Shown: one piece after another, positions 1 through 64,000 of the stretch
How the letters are laid out: each line of letters begins with the position of its first letter
How positions within the stretch are numbered: position 1 is the first letter of the stretch
NCBI GenBank assembly: GCA_963804955.1
Contig: CAWDSQ010000030.1
Location: 96,001 to 160,000 of the forward strand
Direction: 5' to 3'
From: an uncultured delta proteobacterium
GTDB taxonomy: Bacteria > Desulfobacterota > WTBG01 > CAIYCZ01 > CAIRTM01
Length of the DNA: 64,000 bases
Translations under genes and position numbers: made by a program
The notes under the pieces: model-generated
What the model was told of the DNA's origin: nothing
Seen by the model: only the letters and a program-made list of their open reading frames with translations
Databases searched by the model: none

Positions 1-206
1 AGGCAGGTCCGAAGGCCATAGAGGCTGTGGTAGATAAAGAACAGAATGACCACAAGGTCAACTGCCACAAGGCCATGCAGCTTTGTCCAGTACGGGACCA
101 CATCCTGGCCGAATCTGCCCACCACGCCGAAGCCAGAATAAATTTTAAACCCGATGAGCAGAATGAGCAACAAACCGCTGACCCGGTGAAACACCCAGAC
201 AAACAT
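1..206 (-). CDS. sdhC: Succinate dehydrogenase cytochrome b-type membrane anchor (SdhC-like), 5' part; runs off the window
   Basis: Not in the ORF track. Manual translation after a GGAGG RBS gives MFVWVFHRVSGLLLILL...FFIYHSLYGLRTC. The WxxHRxSG and HxxxGxR motifs are typical of SdhC, and the gene lies downstream of sucCD. Confidence 0.7.
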   Translation of the reverse strand, partial: MFVWVFHRVSGLLLILLIGFKIYSGFGVVGRFGQDVVPYWTKLHGLVAVDLVVILFFIYHSLYGLRTC

Positions 207-328
207 ATAACACCCTCCACAAAGAGATTCGAAAGCGGAAGATTGCAGGCTGCTCCGCACACTTCAATTCTGAATCCTGCCTATGCCGGCAGCTGCAGTG
301 CTGCTGTGACCGGACAGGTAACGTGTGA

Positions 329-778
329 TCACGTTTCAATCGCCGGGAACCAGTCATGGGCGCTGTGTGTGTCGAGAAAACGCCCGCCGACAATATCAGC
401 AAAGTTTTTTATAAAAGTCAAACCGTTCAGGCAATCCTTTTTGAGAAGGGCATCCAGCTTCTTTTTTTCGATCCTGACAACCCTGCTCGGAAGCACGCAC
501 TCTGCCGAGGCGGAATAGGCCGGCCGGTCAAGCAGGCATGACCAGCCGAAAAAGTCTCCGGGGGTATGCAGAAAGGAGACGCTGTTTTTGTTCCGCTCAG
601 CGCGAATGCAGATTCTTCCTTCTTCCAAAAGGTAGAAGTTTTTGGCCGGGTCGCCATTCTTGATGAGAATAGCACCTTTCTCTTTCGACTCCAGAACCGC
701 AATCGCCTCCAGCTGGGCTAAAAAATCCTTGCTCAACCCTTTGAACAGCCTTTGTCCTTTGAAAGATTTGATACTCAT
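329..778 (-). CDS. Stand-alone cyclic-nucleotide-binding (Crp-like) domain protein without HTH
   Basis: LFKGL...GDPAKNFYLLEEG...PGDFFGWSCLLDRPAYSASA matches the cNMP-binding fold; 149 aa, no DNA-binding domain. Confidence 0.8.
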   Translation of the reverse strand: MSIKSFKGQRLFKGLSKDFLAQLEAIAVLESKEKGAILIKNGDPAKNFYLLEEGRICIRAERNKNSVSFLHTPGDFFGWSCLLDRPAYSASAECVLPSRVVRIEKKKLDALLKKDCLNGLTFIKNFADIVGGRFLDTHSAHDWFPAIET

Positions 779-1011
779 CGCATGACCTCCTCTAAGGGTT
801 TATTGTGGTAAATACCTGTCAACAGCCGGCATCCCCCGCATAGCGTGTGGATTGATTCCGTCCTGGAAAGGCGTAATCAAAAAAACACTAAGTGCTGGAG
901 CTGCCTTCTTCACGAAAATATCGCCTGTTGCGATGGCTCCCTGAAGACAGTAAAAACATGTACTGGTCTCCGCAGCATGCTTGTGAGCAGTTGACAGTAT
1001 CCTATATGTGT

Positions 1012-1920
1012 TTATGCCTTCCGCGCACTATGCAGCCGCAGGGCTTCAACCCCAAGCGCCGCCGCTATCTCCGTGCCGAATTTTGCAGGGTTTTTCAGCA
1101 CGTTTATCCCGGCATCCACCCAGGCGCTCATTTTTTCAGCTGCGGTGCCTCTGCCGCCGGCTATAATAGCTCCGGCATGGCCCATGCGCCTTCCCGGAGG
1201 GGCGGTCTGCCCTGCGATAAATCCAATGACCGGCTTGGTGAAATGGCTCTTTATATAGGCTGCAGCTTCCTCTTCAGCCGTGCCCCCGATCTCGCCGATC
1301 AAGACCACTGCCAGCGTCTGCTCATCTGTGTTGAACAGCCTCAGCAAATCGGTAAACGAGGAGCCAACGATCGGATCACCGCCGATGCCGATACAGGTCG
1401 ACTGGCCGATATCCAGCTGTGTCAGCTGATAGACCGCTTCATAGGTAAGCGTTCCGCTTCGGGAGATGACGCCCACCGGGCCCTTTTTGTGGATATAGCC
1501 CGGCATGATGCCTATTTTGCAGGCTCCCGGCGATATCACGCCCGGGCAGTTGGGCCCGATGAGAACCGTTTTCCGGCCGCACATGAATTTTTTTATTTTG
1601 ACCATATCCAGGACCGGTATGCCCTCCGTGATGCAGACCACGAGGTCGAGCCCGGCGTCAACTGCCTCCATGATTGCATCGGCCGCCACAGAAGGCGGCA
1701 CGAAAATACACGAGGCATTTGCCCCTTCCTTTTCCTTTGCATCGATAACCCGGTTATAGACCGGCACTTTCTCTTCAAAAAGCTGGCCGCCCTTGCCCGG
1801 GGTTACCCCGGCAACTATCTGCGTGCCATAGGCCATGCACTGGCCGGCATGGAAGCCGCCTTCCCTGCCGGTAATTCCCTGCACGATAACGCGCGTTTGA
1901 CTGTTCACAAGAATGCTCAA
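1012..1920 (-). CDS. sucD: Succinyl-CoA synthetase alpha subunit
   Basis: Probable TTG start at 1920 ([18 protein letters not shown]); [15 protein letters not shown] and RMGHAGA (phospho-His) motifs. Confidence 0.95.
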
Positions 1921-1940
1921 GATAGTTCCGTGATAAAAGG

Positions 1941-3101
1941 TTATGCCCCTGCGCACCGGGCCACTTTTTGAGCGGCATCCCCAAATGACAAAGCCACATG
2001 AAAATTGAGTCCCGACTGCCGCAGCAGCTCTTTTCCCTGCTCGGCATTGGTTCCCGCGAACCGTATGACCAGCGGCACGGTAAACTTGATTTTCTCCGCC
2101 GCGGCTATGATGCCGGCTGCCACCCGGTCGCAGCGCAAAATACCGCCGAAAATATTTATGAGCACGGCTTTCACATGTGTATCCGAGAGCAGTATCCTGA
2201 GCGCCTGCTCCACCTGCTCGGCAGAGGCCCCGCCGCCCACATCCAGAAAATTGGCGGGCTCGGCCCCGGCAACTTTGATAATGTCCATCGTCGCCATGGC
2301 AAGGCCTGCGCCGTTGACCATGCAGCCTACGTTTCCGTCGAGCTTGATATAGCTGAGCCTGTGCCGGATCGCTTCGATCTCGATGGGGTCCTGCTCATCA
2401 GGGTCGAACAGCTCCATGATGTCCGTATGCCGGAACAGGGCATCGTCGTCAAAGGCGGCCTTGGCGTCAAGGGCGATCATAGTCCGGTCTTTTGTTATGA
2501 CCAGGGGATTGATTTCAATAAGGGAGCAGTCTTTTTCGATAAACATTTTATAGAGGCGGGCAACGATATCTGCGGCAGGCTTTGCAAGGTCGGCGCCAAG
2601 GTTCAGACCGAATGCGAGCTTTCTGGCGTGCATGCCCGAAAGACCTGTGGCGGGATCAACAGCAATGCGGATAATTTTTTCAGGGGCCTTTGCGGCAACC
2701 TCTTCAATATCGATGCCGCCGGAGGCAGAAGCCATGATGACCGGCATGGCAAGGGCACGGTCAACAACGATGCCCAGGTAAAGCTCCTGTGCCACGTCAA
2801 GGCCCTGCTCCACAAGCACCTTCTGTACCTTCCTGCCCTCGGGGCCGGTCTGGTGCGTAACCAGGTTCATGCCCAGAATATCTCTGGCAGCTGCATGGGC
2901 ATCATCAGGATTTTTCGCCAGCCTAACGCCGCCGCCTTTGCCGCGGCCTCCGGCGTGAATCTGCGCTTTCACCACCACCACGCCGGCAGTGCTTTCAGCA
3001 AATATCCGCACCTGCTCGGCAGTAACGGCTACGGTGCCGTTGGGTACCGGGATGCCATAATCGCTCAAGATTTTTTTGGCTTGATACTCATGAACTTTCA
3101 T
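1941..3101 (-). CDS. sucC: Succinyl-CoA synthetase beta subunit
   Basis: [35 protein letters not shown] and NFLDVGGGA motifs. Confidence 0.96.
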
Positions 3102-3523
3102 GCACTACCTTACCAGGGTTCATATGCCGTACCGCCAGCCAACCTTTAGCATCGCGGCAATGAAAGAACAGATTTAGAAAATCCAGAGCATATCTTTTAC
3201 ATAGCACATAGCAAAAAATGAATTTTAATAAAACATTTATTCTTATTACTCAACTTGACTGGCTTTTAACAGAATCATGGAAAATCCTTGTATTTATTAT
3301 TAGTGCCCCGGCCAGCCTGTTCAGGGGCACAAAGCGTCGCAAGGGCGGTGCGAATGAATGTGCCGTATCACACAAAAAACCGGTTTTATGAGCACGTAGC
3401 CCGACGCAAGCGGCGTGCCACTGAGCAGGCCGGCGCCAGCTTAAAAAGTCAGTCAAGTTGAGTTATTAGCATGAGCAGCAAAACTGAAAGAAACAGCCAT
3501 CCGGGCGGCGCTGCCTTCAGTTG

Positions 3524-5158
3524 TTACTTCCCTGCCTTCATGGCCTCCAGTTCTTCCTTTTTGATAATGTTTTTCTGCACCTTCCCGATGGAAGTCCGGG
3601 GGAAATCGTCTCTGAATTTTACAAAGCCCGGCACCTTGAACTTTGCCACCCGTTCGGCGCACCAGTCGATGATTTCCTGCTCCGAGCATGTTTCGCCGGG
3701 GATCAGGATAACGCATGCCATGACCGCCTCATCCCGTATGACATCGGGCACGCCGATAACCGCCACCTCCCGCACCTTGGGATGGAGGCTGATGACATAC
3801 TCCACTTCCGAGGTCGCCACGTTTTCGCCAGACCGCTTGATCATGTCCTTCTTTCTGTCCATGAAATGGAAGTAGCCGTCTTCATCCATATGGGCATTGT
3901 CGCCCGTATACAGCCACCCGTCTATGATCGTTTCGGCTGTGGCCTGGGGGTTATTGTAATAGCCCTTCATGAGCGTTCTGCCCGGCACGCCCTTGACGAC
4001 GAGCTCCCCGACAGTGCCCGGCGGAACTTCATTGCCGTGCTCATCGATGACCTTCGCCGCATTTTCCATGCGCGGCATGCCGATGCAGTTTCGCTTCAGT
4101 ACGCCGTCGACAGGATTGATGGTCGTTGCGCCGAGCGTTTCAGTCATGCCCCACAGATCGCACAGGGGAACATTGAAGCGCGTTTCGAACTCGATCCATT
4201 TTTCTTCGGGGATCGCAATGGCATACATAATCATCCTGAAATCGTTCCGGCCGTCGAGCCCGGCTGCGGGCTGATTTAATATCATCTTTACCGTTGCCGC
4301 GACGAGGCTAGACGTCGTTGCTCCATGCCGGCGCGCCTGCTCCATATACTTTGATGCGCTGAACACCTCTGCCATAACAAGCGTGGCCCCTGCGGTGAGC
4401 GTGGGCATGACGGATATGAACTGGCCGTTCACGTGGAACAGGGGCAGCACGATAAAATGCCGGTCGGCAGGAACAACCTTCCAGGCCTGGGCTCCGAAAA
4501 TACCTGAAAAAACCGCATTGGCATGGGTGAGCTGCACAGCCTTCGGCCGTGATGTCGTTCCTGATGTAAACAGCCACATCAGGTCTTCTTCATTATGCAT
4601 CGCGACCGGCGCAAGCTCAGCCGGCGCGTCTTTCAGAAGGTCAGGGATCAGAACATGCTCAACCCGCGCGCGGACAGCTTCAGGCATCTCCCTGCGGTAG
4701 AGCTCGACAATACGCGGGCCGGGATAGCGGGGGGAAGTTCTTGTGAGGAAGAGGTGGCCTATCTTCGGACACTTTTCCGCAAGGCCGTTGAAAAGCTCAA
4801 AATAGGCAGGCTCCGTGATGACCGCTACGGATTCCGAGAACTCAAGATAATATTCAAGTTCGAAAGCACCCGCCAGGACATTGGTGGGAATCATCACCGC
4901 GCCGATTTTCGCCAGGGCAAACCATGCAAAAAGATATTCCGGCGAGTTCACAAGGTGCACCGTCACCTTGTCGCCTTTCTTAATGCCCTTGCTTAAAATA
5001 ATATTGGCGTACTTGTTGACAAGATCATCAAGCTCCCTGTAGGTATAGCGTATGACATTGCCGTCGCGGTCTTCGAAAACGATGGCTTCCTTTGAAGCAA
5101 ACTCCCTGCATTTGAACTCTAAAACGTCCCTGAGGTTTTTCGTTCCGATGATGTCCAT
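3524..5158 (-). CDS. AMP-dependent acyl-CoA ligase, crotonobetaine/carnitine-CoA ligase (CaiC)-like
   Basis: FTSGTTSRPK P-loop, WGMTE, YTGD and PRTSIGK motifs. The N-terminus MDIIG...KGDKVTVHL..SPEYLFAWFALAKIGAVMIP resembles CaiC. Substrate uncertain. Confidence 0.8.
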   Translation of the reverse strand: MDIIGTKNLRDVLEFKCREFASKEAIVFEDRDGNVIRYTYRELDDLVNKYANIILSKGIKKGDKVTVHLVNSPEYLFAWFALAKIGAVMIPTNVLAGAFELEYYLEFSESVAVITEPAYFELFNGLAEKCPKIGHLFLTRTSPRYPGPRIVELYRREMPEAVRARVEHVLIPDLLKDAPAELAPVAMHNEEDLMWLFTSGTTSRPKAVQLTHANAVFSGIFGAQAWKVVPADRHFIVLPLFHVNGQFISVMPTLTAGATLVMAEVFSASKYMEQARRHGATTSSLVAATVKMILNQPAAGLDGRNDFRMIMYAIAIPEEKWIEFETRFNVPLCDLWGMTETLGATTINPVDGVLKRNCIGMPRMENAAKVIDEHGNEVPPGTVGELVVKGVPGRTLMKGYYNNPQATAETIIDGWLYTGDNAHMDEDGYFHFMDRKKDMIKRSGENVATSEVEYVISLHPKVREVAVIGVPDVIRDEAVMACVILIPGETCSEQEIIDWCAERVAKFKVPGFVKFRDDFPRTSIGKVQKNIIKKEELEAMKAGK

Positions 5159-5359
5159 GCTGCCCTCCATGTCATTTAAATTTGTTTATAACAGCCCTCT
5201 TCAAAAATAATATCTGAACATCAGTAACCGTATCAGAGCAGTGCGCCAGAAGCAGTGGCGGAGGTAAAAAGCTTGTTCTGGCTGGGCAGAAGATAGGATT
5301 CCGAGTAGTAAATGTCAATAAATATTTCAAATTATGAAAAAATTAATAGTAAAAAAATA

Positions 5360-5600
5360 TGGTTATCTCCAAAGCTGAACCTGTGTATGGTCGTTACTAT
5401 CATCGCACAATTTTGTCCATTTCGACCGCAGGGAGTCCGCAGGTTGCGTACTCGCATCAATCTTAGACTGAAGTGAAATTATGGCGTTAGGATTTCTCAT
5501 CCCGCTTTCAGCGGGATTCGAAATGACAGCAAGAGCAATTACGACCAAGGTATACGCTCGTGTCCAGAATAAGGGGTTAGTTCAGCTTTGGAGATAACCA
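5360..5600. mobile_element. Non-coding ~240-bp MITE-like element
   Basis: Perfect 21-bp terminal inverted repeat TGGTTATCTCCAAAGCTGAAC (5360-5380 and 5580-5600), with an internal REP-like hairpin ending CGAAATGACA. Confidence 0.6.
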
Positions 5601-5693
5601 GATAAAAAAAACTATGCTGATTTTGCAGAACAAAATCCTGTTGCGCGTTGCACTGCAGATTTCTGAAAGAAATAATTGATTGGCGGCTTGCGC

Positions 5694-6251
5694 CTAGCAT
5701 TTTTTGTATTTCATAGCGCCTTCAGCATAAAGGTCATTCCCCCGCACGTCGTTAATAACAACGACCGGAAAATCCACTACCTCCAGCCTTCTGATCGCCT
5801 CAGGCCCCAGATCTTCATAAGCCACAATCTCTGCCTTTTTAATTGCTTTGGCTAAAAGAGCGCCGGCACCGCCGGTTGCACCGAAGTAGACAGCCTTGTA
5901 TTTCTTCATGGCATCTATTACAGCCTCCGCCCTGTTGCCCTTGCCTATCATACCCTTAAGGCCGAGCTCTATCAGCTTGGGTGAAAAACTGTCCATCCGG
6001 TAGCTTGTCGTGGGCCCTGCCGACCCAATAGCCTGGCCCGGTTTTGCCGGAGAAGGCCCTACAAAATAAATAAGCTGCCCTTTAATGTCCAGGGGCAGTT
6101 GCTTGCCCTGCTCAATAAGATCGAGCAGTCTTTTATGGGCCGCGTCTCTGCCCGTATAGATGATGCCGGTAAGTAAGACCTTATCCCCTATGTTCAGCGG
6201 CTCAAGGTCTTTCACCGTAAGCGGAGTACGAAGGCGTATCGGGTTACTCAT
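5694..6251 (-). CDS. Fe-S fumarate/tartrate hydro-lyase beta subunit
   Basis: GRDAAHKR, GPTTSYRMD, IGKG and DLGPEA motifs. Confidence 0.92.
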   Translation of the reverse strand: MSNPIRLRTPLTVKDLEPLNIGDKVLLTGIIYTGRDAAHKRLLDLIEQGKQLPLDIKGQLIYFVGPSPAKPGQAIGSAGPTTSYRMDSFSPKLIELGLKGMIGKGNRAEAVIDAMKKYKAVYFGATGGAGALLAKAIKKAEIVAYEDLGPEAIRRLEVVDFPVVVINDVRGNDLYAEGAMKYKKC

Positions 6252-6271
6252 GTTCCTGCTCCTGCTTCATA

Positions 6272-7111
6272 TTAAATGACAGCTTCTTTATGGCGCGCAG
6301 AATGGCAGTTGATATTCACAGCCACAGGCAGGCTTGCAATATGGCACGGCTCAATTTCCATAAAGACATCGAGGCTGGTCGTATTTCCGCCGTATCCCAT
6401 GGGGCCGATACCAAGTTTGTTTATCTCGTTAAGAATTTCCAGCTCCATTTCAGCCAGTTCGGGATCAGGGTTCCTCGTCCCGATCTCGCGCAGCAAGGCC
6501 TTCTTTGCAAGCAGGGCGGAGCGTTCGAACGTGCCGCCGATGCCGATGCCGACAATAGTCGGGGGACAGGGATTGCTGCCCGCTTCGCGCAGACGGTTGA
6601 CGACGAAATCCTTGACGCCCGCATAGCCGGCTGCCGGGGTGAGCATGGTTACGCGGCTCATGTTTTCACTGCCGCCGCCCTTCGGGGCCATGGTGATTTT
6701 AATTGTATCTCCCGGAACAATATCCACATGAATTATAGCCGGAAGATTATCGCCGGTATTCTTGCGCGTGAACGGATGGCACGCAGACTTCCGCAAATAG
6801 CCATCCGCATAGCCCTGCTGTACGCCCTGGCTGATTGCGGCTTTCAGGTCTCCGCCCGTGACATGCACGTCCTGGCCTATCTCAACGAACAGAACCGCAA
6901 GGCCGCAATCCTGGCACAGCGGCACCTCTTCATGCCGTGCAATTCTCGCGTTTTCCTTCAGCTCTTGAAGCACCTCCCGTGCTACAGGAGATTCGTCCGA
7001 GGCAATAGCCTTGTCAAATGCGCTCAGAACATCCTGCCCCAGATTATAATTTGCGCTCATGCACAGATCCCGCACAACCGGGATTATTTCACTGATTGCT
7101 ATTTCTCTCAT
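6272..7111 (-). CDS. Fe-S fumarate/tartrate hydro-lyase alpha subunit
   Basis: PLCQDCG, KGGGSEN, NPCPP, HIASLPVAVN and CHSARH motifs. Confidence 0.92.
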   Translation of the reverse strand: MREIAISEIIPVVRDLCMSANYNLGQDVLSAFDKAIASDESPVAREVLQELKENARIARHEEVPLCQDCGLAVLFVEIGQDVHVTGGDLKAAISQGVQQGYADGYLRKSACHPFTRKNTGDNLPAIIHVDIVPGDTIKITMAPKGGGSENMSRVTMLTPAAGYAGVKDFVVNRLREAGSNPCPPTIVGIGIGGTFERSALLAKKALLREIGTRNPDPELAEMELEILNEINKLGIGPMGYGGNTTSLDVFMEIEPCHIASLPVAVNINCHSARHKEAVI

Positions 7112-7120
7112 GACCGGCTC

Positions 7121-8579
7121 CTATTTCCTGACCGCGTCCACAGCCTTTTTCGCGGCGTCCTCAATTAATTTGGTATCAGGCTTTTTAATGAAATTTTTCT
7201 CCATAAGAAGATCCATTACCGCTCGCGCTTCTCTGATATCGGCAAGGGTCCTGTTGTACACTTCATCTCTTGTGAGGATTATCCTTGCGACGCCGTTCTT
7301 AATCGCCTCCATTGCGACAGCCGCAGCCTCTTCGGCAAACAGCTCTGTTTCGTCCATTGAGGGCATTATCCTGTCCGGATGAATGCCTTTTCTCTCCGCG
7401 AACTTTGCAATGGAATATGCGGCGGCGAGGGCCATTTCATCCGTTATCTTTTTAGACCGGACGAGAAGAGCGCCTTTGAGGATTCCCGGGAACCCGACGG
7501 AGTTGTTGACCTGGTTCGGGAAATCACCCCTGCCCGTTGCGACAATGCAGGCGCCTGCCTCCTTTGCCGCATACGGATAAATTTCCGGCACCGGATTTGA
7601 GCAGCAGAACACTATCCCCTTGAGTATTCATGCTTCTGATCCAGTCCTGTTTAACCGCATCCGGCCCGGGGTGGCTGAGTGCTATGAGTACATCGGCTCC
7701 CTTCATTGCTTCTTCTATGGCTGTATATTTATCCGGATTAGTAGCTTCACACAGCTCCCATTTCCGGTAAAAGGCTGTGTCGGCTTTAATGTCCTCCCTC
7801 CCGGTATGGAGGCCCCCCTTTGAGTCAAACACTGACATTTTTCCCGGATCAGCGCCTGCCTGGAGAATCAGCCGCGCGATTGTTGTATTGGATGCGCCCG
7901 CTCCCATCATAACTATTTTAACTTTATCAATATCTTTTCCTGCCACCTTGAGTGCATTGATCAGCCCTGCTACGGTAACGCAGCCGGTACCCTGCGCGTC
8001 ATCATGCCATACGGGAATATCACATGCCTCACGCAGGGTATCCAGTACCTTGAAGCAGTTGGGCTGCGAAATATCTTCGAGGTTTACGGCGCCGAAACTC
8101 GGCTCCGCCATTTTTACGAAATCGATAATTTTATCCGGATCATGCCTGCCTTTGTCGTTATAGCTGTTCATGCACAGTGCGACAGCGTCAACGCCGCCGA
8201 GGTATTTCATCAGAAAGGCTTTTCCTTCCATGACCCCGAGCCCGCCCGCCGGCGTACAGTCTCCGTCGCCGAGAACTCTTGTTGAGTCGGAGACTACGGC
8301 AACAAGATTGCTCCTGTTTGAAAGATCAAAAGAAAGCTCATTATTGTCGCGAATGCTGGTTGACACTGCGGATACGCCCGGCGTGTACCATACATTGAAC
8401 CAGTTGAAGCCGTATATGCCGGCTTTCGGCATTGTCATGGTCTTTCCGCCGTAAAACTTGTGTGCGGTATATGACAGTTCCTTAAGAAATATTGTCTTTG
8501 CTTTGGCTTTCTGCTCTTCCGTAAACTCATCCGGGAAAATGGAATTTAAATTCGACAGCGATATATCTATTTTTTCCAT
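7121..8579 (-). CDS. NAD(P)-dependent malic enzyme (one frameshift near 7620)
   Basis: YTPGV, VMEGKA, NLEDI, HDDAQGT and GAGAS in ORF 7524-8579; NPVPEI and ATGRGDFPNQVNN in ORF 7121-7612. Confidence 0.88.
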
Positions 8580-9112
8580 GGCTCAAGTCCTTTGCTGCAA
8601 TGCTTTTGTTAAATATTTTTTTTGTTTCACCGGCTGCCTTTGCCGCAGCGCGACAGGTTCGCGATAACCATTATTATGAATTCGATACCGCGTCAACAGC
8701 TTCATGAACAGAATGCCTTCATATTTTGGCAACCCTTGCTCTTTTTTAGCTAATAAGCATAGCATATATTTACTTTTTTCTGCTATTTGTCACAGGGCGG
8801 CAACCTTCTAAGTCGCTTTGCCGTTTCACGGGGATGTACAGCAAAGACTAACCGGTATAGCTGCAGATATCGAGGGAATTACATGGTCGGCAGAATTTAT
8901 GAGCCCGTCTATCTCTGCCTCCGCCGGGCGAACAATGCTGATGCACAGCTTTCAATTGAGCAGGAAGTCCGCTATGCGGAATAGAAGGGCCGCCTGCGCA
9001 CGCAGGAGATGCAGGAGAAGCGTTTAAGGAACCGTTCTATGCGTCGTTAGATTGGTTCAAGTAGTTTGAGCAGTCAGCACTTAAATTCTCCATTTATTTA
9101 ATTTTATGGTTT

Positions 9113-9222
9113 CGTAAAAAGTCAGAAACTGTCACCGTGAACGAAGTGAAGGGTCTCTTAGCATGCTCAAAAAACGAGATTCTTCGCTCCGCTCAGAAAT
9201 GACAACCGCTGGGACTTTTACG
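9113..9222. repeat. REP-like palindromic element (TGTCA...GAGATTCTTC...AAATGACA family)
   Basis: Outer inverted repeat CGTAAAAAGTC / GACTTTTACG. The inner repeat resembles those near 31052, 44460 and 47620. Confidence 0.55.
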
Positions 9223-9331
9223 GCGGCATCAATGTTGGAAATCGATATTCTTGCTGCCCTTATTCGATTGAACGTTTTGATGCTCGTCGAAAAAAGAACG
9301 GCTGTTCAATAGTTAAATAATTGAAATAAAT

Positions 9332-9368
9332 TTCTTGACAGAACAAGAATATTGATATAATCTATCAA
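9332..9368 (+). promoter_or_regulatory. Putative sigma-70 promoter of the cytochrome gene with overlapping palindromes
   Basis: TTGACA at 9335-9340 and extended -10 TGATATAAT at 9353-9361 (short 15-bp spacer). Palindromes TTCTTG-N6-CAAGAA and TTGATA-N5-TATCAA. Confidence 0.45.
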
Positions 9369-9412
9369 AGTACTAGTTTCAAATTTATAATAATTTAAGC
9401 GAGGAGAAAGGT

Positions 9413-10087
9413 ATGAAAAAGTTTGCCTTCACAGTCATGTTTTTGTTCACGACAATACTTTTAGCCGGGGCGCAGAAGGGTTTTGCGTATCAGGATTTTA
9501 CATCAACACCAAACGGCGGCTGCCTGCAGTGTCATGCATTTGGGGGAGGGGGGCCTGCTCATAATACGCATTGGACAGCCTTAAATTTTGATTGCGCCCC
9601 ATGTCATCTCAACGGCGTACATGCTAAAAACGTAACGTCATCTACATGTGCAGCATGTCATCCTGCTGCTAATCCTGGAAACTGTCAGATAATTAATAGC
9701 GTTCAGGCAAATCATCCCAAAACCGGTGCTAACTCCTGTTATTCGTGCCACACGGCCTGCGTTGATGCAGATCGAGACAGCATTGCGGATGCCGCTGATA
9801 ACTGCCCGAACGTTTACAATCTCCAGCAGCTTGATGCCGACAGTGACGGATCAGGGGATGTGTGCGACACAACACCCGGTTGTGGTGGCTGCGGGCAGGG
9901 TGCCTGTGAGCCGCTGCAAACCGATTCAGACAATGACGGGATTGCTGATGTAGTAGATACCTGTCAGAACCTTTGCAATTCTCAGCAGCTTGATGCTGAC
10001 AATGACGGGGTAGGGGATGTATGCGATACCACGCCCGGTTGCGGCGGCTGCGGGCAGGTTGCCTGTGAAACGGTTTGTGCGCCGTAA
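9413..10087 (+). CDS. Secreted tetraheme cytochrome c with two C-terminal TSP3-like/CGGCG modules
   Basis: Signal peptide; four CxxCH motifs (CLQCH, CAPCH, CAACH, CYSCH); two copies of D.D.D...D.C....N.QQLDAD.DG.GDVCDTTPGCGGCGQ..CE. Confidence 0.85.
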   Translation: MKKFAFTVMFLFTTILLAGAQKGFAYQDFTSTPNGGCLQCHAFGGGGPAHNTHWTALNFDCAPCHLNGVHAKNVTSSTCAACHPAANPGNCQIINSVQANHPKTGANSCYSCHTACVDADRDSIADAADNCPNVYNLQQLDADSDGSGDVCDTTPGCGGCGQGACEPLQTDSDNDGIADVVDTCQNLCNSQQLDADNDGVGDVCDTTPGCGGCGQVACETVCAP

Positions 10088-10120
10088 TAGAGGTTAGCCG
10101 GTTACATTTTGTGAAATACC

Positions 10121-10160
10121 AAAAGGCCTCACCGCAACATATAGTGGTGAGGCCTTTTTT
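10121..10160. terminator. Rho-independent (likely bidirectional) terminator
   Basis: AAAAGGCCTCACC...GGTGAGGCCTTTTTT between convergent genes. Confidence 0.8.
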
Positions 10161-10328
10161 CTTAAAACTCCACATTGCGTCATACTATAATGCACTTTTT
10201 AATTAATTCCAATTGTTTGTTAAACTTCACACCCAAGTCTCGTATCTCAAGTTTTTTTGATTATGTCCTTCTCAGGGCGAGAAATCAAGCCTTCGTATGC
10301 GGTTTTCTGAGCTTCCCGTGCCCTGTCG

Positions 10329-12035
10329 TTACATAACTGGCTGCATGCCGTTGAGCTCGCGCATTTTATTGACCGCTGCCTTTACCTCACCGGGGAACTG
10401 CTGCCATTCATCTTCGGTGAACACCTGACGCCCCGGAGAGGCCACGTTGTTGGGATCAAACACCTTTCTGATTTTTCGCATGAAAAGATGGGCGTTCGGG
10501 CCTGCTTCGGGGAACATGGTCGTGAAGGGCTCCACATTCACGAAGGCCATCAGCTGGGGCCCCAGATTGTTTTTCGCGACCACGGCAGCGCCGTAGATGC
10601 CGAATCCCATGGCCTTGCGGATTTCATCGGGCAGGACCGGGTCGGGATAATTGTCGGTCTCAAACAGGCAGAAGTGCCCGCGCTGCAGCGCATAAACAAA
10701 AGGAGTGTCATCAGCGCCGCCCCGGTCGGTAATGTCGAGCTCGCCGAACATATCAAGTGCCTTTTTCCACTCCCGCGAAACCGTAAGCGCGCTGTCCAGA
10801 GGCCCCACGGGCAGCCACGCGTTTGCGTAAAATTTGCGGTTCATGCGGTAGCCGTGGCAGTGCCGGATACAGTCATAATTCCATGGCTGCAGGGCCTCAA
10901 GAACCTCGGGCTTATGCTCGGGTGACAGCAGGGTCCCGCCCGCCTCTTCAATAATCTGCCGCACGACCTGCTCCTCATAGGCAATCTGTTTGTCCGAGGT
11001 CGTGTTGACAAGAATCACATAGCAGTTCCAGTCGGGGAAAAAGTGCTCTTTGCAGCGCTTGATCGTTACGTCCTGCGTGGGTGAGCAGTAAAAGGCCGAA
11101 TAGACGCCGGTGGCGTTCAGGCCGATGGCAACGCCCGAGTGGCAAATCTCGCGCATGGCCCGGAGCTGGCTTTCAAAATCCCGGAACTCCGCCCAGAGGA
11201 GCTTGTGGTTTTTCAGGGGCTCGGGGGGGTTGTCGTATTTTTCATCATGCACGTCGATAAGGCTCGGCCTGCCTGCGGGAAGCTCGGGAAATGATTCTCC
11301 GCCCGTCCAGGCATGGAGCTTTACCGTTATCTCAACGACAATGCCGTTCGTGCCGATCCCGGAGCGCTGCAGCCCCATTAGGTCCGGGCCGGGACCGTAT
11401 TCCCAGAAGTCCCCTGCCCGGGGCATGCAGCGCGACCCTGTCTCGAGGATATCGCCATCGGGGAGCACCATCTTGACGCTCACGATGTTGCGGTTGAACA
11501 GCCCGTACTTCAGGTCCGTCTGCCACAGCCCTGCAAACGCGAACTGCGAGGAGAGCTTGCACAGCGTTGTGGCAAGGGGCGTGCCGCCGTTCCACAGGCC
11601 CCGCTTCATGGCCTCGGCCTGCAGCTGGGCATAATCCACATACGGCTCAAGGGTGGCGCTCATGTTCTGCGTGTCGATGCTCACGACCCGGTTCATGCGC
11701 GACAGGTGGATAATGAGGGTCGGCTCCTGGTTGGTGGGGTTGCAGAAGACCTGGCCATTGGTGAAGGGAATAAAAGGGACAGCGTAGCGGTTGCAGATTT
11801 TCACAATTGCCTGAACCTCATCGATCGTGCCCGGCAGCACGGCGCAGGCGGGCAGCACATGGGGGTCTTTTTCATGCTTTTTCAGAAAGCTTGCGCCCTC
11901 GATGGACATTTTGCTGTAGGTCTCGACAACGGAGCGCTGCTCATATATCCACTGTTCGCCGACCACATTTTTCAGCGCCGCATAGACGGGCCGGGCCAGC
12001 TTTTTCTGAAGAACCTTCTTTTTCGTGTCACTCAT
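10329..12035 (-). CDS. FAD-binding oxidoreductase (GlcD/VAO-like)
   Basis: PACAVLPGTIDEVQAIVK, LSRMNRV, GPGPDL...GTNGIV and C-terminal FDPNNVASPG. Confidence 0.8.
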   Translation of the reverse strand: MSDTKKKVLQKKLARPVYAALKNVVGEQWIYEQRSVVETYSKMSIEGASFLKKHEKDPHVLPACAVLPGTIDEVQAIVKICNRYAVPFIPFTNGQVFCNPTNQEPTLIIHLSRMNRVVSIDTQNMSATLEPYVDYAQLQAEAMKRGLWNGGTPLATTLCKLSSQFAFAGLWQTDLKYGLFNRNIVSVKMVLPDGDILETGSRCMPRAGDFWEYGPGPDLMGLQRSGIGTNGIVVEITVKLHAWTGGESFPELPAGRPSLIDVHDEKYDNPPEPLKNHKLLWAEFRDFESQLRAMREICHSGVAIGLNATGVYSAFYCSPTQDVTIKRCKEHFFPDWNCYVILVNTTSDKQIAYEEQVVRQIIEEAGGTLLSPEHKPEVLEALQPWNYDCIRHCHGYRMNRKFYANAWLPVGPLDSALTVSREWKKALDMFGELDITDRGGADDTPFVYALQRGHFCLFETDNYPDPVLPDEIRKAMGFGIYGAAVVAKNNLGPQLMAFVNVEPFTTMFPEAGPNAHLFMRKIRKVFDPNNVASPGRQVFTEDEWQQFPGEVKAAVNKMRELNGMQPVM

Positions 12036-12071
12036 TATCTGTCGCCTCCTTGCACTGTGCGGAAAAATTAC

Positions 12072-13319
12072 TCACCCGATGCCCAGCGACCGGACCATAA
12101 GCTGCGTCAGGTCATAGAGCTTCATGCCGTCGCTCATTTTGTCGATAGCCTCGCCAAGGTTCTGCTCGCAGAAGGGGCAGGCTGTCACAATGGCGCTTGC
12201 GCCGGTTTTTTTAGCTTCGCCGATGCGCTTGACCGCTGTCTTAAGGGCAAAGTCGCGGAATGCCGTGCGCGCGCCGCCGCCCCCGCCGCAGCACCATGAC
12301 TGGTCCTTGATGCGCTCCATTTCCACAAGCTCCATGCCCGGCATGGCCCGCAGCAGCCTGCGCGGCTCTTCATAAATGCCGCAGTGGCGCCCGAGATGGC
12401 AGGGGTCATGCCAGGTGGCGCGCAGGGGCTCGCTGTTGGTGAACACCAGCCTTTTTTCTTCTACCAGCCGGTCGAAATACTGCGAAGAGTGATACACCTT
12501 TGCCTGCAGCGCAGGAGCATTCGGGATCTGGGGATAGTCATGCGTCAGAGCCCGGTAGCAGCCGGGGCAAAAGGTGACGATCTCACGCGCGCCGGCATCG
12601 TTCAGACGCTCGATGTTGCGCTTTGCAAGGCTCATGAACGTGTCGCGGTCGCCGATGCGGGCCACGGGGCTGCCGCAGCAGAGCTCCTCCTTGCCGAGTA
12701 TCCCGATGTCGACATTCGCGTGCAGCAGAATACGGGCCGTACTCTGCGCAACATGCCACAGCGTATTGTCGAAGGCCGAGGTGCAGCCCACGAAAAAGAG
12801 GACCTCTGCCCGGTCTTTGCCCGCATCTTTTATGGGGAGCTTCCTGGCCCACCGGTCGCGCTGCGTGCGGGGCTGCATCCACGGGTTGTCATAGTTCTTG
12901 ACGCTTTTTATGAGGGCCTTGTGCTCGGGCATGGGGCCCACGCCGTCGCGCACAAACTGGGCCCGCAGGGTTTCATTGACCTGCAGGGGCTCCTTGTCCT
13001 GCAGCCGCTGGCAGTTCATTTCGCAGGCCCCGCAGGTCGTGCAGGTGTAGAGGAACTTGACCACCTCCGGGGCGTCCTCATAGTCGAAATCCCCTTCAAG
13101 CAGCGCCCGGGCAATGTGCATCTTGCCCATGCCCGAATAGGGGAAAATGCGGTATTCGTGAAAAGCGGGGCACACCTCGGAATACTCAGCGCTCTTGACA
13201 TTCCAGCCCCAGTGGTTCTGGCACCAGTTGCACCGGGCGCAGCCCCAGATGGAGTCGCGGTAGTCGGCAAGCTCTTTTTCAAAAAACTTCTTCTCCGGCT
13301 TTATGTCGTAATATGGCAT
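12072..13319 (-). CDS. (Fe-S)-binding CCG-domain protein (GlpC/HdrD/GlcF-like)
   Basis: CARCNWC and CTTCGACEMNC ferredoxin motifs; two CCG domains (ELCCG, HDPCHLGR, WCCGGGGG, TACPFC). Confidence 0.88.
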   Translation of the reverse strand: MPYYDIKPEKKFFEKELADYRDSIWGCARCNWCQNHWGWNVKSAEYSEVCPAFHEYRIFPYSGMGKMHIARALLEGDFDYEDAPEVVKFLYTCTTCGACEMNCQRLQDKEPLQVNETLRAQFVRDGVGPMPEHKALIKSVKNYDNPWMQPRTQRDRWARKLPIKDAGKDRAEVLFFVGCTSAFDNTLWHVAQSTARILLHANVDIGILGKEELCCGSPVARIGDRDTFMSLAKRNIERLNDAGAREIVTFCPGCYRALTHDYPQIPNAPALQAKVYHSSQYFDRLVEEKRLVFTNSEPLRATWHDPCHLGRHCGIYEEPRRLLRAMPGMELVEMERIKDQSWCCGGGGGARTAFRDFALKTAVKRIGEAKKTGASAIVTACPFCEQNLGEAIDKMSDGMKLYDLTQLMVRSLGIG

Positions 13320-13356
13320 TGATACAGCCTCCTTTGCCCGTTATGGGCGCCTCGAG

Positions 13357-14814
13357 TTAAAAACAGAGCTGGCCCGGGTTCATGATATTGCACGGATCAA
13401 TTTCGCGCTTAATCTCCTGAAGCTTCTTGGTGTAGGAGCCCGCCCTGCGGTACACCATGTCTGCCCATGCGCCATAGGGCCTGTCGAAAAAGGCGCCTTC
13501 GTCGATCAAGCGCTCGCTCACGTCGCGCCACAGCGCTTTCACCCGCTCGGTTTCACGGCCGTCCCGGGGATTGCAGTGAAAATCAGCCTCGCAATGATAG
13601 GCCCGGCCCCGCTCAAGGGGCAGTACATAGACGCCCACATCCTGAAGCGGATAATTATAGGTGTTGATAAATTCCATGACCGTTTTCTGAAAATCCGGGA
13701 AGCGGCGCAGGGTTGTTTTAAATGAAAGATTGTGAACAGAGCCGCGGTAGCAGAATTTTTTAAGGATGCCCCAGGGCCGGAGAAGCTCGGCAAGCAAACA
13801 GTCGCGCAGGCGGCCGTCTTCATAGAAGGGAAGATGTGCCGCGGCGCAGACGGACTCAAGCGCCTCTGCCTCATAGGCTGTTTTCCCCTCTGGCATGCGC
13901 GGACCGCCGCTGATGCACACGGCAAGCAGCCACGGCGGCAGGCTTGCCCTTAAAGACTCAAACTCCTGCGACGGCTTCATGGGGGCGGGAAAATCCTGCG
14001 GCACCGCCCAGTCGGAACACAGCAGCGCTGCGGCATTGAAGGCATTCAGCATGAAGCACTCAAGCCCGATTTCCTTTCTCTGCAGCATGCGCAGGGGCTC
14101 CATGGCTTCGGGGAATGAATCAAAAGGAACCATAAAAAGATTTCGCGACCGTGGCAGATATTCAACCTTGATGTTCATTTTCGTCATAATGCCAAGGGTG
14201 CCCTGAGCGCCTGTCCAGAGTCTGTTCAGCATGGCCCGCACGGGCCCCATGGGCGAGCCTGGCTTGACGCCGGATGCCCACAGCCCCGTGCGAAAGAGGT
14301 CGCCCGAGGGCAGCACTATTTCGGTGTCCATGATCAGCTCATTGCCGTATTCAAAGCTTGCGGCGGCAAGGGCGGGGTCGCGCTCAAGAAAGCTCGTCAG
14401 GGCGGAGCGGTTCGGGTGGATGCCAAGAGGGAGCATCGCCCTGAGCCCGTGGCGCTCAAGCTCGTCCTGCAGGGCGCTTGCGGTAACTCCCGGCTCAATC
14501 ACGCAGGACCAGTTGTCAACGTCCACGGCAAGTATTTTATTCATCCGCGACAGGTTGAGAACTATGCCGCCCTCGCGGGGGACTGTCCCGCCCTGGAGAT
14601 TGAGGCCCGAGCTGAACGGCACCAGGGGCACTCTGGTTTTATTGGCGTATTTGACAATCGACTGAACCTGCTCGACTGAATGGGCAAAAGCCACAAGATC
14701 AGGCATGCGGGGCGAGACAAAGCTCTGGTCTGAGGCATAGCGGCTGAGGCTCTGCTCGTCATCCAGCACGCTGTCGGGGCCGACAATGGCCGTGAGGTCG
14801 TTTTTAATGGACAT
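13357..14814 (-). CDS. FAD-binding oxidoreductase (GlcD-like)
   Basis: PDLVAFAHSVEQV, NLSRMNKI, GAQGTLGI and DPCNIMNPG. Confidence 0.85.
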   Translation of the reverse strand: MSIKNDLTAIVGPDSVLDDEQSLSRYASDQSFVSPRMPDLVAFAHSVEQVQSIVKYANKTRVPLVPFSSGLNLQGGTVPREGGIVLNLSRMNKILAVDVDNWSCVIEPGVTASALQDELERHGLRAMLPLGIHPNRSALTSFLERDPALAAASFEYGNELIMDTEIVLPSGDLFRTGLWASGVKPGSPMGPVRAMLNRLWTGAQGTLGIMTKMNIKVEYLPRSRNLFMVPFDSFPEAMEPLRMLQRKEIGLECFMLNAFNAAALLCSDWAVPQDFPAPMKPSQEFESLRASLPPWLLAVCISGGPRMPEGKTAYEAEALESVCAAAHLPFYEDGRLRDCLLAELLRPWGILKKFCYRGSVHNLSFKTTLRRFPDFQKTVMEFINTYNYPLQDVGVYVLPLERGRAYHCEADFHCNPRDGRETERVKALWRDVSERLIDEGAFFDRPYGAWADMVYRRAGSYTKKLQEIKREIDPCNIMNPGQLCF

Positions 14815-14897
14815 GCTTGCCTCCTCTAGATGGTGTCTGTAGCGCGTAGTTTGCCTGTGGCGGAGGGCCCGCTCTATGTGTATGGTGACATACTAAA

Positions 14898-14931
14898 TGA
14901 CCGTGGTCAACATTTTTATGACCACAGTCAT
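14898..14931. promoter_or_regulatory. Tandem palindromic operators, probably bound by the adjacent TetR
   Basis: TGACCGTGGTCA (14898-14909) and ATGACCACAGTCAT (14918-14931); the first overlaps a minus-strand TTGACC -35 element upstream of the oxidoreductase operon. Confidence 0.6.
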
Positions 14932-15024
14932 ATTTTTTTATAAAAATGTGCGTGCTGCCGGTCCGGCGCATGGCGGGAGCTATGCATGGGGAATCAAGAA
15001 GAAGGCGGGGGGGGGGCGGCCGGC

Positions 15025-15627
15025 TTAGCGGTGGTCCCGGGCAACGCCCTGGAGCATAAGCAGGCTGACCTCGCGAATGCGCTCAACGCACTGCTTTTTC
15101 GTTTTTATGAAGCCGTTGGTCCAGTAGATGACATACATGGTGTAGATCGCAAAAACCATTTCCGCCAGATGGCCCGAATCGATATCGTCGCGGATTTCGC
15201 CCCGCTGCTTGGCCTCGTCAAAAAGCCCGGCAAGCTGCCGCATCAGGTTCAGCTCATTTCTGTTGCTGCCCGTGCCGAGATTCATGACCCGCTCTTTGAT
15301 GAGCACCGATGAAAACTCTTTATTGGGGAATATATATTTAATATAGGTCGCGATCAGCAGCTCGATTTTTTCAGATATGGTTGACAGCAGGGGCATTTTC
15401 CGCTGAATTTCATCAATGCTTTTTGCAAATTCCGTATCGAGAAAATAGAGGAGCACATCCTCTTTTTTAGGAAAAAAGTTATAAAAAGTCCCCTTGGCAA
15501 CATGCGCCGCCCGGGTGATGTCTTCAACTGTGGTCAACTCGAATCCTTTTTTTGAAAAGAGATCCATGGCCGCGCGCAAAATTTCACCGCGCCGGTTTGC
15601 TTTCTGCGTTTCCCGTTTCCCCGGCAT
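15025..15627 (-). CDS. TetR/AcrR family regulator
   Basis: ILRAAMDLFSKKGFELTTVEDITRAAHVAKGTFYNFFPKKED HTH signature. Confidence 0.93.
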   Translation of the reverse strand: MPGKRETQKANRRGEILRAAMDLFSKKGFELTTVEDITRAAHVAKGTFYNFFPKKEDVLLYFLDTEFAKSIDEIQRKMPLLSTISEKIELLIATYIKYIFPNKEFSSVLIKERVMNLGTGSNRNELNLMRQLAGLFDEAKQRGEIRDDIDSGHLAEMVFAIYTMYVIYWTNGFIKTKKQCVERIREVSLLMLQGVARDHR

Positions 15628-16394
15628 GCCGGACTTCCTCCATGTTCTAATAGTAAGTCAAACAACTATAAGAAGCAGCGAAATGTCTGTCAATGGAATT
15701 TTGAGTTTTCATATCAAAACATGCAGTGTTTGAGTTGCATTCTTCAGGAAACACATCGCCATAGGAGATGGCTTTCTGAAGACAATGACAATACATATTT
15801 GAATTTTACAACCTGATTCAATTTCAGGGTTCCGGGGATTCTGGTTTTTTTATTTTTTCAATATCAGATATATCATCCATTCCGCCAAATCGCCTGCAGT
15901 TTACCCCGCTAGAGTATCACGGTTTTTTGCAGGCGAGTGTATTGGAGCACAAATGCATGCTCCAAAAGTGTATGACGGTACATGTCTTTAGGGTTTAAAG
16001 AGCGCAAAGATAAATTTTTATTAAAAAAGCAGTTGGTTTTTTATGAAAAACAGCCTGGATTTTGTTTGCAATAGTATTATAAAACAAATAAAAGTGATCA
16101 TAGTATAATTATTTTTATAATTTTTTTACCATAAATTTGATTCTGGTTGGAATTTGGCATGACCCGTGTATTGGATAGAATGCGAAAGATTTTTTTGTCG
16201 GAAAGGTGCATCCAATGTGTATGAACATGAAGGTATATATGCTGGTTGAACAAGTAATTAAAAACTTGTACGCAATGTTTACGGAAAGCTTTGTATTCTG
16301 GCCGCAGATTGCGGTGCCCATATATATCGAGAGCATTGACCGTACAGGCAGGTTGCCTGGTTTTGGAAATACGAATAGTACAGGGAGGTTTCCC

Positions 16395-19300
16395 ATGATG
16401 AAACGATATATCGCAACAGTGCTGTTTTTTTGCGCGCTCTGGCCGTTTGCGGCCGCAGCAGCCCCGAGCTTGCGCTACCAGGCCGACATTCATGGCGATT
16501 TCGTGATGATAGGCGGGCCAACTGCTCATGACTGCAGCGCCGTCGCTCCAGCCACTGGCACTGTTTCAGATTGCGGCGGAACTGATGCAGCGGCCGGTTC
16601 TGCCAATAACTTCTGGCGCTCGGATGTCACTCCTCCCAGAACGAGAAACTCCTATTCCATAGCCCAGGCGAATACCACTTTAAAACTTACCCTCCCTGCG
16701 GGAGCCGTCGTCAATAAAGCATATCTCTACTGGGGTGGAACCGCCCAAAACGACGGGTTCTACGACAATACAGCAACCATCTCCCGCACAGGCACGGGCG
16801 CGTTTACGGCAAATGTAACGGCCAGTCAGTATTGGAAATCGAATCTTTCCGGTGTCTATTTCTACCAGGCTGTGGCCGATGTGACTACTATACTCGCTAA
16901 CAATGTGCGGGATTATGGTGCCGGCGCATATCGTGCAGGCAATTTCGCTGTTTATAATTTCCCCGCTAATCAAAGCCAAAAAAACAACGTTTCCGGCTGG
17001 TGGCTGGTTGTTTTTTACGAGCTTGCCACCGAACCGCTACGTAATCTCGTTGTGTTTGACGGACTTGATATGGTTGATGTTGACAATACCCCGGCGACAG
17101 CGAATTTAGCCGGTTTTGAGGTCCCGAACGCCGGATTCGACGGCAAACTGGGAGTTGTGACGTATGAGGGTGACAACCACATCACCGGCGATAGTCTTTC
17201 ATTCGGAGGTCATACGCTGAGCAATAATTTAAATCCGTCTGACAATTTTTTTAATTCCACTCGCTCCTATTTCGGCTCTGCTGTGCAGGTGACAGGTGAC
17301 CTGCCACGGCTTACCGGAGCCATAAACAGCCAGTCCGGAATGGACTTCGACCTTGTTGATATTAAGCCGTATCTTACTGCAGGCCAGACTTCCGCCCAGA
17401 TTCAGGCCGCAAGCACCCAGGATCGTTTTTGGCTTGGATGTTTTGTTACATCCATAGCAACCTATAGGCCGAATTTTGCAAGTTCAGCATTAACCGCTGT
17501 TGACGTGAATGGCCCCCCTCTGCTGGCAGGCGATATACTCGAATACACCGGCACTATTGTCAATAACGGCAATGACGCCTCTCTCAGTACAGTGCTGCTC
17601 GTCCCCCTGCCTGCCATGGTCAACGATGTCCCGGACAGTCTTCAGATCGTGTCAGGCGCCAATGCCGGAGCAAAGACGGATGCAATCGACACTGATCAGG
17701 GCCAATACGACTCAGCAACGCGTACGATATACTTTAATCTTGGTACCGGCGCCACCGGCACGCAGGGCGGCCGCATGGCCATTGGCGATACCGCTGTCGT
17801 GCGTTTCCGCGTGCAGGTAATGCCCGGATTTTCCGGAATTTTGGATATCCAGGCTTCCATTGGAGCAAGCGGCGAGCTTGGTGCGCCGCAGGATCAGACC
17901 CCAACCGACGGCAATGGCGGCGGGGCCGGCGAGCCGCCGACGGAAGTCATTGTCGATGAATGCGTTACCAATGCCAATTGTTCCTCACCCGAGTCAATAT
18001 GCAATACAGGGGCATCTCCCAAGTCGTGCGTTCAGTGCCTGATGAATTCTGATTGCTCGGCTCCGACACCGTACTGCAGCCCAACCACCAATACCTGCCT
18101 GACCTGCAGTAATCCGTCGACTGAAATATGCGACGGCATTGATAATGACTGCGACGGCACGATTGATGAAGGGCTTACCCAAAACATATTTTACCATGAT
18201 GCCGATGGCGACACCTTCGGCGATCCTTCTGATGCAGTACAGGCATGTTCGGCGCCCGCTGGATATGTCGCAAATAATCTTGACTGTAATGATGCCAGTG
18301 CAGCTATCAAGCCGGGCGTAACTGAAATATGCGACGGCATCGATAATAACTGCGACGGACAGACAGATGAGTATCTGCCGCTCAATTCGTATTACCGTGA
18401 TGCCGATGGCGATAACTACGGCAATGCGGCGCAATTTACGCAGACCTGCTCGGGTACACCTCCTGCCGGGTATGTTAGCAACAGCGCGGACTGCAATGAC
18501 AGTAATGCAGCGATCTATCCCGGTGCCACGGATGCCAATTGTAATGGCATAGACGACAACTGCAATGGTCAGACGGACGAAGGCTATGTGGCAGTAAGCA
18601 GTTGCTTTCTGCCGGGTGCCTGCGCGGCAGGCAACCAGGCATCAACCTGCGTGGCGGGAGTTGAGACGGGTTGCCAGACAGGCACTCCTGCGGCAAGTGA
18701 CGATACCTGCGACGGGATAGACAATAACTGCAATGGCGCAGTTGATGAAGGATATGTGAACTGCTTCCTGCCGGGCGCCTGCGCGGCAGGTAATGTGGCA
18801 TCAAGCTGTACAGCAGGAATTGAGACCGCGTGCCAGACGGGCACTCCAGCGGCATGCTGATGATACCTGCGACGGGATAGACAATAACTGCAATGGCGCA
18901 GCTGACGAAGGCTATGTGGCAGTAACGAACTGCTTTCTGCCGGGCGCCTGCGCAGCGGGTAATGTAGGCATCGACCTGCGAGGCAGGAATTGAGACCGCA
19001 TGCCAGACAGGCACTCCTGCGGCTGCTGACGACAGCTGCGACGGGATAGACAATAACTGCAATGGCGCGACCGACGAAGGCTATGTGGCAGTAACGAGCT
19101 GCTTCCTGCCGGGCGCCTGCGCAGCGGGTAATGTAGGCGTCAAGCTGTACAGCAGGAATTGAGACGGCGTTGCCAGACAGGAACGCCAGCGGCAAGCTGA
19201 CGATACCTGCGACGGGATAGACAATAACTGCAATGGCGCGAGCCGATGAAGGCTATGTGGCAGTAACGAGCTGCTTCCTGCCGGGCGCCTGCGCGGCGGG

Positions 19301-21466
19301 AATGAGGCATCAAGCTGCACAGCAGGAGTTGAGACCGCCTGCCAGACAGGCACTCCTGCGGCATGCTGACGACACCTGCGACGGGATAGACAATAACTGC
19401 AATGGCGCGAGCCGACGAAGGCTATGTGGCAGTAACGAACTGCTTCCTGCCGGGCGCCTGCGCGGCAGGGAATGTAGCATCAAGCTGTACAGCAGGAATT
19501 GAGACCGCGTGCCAGACGGGAACGCCTGCGGCAAGTGACGATACCTGCGACGGGATAGATAATAATTGCAATGGTGCAGTTGATGAAGGCTATGTGGCAG
19601 TAACGAGCTGCTTTCTGCCGGGCGCGTGCGCAGCGGGTAATGTAGCATCGACCTGCGTGGCGGGAGTCGAGACGGGTTGCCAGACAGGCACTCCAGCGGC
19701 TGCTGATGACAGCTGCGACGGGATAGACAATAACTGCAATGGCGCGACCGATGAAGGCTATGTGGCAGTAACGAGCTGCTTCCTGCCGGGTGCCTGCGCA
19801 AGCGGGAATGTGGCGTCAAGCTGCACAGCAGGAATTGAGACCGCGTGTCAGACAGGAACGCCTGCGGCAAGTGATGACAGCTGCGACGGCATAGACAATA
19901 ACTGCAATGGCGCGACCGATGAAGGCTATGTGGCAGTAACTAACTGCTTCCTGCCGGGTGCCTGCGCGGCAGGGAATGTAGGCATCAAGCTGTACAGCAG
20001 GAATTGAGACGGGTTGCCAGACAGGCACTCCTGCGGCAAGTGACGATACCTGCGACGGAATCGACAATAACTGTAATGGCGCAGCCGACGAAGGCTATGT
20101 GGCAGTAACGAACTGCTTCCTGCCGGGCGCCTGCGCGGCAGGGAATGTAGCATCAAGCTGTACAGCAGGAATTGAGACCGCGTGCCAGACGGGAACGCCT
20201 GCGGCAAGTGATGACAGTTGCGACGGGATAGATAATAATTGCAATGGTGCAGTTGATGAAGGCTATGTGGCAGTAACGAGCTGCTTTCTGCCGGGCGCGT
20301 GCGCAGCGGGTAATGTAGCATCGACCTGCGTGGCGGGAGTCGAGACGGGTTGCCAGACAGGCACTCCAGCGGCTGCTGATGACAGCTGCGACGGGATAGA
20401 CAATAACTGCAATGGCGCGACCGATGAAGGCTATGTGGCAGTAACGAGCTGCTTCCTGCCGGGTGCCTGCGCAAGCGGGAATGTGGCGTCAAGCTGTACA
20501 GCCGGTATTGAAACCGCCTGCCAGACGGGAACGCCTGTACCTGAGACCTGCAACAGCATCGATGACAACTGCGACGGGCAGGTTGATGAGGAGGCATGTG
20601 TCACGACGACATCCACGATCGTATCTACAACGACAACAACAATTGATGGCGGACCGGTTGATGCTGACAATGATCATGACGGCATTCTTGATGCAGCTGA
20701 TAACTGTCCGAACAGCTGCAACCCTGAGCAGCTTGATGCCAATGGCGACGGCATCGGTGATGTGTGTGACCAGACGCCCGGCTGCGGCGGCTGCGGACAG
20801 CCTGTGTGTGAGCTGCAGGGACAGTGCGATTCTGACAATGACAGTATTATTGATGCCGCAGATAATTGCCCGGCTATTGCCAACCCCCGGCAGCTTGATG
20901 CCGACGGTGATGAGACAGGAGATGTGTGTGACCAGACCCCCGGCTGCGGCGGCGGTTGCGGACAGCCTGTGTGTGAGCTGCAGGTTGATGCGGACCATGA
21001 CGGCTGGAGTGATGTCGTTGACAACTGCCGGAATATCTGCAATGGCCTTCAGCTTGATGCTGATGGCGACGGGACAGGAGATGTGTGTGACCAGACGCCC
21101 GGCTGCGGCGGCGAAGGGCAGCCTGACTGCGAACAGACATGCGATTTAGACAATGATGATATTTTTAACAGCCTTGACAACTGCCCGGACATAGCCAACC
21201 CCCGGCAGCTTGATGCCGATGGCGACGGCAACGGCGACGTGTGTGACCTGTCACCCGGTTGTGGCGGCCGCGGCCAGTCGCTCTGTGAGGGCCAGGTGGA
21301 TACAGACGGAGACGGCTGGGCTGATGCCGTTGACAGCTGCCCCTCTATGTGCAACGTGCAGCAGCTTGATGCTGATGGTGACGGCGCAGGTGATGCATGC
21401 GATACAACGCCCGGCTGCGGCGGCTGCGGACAGCCCGTGTGTGAGGAGGTGTGTACGCTGCAGTAG
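16395..21466 (+). CDS. Giant (~1,690 aa) secreted Cys-rich repeat protein: N-terminal beta domain, DUF11-like domain, MopE-type metal-binding repeats, 12 x 56-aa repeats, Thr linker, 5 TSP3-like/CGGCG modules; frameshifts in the repeat array
   Basis: GGAGG RBS and signal peptide MMKRYIATVLFF. AYLYWGG; GDILEYT..I.NNG; EICDGIDNDCDGTIDE repeats. ORFs 16206-18860, 19402-20007 and 20099-21466 form a continuous repeat series. Confidence 0.8.
18579..20540 (+). repeat. Intragenic tandem array of about 12 units of ~168 bp
   Basis: Unit GYVAVTSCFLPGACAAGNVASSCTAGIETACQTGTPAASDDTCDGIDNNCNGAVDE; GAAGGCTATGTGGCAGTA recurs every ~168 bp. Confidence 0.92.
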
Positions 21467-21535
21467 ATAAATCGTAGAACATGGGTATGCTCAAACAATA
21501 CGTGCCGTGTTAACCAGTTGATCCTGTGATACAGC

Positions 21536-21576
21536 AAAAAGCCTGACAGCACTCTGCAGTTGTCAGGCTTTTTTTT
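21536..21576 (+). terminator. Rho-independent terminator
   Basis: AAAAAGCCTGACA...TGTCAGGCTTTTTTTT. Confidence 0.8.
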
Positions 21577-21754
21577 ATTATTCATAGTACCTGTTGCAAG
21601 CACAATTGCCAGCCAGCATGCAGTCATTATAGACTTGCCTTGTAATATAGCATTGTCTGATATCTCAAAGTCATGTTATAAAAGGTAATCAATGCAGCCG
21701 AACTTACCAATCAAACTAATGCAACCAATGTAACCGCTTGCACTCATTGAACCA

Positions 21755-22774
21755 ATGAAACCGATATCTCATATCCTTGCCGGCGACAAGCTCCTTGCGC
21801 CATATGCTGAGACTGCAGCATTGCCATCACTCGCCGGGCGTCTGTCCGCATTCATACGACAGCAGCTTGCAACCTGGCCCGAGCTGCGGGATGCCCATGA
21901 GGGGCTGCGGCAGAGCCTGTATAAAAGTCTATTTCTTGCCGATCTGGAAGTCAGGCTCCAGCATAACCCCTTCCGCATGAAAAGCTCTTCGGCAAAAGTA
22001 GACAGGCAGTCCATAGAAAAGCGGCCGTGCTTTCTCTGTCCGGACAATCTCTATCCTCATCAGCGGGCGCTTGGCTATCGCGATGAGTGGCTCATACTGT
22101 GCAATCCCTATCCCATCTTTGCCGACCACCTGGTCATTTCACATAAGGAGCACAGGCTGCAGGAGATAGTTTCCTGCCTTGGTGCGATGATTTCATTTGT
22201 CGTTGATCTGCACGGCGGATTCGAAACATTCTATAACGGCCCGGCCTGCGGCGCATCTGCCCCCGACCATCTGCACTTTCAGGCATATCCGGCAGGGGAG
22301 GGCATACCGCTTGTGCCGCAGGTTCAGCTTTTACTTGCTGCAGGGATGGGGTTCTCTCAGATCGATGCTCTGCACGGGCAGGGCGCCTGCTTTGAAGGAG
22401 AGATCGATTGCCGCGGCGTTTTTATCTGCCGCAGCCCGGATCCTGCTGTGCTTGAAGCTAGCCTGATTCGCGCAGTCAGCCACCTGAAGAAGGTGACCCG
22501 TGCGCAGGATGAGCCCCTTGTAAATATTTTAATTGCCGCAGACGGCCCCGACCTTATCGGCATTCTTCTGCCGCGCAAAGCGCACCGGCCTGCCTGCTAT
22601 TTCAGCCAGGACGGCGACTATATGGTTGTGAGCCCGGGGGCTGTTGATGTGGGCGGGCTGCTGGTGCTGCCGCGCCGTGAAGACTATGAGCGCATGACCC
22701 GCGAGAAGGTGCTGGGGATTTTTTCCGAGGTGTGCCTGGGCCGGGATATTTTAGAAAATTTTCAGATAGCTTAG
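21755..22774 (+). CDS. DUF4922-like HIT-fold nucleotide phosphorylase
   Basis: RPCFLC, LCNPYPIF, FYNGPACGASAPDHLHFQ and SPGAVDVGG motifs. Confidence 0.75.
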   Translation: MKPISHILAGDKLLAPYAETAALPSLAGRLSAFIRQQLATWPELRDAHEGLRQSLYKSLFLADLEVRLQHNPFRMKSSSAKVDRQSIEKRPCFLCPDNLYPHQRALGYRDEWLILCNPYPIFADHLVISHKEHRLQEIVSCLGAMISFVVDLHGGFETFYNGPACGASAPDHLHFQAYPAGEGIPLVPQVQLLLAAGMGFSQIDALHGQGACFEGEIDCRGVFICRSPDPAVLEASLIRAVSHLKKVTRAQDEPLVNILIAADGPDLIGILLPRKAHRPACYFSQDGDYMVVSPGAVDVGGLLVLPRREDYERMTREKVLGIFSEVCLGRDILENFQIA

Positions 22775-22970
22775 TTCGCAGAGGCTCAAAATTTTGCGCC
22801 CCTGCTTTTTATGGTACCATTAAATAAATTGCCGCAACACAGTTAGATGCTATTTCTTCTTTTTTTATACATTTCTTTAGCTCTTGACAAAATTCAAGCA
22901 ACAAGATATTTTGTCTTTTAATGTCCAGTTTTGGGCAATATGGTTTAACATAAAGAATAAATAAGGCAAA

Positions 22971-23660
22971 ATGAGACTCACTATAAAAGATTTATCCGAG
23001 CTTTTAAACGTCACGGAAAAGACGATTCGTCGCTGGATAAAAGAGGGGAGCATACCTGCCTATAAAATCAATGGACAGTATCGCTTCAACCGCACGGAAA
23101 TTCTTGAATGGTCAACCTCACGGCGCTTGAATGCGCCGGTGGAAATATTTCAGGAGCCTGAATCAGAACAGGTGATGAGCCTGACGGATGCGCTCACCGC
23201 AGGCGGTGTTTTTTATCGCATAAGCGGCTCGGATAAAGAATCAGCGCTGAAGGCTATTGTCGAGGTATTGAGGCTTCCCGATGATGCCGACCGGGGCTAT
23301 CTGCTGCAGTTTCTTCTTGCCCGGGAGGCAATGTCATCGACCGGCATTGGCGACGGCATCGCAATACCCCATGTGCGCAATCCCATAGTGCTGCATGTGC
23401 CGCAGCCCATGATAACGCTCTGCTTCCTTGAAAAGCCGATACATTTTTCGTCTCTTGACGGGCAGCCGGTCAACTGCCTGTTCACGCTTGTTGCGCCGAC
23501 AGTGCGCACGCATCTGTTTCTGCTGTCACGGCTTTCCTTTGTGCTGCGGGATCCTGAATTTAAGCAAATGATTAAAGAGCAGCGCTCCCGGGAAGAGATA
23601 CTGCAAAAAGTCCATGATCTGGAAGCAGCATTAGCCTCCGACGGGGCAGGAGGTCTGTAA
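22971..23660 (+). CDS. Excisionase-like HTH fused to a PTS EIIA (PtsN/Fru-type) domain
   Basis: LTIKDLSELLNVTEKTIRRWIKEGSIPAYKI HTH; REAMSSTGIGDGIAIPH with the phospho-His. Confidence 0.88.
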   Translation: MRLTIKDLSELLNVTEKTIRRWIKEGSIPAYKINGQYRFNRTEILEWSTSRRLNAPVEIFQEPESEQVMSLTDALTAGGVFYRISGSDKESALKAIVEVLRLPDDADRGYLLQFLLAREAMSSTGIGDGIAIPHVRNPIVLHVPQPMITLCFLEKPIHFSSLDGQPVNCLFTLVAPTVRTHLFLLSRLSFVLRDPEFKQMIKEQRSREEILQKVHDLEAALASDGAGGL

Positions 23661-23662
23661 CG

Positions 23663-25637
23663 GTGCTGCTGCTTCTTCTGGCCCTGGGAATCATTGTTAT
23701 AAGCGGTTGCGCTGCTCTGACAGTTTGGAACAAGCCCGTGCTCAGCAGCTGCATCGGCGCCGGCGGCACGGTGCTTGGCTGCGCTGTGGGCATCATCCCC
23801 GCGCTGGAGGTGCTCCTGGGAGGCGCCACCCGGTCGCTGCGCTGTGCCTGGAGCATGCCGTACGGGTCTTTTTTTATACAGCTTGACAGCCTTGTCCGCT
23901 TTTTTCCTTCTGCCGGTGTTTCTGCTCTCAGCCCTTGCCGCCGTCTATGGCGGGCAGTATCTGATGAAATATAAAGATACAAACAAGCTCGGGCTCGCAT
24001 GGTTTTTTTATACCCTCCTTGTTGCCAGCATGGCACTGGTGTGCCTGGCGCGCAACGCGGTCCTGTTTCTCATAGCCTGGGAAATAATGGCGCTTGCGTC
24101 TTTTTTTCTTGTGGCCTTCGAAAATGAAAAGCCGCAGGTGCGCAGGTCTTCATGGATATATATGGTTGCCACCCATCTGGGCACGGCCTGCCTGCTGCCG
24201 ATGTTTCTCATCTTCGGCGCCTCTGCCGGATCCCTTGACTTTGACCGGTTTGCTCACAGCCTGCCGCAGCCTTTGGCAAGCATCTGTTTTATCCTTGCGC
24301 TTATCGGGTTCGGCACAAAGGCCGGCATCATCCCCTTTCATGTGTGGCTCCCCGAGGCCCATCCTGCAGCCCCAAGCCATGTATCTGCCCTCATGTCGGG
24401 CATAATGATTAAAACCGGCATTTACGGCATAGTCCGCATGCTGACCTTTTTTGATGTGCCGCCCTTGTGGTGGGGCTGGCTGGTGCTTGCCATCGGCATT
24501 ATTTCCGGCGTGCTCGGCGTGCTGTTTGCCCTGGCGCAGCATGATCTTAAAGGCCTTCTTGCCTACCACAGCGTTGAGAATATCGGCATTATCATGATGG
24601 GGCTGGGAGTCGGCCTTATCGGCTGGAGCGCAGCTGTTCCCTCTGTTGCCATACTGGGTATGGCAGGCGGGCTTTTTCATGTAGTCAATCATGCGCTGTT
24701 CAAGGGCCTGCTCTTTCTGGGGGCCGGCTCCGTGTATCAGGCCGCGCATACCAGGGAGATCGACCATCTTGGCGGCCTTATCAAAAAAATGCCCTGTACC
24801 GGCGCCTGCTTTCTCGTCGGAGCAGTCGCCATTTCGGGCTTGCCGCCCCTGAATGGTTTTTTAAGTGAATTTTTAATCTTTCTCGGCTCGCTGCGCGGCG
24901 CGATTTCCATGAGCGCAGATGTTGCCGTGCCGCTTATCGGTGCTGTTGCGGGGCTGGCCCTCATCGGCGGGCTTGCGGCGGCCTGTTTCACCAAGGCCTT
25001 CGGCATAGTTTTTCTCGGTGAGCCGCGCTCGAAGCCTGCTGCCGATGCCCGTGAGTCCGGGCCTCTGATGGTGGCGCCGATGGTGCTGCTTGCCGCAGCC
25101 TGCGTTGCTGTGGGATTCCTCGGCTTCTGCATCGTGCCGGCCATGTCCGGGGTCGTTTCAGGCATACTTGGCTTTGATGCCGGCCCCGAGCTGAAGATAG
25201 CGGGAGGCTGTCTTGGCTCTATTACGGCCGCATCGATAGCGCTGCTGCTGCTGGTGGCCTGCTTCGCCTGGCTCCGCCGCCTGCTGCTGTCGGGCAGGGA
25301 GGTCGGCAGCGCCGTTACCTGGGACTGCGGCTACACAGCGCCGACCCCGCGCATGCAGTATACGGCCTCGTCTTTTGCCCAGCCCGTCACCCATTTTTTC
25401 GGTTCTTTACTGGGCACAAAAAAGCACCTGCAGATCGGCGGGCAGTATTTCCCCGGCGCGGCGGAATTTGCAACGCACACGCAGGATATGGGCTATGAAA
25501 AACTCTACCGGCCTGTTTTTACGGCGGTGAAGCAGTTCTGCGAGCGCTTCCTTGTTCTGCAGCATGGCCGCATGCACCTGTATGTGCTGTCTATCGTGGC
25601 AACGCTCGTGGTGCTGCTTGTCTGGCAATTGGGGTAG
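23663..25637 (+). CDS. HyfB/NuoL-like proton-translocating subunit (frameshift near 23895)
   Basis: FLIAWEIM, GFGTKAGIIPFHVWLPEAHPAAPSHVSALMSG, LAYHSVENIG and WDCG motifs. Confidence 0.88.
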
Positions 25638-25640
25638 GGT

Positions 25641-26540
25641 ATGCATGCTGAAGCATTCATGAATATTATTCTGGGCATTGCGTGTGCGCCGCTTCTGGCG
25701 GGCATAATCAGCAGGGTAAAGGCCCTTGTCGCCGGCCGCACGGGCCAGCCCCTGCTGCAGCTGTACTTTGATATCTATAAAAATTTCCGCAAGGGCGCGG
25801 TCTACAGCACGACCACGTCATGGCTGTTTCGCGCGGGCCCGGTCGTGGGGCTGGCGGCTGCGCTGACAGCGCTGGCCATAGTGCCCGCAGTCGGCTGCGC
25901 CGCGCCCCTGGCATTCACCGGCGATTTGCTCCTGTTTGCGTATCTGCTGGGGATCATGCGGTTTTTCACTGTTCTGGCGGCCCTTGATACGGGCTCAAGC
26001 TTTGAGGGCATGGGTGCCAGCCGCGAAGTGTTTTTCTCGGCCCTTGCCGAGCCTGCGCTGCTGCTGGGCCTGGCCGCGGTTGCGCGCAAAACAGGCACCC
26101 TGGAGCTCTCCGGGATGCTTGCCGCAACCTCGGCCACCTCACCCGAGCTGGTGCTCGTGCTTGCTGCCTTGTGCATCATTTTTTTATGCGAAAACGCCCG
26201 CATCCCCTTTGATGACCCGAGCACGCATCTTGAGCTGACCATGATTCATGAGGTCATGGCTCTTGATCACAGCGGGCCGGATTTTGCTTTTATTGAATGC
26301 GGGGCAGCACTGAAGATGTGGGTGCTCGGGTCGGTTATCGTGGGCCTCGTGCTGTCCGGGGCGGGTGAACATTCCTGGTTCATACATGGCGCAGCGTTTC
26401 TGGCCGGCATGTTCGTGCTGGCGGTTTCAGTGGGCACTGTCGAATCGGTTATGGCGCGGCTGCGGCTGCTCAGAGTGCCGCAGCTGCTGATAGCGGCGGG
26501 TGTTCTGTCGGCCTTTGCTTTTATACTGGTTTTGAGGTAG
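25641..26540 (+). CDS. HyfC/HycD/NuoH-like membrane subunit
   Basis: GRTGQPLLQ, LDTGSSFEGMGASRE and ENARIPFDDPSTHLELTMIHE motifs. Confidence 0.9.
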   Translation: MHAEAFMNIILGIACAPLLAGIISRVKALVAGRTGQPLLQLYFDIYKNFRKGAVYSTTTSWLFRAGPVVGLAAALTALAIVPAVGCAAPLAFTGDLLLFAYLLGIMRFFTVLAALDTGSSFEGMGASREVFFSALAEPALLLGLAAVARKTGTLELSGMLAATSATSPELVLVLAALCIIFLCENARIPFDDPSTHLELTMIHEVMALDHSGPDFAFIECGAALKMWVLGSVIVGLVLSGAGEHSWFIHGAAFLAGMFVLAVSVGTVESVMARLRLLRVPQLLIAAGVLSAFAFILVLR

Positions 26541-26545
26541 CCCGG

Positions 26546-27190
26546 ATGGCATCCCTTGTCGAAACAGCCATGATGCTGCTCATACTCACGGATATGGCCC
26601 TGCTGGGCCTGAGCCGCCTGCGGCCCTGCATTGCCGTTTCGGCATTCCAGGGCATGCTGCTGGGCGCGTTCACCATCCTGGCCCACCTGCACGCCCTGGC
26701 GCCCCGCATTATCATCATCGGGCTGGCGAGCTTTGCCCTGAAGGGCTTTGTCTTCCCGTGGCTTCTTCGCCGCAGCATCCGGGAGGCCGATGTGCATGCC
26801 GAGCTTGAGCCCTATGTCGGCTTCAGCCTGTCGATACTGGCCGGCATAGGCATGCTGGGGGCGTCGGTCTGGCTGAGCGGCCAGCTGCCGCTTGCCGCGC
26901 CGGCGGGCGGGAATGTTGTCGTGCCGGCGGCCCTGACGACTTTTTTTACCGGCCTGTTCCTGATCGTGGCGCGCAAAAAAGCCATAACGCAATGCCTCGG
27001 CTATATCATTATGGAAAACGGCATCTATGTCATCGGCATCATGTCGGTGGTGCATGTTCCCGCCCTGGTGGAGCTTGGCATCCTGCTGGATGTATCCGTT
27101 GCGGTGCTGGTTATGGGCGTGGCGATTTTTCATATCAACCGCCAGTTTGATCATATTGATACGGATCAGCTGGACAGCCTGAAGGGATAA
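26546..27190 (+). CDS. HyfE-like membrane subunit
   Basis: Hydrophobic; MENGI and VELGILLD motifs; operon position. Confidence 0.85.
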   Translation: MASLVETAMMLLILTDMALLGLSRLRPCIAVSAFQGMLLGAFTILAHLHALAPRIIIIGLASFALKGFVFPWLLRRSIREADVHAELEPYVGFSLSILAGIGMLGASVWLSGQLPLAAPAGGNVVVPAALTTFFTGLFLIVARKKAITQCLGYIIMENGIYVIGIMSVVHVPALVELGILLDVSVAVLVMGVAIFHINRQFDHIDTDQLDSLKG

Positions 27191-27205
27191 AGGTTTTGCG
27201 CACTC

Positions 27206-28717
27206 ATGCTTCATGAAACAGCGCTCTGGCTTCCGCTGCTGATCCCGTTTGCCGCCGGGTTCATCTGCACGGTCCTGCCCACGGCGCGAAGCGCTTTTGC
27301 GGCCATGTGCTGCTGCGTGCTTGCCACGGCCATTGCGGGTTTTCCCGTACTGCTCCAGGTGTTTCAGCACGGGCCTGTCTATGCCGCGTCGAAGTGGCTT
27401 TTTCTGGACGGGCTTTCCGCCTATCACTACGGCGTGATGCTTGTAATTTACTGCCTGAGCTCTGCCTATGCCTGGGTGTACTTCGGCGAAGAGCTCGACA
27501 AGGGGCAGCTTATCCGCAAGCAGGCGCGGCTGTTTTCCGGCCTGTGGTGCTTTTCCCTGTCAGCCATGACCCTGGTTCTTTTTTCAAACAATCTGGGGAT
27601 CATGTGGGTGGGTGTTGAAGCAACGACGCTTATCACCGCTTTTCTCATCTGCATCCATGTGTCCCGTGAATCAATGGAGGCCATGTGGAAATATATCGTT
27701 ATCTCGTCGGTGGGGATAGCCTTTGCTTTCATGGGGACGCTGCTTGCCGCCGCCGCAGCCCGGGGCGCCGTCGCTCAGGATGCCCTTCTGTGGACCGTCC
27801 TGCGGGATAATGCAGCAGCCCTTGACCCAAGGCTTATGAAGGCCGCTTTTATTTTTCTGCTTGTCGGCTACGGCACCAAGGCGGGACTGGCGCCCATGCA
27901 CAGCTGGCTGCCCGATGCCCACAGCAAGGCGCCCGCGCCGGTCTCGGCGATGTTTTCCGGTTTTATGCTCAATGCGGCTCTGTACTGCATCATGCGCTAT
28001 ATACCCATTACGCAAACCGCCACGGGAGGTTCGGGCTGGCCCCTGAACCTGCTGGCCGGCCTTGGGCTTATCTCGATTATCATTGCCGCGATTTTTATTC
28101 TTTTTCAGAAAGATGTGAAGCGCCTGCTTGCCTATCACAGCGTGGAGCACCTGGGCATCATAGCCCTCGGGCTGGGGCTTGGCGGCCTCGGGACCTTTGC
28201 GGCGCTTTTTCACACCCTCAATCATTCACTGTGCAAAAGCCTGTCGTTTTTTGCCGCCGGCCGGCTCGGCCAGATGTGCGGCACGTATGATATGGAGAAG
28301 CTCTCCGGCAGTTTCAGGGTGTCGCCCCTCTGGGGCGCGGGCATGTTCTGCAGCATTCTTGCGCTGATCGGGCTTGCGCCGTTTGCCCTGTTCATGAGCG
28401 AACTGCAGCTTGTCAAGGCAGCCCTTGACAGCGGCTCCGTCACAGCCCTTGTTCTGTTTCTTGCGGGGTCATCTATTGTGTTTATCGGCGCCCTGCAGCA
28501 TGCCATCCCCCTTGCCTGGGGAACGCCGCAGGGCGCTGCCAAAGCCCTGCGGTTAAAGGGCCTTGAGGCGCTGCTGGTCGTGCTTCCGCTTGCGGCTCTT
28601 CTGGCGCTGGGGATATGGCTTCCCGGGCCGCTTATTGCCGTGCTGAACAGCGCGGCAGGCATTCTGCAGTCAACCCTCCCGGCTCAGGCAGCGGGCCTTT
28701 CAGGATATATGCCATGA
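27206..28717 (+). CDS. HyfF/NuoM-like proton-translocating subunit
   Basis: WVGVEATT, EAMWKY, GYGTKAGLAPMHSWLPDAHS and LAYHSVEH motifs. Confidence 0.9.
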   Translation: MLHETALWLPLLIPFAAGFICTVLPTARSAFAAMCCCVLATAIAGFPVLLQVFQHGPVYAASKWLFLDGLSAYHYGVMLVIYCLSSAYAWVYFGEELDKGQLIRKQARLFSGLWCFSLSAMTLVLFSNNLGIMWVGVEATTLITAFLICIHVSRESMEAMWKYIVISSVGIAFAFMGTLLAAAAARGAVAQDALLWTVLRDNAAALDPRLMKAAFIFLLVGYGTKAGLAPMHSWLPDAHSKAPAPVSAMFSGFMLNAALYCIMRYIPITQTATGGSGWPLNLLAGLGLISIIIAAIFILFQKDVKRLLAYHSVEHLGIIALGLGLGGLGTFAALFHTLNHSLCKSLSFFAAGRLGQMCGTYDMEKLSGSFRVSPLWGAGMFCSILALIGLAPFALFMSELQLVKAALDSGSVTALVLFLAGSSIVFIGALQHAIPLAWGTPQGAAKALRLKGLEALLVVLPLAALLALGIWLPGPLIAVLNSAAGILQSTLPAQAAGLSGYMP

Positions 28718-30222
28718 CGACGGCTCCTTTCCTGACGATGCAGAACAGCACGGCCATACCGCTCAGCACAGTGCCGCTGGCGCCGGCGCCTGTTTTCCGG
28801 GATGCTGTTCTTCGCGGCATTGCCGACGGCGCGAGGATAAGCGCCCTTTTCGGCGTGCCGGATCAGGCGGACACCCTGCTCCGGTTATTTGCCGTTCTGG
28901 CCGATGATGAAAATGCGCGGCTGGCTATTGCCTCAACGCTGGTCGAGGGAGCCTATCCGTCCCTTACCCCCGATTGCCCCCAGGCGCATCTGTTTGAGCG
29001 TGAGCTCTATGAGCAGTGGGGCATCGTGCCCGAAGGACACCCCTGGCTCAAGCCCGTCCGCTTTCAGGCACGCTATGCAGACGGCCACTCCGGCCTGAAG
29101 CCGGTTATTGGCATAGCAGATTTTTTTCATCTTGAAGGGGCTGAGGTTCATGAAGTAGCCGTGGGGCCCGTGCATGCCGGCATTATCGAGCCCGGCCATT
29201 TCCGCTTTCAGTGCCATGGCGAGGATGTGTACCATCTTGAAATATCCCTTGGCTATCAGCATCGCGGCATTGAGCCGGCGCTGATCCGGGGGCCGGGCAA
29301 GCGGCTGCCTCACTATATGGAAACCCTTGCCGGCGATACGACCATCGGCCATGCAACAGCCTATGCTCAGGCCATGGAAGCGCTTGCCGGCTGCATGGCC
29401 CCGCCGCGGGCCCAGGCCCTGCGCGGCATAGCCCTTGAGCTTGAGCGGGCAGCCAATCATACCGGCGATCTGGGCGCCCTGGCAGGCGATATCGGGTATC
29501 TGCCCACTGCTTCTTATTGCGGCCGCATACGCGGAGATTTTCTTAATCTGACGGCGCTGCTGTGCGGCAGCCGCTTCGGCAGAGGACTGGTGAGCCCCGG
29601 GGGCGTGCTGTATGATATTGACGCAGAGCGTGCGGCCCGGCTGAAAGACAGGCTGCTGCAGGCGCAGAGAGATGTTGCCGGCGCTGTCAATCTGCTGTGG
29701 GAAACGCCTTCGGTCATGGCGCGCTTTGAACAGACAGGCGTGCTGCCGCCCGATGCCGCAGCAGAACTTGGCCTGGTCGGCCCGGCTGCGCGCGCCTCTG
29801 GCGTAGAGCGCGACATTCGCTATGATTTCCCATCGGGGATATACCGCTTTGCCCAGGTTCCCGTATCAACCTGGGGCACGGGTGATGTTTTCGGCCGCGC
29901 CTATGTGCGCTGGCTTGAACTGCAGCGCTCGCTGGCATTCATACTGGGTCAGCTTGAAATGCTGCCTGCGGGTGAGATCATGGCAGCTCCCCAAAAGCCT
30001 GCCCCGAACAGCCTTGCCGTTTCTCTGGTCGAGGGCTGGCGCGGTGAAATCTGCCATGTCGCCATAACCGGCGGGCAGGGCGGCTTCAGCCGGTATAAAA
30101 TTGTCGATCCGTCTTTTCATAACTGGATGGGGCTTGCCATTGCCATGAGAAATCAGCAGATATCTGATTTCCCGCTGTGCAATAAAAGCTTTAATCTTTC
30201 CTACTGCGGCCATGATTTGTGA
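28714..30222 (+). CDS. HycE/HyfG-like (NuoC+D) large subunit lacking [NiFe] ligands (Ehr type)
   Basis: ATGA overlap with the previous gene. VGPVHAGIIEPGHFRF, LGYQHRG and EGWRGE are present, but both CxxC Ni-binding motifs are absent (ETLAGDT; NKSFNLSYCGHDL). Confidence 0.88.
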   Translation: MTTAPFLTMQNSTAIPLSTVPLAPAPVFRDAVLRGIADGARISALFGVPDQADTLLRLFAVLADDENARLAIASTLVEGAYPSLTPDCPQAHLFERELYEQWGIVPEGHPWLKPVRFQARYADGHSGLKPVIGIADFFHLEGAEVHEVAVGPVHAGIIEPGHFRFQCHGEDVYHLEISLGYQHRGIEPALIRGPGKRLPHYMETLAGDTTIGHATAYAQAMEALAGCMAPPRAQALRGIALELERAANHTGDLGALAGDIGYLPTASYCGRIRGDFLNLTALLCGSRFGRGLVSPGGVLYDIDAERAARLKDRLLQAQRDVAGAVNLLWETPSVMARFEQTGVLPPDAAAELGLVGPAARASGVERDIRYDFPSGIYRFAQVPVSTWGTGDVFGRAYVRWLELQRSLAFILGQLEMLPAGEIMAAPQKPAPNSLAVSLVEGWRGEICHVAITGGQGGFSRYKIVDPSFHNWMGLAIAMRNQQISDFPLCNKSFNLSYCGHDL

Positions 30223-30231
30223 GCTGATATT

Positions 30232-30978
30232 ATGCTGAAAGTACTGCGTGCCTCTTTGCAGCAGGGGCATCAAACGACTGCCTATCCCGAAATCGAGCCG
30301 GTTCTTCCGGACCGGTTCCGGGGCCTTCCCGTGCTCGACAGGTCTCGCTGCCCTGCGGACTGCAGATTGTGTAGAGATGCCTGCCCGACTGATGCGCTCT
30401 GCGAAGGCCTGAAAATTGATCTCGGCCGCTGCCTGTTTTGCGGCACCTGCAGCCGGGCCTGCCCGGCGGGGGCAATCAGCTTTTCGCAGGACTATCGCCT
30501 GAGCGTTCGAAAACGCGAAGACCTGGTTCTGGACAAAAATGCGTTGAAGCTGGCCGGGGCGCTGGATAAAAAAAGCAAAGCCCTGTTCGGCCGTTCCTTA
30601 AAGCTGCGGCAGGTAAGCGCGGGGGGATGTAATGCCTGCGAAGCGGATACGAATGTTTTGAATACCGTCGGCTGGGACCTGGGCAGGTTCGGCATACAGT
30701 TTGTTGCCTCGCCCCGTCATGCAGACGGTTTGCTTGTTACCGGGCCTGTTTCAGGCAATATGTTTTCAGCGCTTAAAAAAACCTATGATGCTGCCTCCTG
30801 GCCCAAGCTGGTGATCGCCGTCGGGGCCTGCGCCCTTTCCGGCGGCATGTATCGGGACCATCCGGAAGTCAAAAACGGCGCTGATCAGGTTCTGCCGGTT
30901 GATTTATATGTGCCCGGCTGCCCGCCACATCCCCTGACCATTCTTGACGGCCTTCTGCGGCTCCTGGGGAAAATTTAA
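30232..30978 (+). CDS. Ferredoxin-fused HycG/NuoB-like small subunit
   Basis: C..DC..C...CP and CLFCGTC...CP motifs; GGCNACE, ASPRHAD, GACA and GCPP. Confidence 0.9.
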   Translation: MLKVLRASLQQGHQTTAYPEIEPVLPDRFRGLPVLDRSRCPADCRLCRDACPTDALCEGLKIDLGRCLFCGTCSRACPAGAISFSQDYRLSVRKREDLVLDKNALKLAGALDKKSKALFGRSLKLRQVSAGGCNACEADTNVLNTVGWDLGRFGIQFVASPRHADGLLVTGPVSGNMFSALKKTYDAASWPKLVIAVGACALSGGMYRDHPEVKNGADQVLPVDLYVPGCPPHPLTILDGLLRLLGKI

Positions 30979-31019
30979 TTCAAACCCTGCTTGTGAGCCT
31001 TCACATTTGATTTTGTAGG

Positions 31020-31181
31020 CCCCCTCACCCCAACCCTCTCCCATCAGGAGGCTGTCATCTCGACCGAAGGGAGAGATCTTTGTAATAAGTAAAATCAAGG
31101 GCTTAAGATTTCTCACCGCCTGCGGCGGATTCGAAATGACATTAATAAATCAATTGCGTCACAGCCGCTGATGGGAGGGGA
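31020..31181. repeat. Nested REP-like element
   Basis: Outer CCCTCTCCCATCAG / CTGATGGGAGGG enclosing GCTGTCATCTCGACC...CGAAATGACA...CACAGCC; homologous to 47597-47781. Confidence 0.65.
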
Positions 31182-31473
31182 TTAAGTGGAGGGTGATCGC
31201 AACTGATAATTTCAAATGTGATGATCCACTAGTATTCGAGCCGGGTCCATACTCCGCGGCGGAAAGTAATCTCTGTCTACAAGCAGGGGGTCAAAATTTC
31301 GATCCCCTGCGAAAAACCAGGATTGCCACGGCGGACACCCTGCAATGATAGTCGCTGGAATTTTCGCGATTGCATCAGCTTTGAAGATATACAGATTATT
31401 TTACAGCCCCTCTGATTTTTTTTCGCCAATTCCTAACGATATGCCCTTCAAACATAAAAAACTAACACTTTTA

Positions 31474-31710
31474 TGTTTATAATGTGAACAGAGTCCAATA
31501 CTTCCAATATGTTGATTTTCCATGTTTTTGTCAAAACGCCTCTTGATTCGTTGTTTAGGTGTAAAAAATTTAAACAAATACGTCTTCCTATGATCGTGGA
31601 TTTGTTTATTTTATGAACATTTTATTGATAAAATTTAATATTTTTTTATATTTTTATTAAAATTTTGAGTAAAATTTTGACATAAATCCGGTCTTGGTAT
31701 AATTATTGTA
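31474..31710 (+). promoter_or_regulatory. Three TGT-N11-ACA enhancer-like boxes and a putative sigma-54 promoter
   Basis: Boxes at 31474-31490, 31560-31576 and 31603-31619. TTGGTATAATTATTGTA at 31694-31710 is GG-N10-GT, a non-canonical -12. Confidence 0.55.
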
Positions 31711-31801
31711 TATATATAGGTGAGAGCAGAGATGAATGAACTAATACGTTATAGTTTATTTATATTTAAAACCATTAAAGAGAGAGCAGAAGGAGGAAAC
31801 A

Positions 31802-33144
31802 ATGTCGGAAGTTGTTAAAAACAAAGGTTGGTCGGTGACATGCGGCGGGCTGGGCATTAATCTTGCCCTTGGAATACTCTATGCCTGGAGTATGTTTAAA
31901 GGCGCCATAGAGAAATCCATAAAAGCAGGCGGTGAAGGCGCGTTTACCTGGGATATGTCTCAGCTGAATGACCCCTATTCAGTATGCTGCCTTGTTTTTG
32001 CTTTTTCAATGATTCTTGCCGGAAAGTGTCAGGACAAATTCGGGCCAAGGATCACGGCTTTTCTGGGCGGGATTATGGTCGGCCTGGGGCTGCTGTGGAT
32101 ATCGCAGTCATCGAGCTATATCAGCTGGGTGCTTGGTTTTGGCGTTCTTGCCGGCACCGGCATCGGTTTCGGTTATTCTTCTGCAACGCCGCCGGCGCTC
32201 AAATGGTTCCCTTCGGCAAAAACAGGTCTGATCGCAGGGCTCGTTGTCGCAGGCTTTGGCCTGGCTCCTGTCTATATTGCACCCCTGTCTGAATATTTAA
32301 TAAATGGATTTGGTATCAGCAAGGCGATGCTCGTCTATGCTGTTTCTTTTATTGTTATTGTGTGCGGACTTTCAACCTTTCTGGTGAATCCTCCGGCAGG
32401 CTATGTTCCGGGCGGTGCTGCTGCACAGAAGAAGAAAGCCGCGGCTGCCAATGATGTGCCTCCTTCCAAAGTTATGAAAAGCCTTGATTTCTGGATGCTG
32501 TGGGCAATTTATTTCATCGGCGCAGGCGCCGGATTGATGGTTATCGGCAGCGTCGCGGGCATGGCCAAGAAGAGCATGGGCTCAGCGGCTTTTGTTGCTG
32601 TGGCGATTATGGCTATCGGCAATGCGGGCGGCCGCGTTCTGGCCGGCATGGCATCCGACAAGTTCGGCCGCAATGCCACGCTTGCCGGCGTTCTGATTTT
32701 TCAGGCGCTCTTAATGATTGCTGCAATCCCCCTGGTCAGCTCACAGGAAACCAGCGCTCTGCTGATCGTGCTGCTTGCCACGTTTATCGGCTTTAATTAT
32801 GGCGCAAACCTGTCCCTGTTCCCGTCCTTCGCCAAGGACCGCTGGGGCCTTAAATCCTTCGGCGTCAACTACGGCATATTGTTTACCGCCTGGGGCGTCG
32901 GCGGCTTTGTCATGAGCCGGGTTCAGCAGACCCTGTACGCAACAACGGGCAGCTATACCTCGTCGCTGCTTATCGCAGCCACCATGCTCACCGCAGGTAT
33001 GGTGCTTGCGCTTATGCTGAAAGCGCCCGAAGACCGCAGCAGCTCCTCAGGTCTGCGCCCGAAGGCGCTGTGTTTCAGCCCGGCCTTGGATACACCATGG
33101 CTGACGGCGGTGAAAAGGTTAAAAAAGAAGAAGAGAAAAAGTAA
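31802..33144 (+). CDS. OFA (oxalate/formate antiporter)-family MFS transporter; the probable true stop at 33144 needs a frameshift near 33030-33050
   Basis: LGILYAWS, QDKFGPR, KWFPSAKTGLIAG, GRVLAGMASDKFGR and NYGILFTAWG. The 600-aa ORF fusion with the next gene is an indel artefact; the shifted frame ends ...LGYTMADGGEKVKKEEEKK*. Confidence 0.85.
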
Positions 33145-33187
33145 GGTTCGGAGCAGAGGTCACGGTAGCGAAATGCGGAGCGGCGGC

Positions 33188-33959
33188 ATGAAGAAAAAAA
33201 TCTGTCATATGATTCCTGAAGAGGAAAAACAGTGCGTCTGGATGACCAGCGGGCTCATCTCCTACAAGCTCTGCACCCGTGATTATCGCTGCGAAGAGTG
33301 TATTTTCGATCAGGTTATACGCAACGAGGCTGCAGTTGACGCCGTCGCCGGCCACGGCGACGGGCTGTCTGCTGCAGCCTCATTATTCAACTGCCGATTC
33401 CCTGCAGGAACATGCCGCTCTTTTCTATCACAGCGGCCACTGCTGGGCCAAGGTCGAGGATGCCGACCAGGTGCGCATCGGCATAGACGGCATCCTTGCC
33501 CAGATGGTCTCACCGGTCAGGACGGTGGTTCTTCCCCAGATTGGCGACGCCGTGGTGCAGGGTCAAAGCTTTGCCCATATTATTCAGGAAAAGCATATCG
33601 TTGAGCTGGTCTCTCCCCTGACCGGAACGATCCTGTCCGTCAACCAGGGCCTGAAAGCAGCACCTCATACCCTTGCCGCCGAGCCCTGGGGCAGGGGATG
33701 GCTCGTGACGATCAGGCCCGACAATCTGGAGCATGATTTGAAGGCGCTCATGTTCGGCAGAAAAGCCATGGAGTGGTATGAGAAAAAAGAGCATGAGTTT
33801 GCCACGGCGCGGGTTGGCATGCTCAGCCGGCATGAGCCGGAGCTCGGGCCCACTCTGCAGGACGGGGGGGAATTGCTCGCGAGCCTTGCCGATATGCTCA
33901 GCCCCGAGCAGTACGAGCGGATTATGGATGTTCTTTTCCGGCCTGAAGATGCTGCGTGA
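33188..33959 (+). CDS. GcvH (glycine cleavage H)-like protein with N-terminal Cys-rich domain (frameshift near 33390)
   Basis: N-terminal CVWMTSGLISYKLCTRDYRCEECIFD; GcvH-like HCWAKVE...VRIGIDG...SPLTGTILSVN...PWGRGWL. Confidence 0.78.
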
Positions 33960-34479
33960 CCCGCAGCTGCTCCCTGCAGCGGCCGCACATATCCACTGAT
34001 TTCTGATCAATATCCTCCACATATGTCGAATTGACCATAACGCAGCCCGGCTGCCTGCAGTGCAGCAGGCCGAAGGTATGCCCGAGCTCGTGAATCGACT
34101 CCTTCACCAGCCGCTCGGTCAGCACAGTCTGGTTTTCGGGCAGGCCGTAAAATTTGCTGTTCAGCCGGTGCAGGGAGACGGCCGCCGCAATGCCGTCGAG
34201 CTGCGCTTCGCCGAACACAAAGGTGAGAATCGGTATGAACAGATCGACATCGGCAACAGCCAGAACCCGGCTGGCGCCGGGCGGCGGAGCCGCGATGATT
34301 TGCAGCAGTATTTTTGAGGAGTTGTACTGCCGGCGGTTGGGGTCGAAGATGCCTGCAAGGTCAAAGGGCAAATCGACGCAGCGCGTGCGGCAGCCGAAGG
34401 CTGTGTGAATGCCCGCCTCAAGCGGTTTCAGCCAGAAGCGGGAGCCTGTCTGGATGGGAGCTATATAAATACAGGACAT
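33922..34479 (-). CDS. Archaemetzincin (M54) Zn protease
   Basis: RRQYNS, DLFIPILTFVFGEA and HELGHTFGLLHC..PGCVM...DQK...C..C. Confidence 0.9.
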   Translation of the reverse strand: MSCIYIAPIQTGSRFWLKPLEAGIHTAFGCRTRCVDLPFDLAGIFDPNRRQYNSSKILLQIIAAPPPGASRVLAVADVDLFIPILTFVFGEAQLDGIAAAVSLHRLNSKFYGLPENQTVLTERLVKESIHELGHTFGLLHCRQPGCVMVNSTYVEDIDQKSVDMCGRCREQLRVTQHLQAGKEHP

Positions 34480-34501
34480 GCGCAGCAGGCCCGCCCACCG
34501 A

Positions 34502-35848
34502 TCATTTTTTCAGGTTGTATTTTTGTATCTTGTTGTACAGGGTCAGGCGGCTGATTTTTAAAATGCCTGCCGCCTGAGCAATATTGCCGCCGGTGCGGTC
34601 GAGTATTTTTTGTATATGGGTTTTTTCAATGTCCTCCATCGAGTCCTCATCGGTTGACCGCGCAGGCCCCAGTAAAAAAGGGAATGACAGGTCGGCCGGC
34701 TGAATCAGCGTGCCTTTGGCGCCGACCATGGCGCGCTCGATAACATTGCGCAGCTCGCGCACATTGCCCGGCCACTCATAGTGCGAGAGCATCTCCAGGG
34801 TTTCCGGGGTCAAATCCGTAACATTTTTATTCATGGACTCTGCGTATTTTTTGACAAAATACCGCGCCAGCAGGGGGATGTCGGCTTTTCTTTCGCGCAG
34901 CGGCGGCAGCACGATGGCAAAAACATTGAGCCGGTAATAGAGGTCCTCGCGGAAGGTGCCTTCGCGCACGGCGTTTTCCAGGTCTTTGTTGGTTGCGCAA
35001 ATGATGCGAAAATCCACATTCAGCAGCTTGTCGCCCCCGAGGCGCATGAACTGCCTTGTTTCTATGACGCGCAGCAGGTCCATCTGCATCTTCATGCCGA
35101 TATTGCCTATCTCATCAAGAAAAACGGTCCCCTTGTCAGCCATTTCCAGCTTGCCCCGGCGGCGGTACAGCGCGCCGGTAAAGGAGCCTTTCTCGTGGCC
35201 GAACAGCTCGCTCTCCAGCAGCCCTTCGGTGTAGGCGCCGCAGTTGATGGTGATGATGGGGAAATAGCGGCGGTTGCTGTTGCTGTGGATCGCCCGGGCG
35301 ATGAGCTCCTTGCCCGTTCCGCTGTCGCCCCGGATCATGACGGTGGAGTCTGTTTTGGCGACCGTTGCGACTTTATCCATGACCTTTTTCAGGGCCGGGC
35401 TGGAGCCCACTATTTCATCGTGGTAGGAGATTTCCTCGATCTGCCGCCGCAGCTGCATGTTTTCCGACAAAAGCCTGCGCTGCTCAACGGCATTCCTGAT
35501 CAGATGCCCCATTTCATCGGGGTCGACGGGCTTGACGATATAGTCGAAAGCGCCCTCCTTGAGCGCCTGAATGCTCGTCTCGACGGAGGCGAAGGCCGTA
35601 ATCATGATGGTGATGATGTTTTTGTCGATCTGCTTGATTCTTCGCTGCAGCTCCACGCCGTCGATGCCCGGCATTTTAATGTCCAGCAGCACGATGTCCC
35701 AGGCGCTGTCCTGGAGCTTCTGCAGAGCCGCGTTGGCGTCTTCGGCGGTATCGACCCGGTAGCCGTCGAACTTAAACCACTTGCTCAGCGCGTCGCGCAC
35801 GGACGTTTCATCATCAACAACCAGTATGCCAATATCTGAGGGATTCAT
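34502..35848 (-). CDS. Sigma-54-dependent NtrC-family response regulator
   Basis: REC domain (VVDDE, LLDIKMP); GDSGTGKE, ESELFGHEKGSFTGA, FREDLYYRL, WPGNVREL; Fis-type HTH. Confidence 0.95.
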   Translation of the reverse strand: MNPSDIGILVVDDETSVRDALSKWFKFDGYRVDTAEDANAALQKLQDSAWDIVLLDIKMPGIDGVELQRRIKQIDKNIITIMITAFASVETSIQALKEGAFDYIVKPVDPDEMGHLIRNAVEQRRLLSENMQLRRQIEEISYHDEIVGSSPALKKVMDKVATVAKTDSTVMIRGDSGTGKELIARAIHSNSNRRYFPIITINCGAYTEGLLESELFGHEKGSFTGALYRRRGKLEMADKGTVFLDEIGNIGMKMQMDLLRVIETRQFMRLGGDKLLNVDFRIICATNKDLENAVREGTFREDLYYRLNVFAIVLPPLRERKADIPLLARYFVKKYAESMNKNVTDLTPETLEMLSHYEWPGNVRELRNVIERAMVGAKGTLIQPADLSFPFLLGPARSTDEDSMEDIEKTHIQKILDRTGGNIAQAAGILKISRLTLYNKIQKYNLKK

Positions 35849-35864
35849 GCGTTACAACTCCTGT

Positions 35865-37321
35865 CTAATGTTTTTCCATATACTGCTGGTTCTGGACCCG
35901 CGGCAGCTTGATCGTGAATTCAGTGCCCCTGCCCATGCTGGACTCGACGCTGATGGTTCCGCCGTGGCGCTGCACGATGCCGTAGACGGCAGAGAGGCCC
36001 AGCCCCAGGCTTTTGTTTGATTCCTTGGTGGAGAAAAAAGGATCGAATATATGGGGCAGAACATCCGCAGGGATGCCCGTGCCGAAATCGATGAGCTTGA
36101 TTTTTACGGCTGTTTTGTCCCGGTAATCGGTACGGATAATTATTTTGTTGTTCGGCGCGAGGCTTCGATGGCGTTGACGATCATGGACACAAGTATCTGC
36201 TGAATCGCTCCCGTATCGCACTGAATGAGATCGTCGCCCGTATCGAGCTCTGCAGCCAGCTCAAGGCTCTTCATTCTGGCGCTGTGGTCGATTACTTTTA
36301 TGCTCACGTCGATGATTTCATTGAGGTGCACCTCTTTGACCTCGCCCATGGTGCGCTTGGCGAACAGCAGCAGGTTTTTGACGATATCGCCGCACCGCTT
36401 GGCCTCATTGGCTATGAGCGTGAGGTTTTCCCGTGTTTCCGCAACCGTTTCGGGCTGCAGGGGCTCCTGCCCGAGGTATTTGGAGGAAAGCTTGGCATAG
36501 GAAAGAATGCCCGACAGGGGGTTGTTGATTTCATGGGCCACCATCGCCGACAGCCGTCCCGAGGGAGGCCATTTTTTCCGTCAGCGTCAGATTTTCCCTT
36601 GTTTTTTTGAGCTCTTCCTCGGCTGCGCGCTGCTGTTTGTGCGTTTTATAGCTGATGCTGATAATGCTGCTCAGCAGGAGCGATATGATCAGGAGAATGA
36701 CTACGGAGAATTTGATGATCTGGCTGGTTATCTCTGCAATTTCGGCTTTTATGTCTTCTATGTAGATGCCGGTGCCGATGATCCAGCCCCAGGGCATAGA
36801 ACCCTTTCACATAGGAAATTTTCGGCAGGATGAGATTCTGGTTATCATAGGATTGCCATTTGTACTGGATGAAGCCCGATCCCTGCGCCTTGACGACATT
36901 GACGAATTCGACGAAAACGCGTTTTCCGTCAGGGTCGGTGTAGTCTGAAAGATCTTTGCCGTTTAGGTCATTGCGGTAGGGATGAATGACCATGCGGGGG
37001 TGCATGTCATTGATCCAGAAATAGTCCTTGACTGCCTGGCCGTAATGGAGGTTTTTAATCTGGTCGATGGCCTGGCGCTGCGCTTCGGCGCGCGTGAGCA
37101 GGCCCTGGCGCTCGTCATTTTCAAGCTTCGCCAGAATATTCCATGCCGAGGTGGTGAGCTCCTGTATCATTTCCCGCTTGCGCTCCAGGCTGGTTTTTTC
37201 GATGGTCGGGATGATAAAGGCGAAAATAACGCGAAATAAACAGAATGAAGGCCAGTATCGTGGGAACGACAATGCGCCACAAAAACGACTTCCAGGGAAA
37301 TGAGATATGCGGAGATATCAT
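35865..37321 (-). CDS. Membrane sensor histidine kinase with single Cache (sCache_2-like) domain; several frameshifts
   Basis: Fragments give TM - YFWINDMHPRMVIHP...PWGWIIGTGIY - TM - EKMASLG...AHEINNPL - NAIEA - DFGTGI, FDPFFSTK, GLGLS. Confidence 0.85.
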
Positions 37322-37488
37322 AGCTGTGCACCACTCGCTTGATTTATTCAGCACATAGTCGGTATGTGCGCCGATTGCCGGCAGCCTGTGGGCCTTCACA
37401 TTTGAAATTAACTGTTTTAGTAACCCTTTTCTTAATGCCACTATATGAAAATCAGGGGCATACGTTAATTGAAAAAGGAAAATCCCAG

Positions 37489-37552
37489 CGTCATTCCGGC
37501 TTGTCCGGAATCCTTCCGCTGCGGTGGAAAAGATCCGGACAGCCGGAATGAC
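37489..37552. repeat. REP-like hairpin
   Basis: GTCATTCCGGCTTGTCCGGAATC...GATCCGGACAGCCGGAATGAC inverted repeat. Confidence 0.65.
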
Positions 37553-37581
37553 AGTCTGATGTTACGTACGGGGATTGTATC

Positions 37582-38366
37582 TCATACAAAATCAAATGTG
37601 AAGGCCCTGTCAGACAGCTCCCGCGGTCCATCCGGCCGAATGATTTTTAATTTCGCCAGCAGCTTTTCTATAAACGGCGTTTTTTCCCACTCAAGCCTGT
37701 GCTTGATAATGGTCAGCTGGAAATCCGCGTCCAGAAGCCCGAAGCCTTTCCATGCACCCTCCAGGCCATAGTAGGCCGTATGGCTGTCGCTGCAGGAAAA
37801 CCATTTGTGATGATGGCCGAACAGCCACAGCTTCGGCTTGAAATGCGCAGCCAGCTCCTGGCTGCGGGGAAAACCGGTGGCGCCGAAATGGTCCAGGCCG
37901 GGCGTGCTGGGCACGCCGATACCGGTCGGGCAGTCATGGGTCAAAATAATATCGACCTGCTGCCCGGGCAAAGGCCAGGCAGGCATTAATCTGCTGATCG
38001 GTTATGATCGCCCCCTGTTCGGTCAGCATGGAGTCCATATAGGCAGCTCCCCCAAGGGCCAGAAAACGGTAGCCCTCTATGCAGTGAACTGTGCCGCGGG
38101 GCAGATAGGTGAAAAAGGCCTGATACTTTTTGGTCAGCTTCTCAAGAGCATTGAAATCCTCATGGTTGCCGTCGATACAATACAGGGGCCGCATAAAGCG
38201 CTGCCCTTTTTTTATGAAAAAGTCGTGCAAATGGGATTTGTAGAGGCCGAAGTCCCCCAGGTGAATGATGCAGGAGATCTTCATGGCCGAGCACGTTTTC
38301 GGCATAGGCAAGCTGCTGGTTGATGGTGCCGTAGTAGCAATGGGTATCGCAGGTTACCAGAATCAC
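37582..38366 (-). CDS. Calcineurin-like metallophosphoesterase (frameshifted)
   Basis: DTH, HLGDFG, DGNHED, LTHDCP and FGHHH motifs across three fragments. The GTG start overlaps the TGA of the upstream gene. Confidence 0.85.
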
Positions 38367-41307
38367 TGGACACCTCCGATCTGGCCGGTGAAATCATAGC
38401 TCAGCTTTGCCTGGAAATTTTTTATCTGGGAGAAAATTTCCTTGAGCAGCTTTTGCTCGATAGAGGTCAGGTTTTTCGGGGTCACATAATTGTCGGGCTT
38501 TGCGTTTCCCGGCCGCTATTGCCGCAGCCTGAACCTGCAGCCGTATCTGCATGAGATAGCTGTATGCCTGCACCATTTCCTGGTAATTCAGCAGATGTCA
38601 GCACGCGCGCGCTCATGCAGCCCCAGCAGCCGCTCCAGCGTGTTGGTGGCGGGAACGCCGTGCTTGAGGGCGTAGATGCGGGCATAGTCGACAATGGGCA
38701 TCATGGCGCTTTTAATGTCAAAGGCCTTGCGGTGCTCGTCCACGGATTCGACGACAAATTTTCCGAACAGCCCGATCGGCGGGCTGAGCGGCAGAACATT
38801 GCGGGCCAGCAGCTGAAAAAATCTCGGGTTGTCGGCAACCATGGCAGCAAGAAAATCCCGCAGCTCTCCCGCGAGGCCGTCGTCTCCGAAGGCGCAGCGA
38901 AAGTCGAAAAATATTTTTGTTTTCAGGAGGTCTTCAGCCGAAGCCGCATGAATCCACTGGCTGAAATACCGCTTCCATACGGTAAGGGGCTGGCACCACT
39001 GGGGATTTTGCGCCATGTTGTTGCCCTCGCAGTAGTGGTACCCGGCCTGGTTCAGCCATCTGCAGACCATGGCGCCCAGTTTGAGGAAGTATGCCTGTAC
39101 AACCGATGACTCCAGGTCGGCGGCGGTGTCCTCAAAAATAATCGCATTGTCCTGGTCGGTCATGAGGGTCTGTTCCTGCCGGCCCTCGCTGCCGAATACC
39201 AGAAAAGCAAACCGCACCGGGGGCGGGCCCAGTTCCCGGATGGCAAATTCCAGGAGCTTTTGCAGAATCGTGTCGATCACGATGGTGGTCAGATGGTTTA
39301 TGCTTTGAGGCTTTGCGCCGCTCTTGATGAGGGTTGTTATGAGATAGGGGAGAACCTCATTATGCCTGATCACTTCGTCGGGTGATGTGTCATTGCGTAT
39401 CTCCCAGAGCAGCACCGCTGGCGAATACTTCTGAATGGCGGCTATATCCTTGCTGTTGATTAAGCCGATGATGGCGCCATGGGTATCGGTGACGAAAAGA
39501 TGGGCAATGCCCTTATTCTGCATAAGCCACCAGGACTCAAATACCGATGCATTGCCCGGCAGTGAAATAACGGGAGACGACATGATCTCGGCTACCGGGC
39601 GGTCCTCATGCTCGTGCAGGAGCATCACGGCCTTTCTCAGATCATGGTCGGTGATGACGCCGCAGTCCCTTCCCTCTGCATCGCGCACCAGCAGGACCTC
39701 GTTGTGCTGCTGCTCCATCATGCGCACCGCTTCCCCGATCGGCATGCCGGGATGGCATAGTGCCGGCTGGCGACAGGGCAGGCCGCCAAGGGGCTGATTA
39801 TAAAACAGCAGCACCGACTGCGTTTCGGAAAGGAGTTTTTCCCTTTCCTCCTCTCTCATATGCAGCTCAGTAATATCTTCCATGATGCCGTCACAGTATC
39901 GCGGCGACGCCGTCTTCGTCTTCGACCATGACGCCCCAGATGGAAGCGGTAAATACGGAGCCGTCTTTTTTCTTGAGCCTGACGATCTCCCTTTTCAGGT
40001 CTTCGGCAGATGCTTTCGGCTCAAGGGTTTTACGGTCGTCGGGGTTGCAGTACAGGCTTATGACCGGGGTGAGCGAGCAGCTCTTCCTTGCTTGCGTAGC
40101 CCAGCAGTTTCACCAGCGCTGGATTTGCTTCGATAAATTTCGGGTTCGGGCCGATGGTCCGTCGGAAAATACCCACGTTGAGATTGTTGGCAAGTGTTCT
40201 GAATTTTTCTTCGCTGCGGCCCAGGGCATCCTCTGCCTGCTTGCGTTTGGTAATATCGGTTACAACGGCCATGAAGCCGGTTTTGCCGCCGATTTCTATC
40301 GGGGATGTCGACAGAATAACATCTTTGGTTCCGCCTGATTTTGTTTTGAGCTGTGCTTCAAATGTTGCGGGAACCGATTTGCCGGCAAGCAGCTCATCCA
40401 GGAACCGGCTGCTCTGCTGGTCGTTTGATTCAGCCAGAACCGTGCGCACCGGCATGCCTGCGAAACTCGCTTTTATCGTATTCCAGCATGGCCGCTATTG
40501 TCTGATTGGCGTGCATGTAGGTTCCTTCAAGGGCCATGAGCATGCCTTCGCCTGCCGATTCGACAAGGGTGCGGTATTTTTCTTCGGAATCGCGCAGGGC
40601 CTGCTCCGCCAGCTGCTGCTGCTTGAGCGTGGCGTAGCTTTGCCTGATGATGCTCGCCAGCAGCAGCGAGATTATCAGCAGGATGAAAAAGGAAATTTCA
40701 AAAAGGTTGCGTGTTAGTTCGCTGATTTCAGCCTGGACGTCGTCGATGTAAATGCCGGTTCCGATGACCCAGCCCCAGGGCTGGAAACCTTTGACATAGG
40801 AGAGTTTCGGCAGAATGCGGTCCTCTTTATCCTTCCACTGCCACATGTACTGCATATAGCCGGCGCCCTGCCGCTTCACCAGGTCGACAAAATCCACAAA
40901 AACCCGCTTGCCTTCAGGGTCGGTGTAATCGGAAAGGTCCTTGCCATTGAGGTCGGTCCGGTACGGGTGGATAACCATGCGCGGGTGCATGTCGTTTATC
41001 CAGAAATAATCCTTCATCTCCTGGCCGTAGTGCAGGTTCTTAATCTGCTCGATGGCCTGGCGTTTGGGCCTGCGGCCGCGTGAGCAGGCCCTGCTGCTTC
41101 ATCATGCTCGAGCTTCGCGAGAATGTTCCAGGCCGAGTTGGTCAGCTCGCGGATCATTTCCCGCTTCCGGTCCATGCTGCTTTTTTCAATGGCGGGGATA
41201 ATAATGGAAAAGAAGGCGATGACAAACAGCGCTATGGTGACAGCCGTCGGGAAAACGAACCGTGCCGCAAATGACTTCCACTGGGTTGATATGTGCGGGG
41301 CAAACAT
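38363..41307 (-). CDS. Membrane-anchored Cache-PAS-PAS-CBS-DUF294 putative nucleotidyltransferase (~980 aa, several frameshifts)
   Basis: Collinear fragments 41014-41307, 40430-41017, 40030-40455, 38588-39883 and a C-terminal tail. Order: TM, sCache_2, TM, two PAS domains (SEEKYRTLVE, DITKRKQAE, SEEKFRTL), CBS pair, GSEGRQEQTLMTDQDN, FFDFR, FDIK...PIVDYAR, TNTLERL. Confidence 0.78.
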
Positions 41308-41319
41308 CGCGTAAACCTC

Positions 41320-41499
41320 TAACCGGCTGTTGGAAAACGCCCATCTGCTGCGTTGCGCTCATCGTGCTTCACTGCGGCGTACAAAAAGTACGCCTCATTT
41401 CGCATGATTGCCTGCAAGCAGGTGTCACAGACAGCGCGCGCCTTGCATCTGAGCATTTTTGAACAGCCTTCTCCTGGTGACTTTTTCAACACCCTGCTA
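41320..41499. mobile_element. MITE-like element, copy 1
   Basis: Termini GGCTGTTGGAAAA / TTTTTCAACACCCTGCTA; homologous to 62552-62844. Confidence 0.7.
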
Positions 41500-41620
41500 A
41501 TCCTCTGCTGAGCCCATACTGCTGCTGCCGTGTGCAAGACAGAATACACGGGGCACCGCATTCCTGTCAAGAAGCACAGGCAAACAATTCGTCCCCGGCT
41601 GACGCGGCCGGCTCGTTAAG

Positions 41621-41659
41621 AAAACGGGGGAGAACACCCCATTTGCTGTTCTCCCCCGT
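41621..41659 (-). terminator. Terminator after actP
   Basis: ACGGGGGAGAACA / TGTTCTCCCCCGT hairpin followed by Ts on the minus strand. Confidence 0.6.
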
Positions 41660-41692
41660 CACCGTATGCATCAGCGCAGCCTTCCTGTCCGT

Positions 41693-43597
41693 TCAGGCGG
41701 CGGCTTTTTTCTGCGAAAACAGCGATACGACAATAAGCGTTATATAGCCCAGGGGTATTGAAATGATGCCCGGGTTGTCAAGCGGTATCGGCGCTGAGGC
41801 TTTGGGCAGGCCGTACAGATCAACATAGGTGCTGGGCGACAGCAGAATGATCCCGAGCGCCGTGACCATGCCGACCACGATGGATGCCGCGATGCCCTTG
41901 GAGGTCGTCTTTTTCCAGAACAGCAGCATGGTGATGGCCGGCAGGTTTGCCGAGGCGGCAACCGCAAAGGCAAGGCCGACCAGAAATGAAACGTTCATGC
42001 CTTTGCATAAAATGCCCAGAATAATGGCGATGACGCCAACGACAACAGCGGCGATTTTGCCTGCCTTCACCTGCCCCTTGTCCGTCATCTCTATGCCAAG
42101 AAATCCAGTCATCAGATCATGGGCCACCGCGCCGGAGGCGGCAACGATGAGCCTGAAACCGTTCCCAGAACCGTTGCAAAAGCAATGGCGCAGATGCAGG
42201 AGAAGATGGTGATGCCGAAGTATTTCGCCAGCAGCGGCGCCGACATATTGCTGCTTTCCATGTCAAGAACACCCGTCATCATGGCGCCAAGGCCCATGAA
42301 CAGGGTCAGAACATAGAAAAAGCCGATTGAGCCGATGGCCACGATGGTTGACTTGCGGGCATCCTTGGGGCTCGAGACCGTGTAGTAGCGGATGAGAATA
42401 TGGGGCAGGGCCGAGGTGCCGAAGAACAGGGCGATCATGAGCGAAATGAAATTCAGGCGCGACATGAAGTCAGCTCCCTCGTCGACCTTGAACTTCAGGC
42501 CCGGCCGCATGATGTCTGGAGCCTGCCGTGGGGTTCTGCCGCCAGATGGTGACCTTGTCGCCGCCGTCCTTGACAACTGCTTTGGCAAAGCGGACCACTT
42601 CGGACCGCTCGATGGTGGCCAAAAATTCAAAGGGCCCGAGAGCGCCGGTTTTCTGGACCTCTTTGCCGTCGACGATGATTTTGCTGGCATGGCCGACCTG
42701 GTAGAACTTCCTGGCATCCTTGGGCTCGCCGTTATACAGGGTTTTGCCGTCGGCGGTTTTTGTCATGGAAAGGGCTTCCTTGAGTACCGGTCCGCCGTCT
42801 TTGGCGCTCACATGCCACCAGGTGGCAATGCCGTTCTGTGTGAGTTTTGCAAAGAGGGCTTTGCCGTCCTTGAAGGTGCCGGCGACGGTATATGCCGGGT
42901 CTGCAACCGCGGTAACGGCGTCATTTGCCACAGTGGCGTTTATGGTTTTAAACTTGTGATAGTTTGCATCCGGGGGGGTGTTAATGCCGTTGACGAAAAT
43001 ACTGATGGTGAGAATGGTTGAAAAAACAATCAGCAGGCCGCCCTTGATGAACTGCACATAGGTGGTTGATGTCATGCCCGCGGTTGCAACTATAAAGATA
43101 ACGATGGCGCCGACAAGGATAACCCCCATGTAGTGGGGAAGCCCCAGCAGCGGGGTTACCAGGTCGCCTGCGCCGACCATCTGGGGAATCAGGTAGCATA
43201 CGGAAACAACCAGCGTGCTGATGGCTGCCGTGAGCATGATTCCCCTGGACCCGAACTTGTAGTTGAGCGCATCGGTGAAGGTGTATTTGCCGAAGCGCTT
43301 AAGCGGTTCGGCCACAACAAACAGGGCAACGACCCAGCCGGCAAGGTAGCCGATTGAATACAGAAAGCCGTCATAGCCGTCAAAGGCGATCATGCCGCAG
43401 ATGCCGAGAAATGACGCGGCTGAAAGATAGTCGCCGGCAAAGGCTATGCCGTTAACGCCCCAGTGAATATTGCCGCCGGCGGCATAATAGCCCTTGGAGG
43501 ACTGTGTTTTTTTTGCAAAGTATGAAGAAAGCCCGAGCACGCCGAGTACAAAAGCTATAAATATGCCAATTGCAAATGGTGATGCTGCATAAATCAT
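41693..43597 (-). CDS. actP: Cation/acetate symporter ActP (SSS family), frameshifted
   Basis: NGIAFAGDYLSAASFLG, AEPLKRFGKYT, YLIPQMVGAG, GTSALPHILIRYYTV, AFATVLGTV and AFAVAASANLP; downstream of DUF485. Confidence 0.88.
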
Positions 43598-43612
43598 TGT
43601 TCGTCTCCCCTT

Positions 43613-43882
43613 TTATTTGTTTAATTCATATTCTTTTTTGGTGCACATGTGGTTGTAGATAACACCCATTATGATGGCTAAAAGAATCAGGCCGAAACCG
43701 TACACGCAGGCAAGATTCAGCCCCGCCATGACGATAATGCCCATGGTTTTGGGGCTCATTACATTGATGACGATAAAGCCGGCATAAACCAGCACATAAA
43801 ATATAAATAAATATATCCCGAGCCGCGCCTTATACTCGGAAGCCCTGTCCTCACCCCATTGTGTTGCTGGTCCATGTCCCAT
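43613..43882 (-). CDS. DUF485 (YjcH-like) small membrane partner of ActP
   Basis: 89 aa with two TM segments, immediately upstream of actP, which is the canonical arrangement. Confidence 0.8.
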   Translation of the reverse strand: MGHGPATQWGEDRASEYKARLGIYLFIFYVLVYAGFIVINVMSPKTMGIIVMAGLNLACVYGFGLILLAIIMGVIYNHMCTKKEYELNK

Positions 43883-43907
43883 TTTTTTTCTCCTTGTTAA
43901 GTGAATA

Positions 43908-44021
43908 GGTAAAGAAAATGAACAAACTGACTGTCTCTATATTTCACAATTTAAACACTGTCAAGTGGAAAAATGAAAATACGTAAAAAAAATATACATA
44001 CACATGTTCTCTTTGTGAACA
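43908..44021 (-). promoter_or_regulatory. Sigma-70 promoter of DUF485-actP overlapped and flanked by TGT-N11-ACA-like boxes
   Basis: Minus-strand TTGACA (43964-43959)-N17-TATAGA (43941-43936). Boxes at 43908-43924, 43941-43957, 43982-43998 and 44005-44021 (the last is a perfect match). Confidence 0.55.
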
Positions 44022-44303
44022 AAATTCTAAAAAAATATTTGCCGGACTGCCGTTACTTTTAGTATGCCGTAGGGGGATATGCTGTTTAAGGGGCACCGTT
44101 TATGCCGAAAGACGGTTTTTAAATAGTATTTAAGTTATTTAAGATTTTTAGTTGATGTGTTTCAATGGCGGGAGCGGATAAGAAGGCTGGAGAAACTAAT
44201 CGGTTTTTGTGTATACTTATTGATCAAATCTTGGATTATTGTGTTCACAATGTATGCATTGATGTTTTAGGGACATTTTTTACCTTAGGCCTCGTTTTTC
44301 TGT

Positions 44304-44620
44304 ACATCTCGAGCCCTTCAGCACTTCGCTCAGGGCAGGCTTCCGGGAGCAGATCTTTGTTTTTGGAGTAGATTGATGCGCGCGGCGAACCTTCAGACTC
44401 AGTTGCTCTCACCTCCCCTTAATCCCTCCCATCAAAGGCTGTGTCATAATTAAAATAAATGTCATTCTGAGGAGCCGCAGGCGACGAAGAATCTCGTTGC
44501 TTGATGATTATATGAGAAAGGGCGAATGGCCATTCGCCCCTACGCAACGCCAGAGATCCTTCGTTTCACTCAGGATGACCGCACTATTTAATTGCTACAC
44601 AGTCTCTTGCGGGGGGAGGT
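44304..44620. repeat. Cluster of nested REP-like elements
   Basis: CTTCGCTCAGGGCAGGCT module; TGTCATTCTGAG...CTCAGGATGAC pair enclosing a GTAG-type REP (GGGCGAATGGCCATTCGCCCCTAC). Confidence 0.6.
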
Positions 44621-44718
44621 GGGGCTCCAGGCGGCTTGCGGTGTATCGGGTGTTGCCAAAACCCTTGCCCGGCTGCGCTGCGCGTGGTAGTATACCTGTT
44701 TTACCGGAGCAGCTATAC

Positions 44719-46356
44719 ATGATTCATATTACCAATATCAGCAAGCAGCATGGCTCGCAGATTCTTTTCAAGAACGCGAGCCTTCAGATTCTGCCCGGCA
44801 CGCGCACGGGCCTGGTGGGGCCCAATGGCGCCGGCAAGACCACGGTTTTTCGCCTCATTACCGGCCAGGAAGAGGCTGACTCGGGCGATATATCAGGTCC
44901 CGAAGCGCACGAAAATCGGCTATTTCTCCCAGGATGTGGGCGATATGGCAGGCCGGTCCGCCCTTGGCGAGGTCATGTCGGCCGTAGGGGATGTGATGAG
45001 CCTGGGGGAGGAGATACGCGCGGATGGAGCAGGCCATGGCCCTGCCCATGGCTGATGAGGAGATGGCAGAGCTTCTGGAGCGCTACGGCAATGCCGTGGA
45101 GCAGTTCGAGCACAGCGGCGGCTATGATCTTGAGTCGCGCGCCCAGACCGTGCTCACCGGCCTTGGCATCGGCCCGGATGATTATGACCGGCCCGTTGAA
45201 TCGTTCAGCGGCGGCTGGAAAATGCGCATCGAGCTGGCGAAAATACTCACCATCAACCCCGATGTGCTGCTGCTTGACGAGCCCACCAACCATCTTGACA
45301 TGGAGTCGATCAGTCTGGCTTGAAGACTGGATTGTCACGCAGTTCAAGGGCGCGCTGCTCATGACCTGCCATGATCACGATTTCATGAACCGCATCGTGT
45401 CGCGCATTATCGAGGTTGCCAACCAGAGCCTCACCACGTATTCGGGCAATTACGACTTTTACCTGCGCGAGCGCGAGATACGGCGCGAGCAGCTGCTGGC
45501 CAGCTACCGCCGGCAGCAGGAAATGCTTGCCAAGGAAGAGGACTTCATCGCGCGCTTTGCCGCCCGGGCCTCCCATGCCTCGCAGGTGCAGTCGCGGGTG
45601 AAGAAAATAGATAAGATCGAGCGCATCGAGCTGCCGCCCGAGCAGCGCGTCGTATCATTCGAGTTTGCCGAGCCGCCGCGCTCGGGCGATGATGTGGCCC
45701 GCATCGTGAATCTCGGCAAGGTGTGGCAGCATGACGACGGCACGGAGAAATCGGTCTTCGGCGGCGTGTCGGGCATCATCCGGCGGCAGGACAAGATCGC
45801 CGTGGTGGGCGTCAACGGCGCGGGCAAGTCGACCTTTCTGAAAGTGCTGGCCGGCCAGACCGAGCCGACAACCGGCAGCCTCACCATCGGCGCAAACGTC
45901 ATCCCCGGCTATTTCAGCCAGCATGCCATGGATCTGCTCGATCCCGACAAAACCGTGTATGAGACTGTGCAGGATGCCATCCCCATGGCAAATATCGGCG
46001 TGGTCAGAAATCTCTGCGCAGCCTTTCTGTTTCAGGGCGATGCTGTTGAGAAGCGCATAAAGCTGCTGTCGGGCGGCGAGAAGAGCAGGGTGCTGCTGGC
46101 AACGCTGCTTGCCCGGCCCTTAAATCTGCTGATTCTGGATGAGCCCACCAATCATCTTGATTTTCAGTCGCGCCAGATACTGCTGCAGGCGCTTGCCAAA
46201 TTCACCGGCACCGTGGTGCTGGTGAGCCACGACCGGTATTTCCTTCGCTCCCTCGTGGGCCGCGTGTTTGAAATCGACCACGGCGAGATGATCATCTACG
46301 AAGGCAGCTACGAATACTATGTCAGCAAAACCCAGCGCAATGTCCAGGCCGCCTGA
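44719..46356 (+). CDS. ABC-F family ATPase (compensating frameshifts at about 44900-45320)
   Basis: GPNGAGKT, FSGGWKMR, LLLDEPTNHLD, GVNGAGKST, LSGGEK, LDEPTNHLD and VSHDRYF; no TM domains. Confidence 0.9.
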   Translation: MIHITNISKQHGSQILFKNASLQILPGTRTGLVGPNGAGKTTVFRLITGQEEADSGDISGPEAHENRLFLPGCGRYGRPVRPWRGHVGRRGCDEPGGGDTRGWSRPWPCPWLMRRWQSFWSATAMPWSSSSTAAAMILSRAPRPCSPALASARMIMTGPLNRSAAAGKCASSWRKYSPSTPMCCCLTSPPTILTWSRSVWLEDWIVTQFKGALLMTCHDHDFMNRIVSRIIEVANQSLTTYSGNYDFYLREREIRREQLLASYRRQQEMLAKEEDFIARFAARASHASQVQSRVKKIDKIERIELPPEQRVVSFEFAEPPRSGDDVARIVNLGKVWQHDDGTEKSVFGGVSGIIRRQDKIAVVGVNGAGKSTFLKVLAGQTEPTTGSLTIGANVIPGYFSQHAMDLLDPDKTVYETVQDAIPMANIGVVRNLCAAFLFQGDAVEKRIKLLSGGEKSRVLLATLLARPLNLLILDEPTNHLDFQSRQILLQALAKFTGTVVLVSHDRYFLRSLVGRVFEIDHGEMIIYEGSYEYYVSKTQRNVQAA

Positions 46357-46363
46357 GGTTTTT

Positions 46364-46506
46364 CACCGCCCGCTTCGCTCGAGACGCAGAGAACACAGAG
46401 AAAAAAATTTTGTTCTTTCAAAGGCAGAAGCCTTTTATTTTTCGCTTTTCTCAGCGAAAAACAAAAAAGAACGTTTTTCTCTGCGCCCTCAGCGACTCTG
46501 CGGTGC
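46364..46506. repeat. REP-like inverted repeat
   Basis: CACCG...GACGCAGAGAACACAGAG ... CTCTGCGCCCTCAGCGACTCTGCGGTG, followed by heptamer-like tracts at 46520-46595. Confidence 0.5.
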
Positions 46507-46847
46507 ATCGTTTTTCGCTTTTCCTACAGCCTAACAGGCTATAGCCTATCAGCCTTCCTTCTCCCCTCCCGCCTACAGTCTAATAGCCTATAACCTTAAT
46601 TTAACCATTGACACATAGAATTATTTTTAATATGTCTATTTAATATTAAATATCCTTCGCTTCTTTAAACTTACAGCAGGCTAAAAAAAAGCGGATTACT
46701 ATTTTTTGCTTTAACGTTTATACGAAAGGCGCAACATTTTTATGTAAGCAGGCGGCTATTTTCTATCAGCTTGCCACTATACCGGCTTTATTGATTGAAT
46801 CTGCATAAAACTGATCGGTACGTATAAAAACTAGGTGAGGCGGGTAC

Positions 46848-47213
46848 ATGAAGAAGGATGCCAGGAAATCAACACGCATATCGACCAATCTGAAGCTTAT
46901 ATCCCGTAATTCCGGCAATTGCATAGATTCTCACCTAATGAATATGAGCAGTGGGGGTGCTTTTATTCAAACCAGTCACCTCCTGCCAATCGATGCTGAA
47001 TTTTCTTTAAATCTTCAACTGCCCGGCGATCCTGAAATTATGGCCATTGACGGACGTGTCGTCTGGACGAAGTCTGTTTCCAACTCTTCTCCTGCCGGCA
47101 TGGGCATACAGTTCACGAATATTCAGCCCCATCATGAAAAGAAACTGGCTGCTTTTGTTGAGCAGAATCGTAATCCGGACAGCAGCGCTGAGCCGGTCAA
47201 ATTATATTTGTAA
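46848..47213 (+). CDS. Stand-alone PilZ-domain protein (c-di-GMP receptor)
   Basis: RKSTR (RxxxR) and NMSSGG (NxSxxG) motifs; GRVVW...GMGIQF. Confidence 0.88.
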   Translation: MKKDARKSTRISTNLKLISRNSGNCIDSHLMNMSSGGAFIQTSHLLPIDAEFSLNLQLPGDPEIMAIDGRVVWTKSVSNSSPAGMGIQFTNIQPHHEKKLAAFVEQNRNPDSSAEPVKLYL

Positions 47214-47242
47214 GAAGAAGGCCGGAGACTAAACGGGGGGCA

Positions 47243-47478
47243 GGGGGATTCGAAACAACCGGTTCCGGTTGAACAGGTTAAGAATAAAATGTGCCTCATC
47301 CGCGGACATAAGGTCATGCTCGACAAGAGATCCTGCACTTCTCTCCGCTGTAGATACAAAAGTCCTAAAACAGGCGGTTAAACGAAACAGCAGCCGCTTC
47401 CCTCAAGATTTCATGTTTCAGCTAACCCGGAAAGAAAAAAATGAGCTGGTCACAAACTGTGACCGGTTCAGAATTTAG
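47243..47478 (+). pseudogene. Truncated ORF6N-domain DNA-binding protein remnant 1
   Basis: [22 protein letters not shown] / [25 protein letters not shown]...NCDRF*; no clear start, C-terminal half missing. Confidence 0.7.
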
Positions 47479-47596
47479 TTTTTTTTATTCTGACTACTGA
47501 ATTCTGGCTTCTGTTATTTTACGGCCAAAGTTGGTAGGGTGTGCATTGCGCACCGGATTGCTGACTTCTGAATTTCTTTTATCTCCTCGCCCTCGA

Positions 47597-47781
47597 GGCT
47601 GTGTTGCAAGTAACTTTGCTGTCATCTCGACCCCTTCGGCTTCGCTCAGGGCAGGCTCCGGGAGAGATCTTTGTAGCAAGTAAAATCAAGGGCCTAAGAT
47701 TGATGCGCGGTGGCGCAACCTGCGGACTCACCGCCTGCGGCGGACCCGAAATGACATTAATAAATCAATTGCGACACAGCC
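47597..47781. repeat. Nested REP-like element, homologous to 31050-31167
   Basis: GGCTGTGTTGCAA / TTGCGACACAGCC ends; shared core GAGAGATCTTTGTA..AAGTAAAATCAAGGGC.TAAGATT. Confidence 0.7.
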
Positions 47782-47850
47782 TCTATGCGGGTGGTTGTTG
47801 ACTTTCAATTTTCATCGAAGGCGACCTCTTTCTTCACTTGAAAAATTTCA

Positions 47851-47879
47851 TTGACAATGGTTAACCTTTAGGTTAATTA
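47851..47879 (+). promoter_or_regulatory. Toxin-antitoxin promoter with palindromic operator
   Basis: TTGACA at 47851-47856; TTAACC-TTTA-GGTTAA at 47861-47876 in the spacer. Confidence 0.6.
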
Positions 47880-47881
47880 AA

Positions 47882-48268
47882 ATGATAGACAGAGAATTGA
47901 TCGATAGTGGCGAGCGATTTGCTTTATATGCAGTCGTTGAAAATCGGAAGTGCCATGTCAAAAAGTTCATTTCCGAACTCGCAGATAAAGACAAAAAAAA
48001 GATCGTACGGCTTTTCCAATACACGGTAGAAAATGGTCCTCTGCGCAATGAAGAGAAATTCAAGAAACTTGAAACACGCGAATCAGTAACGCTATTCGAA
48101 TTCAAGGCCGGACAGGTGCGCATTCTGTGCTCCTTTGATGGGCGGTCTATTATCGTTCTTACTCACGGATTTATAAAGCAGCAGCAGAAAACACCCCACA
48201 CCGAGATAGACAGAGCATTCAGGCTTCTACAGCTCTACAATAAAAGGTTTCACAATGAAAACACGTGA
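47882..48268 (+). CDS. RelE/ParE-superfamily (Gp49-like) toxin
   Basis: LFEFKAGQVRILC...IVLTHGFIKQQQKTP..EI.RA; overlaps the downstream HTH gene. Confidence 0.82.
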   Translation: MIDRELIDSGERFALYAVVENRKCHVKKFISELADKDKKKIVRLFQYTVENGPLRNEEKFKKLETRESVTLFEFKAGQVRILCSFDGRSIIVLTHGFIKQQQKTPHTEIDRAFRLLQLYNKRFHNENT

Positions 48269-48617
48269 TCGCGCCGACTGGTATAAAACGCTTCTTGATA
48301 CATACAAAAACGACCCCGAGTACATCGCCGAGGGGAAAATTCTTGATATCACCGAAAAAATCGTGGCCCGCATGGAAGAGCTGTGCATCAACCGTGCAGA
48401 GCTTGCCGCACGGCTCAATGTTTCTAAGGCATACATAACTAAACTGCTGCGCGGCGATGTCAATTTTACGCTGAAATCGCTGATCACCCTGGCCGCCGCC
48501 CTGGAGGCTGATATCGCCATTGATTTTATATCCCTTGGCGGTAGCCGGCGCATGCAAAAACACTCCGGCATGCATGCCGCCGAGAAAGTTGCGCCGTATC
48601 GGGCCCGGCGGTCATAA
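48255..48617 (+). CDS. XRE/HTH antitoxin
   Basis: INRAELAARLNVSKAYITKLLRGDVNFTLKSL. Confidence 0.82.
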   Translation: MKTRDRADWYKTLLDTYKNDPEYIAEGKILDITEKIVARMEELCINRAELAARLNVSKAYITKLLRGDVNFTLKSLITLAAALEADIAIDFISLGGSRRMQKHSGMHAAEKVAPYRARRS

Positions 48618-48806
48618 TGGCCCCGATTAATCACGGCTTCCATCTACCGGTTTCTGATCTTTCTCCCTCTCCGCCATTTTTGTATGGGGGAGAGGGTCGG
48701 GGTAGGTGGCTGGATGTTTTTGTACTCCACGGCTCCAACTGCTGCAATGAAAGCTTTTTTTTCTGACCTCAGTTCCTTGGCCTCTGTCCTTTGCTCTTCG
48801 CTCTCT

Positions 48807-49240
48807 GAACTCCAAACTCCAAGGCTGGCTTCTGCCTACCGACTACTGTTTTTCCGTTCGCCTTTTGTCCGCTCCCGCGGTTTTGGATCTTGAATCCAGA
48901 ATTTTGAATCTTGAATCATTACCCCAGAACTCCCAACTCCGAACTCCGAACTCCAAACTCCAAGGCTGGCTTCTGAATACCGACTACTGTTTTTCCGTTC
49001 GCCTTCTGTCCGCTCCGCAGTTTTGGATCTTGAATCCAGAATTTTGAATCTTGAATCATTACCCCAGAACTCCCAACTCCGAACTCCGAACTCCGAACTC
49101 ACGACCCCGAACTCCAAACTCCAAGGCTGGCTTCTGAATACCGACTACTGTTTTTCCGTTCGCCTTCTGTCCGCTCCGCGGTTTTGGATCTTGAATCCAG
49201 AATTTTGAATCTTGAATTATTACCCCAGAACTCCGAACTC
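48807..49240. repeat. Three tandem non-coding units (periods 141 and 161 bp) separated by variable GAACTCC heptamer tracts
   Basis: AAGGCTGGCTTCTG starts at 48821, 48962 and 49123; the unit cores are near-identical. Confidence 0.9.
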
Positions 49241-49447
49241 ATGACTCTAAACTGTAGAGCGCGAGCATCGCGCTCTTACTGGCTTCTGAATTATTTTTTA
49301 TATAATTATTATTTTATTTGACATAGAAATCATTTTTTAATAGGTTTATAAAAATTAAGCTTCTTTTTGCCTTTAAAAACACCAGCACGCAAAAAGAATG
49401 TAGCAGCAAAGTTTCGGAAGTCATTGCATTAAAAAGGGGCGGGGATC

Positions 49448-49682
49448 ATGGGGGCATTCAAAGCAGCCTGTTCCGGTTGAACTTATCGTAAATAAAATTT
49501 ACCTCATCCGCGGGCACAAGGTCATGCTCGATAAGGATCTGTCTGAACTGTATGGTGTTTCGACCAGCGTCCTGAACAAAGCGGTCAGTCGTAACCTGGA
49601 CCGCTTCCCCTCAGATTTTATGTTGCAGCTCACCAGAGAAGAATTCTCAAACTTGAAGTGCCATTTTGGAACATCAAGTTGA
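49448..49682 (+). pseudogene. Truncated ORF6N-domain protein remnant 2
   Basis: [71 protein letters not shown]; ends at the left IR of the RAYT element. Confidence 0.75.
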
Positions 49683-49687
49683 GAGAA

Positions 49688-50484
49688 AAAGGGGACGGTT
49701 CTATTTTATTGACGGCGAGGGTCGGTTTTGCTAGTATAGATAGGAATGTGAAAGTTTAAGTAAGGGTAGGGTATGCCGCGAGCAGCACGAATAGCGCCGA
49801 AAGAATATATCTATCATGTCATGACCCGGGGCAATAACCGGCAGGCAGTGTTCGAGGATGATGACGACTATACCCGGTACCTTGAAATTATGCAGCAGTA
49901 CCGGCAGAAATACACATTCAAGCTGTACCACTATGTGCTCATGAGTAACCATGTTCACCTGGTGCTGCAGCCATCGGAGCGTGGCGGAGCCCTTTCAGAA
50001 ATAATGAAGGGCATCAATCTCACGTATGCCTATCACTATAAAAAGAAGTATAAGCATACAGGGCATTTCTGGCAGGACAGGTATAAAAGCATCATCGTAT
50101 CACGGGATGAATATCTGGTGGCCTGCGGTGCCTATGTTGAACTGAATCCGGTGCGGGCACGCATGGTAAAAGACCCGAAAGAGTACCGCTGGAGCAGTTA
50201 TACCCGGTATGCTTATGGGAAAGAGAACGCGCTGCTTGATAGGCAGCTTTCGTACCTGCAGTTGGGGCAAAAGACAGCAGAGTGTCAGCAGAAGTACCGG
50301 CAGTTTGTGAAGGATCTGTTAAAAGAGAAGAAGGCGATGAAGGGGGAGATGGACCGGAGGCTTGCCTACGGTAACAGTGATTTTATTGTAATGCTGTCAA
50401 CGAAGCATACAATCAGCGGTGAGCTTCGAGCAAGAGGGCGCCCCAAAAAGCAGGTGGAAGATAATATATAGAACCGTCCCCTTT
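49688..50484. mobile_element. RAYT cassette bounded by 17-bp perfect inverted repeats
   Basis: AAAGGGGACGGTTCTAT (49688-49704) and ATAGAACCGTCCCCTTT (50468-50484); the right end is partly duplicated to 50501. Confidence 0.7.
49773..50471 (+). CDS. REP-associated tyrosine (Y1 HUH) transposase, RAYT/TnpA
   Basis: MPRAAR..YHVMTRGNNRQAVF, YVLMSNHVHL (HUH), FWQDRYKS, YVELNPVRA, YRWSSY and RGRP. Confidence 0.92.
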   Translation: MPRAARIAPKEYIYHVMTRGNNRQAVFEDDDDYTRYLEIMQQYRQKYTFKLYHYVLMSNHVHLVLQPSERGGALSEIMKGINLTYAYHYKKKYKHTGHFWQDRYKSIIVSRDEYLVACGAYVELNPVRARMVKDPKEYRWSSYTRYAYGKENALLDRQLSYLQLGQKTAECQQKYRQFVKDLLKEKKAMKGEMDRRLAYGNSDFIVMLSTKHTISGELRARGRPKKQVEDNI

Positions 50485-50499
50485 AAACCGTCCCCTTTA

Positions 50500-50526
50500 A
50501 ATATTGAGTTAACCCAGTACCATTAA
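50500..50526 (+). pseudogene. Possible 3' remnant of a higB toxin
   Basis: Reads NIELTQYH*, resembling the HigB C-terminal xVEIVDYH*, 11 bp before higA. Confidence 0.45.
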
Positions 50527-50537
50527 CGAGGTGCACC

Positions 50538-50855
50538 ATGTTACCAAAACACAGGCGGCCAACCCCTCCGGGGGAAATATTGAAATATGAGTTCCTGGAG
50601 CCGCTGGGCATGACCCAGCTGCAGCTTGCCACGGCTATCGGCATTACCAGAGTACGGGTAAACGAGATTGTGCTTGGAAAGAGATCAATTACTACCGATA
50701 CCGCCTTTCGCCTTGCGCAGTATTTTAATACAACTCCGGATTTCTGGCTGGGGCTTCAAATGGATGTGGATATGTGGGATACCCTTCAGCGCAATGCGGG
50801 CGAATATAAAAAAATTCCGCAGGTTAAAAAACAAGCCGCTTCTGCAGCCTGCTGA
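50538..50855 (+). CDS. higA: HigA-family antitoxin (orphan)
   Basis: PTPPGEILKYEFLEPLGMTQ..LA...RVNEIV.GKRSIT.DTA.RLA.YF.TTPDFWLGLQ. Confidence 0.9.
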   Translation: MLPKHRRPTPPGEILKYEFLEPLGMTQLQLATAIGITRVRVNEIVLGKRSITTDTAFRLAQYFNTTPDFWLGLQMDVDMWDTLQRNAGEYKKIPQVKKQAASAAC

Positions 50856-50982
50856 AATACTTTTGGAGAATTCAAGCTGCACGTGGACGAATGAGGGGTA
50901 CTAAAGGACGTTGTTGACAAAGTACACAAATTAAGAAGCATAAAGAGTTATCGGTGCCCACGGCGCATCATACGATCTAAAT

Positions 50983-51477
50983 CTAAATCGGTGCGCATGG
51001 AAGTACCCAAGTGGTGCTGATTATTTCTTTTCCAACCCTGACCGATACTACCTCAATGTTCTTTTGCGTGATGAACGCCGCGGCTGCGTCTCTCACTCTT
51101 GCATCCGGCTTCTCTTCAGCCAGGGAAGTCAGATGGCTGTCAACGTCGGTATCCGTCGGCACGAGGGGAAAATCATATTTGGTTGCATAGTACATGGTTC
51201 CCTCGGGGAGTTCTTCCACTTTTTCTTCTTCCTTCGCTGCTCGTTGCCTGAGTAATTGTTCATTCTTTTCCGCGTAGGAACCCGCTATGGTCATGCGCAT
51301 TGCCTCGTCAAGAGCGGCGTACTCCTTGAGGGTGATAGTGGCGGGATTGAGCGCCTTCTGCCAGGCGGCCGGCTGAGACTTTGGCTTCTTCGCCGAGACC
51401 GGTTCGCCGGAATCGGATCCGCAGGCGATCAGTGAGAGAGATACCAGTATCATCCAAGCCACCCTGCCTGCTCGCAT
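50983..51477 (-). CDS. Hypothetical lipoprotein
   Basis: Signal peptide with LIAC lipobox. Confidence 0.6.
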   Translation of the reverse strand: MRAGRVAWMILVSLSLIACGSDSGEPVSAKKPKSQPAAWQKALNPATITLKEYAALDEAMRMTIAGSYAEKNEQLLRQRAAKEEEKVEELPEGTMYYATKYDFPLVPTDTDVDSHLTSLAEEKPDARVRDAAAAFITQKNIEVVSVRVGKEIISTTWVLPCAPI

Positions 51478-51634
51478 TGCGAAACATACTTTCCCCTTTT
51501 CTCATTTCATTTTCCTCCGGAAAAGCTTTTCTGAGCATGACTTCATGTGCACGCGGTTGCCTGCCAGACAGCATGGCCGACGTGCTTCTCTTGATATTTC
51601 TCTTCATCCTTGCGGATGTCGCGGGCCGGGTTTT

Positions 51635-52651
51635 CTACTCGGCTTCCAAATGTTTGTCCAAAAAGCTTCTGATGGTGTTCAGCACCAGATTGCGGATGGC
51701 GTCCGTCTCCATCAGGATCTCGTGACGGCTGCCGTAAAAAAACACCGGCGTGCAGTCCTGCGCCCTGTCGCAAAAAGAATCCTGGCCCTCCTGCCGCACA
51801 AACGTGTCTTCTTCAGCCTGCAGCAGCAGCACCGGTCTGCATTGCGGGCCGCCTCCCGCGGGCAAAGGCCCCCGTCTCCATCGAGCGCTTCACCCAGCTA
51901 TAGGTGGCGCCGCCCGATCGTATGACCGGGTTGTTCGGGATCAGGTCCTCCTCCCATGTTGACCAGCGCGCGTAGCTGTGCGTCGTGGTAGCGTCAAAAA
52001 AATAGGGATCATCCCTGGGGCCCTGCCCCAGGGCGTATTGGGCTCCCATGCCGAGGGTCGTGGCCAGGGAGGCAATGGCATAGGCGACGGAAGGAGGATA
52101 GCTGCCCGTGTTGATCTGCAGCATCGGGGAGTTCAGGATTGCTGCGTCTACGCTGCCCGGGTTTTTTTCAAGATAGCGCGCGGCTATGCAGCCTCCCATT
52201 GAATGGGCAAGAATGAACAGCTTCGCGTGGGGCTTTGCCATGACAACGGTGTCAATGAAGGTTTTCAGATCCTCAACATAGTCATCGAAAGTGTCGACGT
52301 ACACTTTCTGCGGGTCGTCATCGAGCAGGCGCTCCGAAAAACCAAAACCCCGGAAGTCCATCAAATAGCAGGAAAGCCCCGTATCCTGAAGATCATACAC
52401 AATCTCTGCATATTTTATGTACGACTCTGATTTGCCATGTAGAATTATCAGCGCTCCTGTTTCGTTATCCTGCTCGAACGCGGCATATTTGATCAGCAGG
52501 CCGTCTGTGCCTGCAAATTCGCCGAAAGTTCCGCCTTCATAAAATGGCCGGACCCTGGCGGCATACTGATTGGCATAATCGGCCTCGCTGATCGCATGGG
52601 CGCTGAAGGGCAGGATGATAAAAAAAGGATAAGTGCTGTACGTATCTTCAT
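51635..52651 (-). CDS. Secreted alpha/beta hydrolase, lysophospholipase L2 (PldB)-like (frameshifts at both ends)
   Basis: LHGKSE..KY.E, DFRGFGFS, AHSMGG, LLLQAEEDTFV and HEILMETD. Confidence 0.8.
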
Positions 52652-52997
52652 GATGCGTGGCTTCCTCGTATGGTGTTTTTTTGAGAGCCGCACTATAGCA
52701 ACCCGGCTGGAAAAAGACAAGCTCTAGATGTTCCGGATCAGGGCAGTCAGGGGACCGCCGGCTGAGATTGCCCGGCACACAGGAGTTTCCACCCCGGTAC
52801 TATCAAAGGCGGTAACTGTATGATAAGTAAAGCAACTCATGCAACAACGACCCCCTGCATGCATGTCATCGCCCGGAACTGTTTATGGTTGCCTTCGGAT
52901 GAAACAGGCTGGCGATGCATAATGTATATTGACAGAAGTATTTTATAAGAATACATATTTAAGTCATACATTATGCGAAATCTTTCAGGATCTTTTG

Positions 52998-54234
52998 ATG
53001 GCAACGCAGCACAGCACAATCGGGAAACAACGCGGCAAAGGCAAAGTTGTGCAGCCTGTGCGGCCTGTGTATGGTGAAGGAATGGCCTGCGCAGGAAAGC
53101 GCTCAGGGGTGCGTCTTTACCGTCGGCTGGCTCGGCGGGCAGGGATCCCGCCGTTTGGAAGGGAGCGCGCCAGGGACAGCTCCGATGAAATGATGTTCGG
53201 CATCAGCCGCGAGCGCTTTGTCGCCCGGATGAAACATCCGCTGCCAGGAACGCAGTTTACCGGCATCATAACCGGCATAGCCGAAAAGTCCTTTGAGTCG
53301 GGCCTGGTAGATGCCGTGGTCACGCTGCACCGAAGCAGGGAAGATTATTTTATGCCGGTGCCGGTGCTGGCGCAGTCAACAGACGAGATCCTTGCCGGCG
53401 GCGGCAGCAAGCCGGTGCTGGCGCAGACGCTGGTTGCACTTGAAAAAGCCTGCAAGCTGGGGCTGAAGCGCCTGCTGGTGATCGGCGCTTCCTGCCATGT
53501 TCACAACCTGCGCGAGTTTCAGCGCCGGTTTTCCTATATCCGTGATATGGACCTGTATACCGTGGGCATTCCCTGTACGGACAATGTTCACCCGAAAAAT
53601 TTCCGCTTTATCCTGAGCAGAATATCCCGCTCCCATGAAACCGTCCGCCATTATGAAATTCATGCAGGACTTCACCATCCATCTCCGCGCATGCCGACGG
53701 CAAGCCTTGAGCGCGTTCCGTTTTTCTGCCTGCCGCCCGAGATCTCAAGCCCGGAAATGCTCACCCCAGCTGCAGGAGCTGCTTTGATTACTGCAACAGC
53801 CTTGCCGATATAACGGTGGGGTATTGCGGCGCGCCGCTTGACACTGAGAAAATGTATCAGTGGGTGCTGGTGCGAACCGGAAAAGGGGAGCAGCTGCAGA
53901 GACTCATTGCCGATGAGCTTGAAAAATACCCCGAAAGCGCGGAGGGCGACCGGACCCCTTATGTGCACAAGTATGCGCAGAAATTTACGGGCAACGGCGG
54001 GCAGGGCAGGGCGGAGCAGGCAAGTCCCGCTGCGCGCATGTCGATTGAAGACGGCATGGACATGGCCGACTACCTGTATGCGGCCGGGCCCCGCGGCCTT
54101 GAGTTCGTGCGGTATGCGGTCGAGACGCACCTTATCCGCAATTCTCTGTGAAGGAGAATTATCAGCAGCAGCTCGCGACGCTTGTGCCGCAGCATGTGTA
54201 TCGCATACTTGAAGCATACGGGCTGCAGCCCTAG
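52998..54234 (+). CDS. FrhB/FdhB-family flavo-Fe-S reductase, BciB/HCAR-like (frameshifted)
   Basis: Reconstructed KLCSLCGLC...GCVF, GIPCTDN, SCRSCFDYCNSLADITVGYCGAP, QWVLVRT.KG, GPRGLEFVRYAVETHLIRN and VPQHVYRILEAY. Confidence 0.75.
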
Positions 54235-54333
54235 CAGGGCGGTCACCTGTTATGTACAGTGCCTCAACAGGTATGCTGAAAGGAGAGCCTGCTAATTTTT
54301 AATTTTCCCTGTTAATGTGTTCAAGGTGGGACT

Positions 54334-54864
54334 ATGAAACAAATTTTTTTGCCGCAGTGGCAGTCGTTCTGTTTTTTGCTTTCGTTCAGTATGCGCGAGC
54401 TCCAGAGCCTCGCATAAATGTAAAATCTCTTCAAGGGTTAACGGGATTAGCGGTAGTAGTGGGGGGATTGTCTGAAGACGCGAAAAAAATAAAAATTACG
54501 ACGGGATATTCAGGAAATTGCTGAACAGAAATTAAGGATGGCCGGGATAAAAGTGCTAACCAGGGAAGAACGCTTACGCACTCCCGGTATGCCGTATCTC
54601 TATCTGCGTATCAGCATAAAGGTTACCGATGACGGCTTTGTGTATGGAAGCACAAAAATTCAGGTTGAAGAGGAGGCGTGTCTGTCAAGGAAAGCAATGT
54701 GCAGCACATTACTTGCACGCGATACGGCTCAATTTTCTCCGTACAGCTCAGATAGAGCGCAGCAATTCTTAAAAGACTCCATAACGGAGGATATGGATGT
54801 TTTCCTCAAGGACTTCTTTACCGTAAGCCCCAGGAACAATACCTGTGCAACCGACGCTCAATAG
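54334..54864 (+). CDS. Hypothetical secreted protein (frameshifted)
   Basis: Signal-like N-terminus joined across indels to ORF 54538-54864. Confidence 0.5.
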
Positions 54865-54982
54865 ATAAGGGAGAGTCGGGGTCAGCCACAGGGATTAATC
54901 CGTTGATGCGGGACGGAAGTTCATGGCGTAGCGAACAGGTGTTTTTAAAAAAGTGATATAAATACACGAACGCGAGGGCCGT

Positions 54983-55191
54983 ATAAAGAAATCCTTATAC
55001 TGATTGCCTTTTTAGCAGGCTGGTTTATCCTTCAGGCCTATGTGTTGCCTAAATTCGGCTTTAAGACCTGACTGATGCCTCAAAACCGCAGGCGGCGGAA
55101 CATCAGGTTAAAGACGAATCCAGGCCGGGCAGAAATAAAACAGTGGCCTAAAGAGAAGGGCCTCTTTAGCCTGTCCCCTTGTAGCCTATGA
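54983..55191 (+). CDS. Small membrane protein, possible selenoprotein (in-frame TGA at 55069)
   Basis: After GAGG: (M)KEILILIAFLAGWFILQAYVLPKFGFKT-TGA, followed immediately by a stem-loop. The start codon appears to have lost one base. Confidence 0.4.
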
Positions 55192-57411
55192 AAAAGCTTT
55201 GGCCGAGGGGCCTGCCAATTTTTTAAATCCCCCCGGGTGCAGGCTCTTCAATGTCACGGTATACAATGTCTTCATAGCAGGTGCCGGGCAGTTCAATCGC
55301 GTCAGTTTCGGTCATGTTGTCGAGTCAGATTGACGGTGACCGCACGGTCGCTGAGCGCGTATATATAGTCTCCCATGAACATGCTGCGGCGTATATCCTG
55401 GTTGCTCCAGTAGCAGGCCGTGGCGCTGTTGTAATAGTTTGAATGGTCAACAGTTCCATGGATGGTAAAGCCCGCGGCAGGATCGACCTTGATGAGCATA
55501 AGTTTGCTTATGTAGCTGTAGCTCCAGTTGCCCGAGCCGTCCCATGAGGAACTGGAAGCGCTCAGGGGCACGGCAAGCAGCTGTTCCGGCTCCCAGTACT
55601 GGAAGGCCTTGTGCTCGTAGGCAGCCTCGCTGTGACCCCCAGGTGGAAGCTGGTCATTATCGCTCTGATTCAGCAAAGCAGCGTCAGGTTGTCGATCATG
55701 AGGGGGTTGCCGAAATCCGAGACATCAAAAAGCGACACCATAATGGACCCGTCGAGGCCGTTTTCGTCCCCGCCATAACCGATTGTCGAGCAGGCGGTCT
55801 TCAGAAATCGGGTGAATATAGGTGGAGACGCCGGGCACCTGGATTTCGCCGATGACCGCGGGCGCTGACGGGTTGCTGAGGTCAATTGTCCACAGGGGGT
55901 CCGTATTGCGGAAGGTGACCAGATATCCTTTCGCGCCGATAAACCGCGCCGCCCAGATGCGCTCGCCCTCGAGCAATACCGCCAAGGTGGCCTGTGATGC
56001 TGAGGCTGCCATTGTCGGCAGGGTGAGCACGTAGACATGATTTGCAGGTCAGCCGGAGTCTGGCTCCACCAGCGGCCCCATGCATTCGTGGTGGCGGCAA
56101 CGCGCACAGCCCCTTCATACTCGGAAAGGCAGAACTGGCTGCCGACATGCCTGTCGTACTCTTCCGCTGCCCGCATACAGAGAGGTTCCGTTATCAAGAA
56201 TAAATTTATGAATGTTGGTTGCTTCTTTAAACGCACTGTTGGCTCGTATACCACCATGACGCATTGGACGGCTCGGCAAGCAGCAGGGTGTCGTCACTGG
56301 CATAGACCGTTGACCAGTTGCTGACAATATGCTGGTCATCAGGCTGCATGTTCTCGGCAAGCAGGTCAAGGCTCAGGATGGAGGTAGAGCCGCGGCTGAT
56401 CCCGTCTTCTGCGATGCTGAAATTGCCGCAGGACTCTGCCGCACTGTCATGCTCGAGCAGCGTTGAGCCCGCAAGCTCATACCAGCGCGGCACGAGGTCT
56501 TGAAGCGTCAGCCTGTTTATTACCGCTTCATTTTCAGCAATGGCCCTCGCGGCGGCCTGGTTCCAGATAAGCCTGCGCAGGGCTGGGCTGTTGATGGAGT
56601 AATACATGTCCGGCAGGTCGGGCCAGTAGACAAGTCCCGGCACATCCATCCAGGCATAGGAGGCCATGTGCACGAAGCTTGCAATCAGGCGCGCCGTCTG
56701 GTATGCGCCCTCCACATAAAATTCCCTGCTCACCTGCGGTGCATCGGCCCCCTGCAGGTCCAGAACGGTGATTTTTGTCAGGACGGATGCGCGATACAGC
56801 CTGCTGCTGTCGTTTGCCGCGGGCCCCGGCGCCGTTTCGATAAAGGGGCGCAGGGGATGCGTTGCAGGAAGTGCGTACGGATACAGCGATGAAAAAACAA
56901 TCGCGCAATCAGCCCTTCCGCCGGGGGATTCTTTGTGAATAAGCATCTCCAGGGCAGAGCCCTCAATCCGCGTTGCAGTCCCCCCGTCGATACTGCCGAA
57001 TGCCGGAATGGGAAGCATTATGAAAGTATTATTGTCCAGCACAAAGAGAGAGTGCCCGTCGGTTTTGGTGAAATCGGCTTCATCGACACCCGCCTCCTGA
57101 TTGTTGGTGCCAGAGTAGTCAACTCCTTCCGCAGGGCCTTTGCCGCCATCGAAGGCGCTGTCGCTTCGCGGCCCGCCCGGCGGCATGCCGCCGGTTTCAG
57201 GAGAGTAGAGCATGGCATCCGTATAGGAAAGGAGGCTGGCGCGCATCTCCTGCCGGAGATTGTCTTTGAGCCTGCGCTCAAGATCGCTGCAGGCGGTAAA
57301 GCTGACCAGATCGGGTGTTGTGCGCTGATGCATTTTTTTACACCCGGCAGCATAACAGCAAAGGGCCGCCAGCACAGAACACCACAGGATTGTCATGCCT
57401 GATCGAGACAT
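55186..57411 (-). CDS. Secreted beta-propeller domain lipoprotein (several frameshifts)
   Basis: AAGC lipobox; YSGTNNQEAGVDEADFTKTDG, GERIWAARF, TFRNTDPLWTIDLSNP..P.VIGE..VPG.STYIHP and SEAAYEHKAF. Confidence 0.78.
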
Positions 57412-57646
57412 TGCAGGTCCTTTTTTTATTGATCGTTTCGCATGAAGCATATGGTCTGTCCTTAAACTAAAATATAGCATATTTTGCGAGGTTTTATCCC
57501 GGAATTGAGAGCGGGAGAAAGTAAAAGACAGTACTGTGGACGTACCGCTGAAAGGAGAGCATGCCGCTCGAGTCATACAAGGGGACGTCCATAAATAAAT
57601 TACTTCTGAGCAATAGATCTTTCACCCACATTAACCCACATTAACC

Positions 57647-57675
57647 TTGACACACACCACCCTTCATTTTATATT
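57647..57675 (+). promoter_or_regulatory. Sigma-70 promoter of the aminotransferase
   Basis: TTGACA-N17-TATATT, preceded by the direct repeat CCCACATTAA x2. Confidence 0.5.
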
Positions 57676-57718
57676 CTGCCCTTCCTAAAAAACTCTTACC
57701 GATTGGGCGAATGTACTC

Positions 57719-58884
57719 ATGCCGGAAATCAGCAATCGCACAGCAGCATTTACTGAATCAGTTATCCGGCACATGACCCGCGTTGCCAACCGGACAGGCG
57801 CGGTCAACCTTTCGCAGGGATTTCCCGATTTTGATCCGCCTGCCGAGCTTATCGAGGCTTTGCAGCGGGTCGCCGTGTCGGGGCCCCATCAGTATGCCGT
57901 TACCTGGGCGCTCCCGCTTTCCGGCAGGCCCTTGCAAAAAAACAGCAGCGGTTCATGAGATTCCGATTGATCCCGAGACAAATATCACGGTTACCTGCGG
58001 CAGCACTGAGGCAATGATGGCCAGCATGATGGCAGTGACCAATCCGGGTGATCAGGTCATTATATTTTCACCGTTTTACGAAAACTATGCGGCAGACGCA
58101 ATTCTTACCGGCGCGCAGCCGCTGCACGTGCCGCTGCGGCCGCCCGATTTCACCTTTGACCCGGCTGAGCTTCGCCGGGCCTTTGAAAAGCGGCCCAAAG
58201 CCCTTATCCTCTGCAACCCCGGCAACCCGACCGGCAAGGTGTTCACCCGGGAGGAGCTGCTGTGCATCGCCCGTCTTGCCGAAGAGTTTGATGCCTTTGT
58301 CATTACCGACGAGGTCTATGAGCATATTGTCTATGCCCCGCACGTACATACCTATTTCGCAGCGCTGCCCGGCATGTTCGAGCGGACCATTTCGTGCAGC
58401 TCGCTTTCTAAAACATATTCCATTACCGGCTGGCGCCTGGGCTCTATCATCGCAGCGCCGAACATCATCGACGCAACGCGGAAAGTCCACGATTTTTTAA
58501 CCGTTGGCGCTGCCGCCCCTTTGCAGGAAGCAGCGGTTACCGCGCTTAACTTTCCCGATTCCTATTACAGCGGCCTGACCGCAGCCTATACTGCAAAACG
58601 ATCCCTGTTTCTCGATGCGCTTGACCAGGCAGGCCTTTCCTACATTGCCCCGGCGGGCGTATTATGTCATGGTTGACGTGTCGGAATTCGGCGTTGAAAA
58701 TGACGCCGCATTCTGCGAGTGGCTCGCCAGTGAAATCGGCATTGCGGCGGTGCCCGGATCGAGCTTTTTCAGGGAGCCGGTACACAGGTACATCAGATTT
58801 CATTTTGCGAAAAAAGAAGACACCCTGGCTGAAGCCGGAAGGCGGCTTCTGAAGCTGCGCAGTTGCGTTCTGCCTTACCGGTGA
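57719..58884 (+). CDS. PLP-dependent class I/II aminotransferase (two frameshifts)
   Basis: NLSQGFPDF, NPGNPTGKV, TDEVYEH and SLSKTYSITGWRLG. Confidence 0.9.
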
Positions 58885-59494
58885 ACGGCCGAGGAAAAGA
58901 AAGGGGGCAACAGCGCCCTTCCCTGATCAACCCATGATTTTCAAGGCCTTCTTTTTCGAGCTCCAGTTCAGCAATCCTTGTACCGGCAGCAGACTTCCGT
59001 CTCGTGCCTGCTGCCTTTTTTCTTCCTCAATGCCGACTCCTGCCTTCTAACTTCTGCCTTCTGTCTTATGGTTGTTCGCCGTACCAGGAATAGATCCCCC
59101 TGGGCCTCAAGCTCTCTTTGACCCGCAATGCAATCCGGGACATAGCACACTGTGAGATGTGTCCAAAAATCAAGCGCCACTGTTTGCAGAGCTGCAGGCT
59201 GCACATCTTTTGGCACAAACTGGGCCGACACTGTGTGTGTCATGGCGCATGTACAGCTTTGTTTATTTGTTTTTCCATTGAGCGGAAATGGTTATTGCCT
59301 GAAAATGTTTGTGTTTTATTTTGACCCGAAATTTTCTCTGCTTGGCATGTTGTGTGAATGTTTCTTATTACGAAAAGGCGGGTTTGCAGCATGCCAACGC
59401 AGTAACAAAGATACGGCATGATAAAAACCAGGCGGAAACAAAAAAACTTCAACCTGTTGTATCGGGAGAACCCGGTCATCAGAAAGGTGCGTTC

Positions 59495-61329
59495 ATGAAA
59501 AGACTTTCAGCTTCCTTGTTTCTGCTCATACTGTGTGTGGCAGCCCTGGCATTCCCGGGTTGCAAAGTTGGGCCCACATATCCGATCTCGCCTGATGTGA
59601 AAACAACACGCGAGCGAACAGTGCGGCCTGTCGCACTGCCTGGCGACACAACTCCCCTGACCATAGATCAGGTGGAACACTACGGGCCAAACGGCTACAG
59701 TAAGTGGGGGTTTGGGGATCCGGTCGATTACGGCCCCCTTTCACCGGACAATTCCGATGTGGGCACCTACACCGCAGGTGAAACGCTTTTAACTTTCTTC
59801 ACCATGAGCGACATTCATATCGTTGACAAGGAATCCCCGGTCCAGGCGATCTTCGGGGCCATGAGCACGAATCCGGCTGAGCCCCCTCCGGGCTTTGGAA
59901 ACACCAACACCTCGGCCTATTCACCGGTCATCCTCTCGACCACCCATGTCCTTGACGCGGCGGTCCAGACGATCAACGCCCTCCACAAGGGCCCGTCCCC
60001 CTTTGATTTCGGCATATCCCTGGGCGATGATGCAAACAGCAATCAGTATAATGAGCTCAGGTGGTTTATCGATATCATGGACGGGAAGACGATCACGCCA
60101 AGCTCGGGAGCGCATTTGGGGGCAGACTCCGTTGATTATCAAAAGCCCTATCGGGCGGCCGGGCTTGACCTGTCGATTCCCTGGTACCAGACCATGGGCA
60201 ATCATGACCAGTACTGGTGCGGCACCCTCATCATGGACGATTATGCCCGAAGGGTCCTCGTGGGCGACACCGTTATTAACATGGCCCTGGCGGGCGCAAC
60301 TGCGTTTCCTTCATTTGAGGGCAGCGGCTACTATATGGGCGTCATTGACGGCGCTACGGTGTACGGGAGCATCCTGGGCTATGGCGATGCCGCGACCATG
60401 GCGCCGCCCGCCATAGCAGCCGACGTTCAGCGCCATGCCCTTGCTACCATGAAGTCCAACTCGCTGAACTGGATGAAAGAGTTTTTCAAGACCACGTCAC
60501 AGCCGCGGGGGCACGGATTCACGCAGGCCAGCCTCGATAACGACTTCGCCTCCTACTCTTTCGAGCCCAGGGCAAACCTGCCCCTCAAGGTCATCGTGCT
60601 TGATGACACGTGCAAGGAGAACCCGTACGCCGCGGACAGCTCCTACGCACGGGCCTGCCTGGACCAGCCGCGATACGACTGGCTGGTAAATGAACTGAAC
60701 AAGGGCCAGGCCGACGGCAAGCTCATGATCATAGCGGCGCATATCCCCGTAGGGCCTCAGGCGAATGTCCTGATAATCCTGCCGCGGCCCCGGCTGATAA
60801 TCAGAAGATCCTCCCGCTGTTCCTCTCCACCGTTCATCTTGGCCCGGCTCCTCCTAATGAGCCGCTCACCCCCTATAATGTCGTAACCGATGAGATGCTG
60901 CTTGATACGCTCCACAACTATCCGAACCTGATCCTGTGGATCTCGGGGCATCGTCACATCAACACCGTCACCCCGCAGCCTGCGCCTGACCCCAAAGGTC
61001 CGGAATGCGGTTTCTGGGAAGTCGAAACTTCATCACTGCGAGACTTCCCCCAGCAGTTCCGGACCTTTAAAATTGTGCGCAACAGCAACGATACGATTTC
61101 AATCTTCGTGACCGACGTAGACCCTGCGGTTCAGGACGATCCGGCGGCCCGGCCCGGCTCACCTGCGGCAAAGTCACGCGGGTATGCCATCGGCGCAAAC
61201 AGGATAGCAGCAGGCGAGCCCGGCGCATTCACCGATACTACCGCTCATGTCTACAATGCCGAGCTGGTGAAGCACTTGAGCACTGAAATGCAGGCGATAA
61301 TCGCCAATTATGGAGCGAACACGGAATAG
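59495..61329 (+). CDS. Lipoprotein metallophosphoesterase (TIGR03768-like), frameshifted near 60800
   Basis: FPGC lipobox; SDIHIVDKESP, LGDDANS, GNHD, AAHIP, SGHRH and ETSSLRDFPQQFR. Confidence 0.8.
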
Positions 61330-61516
61330 GCGATACCGTTCAGGACACCGGCAGCCGATTTTGAAAAATTTTTATGTGTCAAGGTGTTTTCTGTGGTGAC
61401 TGGGGGGATGAGTACATAACCTTACTGTCGTCCGGCTGATGGCTTCATCCCAAGGCGTTTTGCTTCTGCAGAAGAACGCAGGAAATGCCGGCTGGCACAA
61501 GCTCTTCAGGCTGGTC

Positions 61517-62542
61517 TTATTGCGCGGCGCCTGGCAGCCCGCAGTAGCCTGAAAGCTCAACATAGGCAGAGCCTGCAGCAGGGGAGCCGTTGATGGAGCC
61601 GGCAGCTCTGCAGAGGCCTTCCCAGTAATCGGGCGTCATGGCGCTGTAGAATATCTGGCTGTCAAAAAGGGGCAGGACGGTAAATTCCGCATTCAGGTCA
61701 GGGATGGAAAGCGTCCAGTCAAGCGGGAAGCTGCAGGCGCCGGCAGCATCCTCGTAGGTGCGGTGCGCCTGCATGTGGAAGACCGTGCCATAGGTAACTT
61801 CGCCGGAGGCGGAGCGGTAGGTCCAGTTGGATCTGACCGTGCGGCCAAAGATGTTGCGGAAGTGAAACAGCATGAGCGCGCCGCCGTCGTCGAGGCGCAG
61901 CGAAAACCAGTCCCAGCTGATCCCGAAGACGGTGAAATTGCCCCACTGATGGTCCATCCAGGTGCGGCCTGCAATGATATGATACTCTCGCCCCCTGAAG
62001 GTAATACTGCCCGTGGTGCTCAGATCGGTGAATGAATAATAAAAGGAGGTCAGCCCGTCGCCCATGGCAATGGCGCCGTCGCGGCCATGCAGCAGCACGC
62101 CGCTGCGGGGCGCGAGCTCAAGATCAAGGCTTGCATTGTCTGAGCTTGCGTGTATGAACATGGTCCGGTTGTCGGAAAAATCGAAGGAGAAATCCGTGAT
62201 GCTGATTGCGGGGATGCCTTCGGCTATGCCGTCAACCGGCGGCCGCGTCAGGGTTTCTTTGTACGCATAGTCCTGCGTCTCCGGGTCGCTGACTGCCACA
62301 TGGCCAAGGTAGCCGAACTCCTTTTTACTTAAAACCCGGTTCTTGAAAATCGTGCATTCAAAACCGAGGGCCCTGCCGCTGCCGTCGGAGGCCAGGCCGG
62401 TGAAGTACCACCACTCATGGCTGCTGTCAAAATGCGGGCCGTGGTCTGCGGGAAACTGCAGCTTGCGGCCATCCCTGCAGCCGGCCCCTGCAAGGAGCAT
62501 GATGGCGATACAGGCATACAGTGCTGTGAGGGTTCTGCTCAT
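61517..62542 (-). CDS. AttH/CrtC lipocalin-like hydrolase lipoprotein
   Basis: LAGAGC; FPADHGPH...EWWYFTG, YYSF, WMDHQW, WDWF, YWEG and YVELSGY. Confidence 0.85.
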   Translation of the reverse strand: MSRTLTALYACIAIMLLAGAGCRDGRKLQFPADHGPHFDSSHEWWYFTGLASDGSGRALGFECTIFKNRVLSKKEFGYLGHVAVSDPETQDYAYKETLTRPPVDGIAEGIPAISITDFSFDFSDNRTMFIHASSDNASLDLELAPRSGVLLHGRDGAIAMGDGLTSFYYSFTDLSTTGSITFRGREYHIIAGRTWMDHQWGNFTVFGISWDWFSLRLDDGGALMLFHFRNIFGRTVRSNWTYRSASGEVTYGTVFHMQAHRTYEDAAGACSFPLDWTLSIPDLNAEFTVLPLFDSQIFYSAMTPDYWEGLCRAAGSINGSPAAGSAYVELSGYCGLPGAAQ

Positions 62543-62551
62543 ACTAGCTCT

Positions 62552-62844
62552 TAGCAGGCTGTTGAAAAACGCCCATCTGCTGCGCCTGCGCTCACCATGC
62601 TTCACTGCGGCGTACAAAAAGCAGGTCTCATTGTCTGCCTCCACAACCTTTGGCTGTGGAGGCAGAAGGCAACATGGCACTTTGTGCCCGTGTCTTCCCT
62701 TTCAGTGGAAGACACGCCACCCGCCCTGCGGGTGGTTGTTGACTACGCATGATTGCCTGCGCGCAGGTGTCAGAGACAACGCACGCCTTGCATCCGGGCA
62801 TTTTTAAACAGCCTTCCCCTATTGGTTTTTTTCAACACCCTGCT
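62552..62844. mobile_element. MITE-like element, copy 2, with a ~110-bp internal insertion
   Basis: TAGCAGGCTGTTGAAAAA / TTTTTCAACACCCTGCT termini; shares both arms with 41320-41499. Confidence 0.7.
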
Positions 62845-63062
62845 GGACGGTAATGAGAAAGTGGGTGCGCGGTGCGGCTTCCGGCTGCCCGGCCATATTC
62901 AGCCGCACCTCATGTTCCTTTATCGGGGAGTATAGCATACTCCCTTTCAATTATTGAGCATATCGACCGCTTGTATTGTGACGGAGTTGCCGAATGAGTT
63001 TCATTAAGCTGGCTGGCGCTGACACTTCGGAGAGGGCGCATGCATTGAAAAATGCTTCTGCA

Positions 63063-64000
63063 CTATGCCAGCGCCTCAGCGTGTTTCTGAACTGCTGCAG
63101 CTGCTGAAAATCCAAAGCGGTGATGAGCGGTTGTGCATGTTGCCAGTTGGCAGGCGCGCTTGCCTGCCCTGAAAGAATGATGTGTGAGATGAAGCCCAGG
63201 CAAGGGCGGTATCTTTTTACGATTATTCGCCGCTTTTTCGTTGTCGGCAAAAGTCCGGGGCAGCTTCCATCGGCGGTGCAGCCAGCCGAACCACTGCTCG
63301 GGATAGCGGCGCACCATGTCCTCGATAAAGGCATTATACTGGCGGGTATTGGCAATGATATCCTGTTCAGTATCGCCTGTCCTGATCAGGGGAAACGGCT
63401 CACAGAGAATCGTGCGGTTATGTCTGAACCCGGGCTCTTTGATCGTATAGGCCGGCACAACGGCACAGCCTGTTTTCAGGGCAAAAGCGGCAGGGGTGGA
63501 GTAGGTCGAAGCTGTTTTTCCGAAAAACGGCACCGGGAGGCCGTTGCGGCCGGCGTTCTGGTCAAAGAGCAGGGTTACCATGCCGCCCTTTTTCAGGCGC
63601 TGATACAGCTGGCGCAGGCCGTTTTTGCTTGAGATGAGCTCTATTCTGCCTTGGCCGCGGGTGCGGACAATATAGGCATCGACATACGGGTTTTTCAGAG
63701 GCTTGTACAGTGAAGCAGCATTCTCGACATGCTGAGCGAAGGCCGATGAGGCATGCTCCCACATACCCATATGCGGCCCGAGAATTATTACCCCCTTTTT
63801 TTTTGCGAGGGCTTTTTTAAGATGTTCCAGACCTTCAACGGAAACATTTTTGAGCAGGTCAGCCGGTGAGCTGATAACCGACTCGACAAAACCTTCGCCG
63901 AGCATGCGAAAGAGCTTTTTGATAAGATCCTGCCGCTGCGCGCGAGAAAGACTGTCGCCGAAAACGATCTGCAGGTTTTCATGGGCGAGGCGAACGCGCG
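63063..64000 (-). CDS. Lipid A lauroyl/lysophospholipid acyltransferase (LpxL family); the 5' end lies outside the window
   Basis: ENLQIVF, VEGLEHL, HMGMWE, LFDQ, VPFFG and PEQWFGWLHRRWK; the C-terminal extension is uncertain. Confidence 0.85.
   Translation of the reverse strand, partial: RVRLAHENLQIVFGDSLSRAQRQDLIKKLFRMLGEGFVESVISSPADLLKNVSVEGLEHLKKALAKKKGVIILGPHMGMWEHASSAFAQHVENAASLYKPLKNPYVDAYIVRTRGQGRIELISSKNGLRQLYQRLKKGGMVTLLFDQNAGRNGLPVPFFGKTASTYSTPAAFALKTGCAVVPAYTIKEPGFRHNRTILCEPFPLIRTGDTEQDIIANTRQYNAFIEDMVRRYPEQWFGWLHRRWKLPRTFADNEKAANNRKKIPPLPGLHLTHHSFRAGKRACQLATCTTAHHRFGFSAAAAVQKHAEALA

Follow-up and report, generated by a model that had tools for sequence, protein, structure and literature searches.

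Here we describe a conserved Desulfobacterota locus within a 64-kb window (the whole stretch of DNA analysed), and we put at roughly 60% the probability that it senses and imports C2-C3 monocarboxylates, with two modules, A and B, reading the same outside signal through paralogous sCache_2 domains. In silico support comes from gene content, conservation, sensor paralogy and the sensor pocket, catalytic motifs, folds, and cis-elements; the signals and cargo are proposed to include acetate, propionate, pyruvate, and lactate. The cluster is real and conserved, yet is made of two separable modules. Module A consists of DUF485-ActP and an sCache_2-PAS-PAS-CBS-DUF294 nucleotidyltransferase, followed by a metallophosphoesterase; module B consists of a paralogous sCache_2 kinase, a sigma-54 regulator, and an archaemetzincin, and is convergent with the MFS and Cys-rich GcvH-like genes. 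The coupling of the two modules is new, as is a sigma-54-to-sigma-70 promoter switch that follows the GAFTGA or GAFPGA motif of the regulator.

Module B would act transcriptionally, with the Cache kinase phosphorylating the NtrC-type regulator, which would then bind TGTT-N9-AACA palindromes and turn on the sigma-54 promoter of an SfMCT-type lactate/H+ transporter and a putative zinc- or metal-binding GcvH-fold protein. The DUF485-actP operon is probably under the same regulator, with a palindrome 131 nt upstream, beside a sigma-70-type promoter. Module A would act post-transcriptionally, its Cache receptor relaying the signal to a GlnE/DrrA-like nucleotidyltransferase by way of two PAS domains and paired CBS domains, the latter possibly taking in an adenylate or energy signal.

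Organization of the locus

Domains were assigned by Pfam scans of the window's own open reading frame pieces, and the gene order and orientation given in an earlier note on this DNA are as found here. The host is a sediment bacterium.

Table 1. Genes and putative regulatory elements of the locus (window coordinates)
Feature	Position	Strand	Remarks
Distal palindrome TGTTTATAATGTGAACA	31474..31490	+	Putative operator/enhancer of MFS gene
Proximal palindrome TGTTTATTTTATGAACA	31603..31619	+	~90 nt upstream of -24/-12 element
Sigma-54-type -24/-12 element TGGTAT-N5-TTGTA	31695..31710	+	107 nt before MFS start codon
MFS_1 transporter, SfMCT-type L-lactate/monocarboxylate	31802..33140	+	End approximate; frame continues past frameshift
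Cys-rich GcvH-fold protein, C-x12-C-x5-C-x2-C	33188..33959	+	Frameshift near 33280-33450; Pfam GCV_H
Archaemetzincin (Peptidase_M54)	33922..34479	-	Pfam and NCBIfam archmetzin
NtrC-type sigma-54 response regulator, REC-Sigma54_activat-HTH_8	34502..35848	-	Pfam
Membrane histidine kinase, periplasmic sCache_2-HisKA-HATPase_c	35865..37321	-	Frameshifted; Pfam
Metallophos protein, partner of DUF294 protein	37582..38311	-	Frameshifted; Pfam
Membrane receptor sCache_2-PAS-PAS-CBSx2-DUF294-DUF294_C nucleotidyltransferase	~38375-41307	-	Frameshifted; Pfam
SSF, ActP/MctC-like sodium:solute symporter	41693..43597	-	~150-aa insert; frameshifted; Pfam
DUF485 (YjcH-like) small membrane subunit	43613..43882	-	Pfam
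Sigma-70-like promoter TTGACA-N17-TATAGA, in front of DUF485-actP	43936..43964	-	Kept in orthologous upstream regions
Palindrome TGTTCTCTTTGTGAACA	44005..44021	+	131 nt upstream of DUF485 start codon

Paired sensors

Identity between the two Cache domains is 74% across the 82 readable residues of the window and 75% across 239 residues in a genome of the same order (G018), confirming the sensor duplication reported earlier. In a tree, the sensors of the kinases group as a single clade (SH-aLRT 96) that falls within those of the DUF294 proteins. The nearest solved structures are Adeh_3718 (4K08) and PscD (5G4Y/Z), with E values of 1e-35 to 1e-39, and all seven ligand contacts of PscD (Y90, W92, H103, F126, Y143, W145, and K156) are kept in both window sensors. 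Conservation of these contacts from the acetate/propionate/pyruvate sensors PscD and Adeh_3718 is consistent, at the sequence level, with the sensing of an external carboxylate. The predicted ligand binding thus resembles that of the chemoreceptor sensors PscD, McpP, and Adeh_3718, but their output is a chemoreceptor signalling domain, whereas here it is a histidine kinase or a nucleotidyltransferase.

DUF294 nucleotidyltransferase and metallophosphoesterase

The DUF294 GS...DxD motif and third Asp are invariant in 31 sequences, and the structure of the domain (pLDDT 85.9; all folds discussed here are predicted models) best matches GlnE (1V4A and 3K7D) and DrrA (6YX5), such that the invariant catalytic residues and the protein-AMPylase-like fold point to a nucleotidylation branch, as had been suggested. 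DUF294 would most likely modify a protein with AMP or UMP, and the DUF485-ActP permease system is the foremost candidate substrate; that the transporters are controlled post-translationally, as also claimed earlier, is something that we only infer. The Dbr1-like metallophosphoesterase encoded directly after the DUF294 gene would take the mark off, the two proteins forming a writer/eraser pair; its motifs are all invariant in 32 sequences, and its model (pLDDT 89.5) is nearest to Dbr1, followed by MPPED2, GpdQ, and Rv0805.

It is possible, though unlikely, that DUF294 instead produces a diffusible nucleotide signal, or acts on an RNA or oligonucleotide by extending or capping it, and that the metallophosphoesterase degrades this product. 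The pol-beta fold includes second-messenger synthases, and the nearest relatives of the modelled metallophosphoesterase are a 2'-5' RNA phosphodiesterase (Dbr1) and cyclic-nucleotide or diester hydrolases (MPPED2, GpdQ, and Rv0805); the RNase T-like exonuclease partner in Pseudomonas, as far as the available part of its description goes, would also fit a nucleic acid-like product. However, the modelled DUF294 and C-terminal domain match the protein adenylyltransferases GlnE and DrrA and not cGAS/DncV-like enzymes, and Pfam groups DUF294_C with the GlnD/GlnE substrate-binding domains.

Protein nucleotidylation would place the pair beside the GlnE, GlnD, and DrrA/SidD switches, with which it shares a pol-beta core, a helical substrate-binding domain, and a writer-plus-eraser logic, at only 12-16% sequence identity. 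Known erasers are an HD domain (GlnD), a second nucleotidyltransferase domain (GlnE), and a PP2C-like enzyme (SidD), whereas the predicted eraser here is a separate metallophosphoesterase; the input is a transmembrane receptor, and there is no PII, glutamine synthetase, or Rab context.

An analogue occurs in Pseudomonas, where PA3233/PA3232 presumably carry the same architecture as PP_0354/PP_0353. In the available part of the published work on P. alloputida KT2440, the acetate system MxtR/ErdR (CrbS/R) has PP_0354 (a cNMP-CBS-nucleotidyltransferase) and PP_0353 (an exonuclease) as its strongest targets, mutants in these genes show poorer growth on propionate or pyruvate, and the authors likewise propose protein modification; PA3232-PA3235 of P. 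aeruginosa are reported to be co-induced on propionate. As in the window, a phosphodiester hydrolase accompanies a CBS-CBS-DUF294-type nucleotidyltransferase, and genetic evidence connects the Pseudomonas pair with yjcH-actP and the use of short-chain carboxylates. On the same partial account, PP_0354 is cytoplasmic with a cNMP-binding input, whereas the input here is a periplasmic sCache_2 and two PAS domains; PP_0354 is partnered by an RNase T-like exonuclease rather than a Dbr1-like metallophosphoesterase, and MxtR/ErdR is a different type of two-component system from the one here. The earlier view that the combination is undescribed thus holds only in part: the coupling of the modules is new, but the cytoplasmic analogue PP_0354/PP_0353 has been studied genetically.

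Transporters and promoter elements

The MFS protein was previously labelled an OFA-type oxalate/formate antiporter, an identity that we reject for that of an SfMCT-type L-lactate transporter. It scores 403 bits against the NCBIfam SfMCT equivalog (cut-off, 320), and its best PDB match is SfMCT (6G9X; E value, 1e-47), the L-lactate/H+ transporter of Syntrophobacter fumaroxidans, whose carboxylate ligands Y119 and R280 it keeps; transport is predicted. Unlike SfMCT, the window gene is followed by a Cys-rich GcvH-fold gene. The role of DUF485 is taken from Price et al. (preprint 10.1101/072470).

TGTT-N9-AACA has three matches in the window (at 31474, 31603, and 44005), all upstream of MFS or DUF485, compared with a mean of 0.71 in shuffled sequences, 1 of 100 of which reaches three; the stricter TGTTNA-N5-TNAACA has two matches versus 0.02 expected. 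The two transporter operons therefore do share a promoter box, as the earlier note had it, and the common palindrome suggests transcriptional control of both transporters. Orthologous palindromes lie 190-325 nt upstream of MFS in related loci, and the DUF485 palindrome lies 130-139 nt upstream in five of the loci; the exact palindrome is found upstream of MFS in only 13 of the 21 MFS-bearing loci, which counts against the proposal.

TGG[CT]A[CT]-N5-TTG precedes MFS in 15 of 22 loci, 90-128 nt away (165 nt in one), and in the window and close relatives the -12 part reads TTGT or TTGA instead of TTGC, a departure that counts against the proposal; in the accessible part of the source, a TTGT variant is reported for the Desulfovibrio vulgaris por promoter (PMC6456213). 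At the GAFTGA position the window's regulator reads GSFTGA. GAFTGA or GSFTGA regulators occur in exactly those lineages with a sigma-54-type MFS element, and GAFPGA regulators in lineages whose MFS promoters look sigma-70-like; because the motif tracks promoter type, the regulator is tied to the MFS promoter. The DUF485-actP promoter looks sigma-70-type, so a GAFTGA-type activator cannot drive it in the usual way, and this too speaks against the proposal.

Close known systems are LurSR of D. vulgaris and, grouped with it, CrbS/R and MctSR-MctP. LurSR, to the extent that its description was available, is likewise a two-component system that uses a sigma-54 regulator to switch on lactate permease genes, and its promoter has a -12 TTGT. 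Its LurR operator, GTCCGCTTTTTCAGAC, differs from TGTT-N9-AACA, as do its target genes, and that part of the description includes no archaemetzincin, GcvH-like gene, or DUF294 branch.

Distribution of the two modules

Co-occurrence in other genomes, on which the earlier note had staked its proposal, is found at several taxonomic levels. The full set is syntenic in two further genomes of the genus, two of the family, one of the order, and one of another family, and four Leptospirales loci hold it in a different gene order and look horizontally acquired. Fused Cache-DUF294 genes were found at 54 loci, 52 with room downstream, and the metallophosphoesterase lies ≤200 nt downstream in 44 of the 52; the other eight weigh against the proposal, although one of them has it upstream. 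DUF485-ActP is present at 32 of the 54 loci, and the 22 without ActP within the fetched flank count against the proposal. The M54 gene adjoins the orthologous regulator in 22 of 24 loci. In a survey of 42 genomes of the class, which are related and so not independent samples, DUF294 is present in 15, all 15 with the metallophosphoesterase, and orthologous CysGcvH is present in 13 of these 15 versus none of the 27 DUF294-negative genomes. Two genomes have module A and no orthologous CysGcvH.

Module A spans many phyla; Riflebacteria, Planctomycetota, Fibrobacterota, and other groups have it without B, and eight loci have module B without A within 10 kb. Since many genomes have them apart, neither module needs the other, a further point against the proposal. 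This separation, including modules that are solitary or split between contigs of one genome (three cases) and the many phyla with A and no B, would also be expected of two unrelated systems, ActP/DUF294/metallophosphoesterase and a two-component system with its MFS target, sitting side by side in a carboxylate-utilization neighbourhood with no cross-talk. We regard this as quite improbable, since the kinase sensor arose once, as a copy of the DUF294 sensor, and has the same ligand pocket, the palindrome is common to the actP and MFS upstream regions even 12 kb apart, the presence of CysGcvH tracks that of DUF294 in the class survey, two phyla that differ in gene order both have the modules side by side, and a cNMP-type DUF294 lies directly upstream of MFS-CysGcvH in two loci (L050 and L055). 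Modules A and B thus appear to be coupled by four links, namely, sensor paralogy, the identical pocket, the common palindrome, and co-occurrence (13/15 genomes), but the single circuit proposed in the earlier note is not an indivisible unit.

Archaemetzincin and GcvH-like protein

The archaemetzincin scores 157 bits against NCBIfam archmetzin (cut-off, 145), and its HELGH...HC-x4-C...C-x2-C motif is intact in the window and present in all 21 sequences, with the Met-turn Met replaced by Leu in 10 of the 21. The published extended motif, in the part of the source available, is HExxHxxGxxHCx4CxMx17CxxC (PMC3427221), and the window protein has it in common with AmzA and AMZ-tk. Like carG of Myxococcus, the M54 gene follows a transcription factor gene to which it is coupled; however, CarG has HQxxH and no protease activity, whereas the window family keeps HELGH (21/21), and the partner of CarG is CarD rather than a sigma-54 regulator. 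The archaemetzincin may be a regulator accessory, either a processing protease or a CarG-like cofactor. At its 3' end, the M54 gene runs 38 nt into the convergent GcvH-like gene.

The GcvH-like protein scores 71.7 bits against Pfam GCV_H; in NCBIfam it reaches none of the GcvH cut-offs. It aligns with solved GcvH, including the lipoyl-lysine column. It shares the GCV_H fold domain with glycine cleavage H protein but, in a 14-orthologue alignment, carries an additional N-terminal Cys4 module, invariant HCW and H-x5-H motifs, and a C-terminal extension. Of the 14 family members, 10 have K in the lipoyl-lysine column, 3 have R, and 1 has H, and because the lysine is not conserved, the carrier role once suggested is unsupported, at least as an obligate lipoyl carrier.

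Reading frame breaks

One-base indels number ~24 per 10 kb relative to the same-genus genome G003 and break seven of the nine genes. Orthologues in G018 and in the genome of another family (G030) are single open frames (the G018 kinase is intact, at 483 aa), DUF294-receptor orthologues are 976-1021 aa long, and rpoB is likewise split in the same genome; the intact orthologues and split rpoB identify the frameshifts as sequencing or assembly errors, as already suspected. Decay of the cluster into pseudogenes through real frameshifts would accord with the indel density and the disrupted genes but is extremely improbable, given that essential rpoB is split too, that the orthologues are intact, that a collinear strain-variant contig has the same genes with other breaks and a 941-aa open frame, and that per-piece protein identity to G003 is 84-100% at 93% DNA identity, which indicates purifying selection.

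Organization of the locus

The locus is best read as a two-branch monocarboxylate sensing and uptake system, with one branch in which a sigma-54 two-component system controls an SfMCT-type lactate transporter, and a second consisting of a receptor-nucleotidyltransferase paired with a phosphodiesterase, for which both the chemistry and the target are putative. The actP gene is probably also under the control of the sigma-54 branch. The two convergent arms described in an earlier note on this DNA are borne out by an ORF listing and Pfam scans of the window, and the earlier observation as a whole is confirmed, with corrections to two of the gene assignments and to the idea of a single circuit, as described below. 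The 3' end of the gene for the Cys-rich GcvH-like protein (CysGcvH) and the M54 gene share a 38-nt overlap.

Features of the locus, in window coordinates
Feature	Position	Strand	Location	Basis
DUF485	43613-43882	minus		Pfam
ActP-like SSF symporter	41693-43597	minus		Pfam
Membrane protein with sCache_2, two PAS, two CBS, DUF294, and DUF294_C (receptor)	~38375-41307	minus		Pfam
Calcineurin-like metallophosphoesterase (MPE)	37582-38311	minus		Pfam
sCache_2-HisKA-HATPase_c kinase	35865-37321	minus		Pfam
REC-Sigma54_activat-HTH_8 regulator	34502-35848	minus		Pfam
Peptidase M54 archaemetzincin	33922-34479	minus		Pfam
MFS transporter	31802-~33140	plus		Pfam
Cys-rich protein with GCV_H domain (CysGcvH)	33188-33959	plus		Pfam
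Sigma-54-type element TGGTAT-AATTA-TTGTA	31695		upstream of MFS	aligned upstream regions and regex
Sigma-70-like promoter TTGACA-N17-TATAGA	43964-43936	minus	before DUF485-actP	

Conservation and modularity

The genes of the locus co-occur in other genomes, as the neighborhood check proposed earlier would have it. In tblastn comparisons of the window pieces with 12 regions from relatives, the full set (Cache-DUF294, MPE, Cache kinase, regulator, M54, convergent CysGcvH and MFS, and DUF485-ActP) is present in two genomes of the same genus (G003 and G001), two of the same family (G012 and G005), one of the same order (G018), and one from another family of the class (G030). The position of DUF485-ActP varies, and it is upstream of DUF294 in some relatives and divergent from MFS in others. 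A species-level scan (one genome per species), using an alignment (A1) of nine intact receptors, identified 77 related loci, every one from a MAG, which were mapped with the intact G018 proteins as reference. These are distributed among the Thermodesulfobacteriota, Spirochaetota (Leptospirales), Riflebacteria/Ozemobacteraceae, Bacteroidota, Ignavibacteriota, Planctomycetota, Lentisphaerota, Fibrobacterota, and others.

The genes are conserved together, but rather than the one circuit proposed earlier the locus consists of two separable modules that are also found apart. Module A (the receptor and MPE, often with DUF485-ActP) occurs without module B (the kinase together with the regulator and M54, facing MFS and CysGcvH in convergent orientation) in most phyla other than Desulfobacterota, and module B occurs without module A within 10 kb in L052, L073, L075, L082, L084, L086, L094, and L096. 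The modules adjoin in Desulfobacterota and also, with another gene order, in four loci of Leptospirales (L042-L044 and L047), and are on separate contigs in G010, G015, and G016. The fused Cache-DUF294 gene is present in 54 loci, 52 of which have at least 800 nt of downstream sequence, and in 44 of these 52 MPE starts no more than 200 nt past the end of the receptor gene. Two of the other eight were examined in full; L093 has MPE immediately upstream, and L074 has none on either side. DUF485-ActP accompanies the fused gene in 32 of the 54 loci, and is within 1.5 kb in 27. An orthologous regulator (at least 60% identity) is present in 24 loci, with M54 adjoining in 22, MFS in 19, and CysGcvH in 16; the two lacking M54 are L027, where the regulator match reaches the contig end, and L048.

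Among 42 genomes of the class, which are related and not independent samples so that no statistical claim is attached to the counts, a DUF294 protein (E ≤ 1e-60) is present in 15, all 15 of which also have MPE (E ≤ 1e-30). One (G014) of the 27 DUF294-negative genomes has an MPE fragment, which carries a stop codon. Orthologous CysGcvH (E ≤ 1e-60) is found in 13 of the 15 DUF294-positive genomes, versus none of the 27 DUF294-negative genomes; six of these 27 have weaker matches (1e-32 to 1e-43), presumably to other GcvH-like families.

The two Cache sensors

The receptor and the kinase share a duplicated sensor, as the earlier note had it. The two Cache regions of G018, with both membrane helices counted, match over 239 residues at 75% identity, and those of the window have 74% identity over 82 comparable residues. 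The sCache_2 domain scores 97 to 101 bits in the window pieces and 142 to 145 bits in the G018 orthologues, and is flanked on both sides by hydrophobic segments, as read by eye from the sequence. The closest solved structures are the Adeh_3718 sensor (4K08) and PscD (5G4Y/5G4Z), with E values of 1e-35 to 1e-39. Brewster et al. describe glycolate, acetate, propionate, and pyruvate as PscD ligands, contacted by seven residues (Y90, W92, H103, F126, Y143, W145, and K156), and acetate as present in the Adeh_3718 crystal (PMC5062169). As seen from an HMMER alignment to 5G4Y and 4K08 and from the window sequences, neither the sensor of the kinase nor that of the DUF294 protein has lost any of the seven contact residues.

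The relationships of the sensors were explored in a quick IQ-TREE analysis of 81 Cache domains, with midpoint rooting only, drawn from stop-free tblastn matches with a reference coverage of 85% or more and classified according to the downstream domain. All 24 kinase sensors cluster together (SH-aLRT 96) within the DUF294 sensors of Desulfobacterota, and the Leptospirales sequences fall inside the Desulfobacterota in both sensor groups. The nesting in this midpoint-rooted tree suggests that the kinase sensor arose as a single copy of the receptor's sensor, and that the whole cluster was horizontally transferred into Leptospirales.

The receptor-nucleotidyltransferase and its metallophosphoesterase partner

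DUF294 nucleotidyltransferases, of the COG2905 type with PF03445 and PF10335, are commonly cytoplasmic with an N-terminal cNMP-binding domain, whereas the receptor in the window has a TM-sCache_2-TM-PAS-PAS arrangement in its place. The window protein scores 153.8 bits for DUF294, 76.8 bits for DUF294_C, which is cut by a frameshift, and 71.2 bits for the preceding CBS pair; in the G018 orthologue DUF294 and DUF294_C score 154 and 149 bits, respectively. The residues of the Pol-beta signature G[GS]-x9-13-DxD, here G228, S229, D240, and D242, together with a third acidic residue, D324, are invariant in 31 aligned CBS-DUF294 regions. An AlphaFold model of the CBS-DUF294 region (pLDDT 85.9) has as its top Foldseek matches 1V4A (E 3.9e-10), 3K7D, and 6YX5 (TM 0.45-0.68), followed only by CBS pairs. 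1V4A and 3K7D are the two halves of the glutamine synthetase adenylyltransferase GlnE, and 6YX5 is the Legionella AMPylase DrrA with Rab8a; all three transfer AMP to other proteins.

The MPE motifs DxH, GD, GNHE, H, and GHxH are all kept in 32 aligned sequences, in which D7, H9, G37, D38, G66, N67, H68, E69, H143, H184, and H186 are invariant. The Pfam Metallophos score is 56.3 bits in G018, and in the frameshifted piece from the window it equals the cut-off, at 21.5 bits. The best Foldseek match of the MPE model (pLDDT 89.5) is Dbr1 (E 1.4e-12, TMq 0.67, 21% identity), a lariat-debranching 2'-5' phosphodiesterase that is also the best, though weak (E 0.03), PDB match by sequence; Dbr1 is ~350 aa and MPE is ~250 aa. 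The next-best fold matches are MPPED2, GpdQ, and Rv0805, the last of which is a cyclic-nucleotide phosphodiesterase, and because these four are the nearest folds, MPE is predicted to be of the diesterase rather than the protein phosphatase type.

The receptor and MPE genes are tightly paired, often abutting, as would suit a writer and an eraser that add and remove a phosphodiester-linked mark, and would suit just as well a synthase and a hydrolase acting on a nucleotide product. The modeled similarity to GlnE and DrrA favors the writer and eraser.

The closest experimental knowledge to module A is of Pseudomonas alloputida PP_0354 and PP_0353, which a 2026 preprint (10.64898/2026.09.07.749794) reports as the genes that depend most on the acetate system MxtR/ErdR. 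In that account, PP_0354 has a cNMP-binding domain, two CBS domains, and a nucleotidyltransferase, and PP_0353 is an RNase T-like exonuclease; deletion of either gene weakens growth on propionate, deletion of PP_0353 weakens growth on pyruvate too, and the authors propose a protein modification akin to PII uridylylation. In Pseudomonas aeruginosa, PA3232-PA3235, including an ActP homologue, are co-induced on propionate (PMC9765439). The window receptor differs in having an outside carboxylate sensor where PP_0354 has a cytoplasmic cNMP input, and its partner is an MPE rather than an exonuclease. A cNMP-binding-CBS-DUF294 gene is also directly upstream of MFS-CysGcvH in L050 (5354-7804) and L055, so that the DUF294 family is again tied to these transporters. 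The L050 protein is 816 aa, with ~200 N-terminal residues outside the named domains. In both of these loci two metallo-beta-lactamase-fold genes lie just before the cNMP-DUF294 gene, and MPE is absent.

Transporters

The MFS transporter had been labeled 'OFA', which is wrong: it scores 403.2 bits against the SfMCT NCBIfam equivalog (cut-off 320), but falls below the cut-offs of the NCBIfam oxalate/formate antiporter (OxlT) models (141.7 versus 335 and 210.3 versus 374.85 bits). Its best PDB match is SfMCT 6G9X (E 1e-47), and Y119 and R280, the carboxylate ligands of SfMCT (PMC6573034), are both kept in the alignment to 6G9X, so that by sequence this is an SfMCT-type L-lactate transporter.

The SSF protein is ActP/MctC-like, with the G018 orthologue scoring 448 against the MctC cut-off of 670, and 409 against the ActP cut-off of 750. 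The symporter (window 42470-43597; G018 L014:15709-17610) has a ~150-residue insert between the SSF halves, which splits the MctC/ActP profile match and is lacking from the canonical ActP and MctC profiles. The DUF485 gene is directly upstream, and Price et al. propose in a preprint (10.1101/072470) that ActP-like permeases require DUF485 as a subunit.

Shared palindromes, promoters, and the regulator

The shared promoter boxes reported earlier are palindromes of the form TGTT-N9-AACA, present three times in the window (31474, 31603, and 44005) and forming the exact borders of the stretch first singled out. Shuffled sequences have a mean of 0.71 matches, with 1 of 100 shuffles reaching three, and a stricter form occurs twice in the window (0.02 expected) and only six times in the 4.26-Mb genome. 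There are 63 matches in the 77 related loci (1.26 Mb), 24 of them at most 450 nt ahead of the start of an MFS or DUF485 gene. An exact palindrome is upstream of MFS in 13 of 21 MFS-bearing loci, at 190 to 325 nt in several Desulfobacterota loci, and is 130 to 139 nt before DUF485 in L027, L028, L034, L035, and L070. In Leptospirales it lies between the divergent DUF485 and MFS genes, with an extra copy ~200 nt before the Cache kinase gene in L042-L044. The palindrome has no resemblance to the LurR operator of Desulfovibrio.

The strict sigma-54 consensus TGG[CT]A[CTG]-N5-[TC]TGC[ATC] has no match in the region, and a mismatch-scored scan was noisy, with a TGGYAY-N5-TTG element emerging only from aligned orthologous upstream regions. 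In 15 of 22 loci, including the window, the corresponding pattern TGG[CT]A[CT]-N5-TTG, which has 139 matches genome-wide on both strands, precedes the MFS start by 90 to 128 nt (165 nt in one case), and a -12 TTGT has been published for the sigma-54 promoter of the Desulfovibrio vulgaris por operon (PMC6456213). Palindromes ~90 and ~220 nt upstream of the window element are candidate regulator sites. The seven loci without the element are four from Leptospirales, two from Geobacteraceae/Desulfuromonadaceae, and the non-orthologous L095, and the six orthologous loci have TTGACA-type MFS promoters instead. In L042-L044, L047, L051, and L096, which have sigma-70-type-looking MFS promoters, the TTGACA overlaps or adjoins the palindrome.

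The regulator scores 106 bits for REC, 229.6 for Sigma54_activat, and 53.5 for HTH_8. Its loop predicted to contact sigma-54 reads GSFTGA in the window and in same-genus L034, GAFTGA in 13 relatives, and GAFPGA in nine (L042-L044, L047, L048, L051, L064, L084, and L096). GAFPGA regulators occur in lineages with TTGACA-type MFS promoters and GAFTGA regulators in the others, and this co-variation is the best in silico evidence that the regulator drives the MFS promoter. It also suggests that an enhancer-binding protein was rewired from sigma-54 to sigma-70 in one clade, for which the tracking of promoter type by the loop provides a natural experiment. In all close relatives the promoter of DUF485-actP has a sigma-70-type appearance, of a kind that a GAFTGA-type activator does not drive in its usual way.

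The archaemetzincin and CysGcvH

The window M54 protein scores 157.1 bits (archaemetzincin cut-off 145) and its motif HExxHxxGxxHCx4CxMx17CxxC is complete. HELGH and the four cysteines are present in 21 of 21 sequences, and the Met of the Met-turn is Leu in 10. The fixed place of M54 after the regulator gene recalls the carD-carG order of Myxococcus, where CarG is described as an archaemetzincin-like, non-proteolytic zinc protein acting as a DNA-free cofactor of a transcription factor (PMC8156234).

The 'carrier' role proposed for the GcvH-like protein is unsupported. CysGcvH is below all GcvH family cut-offs (72.3 versus 117, 63.2 versus 115.85, and 38.3 versus 150 bits), and among 14 sequences the position corresponding to the lipoyl-lysine of solved GcvH varies, with K in 10, R in 3, and H in 1; the window protein has K. 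C-x12-C-x5-C-x2-C, HCW, and H-x5-H motifs are invariant in these 14 sequences, and CysGcvH is therefore probably a metal-binding protein with a GcvH fold rather than a proven swinging-arm carrier. Only ~100 nt separates the matches to M54 and MFS in L073, so that CysGcvH is missing there; a CysGcvH match is absent from L094 and L052 too.

A proposed model for control of carboxylate import

A more specific proposal, with a probability of roughly three in ten, is that Cache-PAS-CBS-DUF294 proteins represent a third kind of transmembrane receptor, with ligand-driven protein AMPylation or UMPylation, a Dbr1-like eraser, a sensor copied onto a kinase, and an M54-regulator partnership. The receptor, when bound to an acetate- or lactate-type ligand from outside the cell, would AMPylate or UMPylate the DUF485-ActP permease or another uptake or activation protein, and the Dbr1-like phosphoesterase would take the mark off, giving fast on/off control of carboxylate import. 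In Desulfobacterota, the receptor sensor would have been copied onto a histidine kinase, such that the same ligand drives a slower, transcriptional sigma-54 branch, rewired to sigma-70 in some lineages, with the archaemetzincin partnering the regulator as CarG partners CarD. If true, the receptor would stand beside kinases and cyclases as a third kind of signaling.

Neither a description of the combined locus nor a functional study of DUF294 activity was found in the main texts of the literature searched. The new features of the window are that the two modules are coupled, that the sensor copy is of single origin, that an operator is shared, and that promoter type co-varies with the GAFTGA motif. 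Food webs in anaerobic settings have short-chain carboxylates as their main currency, and little is known of how sulfate reducers and syntrophs sense these acids and ration their uptake. DUF294, a very widespread and uncharacterized enzyme family, gains a predicted ligand and chemistry, a putative dedicated eraser, and a neighboring candidate target, and two orphan families, the bacterial archaemetzincins and the lipoate-less GcvH-fold proteins, gain a defined regulatory context.

Assembly quality and flanking features

Frameshifts cut seven of the nine genes of the window cluster, and a 10-kb arm compared with same-genus G003 is 93% identical with 30 indels, ~24 of them single-base. These frameshifts are attributed to assembly errors, since the G018 and G030 orthologues have intact single reading frames, rpoB of the same genome is in two frames (G000:C30:222099-226147, outside the window), the window protein pieces are 84 to 100% identical to G003, and the gene breaks differ in a second contig, C29. 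Errors of this one-base kind seem to extend through the whole genome assembly. An ABC-F ATPase gene at 44497-46356 looks frameshifted too.

C29 (35.4 kb in whole) carries another copy of DUF485-ActP-DUF294-MPE, which was rejected as a paralogue, as the contig is collinear with the window from 37388 to 64000 and beyond at 86 to 97% identity with many indels. It is probably a strain-variant duplicate, contributed by a second strain that was binned with the first, and makes gene copy numbers in the MAG look higher than they are.

Between actP and the receptor gene there is an 83-codon reading frame ('orf83', 41319-41570, minus strand) that matches no Pfam family, is conserved within the genus only (96 to 97% in G003, with a frameshift, and 47% in G001), and was set aside as intergenic; instead of a gene, the segment is probably a leader or promoter region under conservation. 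No Rfam family was found in 30500-45000 at E ≤ 0.1. A dispersed ~130-nt repeat (31101-31230, plus; 44399-44494, minus; 47727-47784) has copies on both flanks of the cluster in opposite orientation, but with 41 blastn matches across the genome these were rejected as mobile-element ends. The MPE-kinase spacer (37548-37609 region) is ~218 nt longer in the window than in G003, through insertions of 49 and 169 nt.

Follow-up and report, generated by a model that had tools for sequence, protein, structure and literature searches.

The same conserved 17-bp box precedes both transporter operons in the 64,000-nt stretch of DNA analysed here (the window), which derives from an uncultured delta proteobacterium, and at both it is probably a site of the neighbouring NtrC-type response regulator (RR). 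The boxes would serve as an upstream activating sequence for the sigma-54 promoter of an MFS transporter gene and as an upstream pair at the sigma-70-type promoter of the DUF485-actP operon, with both operons in one regulon. The consensus is TGTTTA-N5-TAAACA (TGT-N11-ACA class). An initial annotation of the sequence had proposed a common box upstream of both transporters; this is borne out by a motif that is conserved before both operons and co-occurs with the NtrC-type regulator (see below). The features discussed are listed in Table 1.

Table 1. Predicted features of the region, with positions counted from the first nucleotide of the window.
Feature	Position	Strand	Remarks
Weak partner of box A	31451..31467	.	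right arm (..TAACA) only; 23 bp upstream of box A
Box A, TGTTTATAATGTGAACA	31474..31490	.	22.7 bits
Box B, TGTAAAAAATTTAAACA	31560..31576	.	21.7 bits; 86 bp from box A
Box C, TGTTTATTTTATGAACA	31603..31619	.	23.5 bits; this genus only
AT-rich near-palindrome, TTTTATTGATAAAATTTAATAT	31620..31645	.	between boxes and promoter
Sigma-54-type -24/-12 promoter of MFS gene, TGGTAT-N5-TTGT, TGGTATAATTATTGT	31695..31709	+	pattern match
SfMCT-type monocarboxylate (L-lactate) MFS transporter	31802..33151	+	NCBIfam NF049980
GcvH-like protein gene	33279..33959	+	split over frames here; co-oriented with MFS gene
Archaemetzincin (peptidase M54)	33922..34479	-	always immediately downstream of regulator
NtrC-type response regulator	34502..35848	-	Response_reg (REC), Sigma54_activat (AAA+), HTH_8 (Pfam)
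Sensor histidine kinase (sCache_2, HisKA, HATPase_c)	35865..37272	-	three frames here; intact 494 aa in G012
Calcineurin-like phosphoesterase gene	37582..38576 (approximate)	-	in pieces here; 250 aa in G012
Cache-PAS-CBS-DUF294 nucleotidyltransferase sensor	38588..41307	-	several frames here; one 977-aa gene in G012
ActP/MctC-like sodium:solute symporter	41693..43597	-	three frames here; intact 638 aa in G012
DUF485 (YjcH-like) small membrane protein	43613..43882	-	first gene of actP operon
Sigma-70-like promoter of DUF485-actP, TTGACA-N17-TATAGA	43936..43964	-	sequence reading and conservation
Spacer copy named by the initial annotation, TGTTTAAATTGTGAAAT	43941..43957	-	7.6 bits, weak; one genus only
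Box 2, minus strand, TGTATATTTTTTTTACG	43982..43998	.	13.2 bits; 17 nt upstream of -35; centre ~-61
Box 1, TGTTCTCTTTGTGAACA	44005..44021	.	17.1 bits; 23 bp from box 2; centre ~-84
Two more degenerate copies	44210-44226, 44242-44258	.	12.8 and 12.9 bits, respectively; weight matrix

Distribution of the boxes

All four 17-mers named in the initial annotation were found where it had placed them, at 31474, 31560, 31603 and 44005. Counted across the window as a whole, TGT-N11-ACA matches are hardly more frequent than chance predicts (13 vs. 8.4 ± 2.7 in shuffled sequence; 5 of 100 shuffles gave 13 or more); the clusters, however, are not due to chance. First-order Markov simulation gave 0.11 expected boxes for the AT-rich 400 nt before the MFS gene, where three are present (P ~0.0005), and 0.10 for the 300 nt before DUF485, where there are two (P ~0.0045). 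When scored with a weight matrix derived from orthologous sites, matches of at least 12 bits number three in the MFS region (0.06 expected) and four in the DUF485 intergenic region (43982, 44005, 44210 and 44242; 0.03 expected). The frequency of the motif, which the initial annotation had set against that of AT-rich intergenic DNA, is locally far above this background at both loci. Elsewhere in the organism's own genome, box clusters occur only on contig C29, where the actP locus has a near-duplicate.

Across genera the MFS boxes follow one architecture, namely a tandem at 22–23 bp, then 84–88 bp, then a single box. All 11 related RR-linked loci have an orthologue of box A, between -311 and -375 relative to the MFS ATG, and an equivalent of box C, at about -200, is limited to the window, G002 and G003. 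Where the window has the weak match at 31451..31467 (<8 bits, its right arm kept in G002 and G003), other genera carry an exact box at the 23-bp offset; the match is tentatively read as a degenerate tandem partner of box A. The degenerate copies at 44210..44258 have a single counterpart of 10.8 bits in G003.

Exact boxes, two to four per locus, are present in all 12 MFS upstream regions that adjoin an RR orthologue (≥78% identity), as compared with 0 of 17 upstream regions of MFS homologues without an RR neighbour; as the relatives' genomes are kin, these counts overstate independence. L002, whose available upstream sequence is limited to 129 nt, was left out. Three more Smithella-type loci have three boxes each, and distant RR orthologues (64–72% identity) also adjoin operons preceded by boxes. 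That a different factor binds the boxes, such as a global regulator or a nucleoid protein favouring AT-rich palindromes, is very unlikely. The motif is indeed AT-rich, the genome holds at least nine matches to the regulator at E ≤ 1e-90, and TGT-N11-ACA is common to several Desulfovibrio enhancer-binding proteins (PMC4641369), so that cross-binding by a paralogue is conceivable. Against this stand the association of the boxes with this particular RR orthologue, their recurrence beside its distant orthologues, and the restriction of high-scoring clusters in the genome to this regulon. The comparative data thus mark the boxes as genuine, functional docking sites that have been conserved, with the neighbouring RR as the likeliest binder.

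The regulator and the MFS promoter

The initial annotation took the local regulator for a Fis-HTH sigma-54 activator, and its domain content agrees with this: a REC domain in which VLLDIKMPG contains the phospho-acceptor Asp, an AAA+ domain carrying GSFTGA at residues 221–226, and a Fis-type HTH. GSFTGA is listed as an active GAFTGA variant (PMC4641369). The HTH_8 domain is the sole DNA-binding domain found in the conserved cluster, the adjacency of regulator and MFS gene is conserved in relatives, and rpoN is present in the genome (Sigma54_DBD match of 201 bits, contig C13). It should be noted that in this assembly several genes, the kinase and actP among them, do not run in a single frame; if the breaks are true and not assembly errors, the system is decaying here.

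The sigma-54-like site at 31695-31709 is one of only two TGGYAY-N5-TTGW matches in the window, and the boxes had been placed 75–220 bp upstream of it; we measured 76 bp to the end of box C and 221 bp to the start of box A. All 15 Syntrophales-type loci have a -24/-12 element, matching TGGCAC-N5-TTGC at 7–9 of 10 positions and located at -96 to -128 from the ATG. The window's site is the weakest of this set (7/10, TTGT not TTGC) and is overlapped by a sigma-70-like TTGACA-N18 candidate. For the MFS gene, the conserved -24/-12 site is placed 90–230 bp downstream of the boxes, which track the regulator; palindromic sites about 80–250 bp from the promoter are characteristic of enhancer-binding protein regulons. 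Counterparts of the near-palindrome between boxes and promoter, similar TTTATTRATAAA strings, occur at the equivalent place in L003, L004, L009, L010, L030 and L008, and it is possibly a site for a bending protein.

Activation of the MFS gene through sigma-54 appears well founded. As an NtrC-type enhancer-binding protein partnered with the Cache-domain sensor kinase, the regulator would respond to a signal that is probably a short carboxylate. Once phosphorylated it would assemble on the MFS boxes, which as an upstream activating sequence comprise a tandem pair and, after ~86 bp, one or two more, and DNA looping would lead to open-complex formation at the promoter. The result would be induction of the SfMCT-type lactate/monocarboxylate transporter and of the GcvH-like gene behind it.

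The DUF485-actP promoter and its boxes

The promoter of DUF485-actP reads, on the minus strand, TTGACA (43964-43959; 6/6 for a -35 element), a 17-nt spacer and TATAGA (43941-43936). It is absent from the output of a simple sigma-70 scan (-35/-10 hexamers at 16–18 nt spacing, A2 and T6 in the -10) because the second hexamer has no T at position 6. CTTGACA and TATA.A are invariant in six sequences from four genera (alignment A1, six of the eight linked loci) and together with box 1 and box 2 form the invariant blocks of an alignment that is otherwise 61% identical. At least one exact box is found within 300 nt of DUF485 in all eight linked loci, in six of which an exact box, the equivalent of box 1, lies at -138 to -154 from the ATG. 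Moreover, the tandem pair immediately upstream of the conserved CTTGACA-N17-TATAAA promoter is kept in three gene orders. G009, which has an ActP orthologue behind a perfect TTGACA-N17-TATAAT at the same place and lacks the RR orthologue, shows no box of at least 8 bits and serves as a negative control; G007, also without the RR orthologue, has one 12.2-bit box upstream of DUF485.

The same regulator would also bind the tandem pair immediately upstream of this -35 element, which would bring both monocarboxylate transporters into one regulon. The conserved actP boxes are not in an occluding position. Sites upstream of -35 may exert control of either sign, but this placement and the suboptimal -10 make occlusion of the promoter less likely than a positive or modulating effect.

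The initial annotation had instead proposed a reciprocal switch: acting through sigma-54, the regulator would turn on the MFS gene, and by sitting on the sigma-70 promoter of DUF485-actP it would turn that operon off. The first half is in line with the conserved -24/-12 element and its boxes, the repressing position at actP is not upheld, and the switch as a whole is unlikely. The degenerate copy said to fill the spacer is present (43957-43941, minus strand), and weak matches at 43932 and 43908 overlap the -10 and the leader in the window and partly in G003. Enhancer-binding proteins can act in this manner: sigma-70 promoters overlapping the protein's own sites are repressed by NtrC (at glnAp1), PspF and XylR. 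The overlapping copies score just 7.6–10.2 bits, however, and are not conserved beyond genus g1; the spacer copy is confined to the window and its congener G003 and is absent from G030, G036, G018 and G012, leaving no conserved site over the promoter that could serve as an occluding operator. The spacer resembles the TTGACA-N3-TGTCAA palindrome of genus g7 and so may be the remnant of a different site. The conserved boxes are situated upstream of -35, and the RR occurs together with this ActP type (13/13 genomes with an RR orthologue vs. 2/48 without), which joint use fits at least equally well. No conserved feature favours the reciprocal switch.

A further alternative starts from five relatives (G005, G013, G030, G018 and G036) in which the MFS gene and DUF485 are divergent with boxes in common between them, so that nearness to DUF485 may be incidental. 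The DUF485 boxes would then be leftovers of an ancestral common intergenic region, serving the MFS sigma-54 promoter only and having no effect on actP. This would suit enhancer-binding proteins, which normally require sigma-54 and, where a GAFTGA-type loop is intact, normally act solely at sigma-54 promoters; a role at a sigma-70 promoter is therefore unusual. We nevertheless regard the leftover explanation as distinctly improbable. After moves to two new positions (window with G003; G012) DUF485-actP kept the tandem pair, the distance from pair to CTTGACA is unchanged while the flanks diverged, the MFS gene kept its own box set too, and G009, without the regulator, keeps the promoter but not the boxes. 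In the single-regulon reading, the ancestral operons were divergent with common boxes and became separated in this genus, each keeping its own set.

Identity of the transporters

The MFS protein had been annotated as an OFA antiporter, and this assignment fails. Both the oxalate/formate family model TIGR00890 (210 vs. cut-off 374.85) and the oxalate:formate antiporter model TIGR04259 (141.5 vs. cut-off 335) were rejected, whereas the SfMCT L-lactate model NF049980 is passed with 403 bits against a cut-off of 320 (window residues 1-450); the G012 orthologue reaches 420 bits. By this model the protein is an SfMCT-type lactate/monocarboxylate carrier. Its open frame extends to 33604 because of an indel before the stop.

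The symporter has a Pfam SSF match, with the DUF485 gene directly upstream. For its intact G012 orthologue, MctC was the best model (445 vs. 670), and TIGR02711 (325 vs. 1099) and NF006903 (406 vs. 750) likewise remained below their cut-offs.

Relation to known systems

A sigma-54 transporter regulon is a known kind of regulon. LurSR of Desulfovibrio vulgaris Hildenborough (DVU3022/DVU3023) is a two-component system whose sigma-54-dependent RR activates lactate permease and lactate-oxidation genes. It does so from two or three upstream sites, between -250 and -400, followed by a -24/-12 promoter in which the -12 element, as at the window's MFS gene, is TTGT (ATTGGCACATTTCTTGTTA) (PMC6456213). 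The LurR site differs from the window's boxes in being a 16-bp GTC-N10-GAC-type sequence, the LurSR transporter is a lactate permease and not an SfMCT-type MFS carrier, and the available part of that report describes no actP or sigma-70 target (PMC6456213); orthology of the regulators is not implied. TGT/ACA half-sites 11 bp apart form one of the motif classes described for enhancer-binding proteins in Desulfovibrio (Kazakov et al. 2015, PMC4641369), in regulons that belong to another order and have other targets.

The best NCBIfam models are AtoC of the E. coli AtoSC system for the regulator (471 bits vs. equivalog cut-off 714) and AtoS for the G012 kinase orthologue (below equivalog cut-off 646), scores at which neither protein is to be taken for AtoC or AtoS. 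The likeness lies in the short-chain carboxylate theme and the sigma-54 regulator, the difference in the targets and in the sensor domain, which is Cache here. Among NCBIfam models, MctS is matched by the kinase's Cache portion (111 vs. cut-off 700) and the symporter best matches the MctC (Corynebacterium)/ActP models, each far below cut-off. In the Rhizobium MctSR-MctP system, a sensor kinase system controls a monocarboxylate permease of the sodium:solute family; the window's regulator differs in being NtrC-type.

For the actP promoter there are relevant parallels within the NtrC family: TyrR of E. coli and, in Rhodobacter capsulatus, NtrC both work at sigma-70 promoters, using palindromic boxes that overlap the promoter or precede it. 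Unlike these, the window's regulator retains the GSFTGA sigma-54 contact loop and a sigma-54 target. The parallel extends to the RR orthologues of Desulfuromonadales, where GAFPGA replaces this loop in 8 of 8; at the five with an adjacent MFS gene, no -24/-12 site was found and the boxes are kept. It is possible, though doubtful, that a single regulator of the NtrC family serves two promoter classes through identical 17-bp boxes, which would be classical enhancer sites for the SfMCT-type transporter's sigma-54 promoter and promoter-proximal sites, at about -61 and -84, for the sigma-70 promoter of DUF485-actP, and that the Desulfuromonadales orthologues represent a later step. Such a natural series would lead from an enhancer-binding protein to a TyrR-like sigma-70 regulator with the DNA motif and target gene retained.

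Gene organisation and transporter identity

Scans of the window with Pfam and NCBIfam place the MFS gene convergently to an NtrC-type response regulator (hereafter the regulator) with an adjoining Cache-domain sensor kinase, and the DUF485-actP operon beyond the gene for a DUF294 sensor.

Features of the locus (window positions) and box-preceded operons beside distant regulator orthologues (positions in the extracted loci L054, L042 and L043)
Feature	Coordinates	Strand	Basis
Hydrogenase / complex-I-like operon	up to 30978	+	Pfam/NCBIfam
MFS transporter	31802 onward	+	Pfam/NCBIfam
GcvH-like gene	to 33959	+	Pfam/NCBIfam
Archaemetzincin	33922-34479	-	Pfam/NCBIfam
NtrC-type response regulator	34502-35848	-	Pfam/NCBIfam
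Cache/HisKA/HATPase sensor kinase	35865-37272	-	Pfam/NCBIfam
Calcineurin-like phosphoesterase	about 37582-38576	-	Pfam/NCBIfam
Cache-PAS-CBS-DUF294 sensor	38588-41307	-	Pfam/NCBIfam
ActP-like symporter	41693-43597	-	Pfam/NCBIfam
DUF485	43613-43882	-	Pfam/NCBIfam
ABC-F gene	from 44497	+	Pfam/NCBIfam
Box-preceded operon, distant orthologue	L054:280-8154		
Box-preceded operon, distant orthologue	L042:620-5404		
Box-preceded operon, distant orthologue	L043:7093-12380		

The MFS protein passed the SfMCT L-lactate transporter model and failed both oxalate/formate models. The label of oxalate/formate antiporter in the initial annotation was thus not borne out, and the NCBIfam models point to an SfMCT-type lactate/monocarboxylate transporter. 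For the symporter of the related genome G012 the best models were MctC and ActP, with scores under their cut-offs, and the Cache part of the kinase gave a weak MctS match. Taken together, these matches make a monocarboxylate theme likely for the system, whose actual ligand we infer rather than observe.

Several genes of the window are split by frame breaks, over two to four frames (the kinase and actP into three pieces each, the DUF294 sensor into at least three), and their G012 orthologues are unbroken at 494, 638 and 977 aa, respectively. The 600-aa “MFS” frame arises from an indel in an A-rich run, with loss of a stop that the related genome G001 has at codon 447; past the indel, within the stretch 31802-33959, the frame reads through into the GcvH-like gene. 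Genuine gene decay may produce such breaks; we read those of the window as consensus errors of the assembly.

The DUF294 sensor, a membrane protein (977 aa in L037:1364-4297), has the domain order sCache_2, two PAS domains, CBS and DUF294 nucleotidyltransferase, and the calcineurin-like phosphoesterase comes after it. The Cache domains of this sensor and of the kinase share 42-59% identity, and the sensor accompanies actP even where the regulator is absent (loci L075 and L076). In all loci examined, including those whose regulator is only 61% identical, the archaemetzincin gene comes directly after that of the regulator. The N-terminus of the GcvH-like protein (33190-33330) holds a cysteine-rich stretch with C-x..-C motifs before the H-protein fold.

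Clustering of the boxes

Palindromic 17-bp boxes of the form TGT-N11-ACA lie before both transporters, boxes A-C (31474, 31560 and 31603) before the MFS gene and boxes 1 and 2 (44005 and 43982, the latter degenerate) before DUF485. All four boxes named in the initial annotation were found at their stated positions, as were its -24/-12-like site before the MFS gene (31695-31709) and its TTGACA-N17-TATAGA promoter before DUF485 (minus strand, 43964-43936). Counting the motif over the whole window was uninformative (13 vs 8.4 ± 2.7 expected, near chance) and was discarded as a test; the genome holds 817 in total. Under Markov models of the respective AT-rich regions, three boxes before the MFS gene compare with 0.11 expected and two before DUF485 with 0.10. 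Likewise, weight-matrix matches of at least 12 bits number 3 vs 0.06 expected in the MFS region and 4 vs 0.03 in the DUF485 region. The initial annotation had allowed that the motif might be no more frequent than in AT-rich background, and by both measures it exceeds background at both loci; clustering by chance is highly improbable. The consensus from 39 distinct sites is TGTTTA-N5-TAAACA, its TGT and ACA arms being predetermined by the rule of site collection.

High-scoring matches elsewhere in the own genome (C32:5870 at 23.5 bits, C9:56108 and others; C-numbers are its contigs) are solitary and were not counted as further regulon members. No -24/-12 site was seen near the C32:5870 match, and by our arithmetic about 0.4 matches of 23.5 bits are expected by chance in 4.26 Mb.

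Predicted sigma-54 activation of the MFS gene

Sixty related genomes were searched with the MFS protein and with the regulator as queries. In 11 of them (G002, G003, G005, G013, G030, G018, G012, G016, G015, G010 and G036), an orthologue of the regulator with 78% identity or more faces the MFS gene in convergent orientation. All 12 regulator-linked MFS upstream regions (the window and these 11, each at least 300 nt) hold two to four exact boxes, and no box occurs upstream of the 17 MFS homologues without a regulator neighbour; locus L002, with only 129 nt of upstream sequence, was excluded from the counts. The boxes stand at about -330 and -243 relative to the ATG, and at about -200 only in the genus of the window. 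Their architecture is constant, i.e. a tandem pair 22-23 bp apart, then 84-88 bp, then a single box, and is kept across several genera and three Smithella-type MAG loci (the relatives are labelled Smithella, Smithellaceae or Syntrophaceae).

A match to TGGCAC-N5-TTGC in 7-9 of 10 positions is present at -96 to -128 in 15/15 Syntrophales-type loci. At -12 the sequence is TTGT or TTGA, and TTGT is also the -12 element of the lactate-operon promoter mapped in D. vulgaris (PMC6456213). Between genera, only the TGG and TTG positions of this promoter are conserved. Of these matches, that of the window is the poorest, and it is overlapped by a sigma-70-like candidate. Its predicted transcription start is near 31720 on the plus strand. 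A sigma-70 promoter for the MFS gene (TTGACA, 15 nt, TGGTATAAT) was rejected because it is limited to the genus, whereas TGG and TTG are conserved everywhere.

The regulator consists of REC, AAA+ and HTH_8 domains, with GSFTGA in the AAA+ domain, and rpoN is present in the genome. PMC4641369 lists GSFTGA among the loop variants that retain activity and describes TGT-N11-ACA as a motif class already known for enhancer-binding proteins. Activation from upstream enhancer boxes is thus the well-supported part of the initial proposal, given the conserved -24/-12 match, the GSFTGA regulator and rpoN. On these sequence grounds, the boxes are very probably the sites of the local regulator, and sigma-54 activation of the MFS operon is predicted with equally high confidence. 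Of the systems described so far, LurSR of D. vulgaris comes closest, with a sigma-54 two-component regulator, three upstream sites and a lactate permease (PMC6456213).

Boxes at the DUF485-actP promoter

In five relatives (G005, G013, G030, G018 and G036) the actP operon and the MFS gene diverge from a shared intergenic region that holds the boxes. The operon lies beyond the DUF294 sensor gene in G003 as in the window, and directly upstream of the kinase in G012. In 8/8 linked loci, at least one exact box lies no more than 300 nt from the DUF485 start. Upstream sequences from six linked loci in four genera align with only 61% identity overall, and the invariant columns comprise box 1, a degenerate box 2, CTTGACA, TATA.A and the ribosome-binding site. 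Box 2 starts 23 bp after box 1, and TATA.A lies 17 nt beyond CTTGACA; assuming a start about 7 nt past the -10, near 43929 on the minus strand of the window, the box centres would fall at about -61 and -84. In G005 and G013 the hexamers that follow the tandem are different ones, TTGCAT-N17-TATRAY. We consider it probable from this conservation that actP is controlled via boxes 1 and 2, and quite unlikely that the boxes are without effect there.

The sign of this control is less certain. The initial annotation had proposed a reciprocal switch, in which the regulator turns the MFS transporter on and ActP off, with a degenerate box (43941-43957) in the spacer of the actP promoter. The activating half stands on the conserved sites and promoter. 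The repressing half does not: the spacer copy scores 7.6 bits and is restricted to the window and its congener, which makes repression of actP unlikely. Two more weak matches, of 9.4 and 10.2 bits, overlie the -10 and the leader and are also limited to the genus. Conversely, a positive or modulating effect may tentatively be suggested. The -10 of regulator-linked actP promoters is TATAAA or TATAGA and that of the box-less G009 is TATAAT; this single comparison gives a hint that a weaker -10 could entail activator dependence.

No sigma-54 site was found before DUF485 in the window, where the only TGGYAY-N5-TTGW matches are that at 31695 and an intragenic one. The latter (35817-35831, minus strand, TGGCATACTGGTTGT) falls within the opening codons of the regulator gene and is probably due to chance.

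A probable second sigma-54 input in some lineages

The ActP type occurs in 15/61 genomes, i.e. in 13/13 with a regulator orthologue vs 2/48 without (G007 and G009). In G009 a perfect TTGACA-N17-TATAAT is retained at the corresponding position, with no box of at least 8 bits; G007 has a single 12.2-bit box match upstream of DUF485. In both genomes the actP operon is preceded by a canonical sigma-54 promoter together with TGACA-type palindromes. The unlinked actP of genus g7 combines a TGGCAY-N5-TTGC promoter and TGACA-type palindromes with a single exact TGT-N11-ACA box that lies 17 nt before TTGACA. This arrangement was rejected as proof of activation by the regulator because promoters of this type are also present in G007 and G009, where the orthologue is missing; with its TGACA-type palindromes, the g7-type promoter is probably served by another activator. 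In some lineages actP thus looks as if it receives a second, different sigma-54 input, and that promoter is therefore uninformative on the sign of control by the regulator.

Loci L072-L076, before DUF485 in G015, G010, G016, G007 and G009, have canonical TGGCAY-N5-TTGC promoters with TTGACA-N3-TGTCAA-type palindromes upstream.

The wider regulator family

Orthologues of 72-74% identity were found in eight Desulfuromonadales/Geobacter-type loci (L060-L067), and all eight have GAFPGA instead of GAFTGA at the sigma-54 contact loop. In NifA, this Thr-to-Pro replacement caused loss of activity, as reported in PMC4641369. Five of these loci have an adjoining MFS gene and keep two or three boxes each, 55-190 nt from the ATG, with no -24/-12 match of at least 8 of 10 near the boxes. 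As the GAFPGA loci form one lineage, they were counted as one event. The more interesting point is the putative use of these boxes at a sigma-70-type promoter, alongside this lineage without a -24/-12 site; the two offer a natural system for studying promoter-class change in enhancer-binding proteins.

More distant orthologues (64-72% identity; L054, G047 and G023) adjoin box-preceded operons for GcvH-like, 4Fe-4S (Fer4_11) and NrfD proteins. A tandem of 23-24 bp is present in two of the three, the two boxes of G047 being 86 bp apart, and a TGGCCC-N5-TTGA site can be seen in L054. The locus is thereby tied to an undescribed cassette in which a sensor kinase and a sigma-54 regulator are accompanied by archaemetzincin and GcvH-like proteins, with gene content confirmed here in these three loci. 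The L054 operon also encodes an 880-aa fusion of acetyl-CoA synthetase with a GcvH-like domain.

Among the top-ranked literature, which leaves subscription journals mostly uncovered, no description was found of the regulator, the boxes or their link to SfMCT-type and DUF485/ActP transporters. Syntroph-like Thermodesulfobacteriota subsist by exchange of short carboxylates, and the Cache sensor kinase, sigma-54 regulator, defined 17-bp site and two monocarboxylate transporters provide a testable regulon for uncultured members of this group.

Duplicated and repeated sequences

Contig C29 of the own genome (24300-35443) carries a second ABC-F / DUF485-actP / DUF294-sensor stretch, which corresponds to 37389-47000 of the window, is 83-94% identical (mostly 88-94%), includes boxes 1 and 2 and runs up to the end of the contig. 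Either a true duplication or the binning of a strain variant into the MAG may account for this copy. Short intergenic repeats at 41317-41500 (at least 15 copies, 71-87% identity), 37385-37608 and 30986-31233 have copies on many contigs, and the one just upstream of the MFS control region may mark sites of rearrangement.

Follow-up and report, generated by a model that had tools for sequence, protein, structure and literature searches.

The C-terminal tail of a predicted monocarboxylate transporter and an internal loop of the GcvH-like protein encoded directly downstream carry copies of one short motif, and our results establish that this motif is real, conserved, common to both protein families, and tightly associated with GcvH-like genes. 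It has the look of a docking tag not described before. The explanation we favor, to which we would give somewhat less than an even chance, is that the motif is a portable cytoplasmic tag by which a membrane protein may be docked to the GcvH-fold protein encoded directly downstream of it.

Results

Within the window, by which we mean the whole 64,000-nucleotide stretch of DNA that was analyzed, the gene for an SfMCT-type (OFA/SLC16-like) MFS monocarboxylate transporter occupies positions 31802 to 33144 of the forward strand and matches Pfam MFS_1 over 31802-33046 (1.9e-25). In this assembly, two 1-bp insertions, at ~33029 and ~33050, break the gene: its body is read in frame 2 to '..MLKAP' (~33029), the linker 'PKTAAAPQ' in frame 0 to ~33050, and the tail 'APEGAVFQPGLGYTMADGGEKVKKEEEKK*' in frame 1, which ends at the TAA codon at 33142-33144. 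A third 1-bp insertion, at ~33385, falls within the GcvH-like gene. The initial annotation had supposed that an indel hides the frame of the transporter, and the breakage was borne out, but it involves three insertions rather than a single indel. An intact homolog of 446 amino acids (P0001, 96% identical) agrees with the spliced body-linker-tail reading, and contigs of relatives are one base shorter at 33026-33030 (5/5 covering contigs), at 33050 (5/5), and at 33385 (3/3 covering runs). These contigs, from four runs in four studies (the best run containing 0.47 of the sampled words and none reaching half), belong to close relatives rather than the same strain, and they speak to the frames of the relatives and not to the origin of the insertions in the window. 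Since all three insertions are absent from them, the frames are intact in the relatives. By P0001 and by these contigs, the corrected transporter ends in the frame that encodes the motif, as the initial annotation had it. P0001, which was scored in place of the frame-broken copy of the window, exceeds the cut-off of 320 bits set for NF049980 'L-lactate MFS transporter', with a score of 409.9, and L-lactate/monocarboxylate transport is a putative function whose name is taken only from the family profile.

Positions 33079-33120, in the frame closed by the TAA codon at 33142-33144, encode the tail motif, PGLGYTMADGGEKV; its core, LGYTMADGGE (33085-33114, forward strand), stands 18 residues before the stop and is followed by KVKKEEEKK. 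It was found in 90 of the 120 nearest MFS homologs, or 94 under a relaxed pattern, and among these 94 tails L-1, G0, M3, A4, G6, G7, and E8 are present in 100%, D5 and K9 in 99%, T2 in 97%, and P-3 in 96%.

The second copy resides in a Cys4-GcvH-like protein encoded at 33188-33959 on the forward strand (Pfam GCV_H, 3.9e-20, 72.4 bits against a cut-off of 22.2). Its N-terminal C-x12-C-x5-C-x2-C module is read in frame 2, and the GCV_H domain and C-terminal extension in frame 0 past ~33385; an intact homolog (P0121) has 256 amino acids and is 94% identical. The cysteines of this module (C16, C29, C35, and C38) are invariant. Positions 33837-33878 of the GCV_H-domain ORF, which closes at 33959, encode the motif-bearing peptide, PELGPTLQDGGELL, and its core, LGPTLQDGGE (33843-33872, forward strand), lies in a loop between the helices of the C-terminal extension, 37 residues from the C-terminus. 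Both peptides therefore stand at the coordinates initially given for them, and the placement of the motif near the C-termini holds for the transporter but not for the GcvH-like protein, where it is internal. It is present in 57 of 63 GcvH-like homologs, which, together with the 90 of 120 transporter homologs that retain it in their tails, makes it a conserved linear motif common to two non-homologous adjacent proteins, as had been proposed. In an alignment of 43 GcvH-like sequences, G220, D225, and G226 are invariant and T222 and G227 are conserved in at least 90%. The D-G-G is invariant in both GcvH-like classes; in MFS tails and Cys4-GcvH-like proteins the Thr is retained in 97-98%, and in 98% of 120 membrane-anchored GcvH-like proteins V stands in its place. 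Many of the latter carry the precomputed annotation PF28260, by which a part of the membrane-anchored class may already be described.

In an AF2 model of the GcvH-like protein, the core has a pLDDT of 85-96 and the motif block 55-57, and in a second AF2 monomer model the values are 83-94 and 61-69, respectively; the lower score of the motif in both models fits an exposed loop. Neither monomer model gives a confident position on the GcvH domain for the internal copy of the motif, and the models accordingly offer no structural hint of a motif-binding site there. When the GcvH-like model was compared with the PDB by Foldseek, the matches were H-proteins (E 4.6e-12; TM 0.75-0.90 on the target; for the crystal structures, rmsd 1.3-2.1 A) and only H-proteins, with no match to the extensions.

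The resemblance between the two copies exceeds chance, as the initial annotation had argued. PGLGYTMADGGEKV and PELGPTLQDGGELL are identical at 8 of 14 positions (P, L, G, T, D, G, G, and E), and a six-frame translation of the whole 4.26-Mb genome contains the pattern LG.T[ML].DGG twice, both times at this locus, and the looser G.T[MLIV].DGG three times. Each family recovers the other among 81,804 ORFs of the genome: the GcvH-like ORF is the top non-self match of an MFS-tail HMM (E 5.5, alone not significant), and the MFS tail ORF is the top non-self match of an HMM of the GcvH-like C-terminal extension (E 0.01). Direct alignment of the two motif profiles with hhalign gave a probability of 96.1% and a P of 2.8e-9 over 16 columns.

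Other membrane proteins bear the motif as well. HmcC/NrfD-like proteins end in it (L006, L010, L013, and L014), and the commonest carriers are single-helix proteins of ~80-130 residues, made up of hardly more than a membrane anchor plus the tag. Twelve small single-helix proteins show the same extended consensus as the HmcC/NrfD-like tails, complete with P in position -3 and a hydrophobic residue in position +10, both of which lay outside the selection imposed by the search pattern. The tag consensus is hydrophobic-x-x-P-x-L-G-x-T-M-A-D-G-G-[ED]; in membrane proteins it lies 12-54 residues before the C-terminal end. A DNA-level search for GxTMADGG gave 24 matches in the phylum sample, spread over 21 of its 401 genomes, against 2 control matches, and at least 121 matches in an all-species collection. 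The pattern search put forward by the initial annotation did reveal strong enrichment in the neighborhood: 22 of the 24 phylum-sample matches fall inside a GcvH-like ORF or no more than 1.5 kb away from one, and another GcvH-like ORF accompanies 72 of the 80 collection matches with 3-kb flanks. Of 76 non-GcvH carriers, 67 are followed on the same strand by GcvH-like homology that begins 20-439 nt downstream; in the phylum set the count is 15 of 20. The tag occurs in Desulfobacterota, Acidobacteriota, Bacteroidota, Ignavibacteriae, and other phyla, and Paludibaculum fermentans is a cultured carrier. NrfD-type clusters whose membrane subunit lacks the tag also exist (L008, L009, L011, L012, L015, and L016), indicating that it is not required for every cluster. 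None of the NCBIfam or Pfam models searched covers the tag, and in a literature search neither the motif strings nor the SfMCT-type tail was found described.

Beyond the GcvH-like gene lies a signaling and protease module on the reverse strand. An archaemetzincin (peptidase M54) gene at 33922-34479 is convergent with the GcvH-like gene and overlaps its end (Pfam Peptidase_M54, 2.5e-22; 156.8 bits on NF033823 against a cut-off of 145), and HELGHxxGxxHC..C...C..C is invariant in 11 cluster M54 homologs (H130, E131, H134, G137, H140, C141, C146, C165, and C168). It is followed by genes for an NtrC-type sigma-54-dependent response regulator (34502-35848; Response_reg, Sigma54_activat, AAA_lid_14, and HTH_8) and for a sensor histidine kinase (35865-37272; sCache_2 sensor, HisKA, and HATPase_c), the latter split into three ORFs in this assembly. 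Upstream of the transporter gene, an AT-rich spacer holds a consensus match to a sigma-70-like promoter (TTGACA, 18 nt, AATTAT; 31677-31706, forward strand); no sigma-54 -24/-12 promoter (TGGCAC-N5-TTGCW, at most 2 mismatches) was found within 30978-31802, and a loose sigma-54 pattern on L037 occurred at chance level. Across 77 MFS loci in 73 other genomes of the phylum sample, the tail is present in only five (L043-L047), and GcvH-like, M54, and sigma-54 regulator genes occur in exactly those five, with none in the other 72; a Cache-type kinase homolog is likewise found in all five. These five loci all fall within the window's own family and order and may represent one evolutionary event. The sensor domain of the kinase differs with the membrane protein, being of the Cache type with MFS transporters and CxxCH-bearing with NrfD-type clusters. 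A DUF294 protein, which had also been suggested as a reader of the tag, is encoded near three of four widely fetched MFS-type loci but at 0/24 and 0/121 of the other tag loci, and we have rejected it in that role.

Discussion

In the mechanism that we favor, the tag on the tail of the SfMCT-type transporter would dock the transporter to the downstream GcvH-fold protein, and the internal copy of the latter, LGPT[LM]QDGGE, in its flexible loop, could act either as an intramolecular mimic or as a handle for chaining GcvH-like proteins to one another. Through such docking, the adjoining module of Cache-type kinase, sigma-54 activator, and archaemetzincin would be coupled to how much transporter is present or to its state. 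Exposure of the tag to the cytoplasm, physical docking, and a regulatory role are what we infer. As for the reader of the tag, the GcvH-like protein is the most likely and the archaemetzincin the second, both as unproven candidates.

The archaemetzincin is also at the center of a different explanation, possible but on balance unlikely, in which the motif would be a recognition or cleavage site of the adjoining M54 enzyme, which would trim or bind the GcvH-like loop and the membrane tails, with the tails possibly competing against the GcvH-like protein for the enzyme. M54 is encoded in the window cluster and at all five tail-bearing MFS loci, in 20 of 21 motif genomes versus 129 of 380 others in the phylum sample, and in 5/5 Acidobacteriota genomes checked, in three of which it lies ~7-9 kb from the tag, and a nearly invariant, exposed loop rich in small residues would suit such a site. 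According to PMC3427221, the natural substrates of archaemetzincins are unknown, standard substrates are not cut, the S1' pocket is small and closed, and the groove is acidic and hydrophobic. However, M54 is within 3 kb of the tag in only 10 of the 80 collection loci, versus 72 of 80 for GcvH-like genes, and in one genome (G085) two tag genes are ~47-52 kb from the only M54 among the matches listed. A more elaborate possibility, which we regard as speculative and improbable, is that the tag and the GcvH-like loop are both natural ligands of the archaemetzincin, the membrane tail mimicking the loop and competing for the protease or the GcvH domain, such that the sigma-54 two-component system could gauge the amount of its own membrane product; if true, this would be product-sensing feedback built on a portable peptide tag.

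Both copies could instead be handles for a third partner, whether the sensor kinase, the sigma-54 activator, or one another through motif-to-motif pairing. The company of a kinase and a sigma-54 regulator in the clusters, the variation of the kinase sensor with the membrane protein, and a motif that the models predict to be equally exposed across carriers are all consistent with this idea, but few of the 80 collection loci have a regulator homolog within 3 kb, and we consider the idea quite improbable. Covalent modification of the motif (at its Thr or its Asp, for instance), with the nearby CBS-DUF294 nucleotidyltransferase as one candidate enzyme, is very unlikely: the strong conservation of the Thr in MFS tails and Cys4-GcvH-like proteins and the DUF294 gene beside most of the widely fetched MFS-type loci would fit it, but the residue is almost always V in the membrane-anchored GcvH-like proteins and DUF294 is missing from the other tag loci. 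That the resemblance is coincidence or structural convergence without shared function is scarcely credible, as the shortness of the motif and the poor E-value of the MFS-tail HMM on the GcvH-like ORF have to be set against reciprocal top non-self matches, the hhalign P-value, the excess over control matches, and three to four independent carrier classes, all of which adjoin GcvH-like genes.

If docking to the GcvH-fold protein, the explanation we prefer, is correct, the motif would represent a peptide tag of bacterial membrane proteins that is both new and widespread, and it would provide a first testable molecular role for two orphan groups, these GcvH-fold proteins and the archaemetzincins. 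For anaerobes, it would also reveal the means by which a lactate-type transporter or a quinone module is coupled to a sigma-54 signaling unit. With a tag this short and invariant, assays of peptide binding or cleavage should be simple.

The components of the system can be compared with several known families. The transporter shares its body with SfMCT of Syntrophobacter fumaroxidans (PDB 6G9X, an SLC16 homolog), with residues 14-411 of P0001 aligning with the 420-residue 6g9x chain; that chain, unlike the transporter of the window, stops at the end of the alignment without an LGxTMADGG tail, and the 378 positions of the NF049980 profile do not extend to the tail either. The central domain of the GcvH-like protein has the fold of the glycine-cleavage H-protein, GcvH-L, and LbpA (PF01597), and it is the latter two, from S. 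aureus and from sulfur oxidation, respectively, that the papers found on 'GcvH-like' proteins concern. P0121 nonetheless falls below the GcvH equivalog cut-offs (67.1 versus 115.85 for TIGR00527 and 73.1 versus 117 for NF002270), and relative to H-proteins the GcvH-like protein adds the N-terminal Cys4 module and a C-terminal extension of ~60 residues that bears the motif. At the position aligned with the lipoyl-lysine, the protein of the window has K, as do 32 of 43 relatives; 8 have R, and 3 have H, E, or D. Pfam scans of 22 ORFs over 19402-46356 and of the locus ORFs found no T- or P-protein domain near the gene. Related clusters have the tag on an HmcC-like subunit of the NrfD family (420 bits, against a cut-off of 550) that adjoins an HmcB-like FeS subunit, as in quinone modules of the Hmc/HybAB type (HmcB/HmcC), but the tagged subunits are accompanied by GcvH-like proteins in place of cytochrome or catalytic partners; the window itself contains no HmcB/HmcC-type module. 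The M54 gene, by its profile score, its HEXXHXXGXXHC sequence, and its Cys4 residues, encodes a full member of the archaemetzincins and, unlike the AmzA reference, is a bacterial copy inside a sigma-54/GcvH-like cluster.

The tag itself also differs from the short C-terminal signals already known in bacteria. Sorting signals such as LPXTG, PEP-CTERM, and GlyGly-CTERM consist of a signature followed by a C-terminal hydrophobic helix and a basic end, and ssrA-like degradation tags present a terminal hydrophobic degron; the tag described here follows the last membrane helix, has no later helix, and leads into a charged end rich in Lys and Glu, and we have therefore rejected an identity with either. 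Regulation linked to transporters through soluble proteins, whether beta-sandwiches or regulators, is exemplified by inducer exclusion by EIIA-Glc, the sequestration of Mlc by PtsG, and the action of DctA and DcuB as co-sensors of DcuS. The tag system bears no sequence or family relation to any of these, and the possible likeness is one of analogy, in that the cytoplasmic part of a transporter would bind a soluble regulator and report the level or activity of the transporter. What would set the tag system apart is its handle, a defined C-terminal peptide placed on unrelated membrane proteins, and its proposed partner, a protein of the GcvH fold.

Results

The two genes at 31802-33959 run in the same direction and encode an MFS transporter (Pfam MFS_1, 1.9e-25) and a GcvH-like protein, whose gene begins 43 nt past the transporter and is preceded by a GGAG ribosome-binding match. 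P0001, an intact 96%-identical homolog of the transporter (446 aa), scores 409.9 bits on the NCBIfam model NF049980, 'L-lactate MFS transporter' (SfMCT type), for which the cut-off is 320. The GcvH-like protein (256 residues, GcvH fold) combines an N-terminal C-x12-C-x5-C-x2-C module, a central GCV_H domain (3.9e-20), and a C-terminal extension of ~60 residues. Convergent with its gene are those for an archaemetzincin (M54, exceeding the NF033823 cut-off of 145 bits with 156.8), an NtrC-type sigma-54 activator, and a Cache-type histidine kinase (35865-37272). Upstream of the transporter lies an AT-rich spacer of 800 bp, and beyond it ends a membrane-bound [NiFe]-hydrogenase-like operon (23775-30978), which encodes two Proton_antipo_M subunits, a large subunit in which the 30-kDa and 49-kDa parts are fused, and a ferredoxin domain-containing small subunit of 20 kDa. 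At 19402-21466, two neighboring ORFs encode thrombospondin type 3 repeats as well as putative metal-binding repeats of the MopE type.

The initial annotation had described a motif common to the transporter tail and the GcvH-like protein, and both peptides are where it placed them, PGLGYTMADGGEKV at 33079-33120 and PELGPTLQDGGELL at 33837-33878, with identity at 8 of 14 positions. The transporter reaches its tail via two +1 frame changes, passing from '..MLKAP' in frame 2 through 'PKTAAAPQ' in frame 0 to 'APEGAVFQPGLGYTMADGGEKVKKEEEKK' and the stop codon in frame 1, and the frame-corrected end agrees with the C-terminus of P0001; a further frame change lies near 33385 in the GcvH-like gene. Contigs of close relatives, drawn from four metagenome runs (four studies) and compared over 32800-33600, have one base fewer than the window at 33026-33030 and again at 33050 (5/5 contigs covering each site), as well as at 33385 (3/3 runs covering the site). 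Because every covering contig is without the extra bases, the relatives' frames are continuous and the transporter's true end lies in the motif frame rather than in another. The suggestion that an indel hides the motif was therefore right as to the disruption of the frame but not as to its number, as there are three 1-bp insertions (33029, 33050, and 33385). These may be real mutations in the window's strain, as the relatives' contigs come from other strains. However, other genes in the window are also split or shortened, so that assembly indels are the likely cause at this locus: the kinase is divided into three ORFs, two ORFs each make up a Cache/PAS protein (40030-41017) and a sodium:solute symporter (41693-43597), and the CBS-DUF294 protein (38588-39883) has 431 aa compared with ~980 aa in relatives (loci L037 and L039). 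Taken with the three insertions, these cases indicate that indel errors are frequent in the assembly.

Four lines of support indicate that the motif resemblance is more than chance, as had been claimed. When the entire 4.26-Mb genome is translated in six frames, the pattern LG.T[ML].DGG has no match apart from these two. When a transporter-tail HMM built from 43 tails was run against the genome's 81,804 ORFs, the best hit after the tail itself was the GcvH-like ORF (E 5.5, alone not significant). With an HMM for the C-terminal extension of the GcvH-like protein, run against the same ORFs, the best hit after the extension itself was the transporter tail (E 0.01). Profile-profile alignment of the two motif regions, QPxLGxTMADGGEKi in the tail and xxxLGPTlQDGGExi in the GcvH-like protein, gave a probability of 96.1% and a P of 2.8e-9 over 16 columns.

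The motif is retained in homologous MFS tails. Of the transporter homologs, the best 120 range from 61 to 96% identity; G.T[MLIVF].DGG lies 15-28 residues before the C-terminus in 90 of them, near variants occur in 4 (94/120 with a relaxed pattern), and the other 26 have different tails. Within the 94 motif-bearing tails, conservation is 100% for L, G, M, A, G, G, and E, 99% for D and K, 97% for T, and 96% for the P at -3. The motif is also present in 57 of 63 GcvH-like homologs, where its positions rank among the best kept of the whole protein in a 43-sequence alignment (G220, D225, and G226 invariant; T222 and G227 at least 90%).

Searching 401 genomes of the phylum with P0001 gave 78 matches in 74 genomes, and the 77 loci outside the window were fetched with 3 kb of upstream and 7 kb of downstream sequence. 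The tail is found in five, exactly those with GcvH-like, M54, and sigma-54 regulator genes adjoining; the remaining 72, some shortened by contig ends, are without the tail, and neither a GcvH-like nor an M54 gene occurs in the stretch retrieved. The motif tracks the gene cluster rather than the transporter family, although the five tail-bearing loci all come from the same family and order as the window and may have a single origin.

The main addition to the initial annotation is the existence of carriers beyond these two proteins. When the GcvH-like alignment was used to search the same phylum genomes, it revealed clusters in which another kind of membrane protein is encoded upstream. This is an HmcC/NrfD-like subunit, which scores 420 bits on the HmcC model (under the cut-off) and is accompanied by an iron-sulfur partner of HmcB-like type. 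This protein, unrelated to the transporter, ends in LG.TMADGG or LGFTMANGG at four loci (L006, L010, L013, and L014), and its gene is followed by those for a membrane-anchored GcvH-like protein with NLGxVxQDGG and a GcvH-fold protein with an N-terminal four-Cys module (Cys4-GcvH-like) with LGxTMQDGG, with kinase, regulator, and M54 genes adjoining. In six further NrfD-type clusters, the NrfD-like protein is without the tag.

Several features vary among these clusters. The Cys4-GcvH-like motif retains QDGG in tagged clusters (L006, L013, and L014) and mostly is without the second glycine in tag-less ones (QDGE, QDGP, or QDGR in L008, L011, L012, and L015; L009 is an exception); the two motif copies may co-vary, in a small sample. 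Kinases of NrfD-type clusters (L024 kinase genes in L031 and L042) have CxxCH-like motifs in the N-terminal part, in place of which those of transporter-type clusters (the window and tail-bearing loci L043-L047) have an sCache_2 sensor; the sensor type changes together with the tagged membrane protein. At locus L033 (7176-9815; G124:C112), an 880-residue ORF between the kinase and Cys4-GcvH-like genes, with a GcvH-like region at profile positions 52-254, looks like a fused GcvH-like form.

At the DNA level, G-x-T-M-A-D-G-G has 24 matches in 21 of the 401 genomes, compared with 2 for a reversed control pattern, and these are carried by 6 transporter tails, 2 NrfD-like tails, 4 GcvH-like proteins, and 12 small proteins with one hydrophobic helix and a tail containing LG[LF]TMADGG[DE] and a charged stretch. 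All but two lie inside or at most 1.5 kb from a GcvH-like ORF (22/24), and the remaining two each share a contig with such a cluster, a few kb away. The stricter pattern L-G-x-T-M-A-D-G-G-[DE], applied to one genome each of ~185,000 species, identified at least 121 stretches; the matches listed include Acidobacteriota, Desulfobacterota, Ignavibacteriae, Bacteroidota, Kryptoniota, Calditrichaceae, and others, with Paludibaculum fermentans (Acidobacteriota) as a cultured carrier. Among the matches listed, 80 loci with 3-kb flanks comprise 61 small ORFs, 3 transporters, 4 GcvH-like proteins, and 12 longer open frames whose tail context is the same, and they contain another GcvH-like ORF in 72 cases and M54 in 10. 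The enrichment near GcvH-like genes envisaged in the initial annotation is thus borne out in both collections. Also among the matches listed, the motif lies 14-54 residues before the ORF end in 120/120 loci with an ORF-borne motif, and GcvH-like homology starts 20-439 nt downstream on the same strand for 67 of 76 non-GcvH carriers (15/20 in the phylum set; median over both sets, 307 nt).

Small single-helix proteins are the commonest carrier form (L122, L124-L127, and L141 in Desulfobacterota; L144-L223, mostly Acidobacteriota). They form a widespread family, are roughly 80-130 residues long, and share no conserved feature other than a single membrane helix and the LGxTMADGG[DE] tail. In the Desulfobacterota loci, the gene lies between two GcvH-like genes, and in Acidobacteriota it is directly followed by that for a GcvH-like protein with two Cys modules (CPFLxE..C), whose extension retains a degenerate x-[MLA]-x-D-G-G. 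Outside the search pattern, a P at -3 and hydrophobic residues at -6 and +10 are also common to transporter tails and small proteins.

Discussion

The data presented here confirm the motif as a real, conserved, and portable tag tied to GcvH-like genes. In all carriers, it is positioned after the last membrane helix with Arg/Lys-rich flanks, and since the termini of MFS proteins are cytoplasmic, the tag should be exposed to the cytoplasm.

As for what reads it, the GcvH-like gene is the tightest and most consistently ordered neighbor, and for this reason we rank first, tentatively and at somewhat less than even probability, a mechanism in which the tag would dock the membrane protein to the GcvH-like protein encoded beside it. 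Two monomer models have a confident H-protein core (pLDDT 85-96 and 83-94) and a motif block of low confidence (55-57 and 61-69), which fits an exposed predicted loop, and neither gives a hint of the motif docking on its own GcvH domain. A serious rival, if on balance an unlikely one, is that the motif is a site for the archaemetzincin. M54 is encoded in 20 of 21 motif genomes compared with 129 of 380 others, as well as in 5/5 Acidobacteriota genomes checked, three of which have a copy at a distance of ~7-9 kb from the tag, provided that the contig numbering matches. Archaemetzincin is described as inactive on standard substrates, with natural substrates unknown (PMC3427221), and the archaemetzincin literature among the matches listed has no tie to GcvH-like proteins. 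The DUF294 enzyme, also proposed as a reader, has no general link to the tag, and readings other than docking to the GcvH-like protein and an M54 site share the remaining probability.

No description of the motif strings was found in full-text literature outside subscription journals. Literature on 'GcvH-like' leads, among the matches listed, solely to S. aureus GcvH-L and the sulfur-oxidation protein LbpA, and passages of a D. vulgaris sigma-54 regulome paper mention neither a peptidase nor GcvH. Pfam PF28260, a precomputed assignment for many membrane-anchored GcvH-like proteins (P0180, P0192, and many of P0184-P0303), may cover part of this group. The transporter body groups with SfMCT (PDB 6g9x), but the 6g9x chain stops without a tail. 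The GcvH-like protein shares the H-protein fold, yet it falls below the cut-offs of GcvH equivalogs and has no glycine-cleavage genes nearby; the lysine position is retained in only 32 of 43 relatives.
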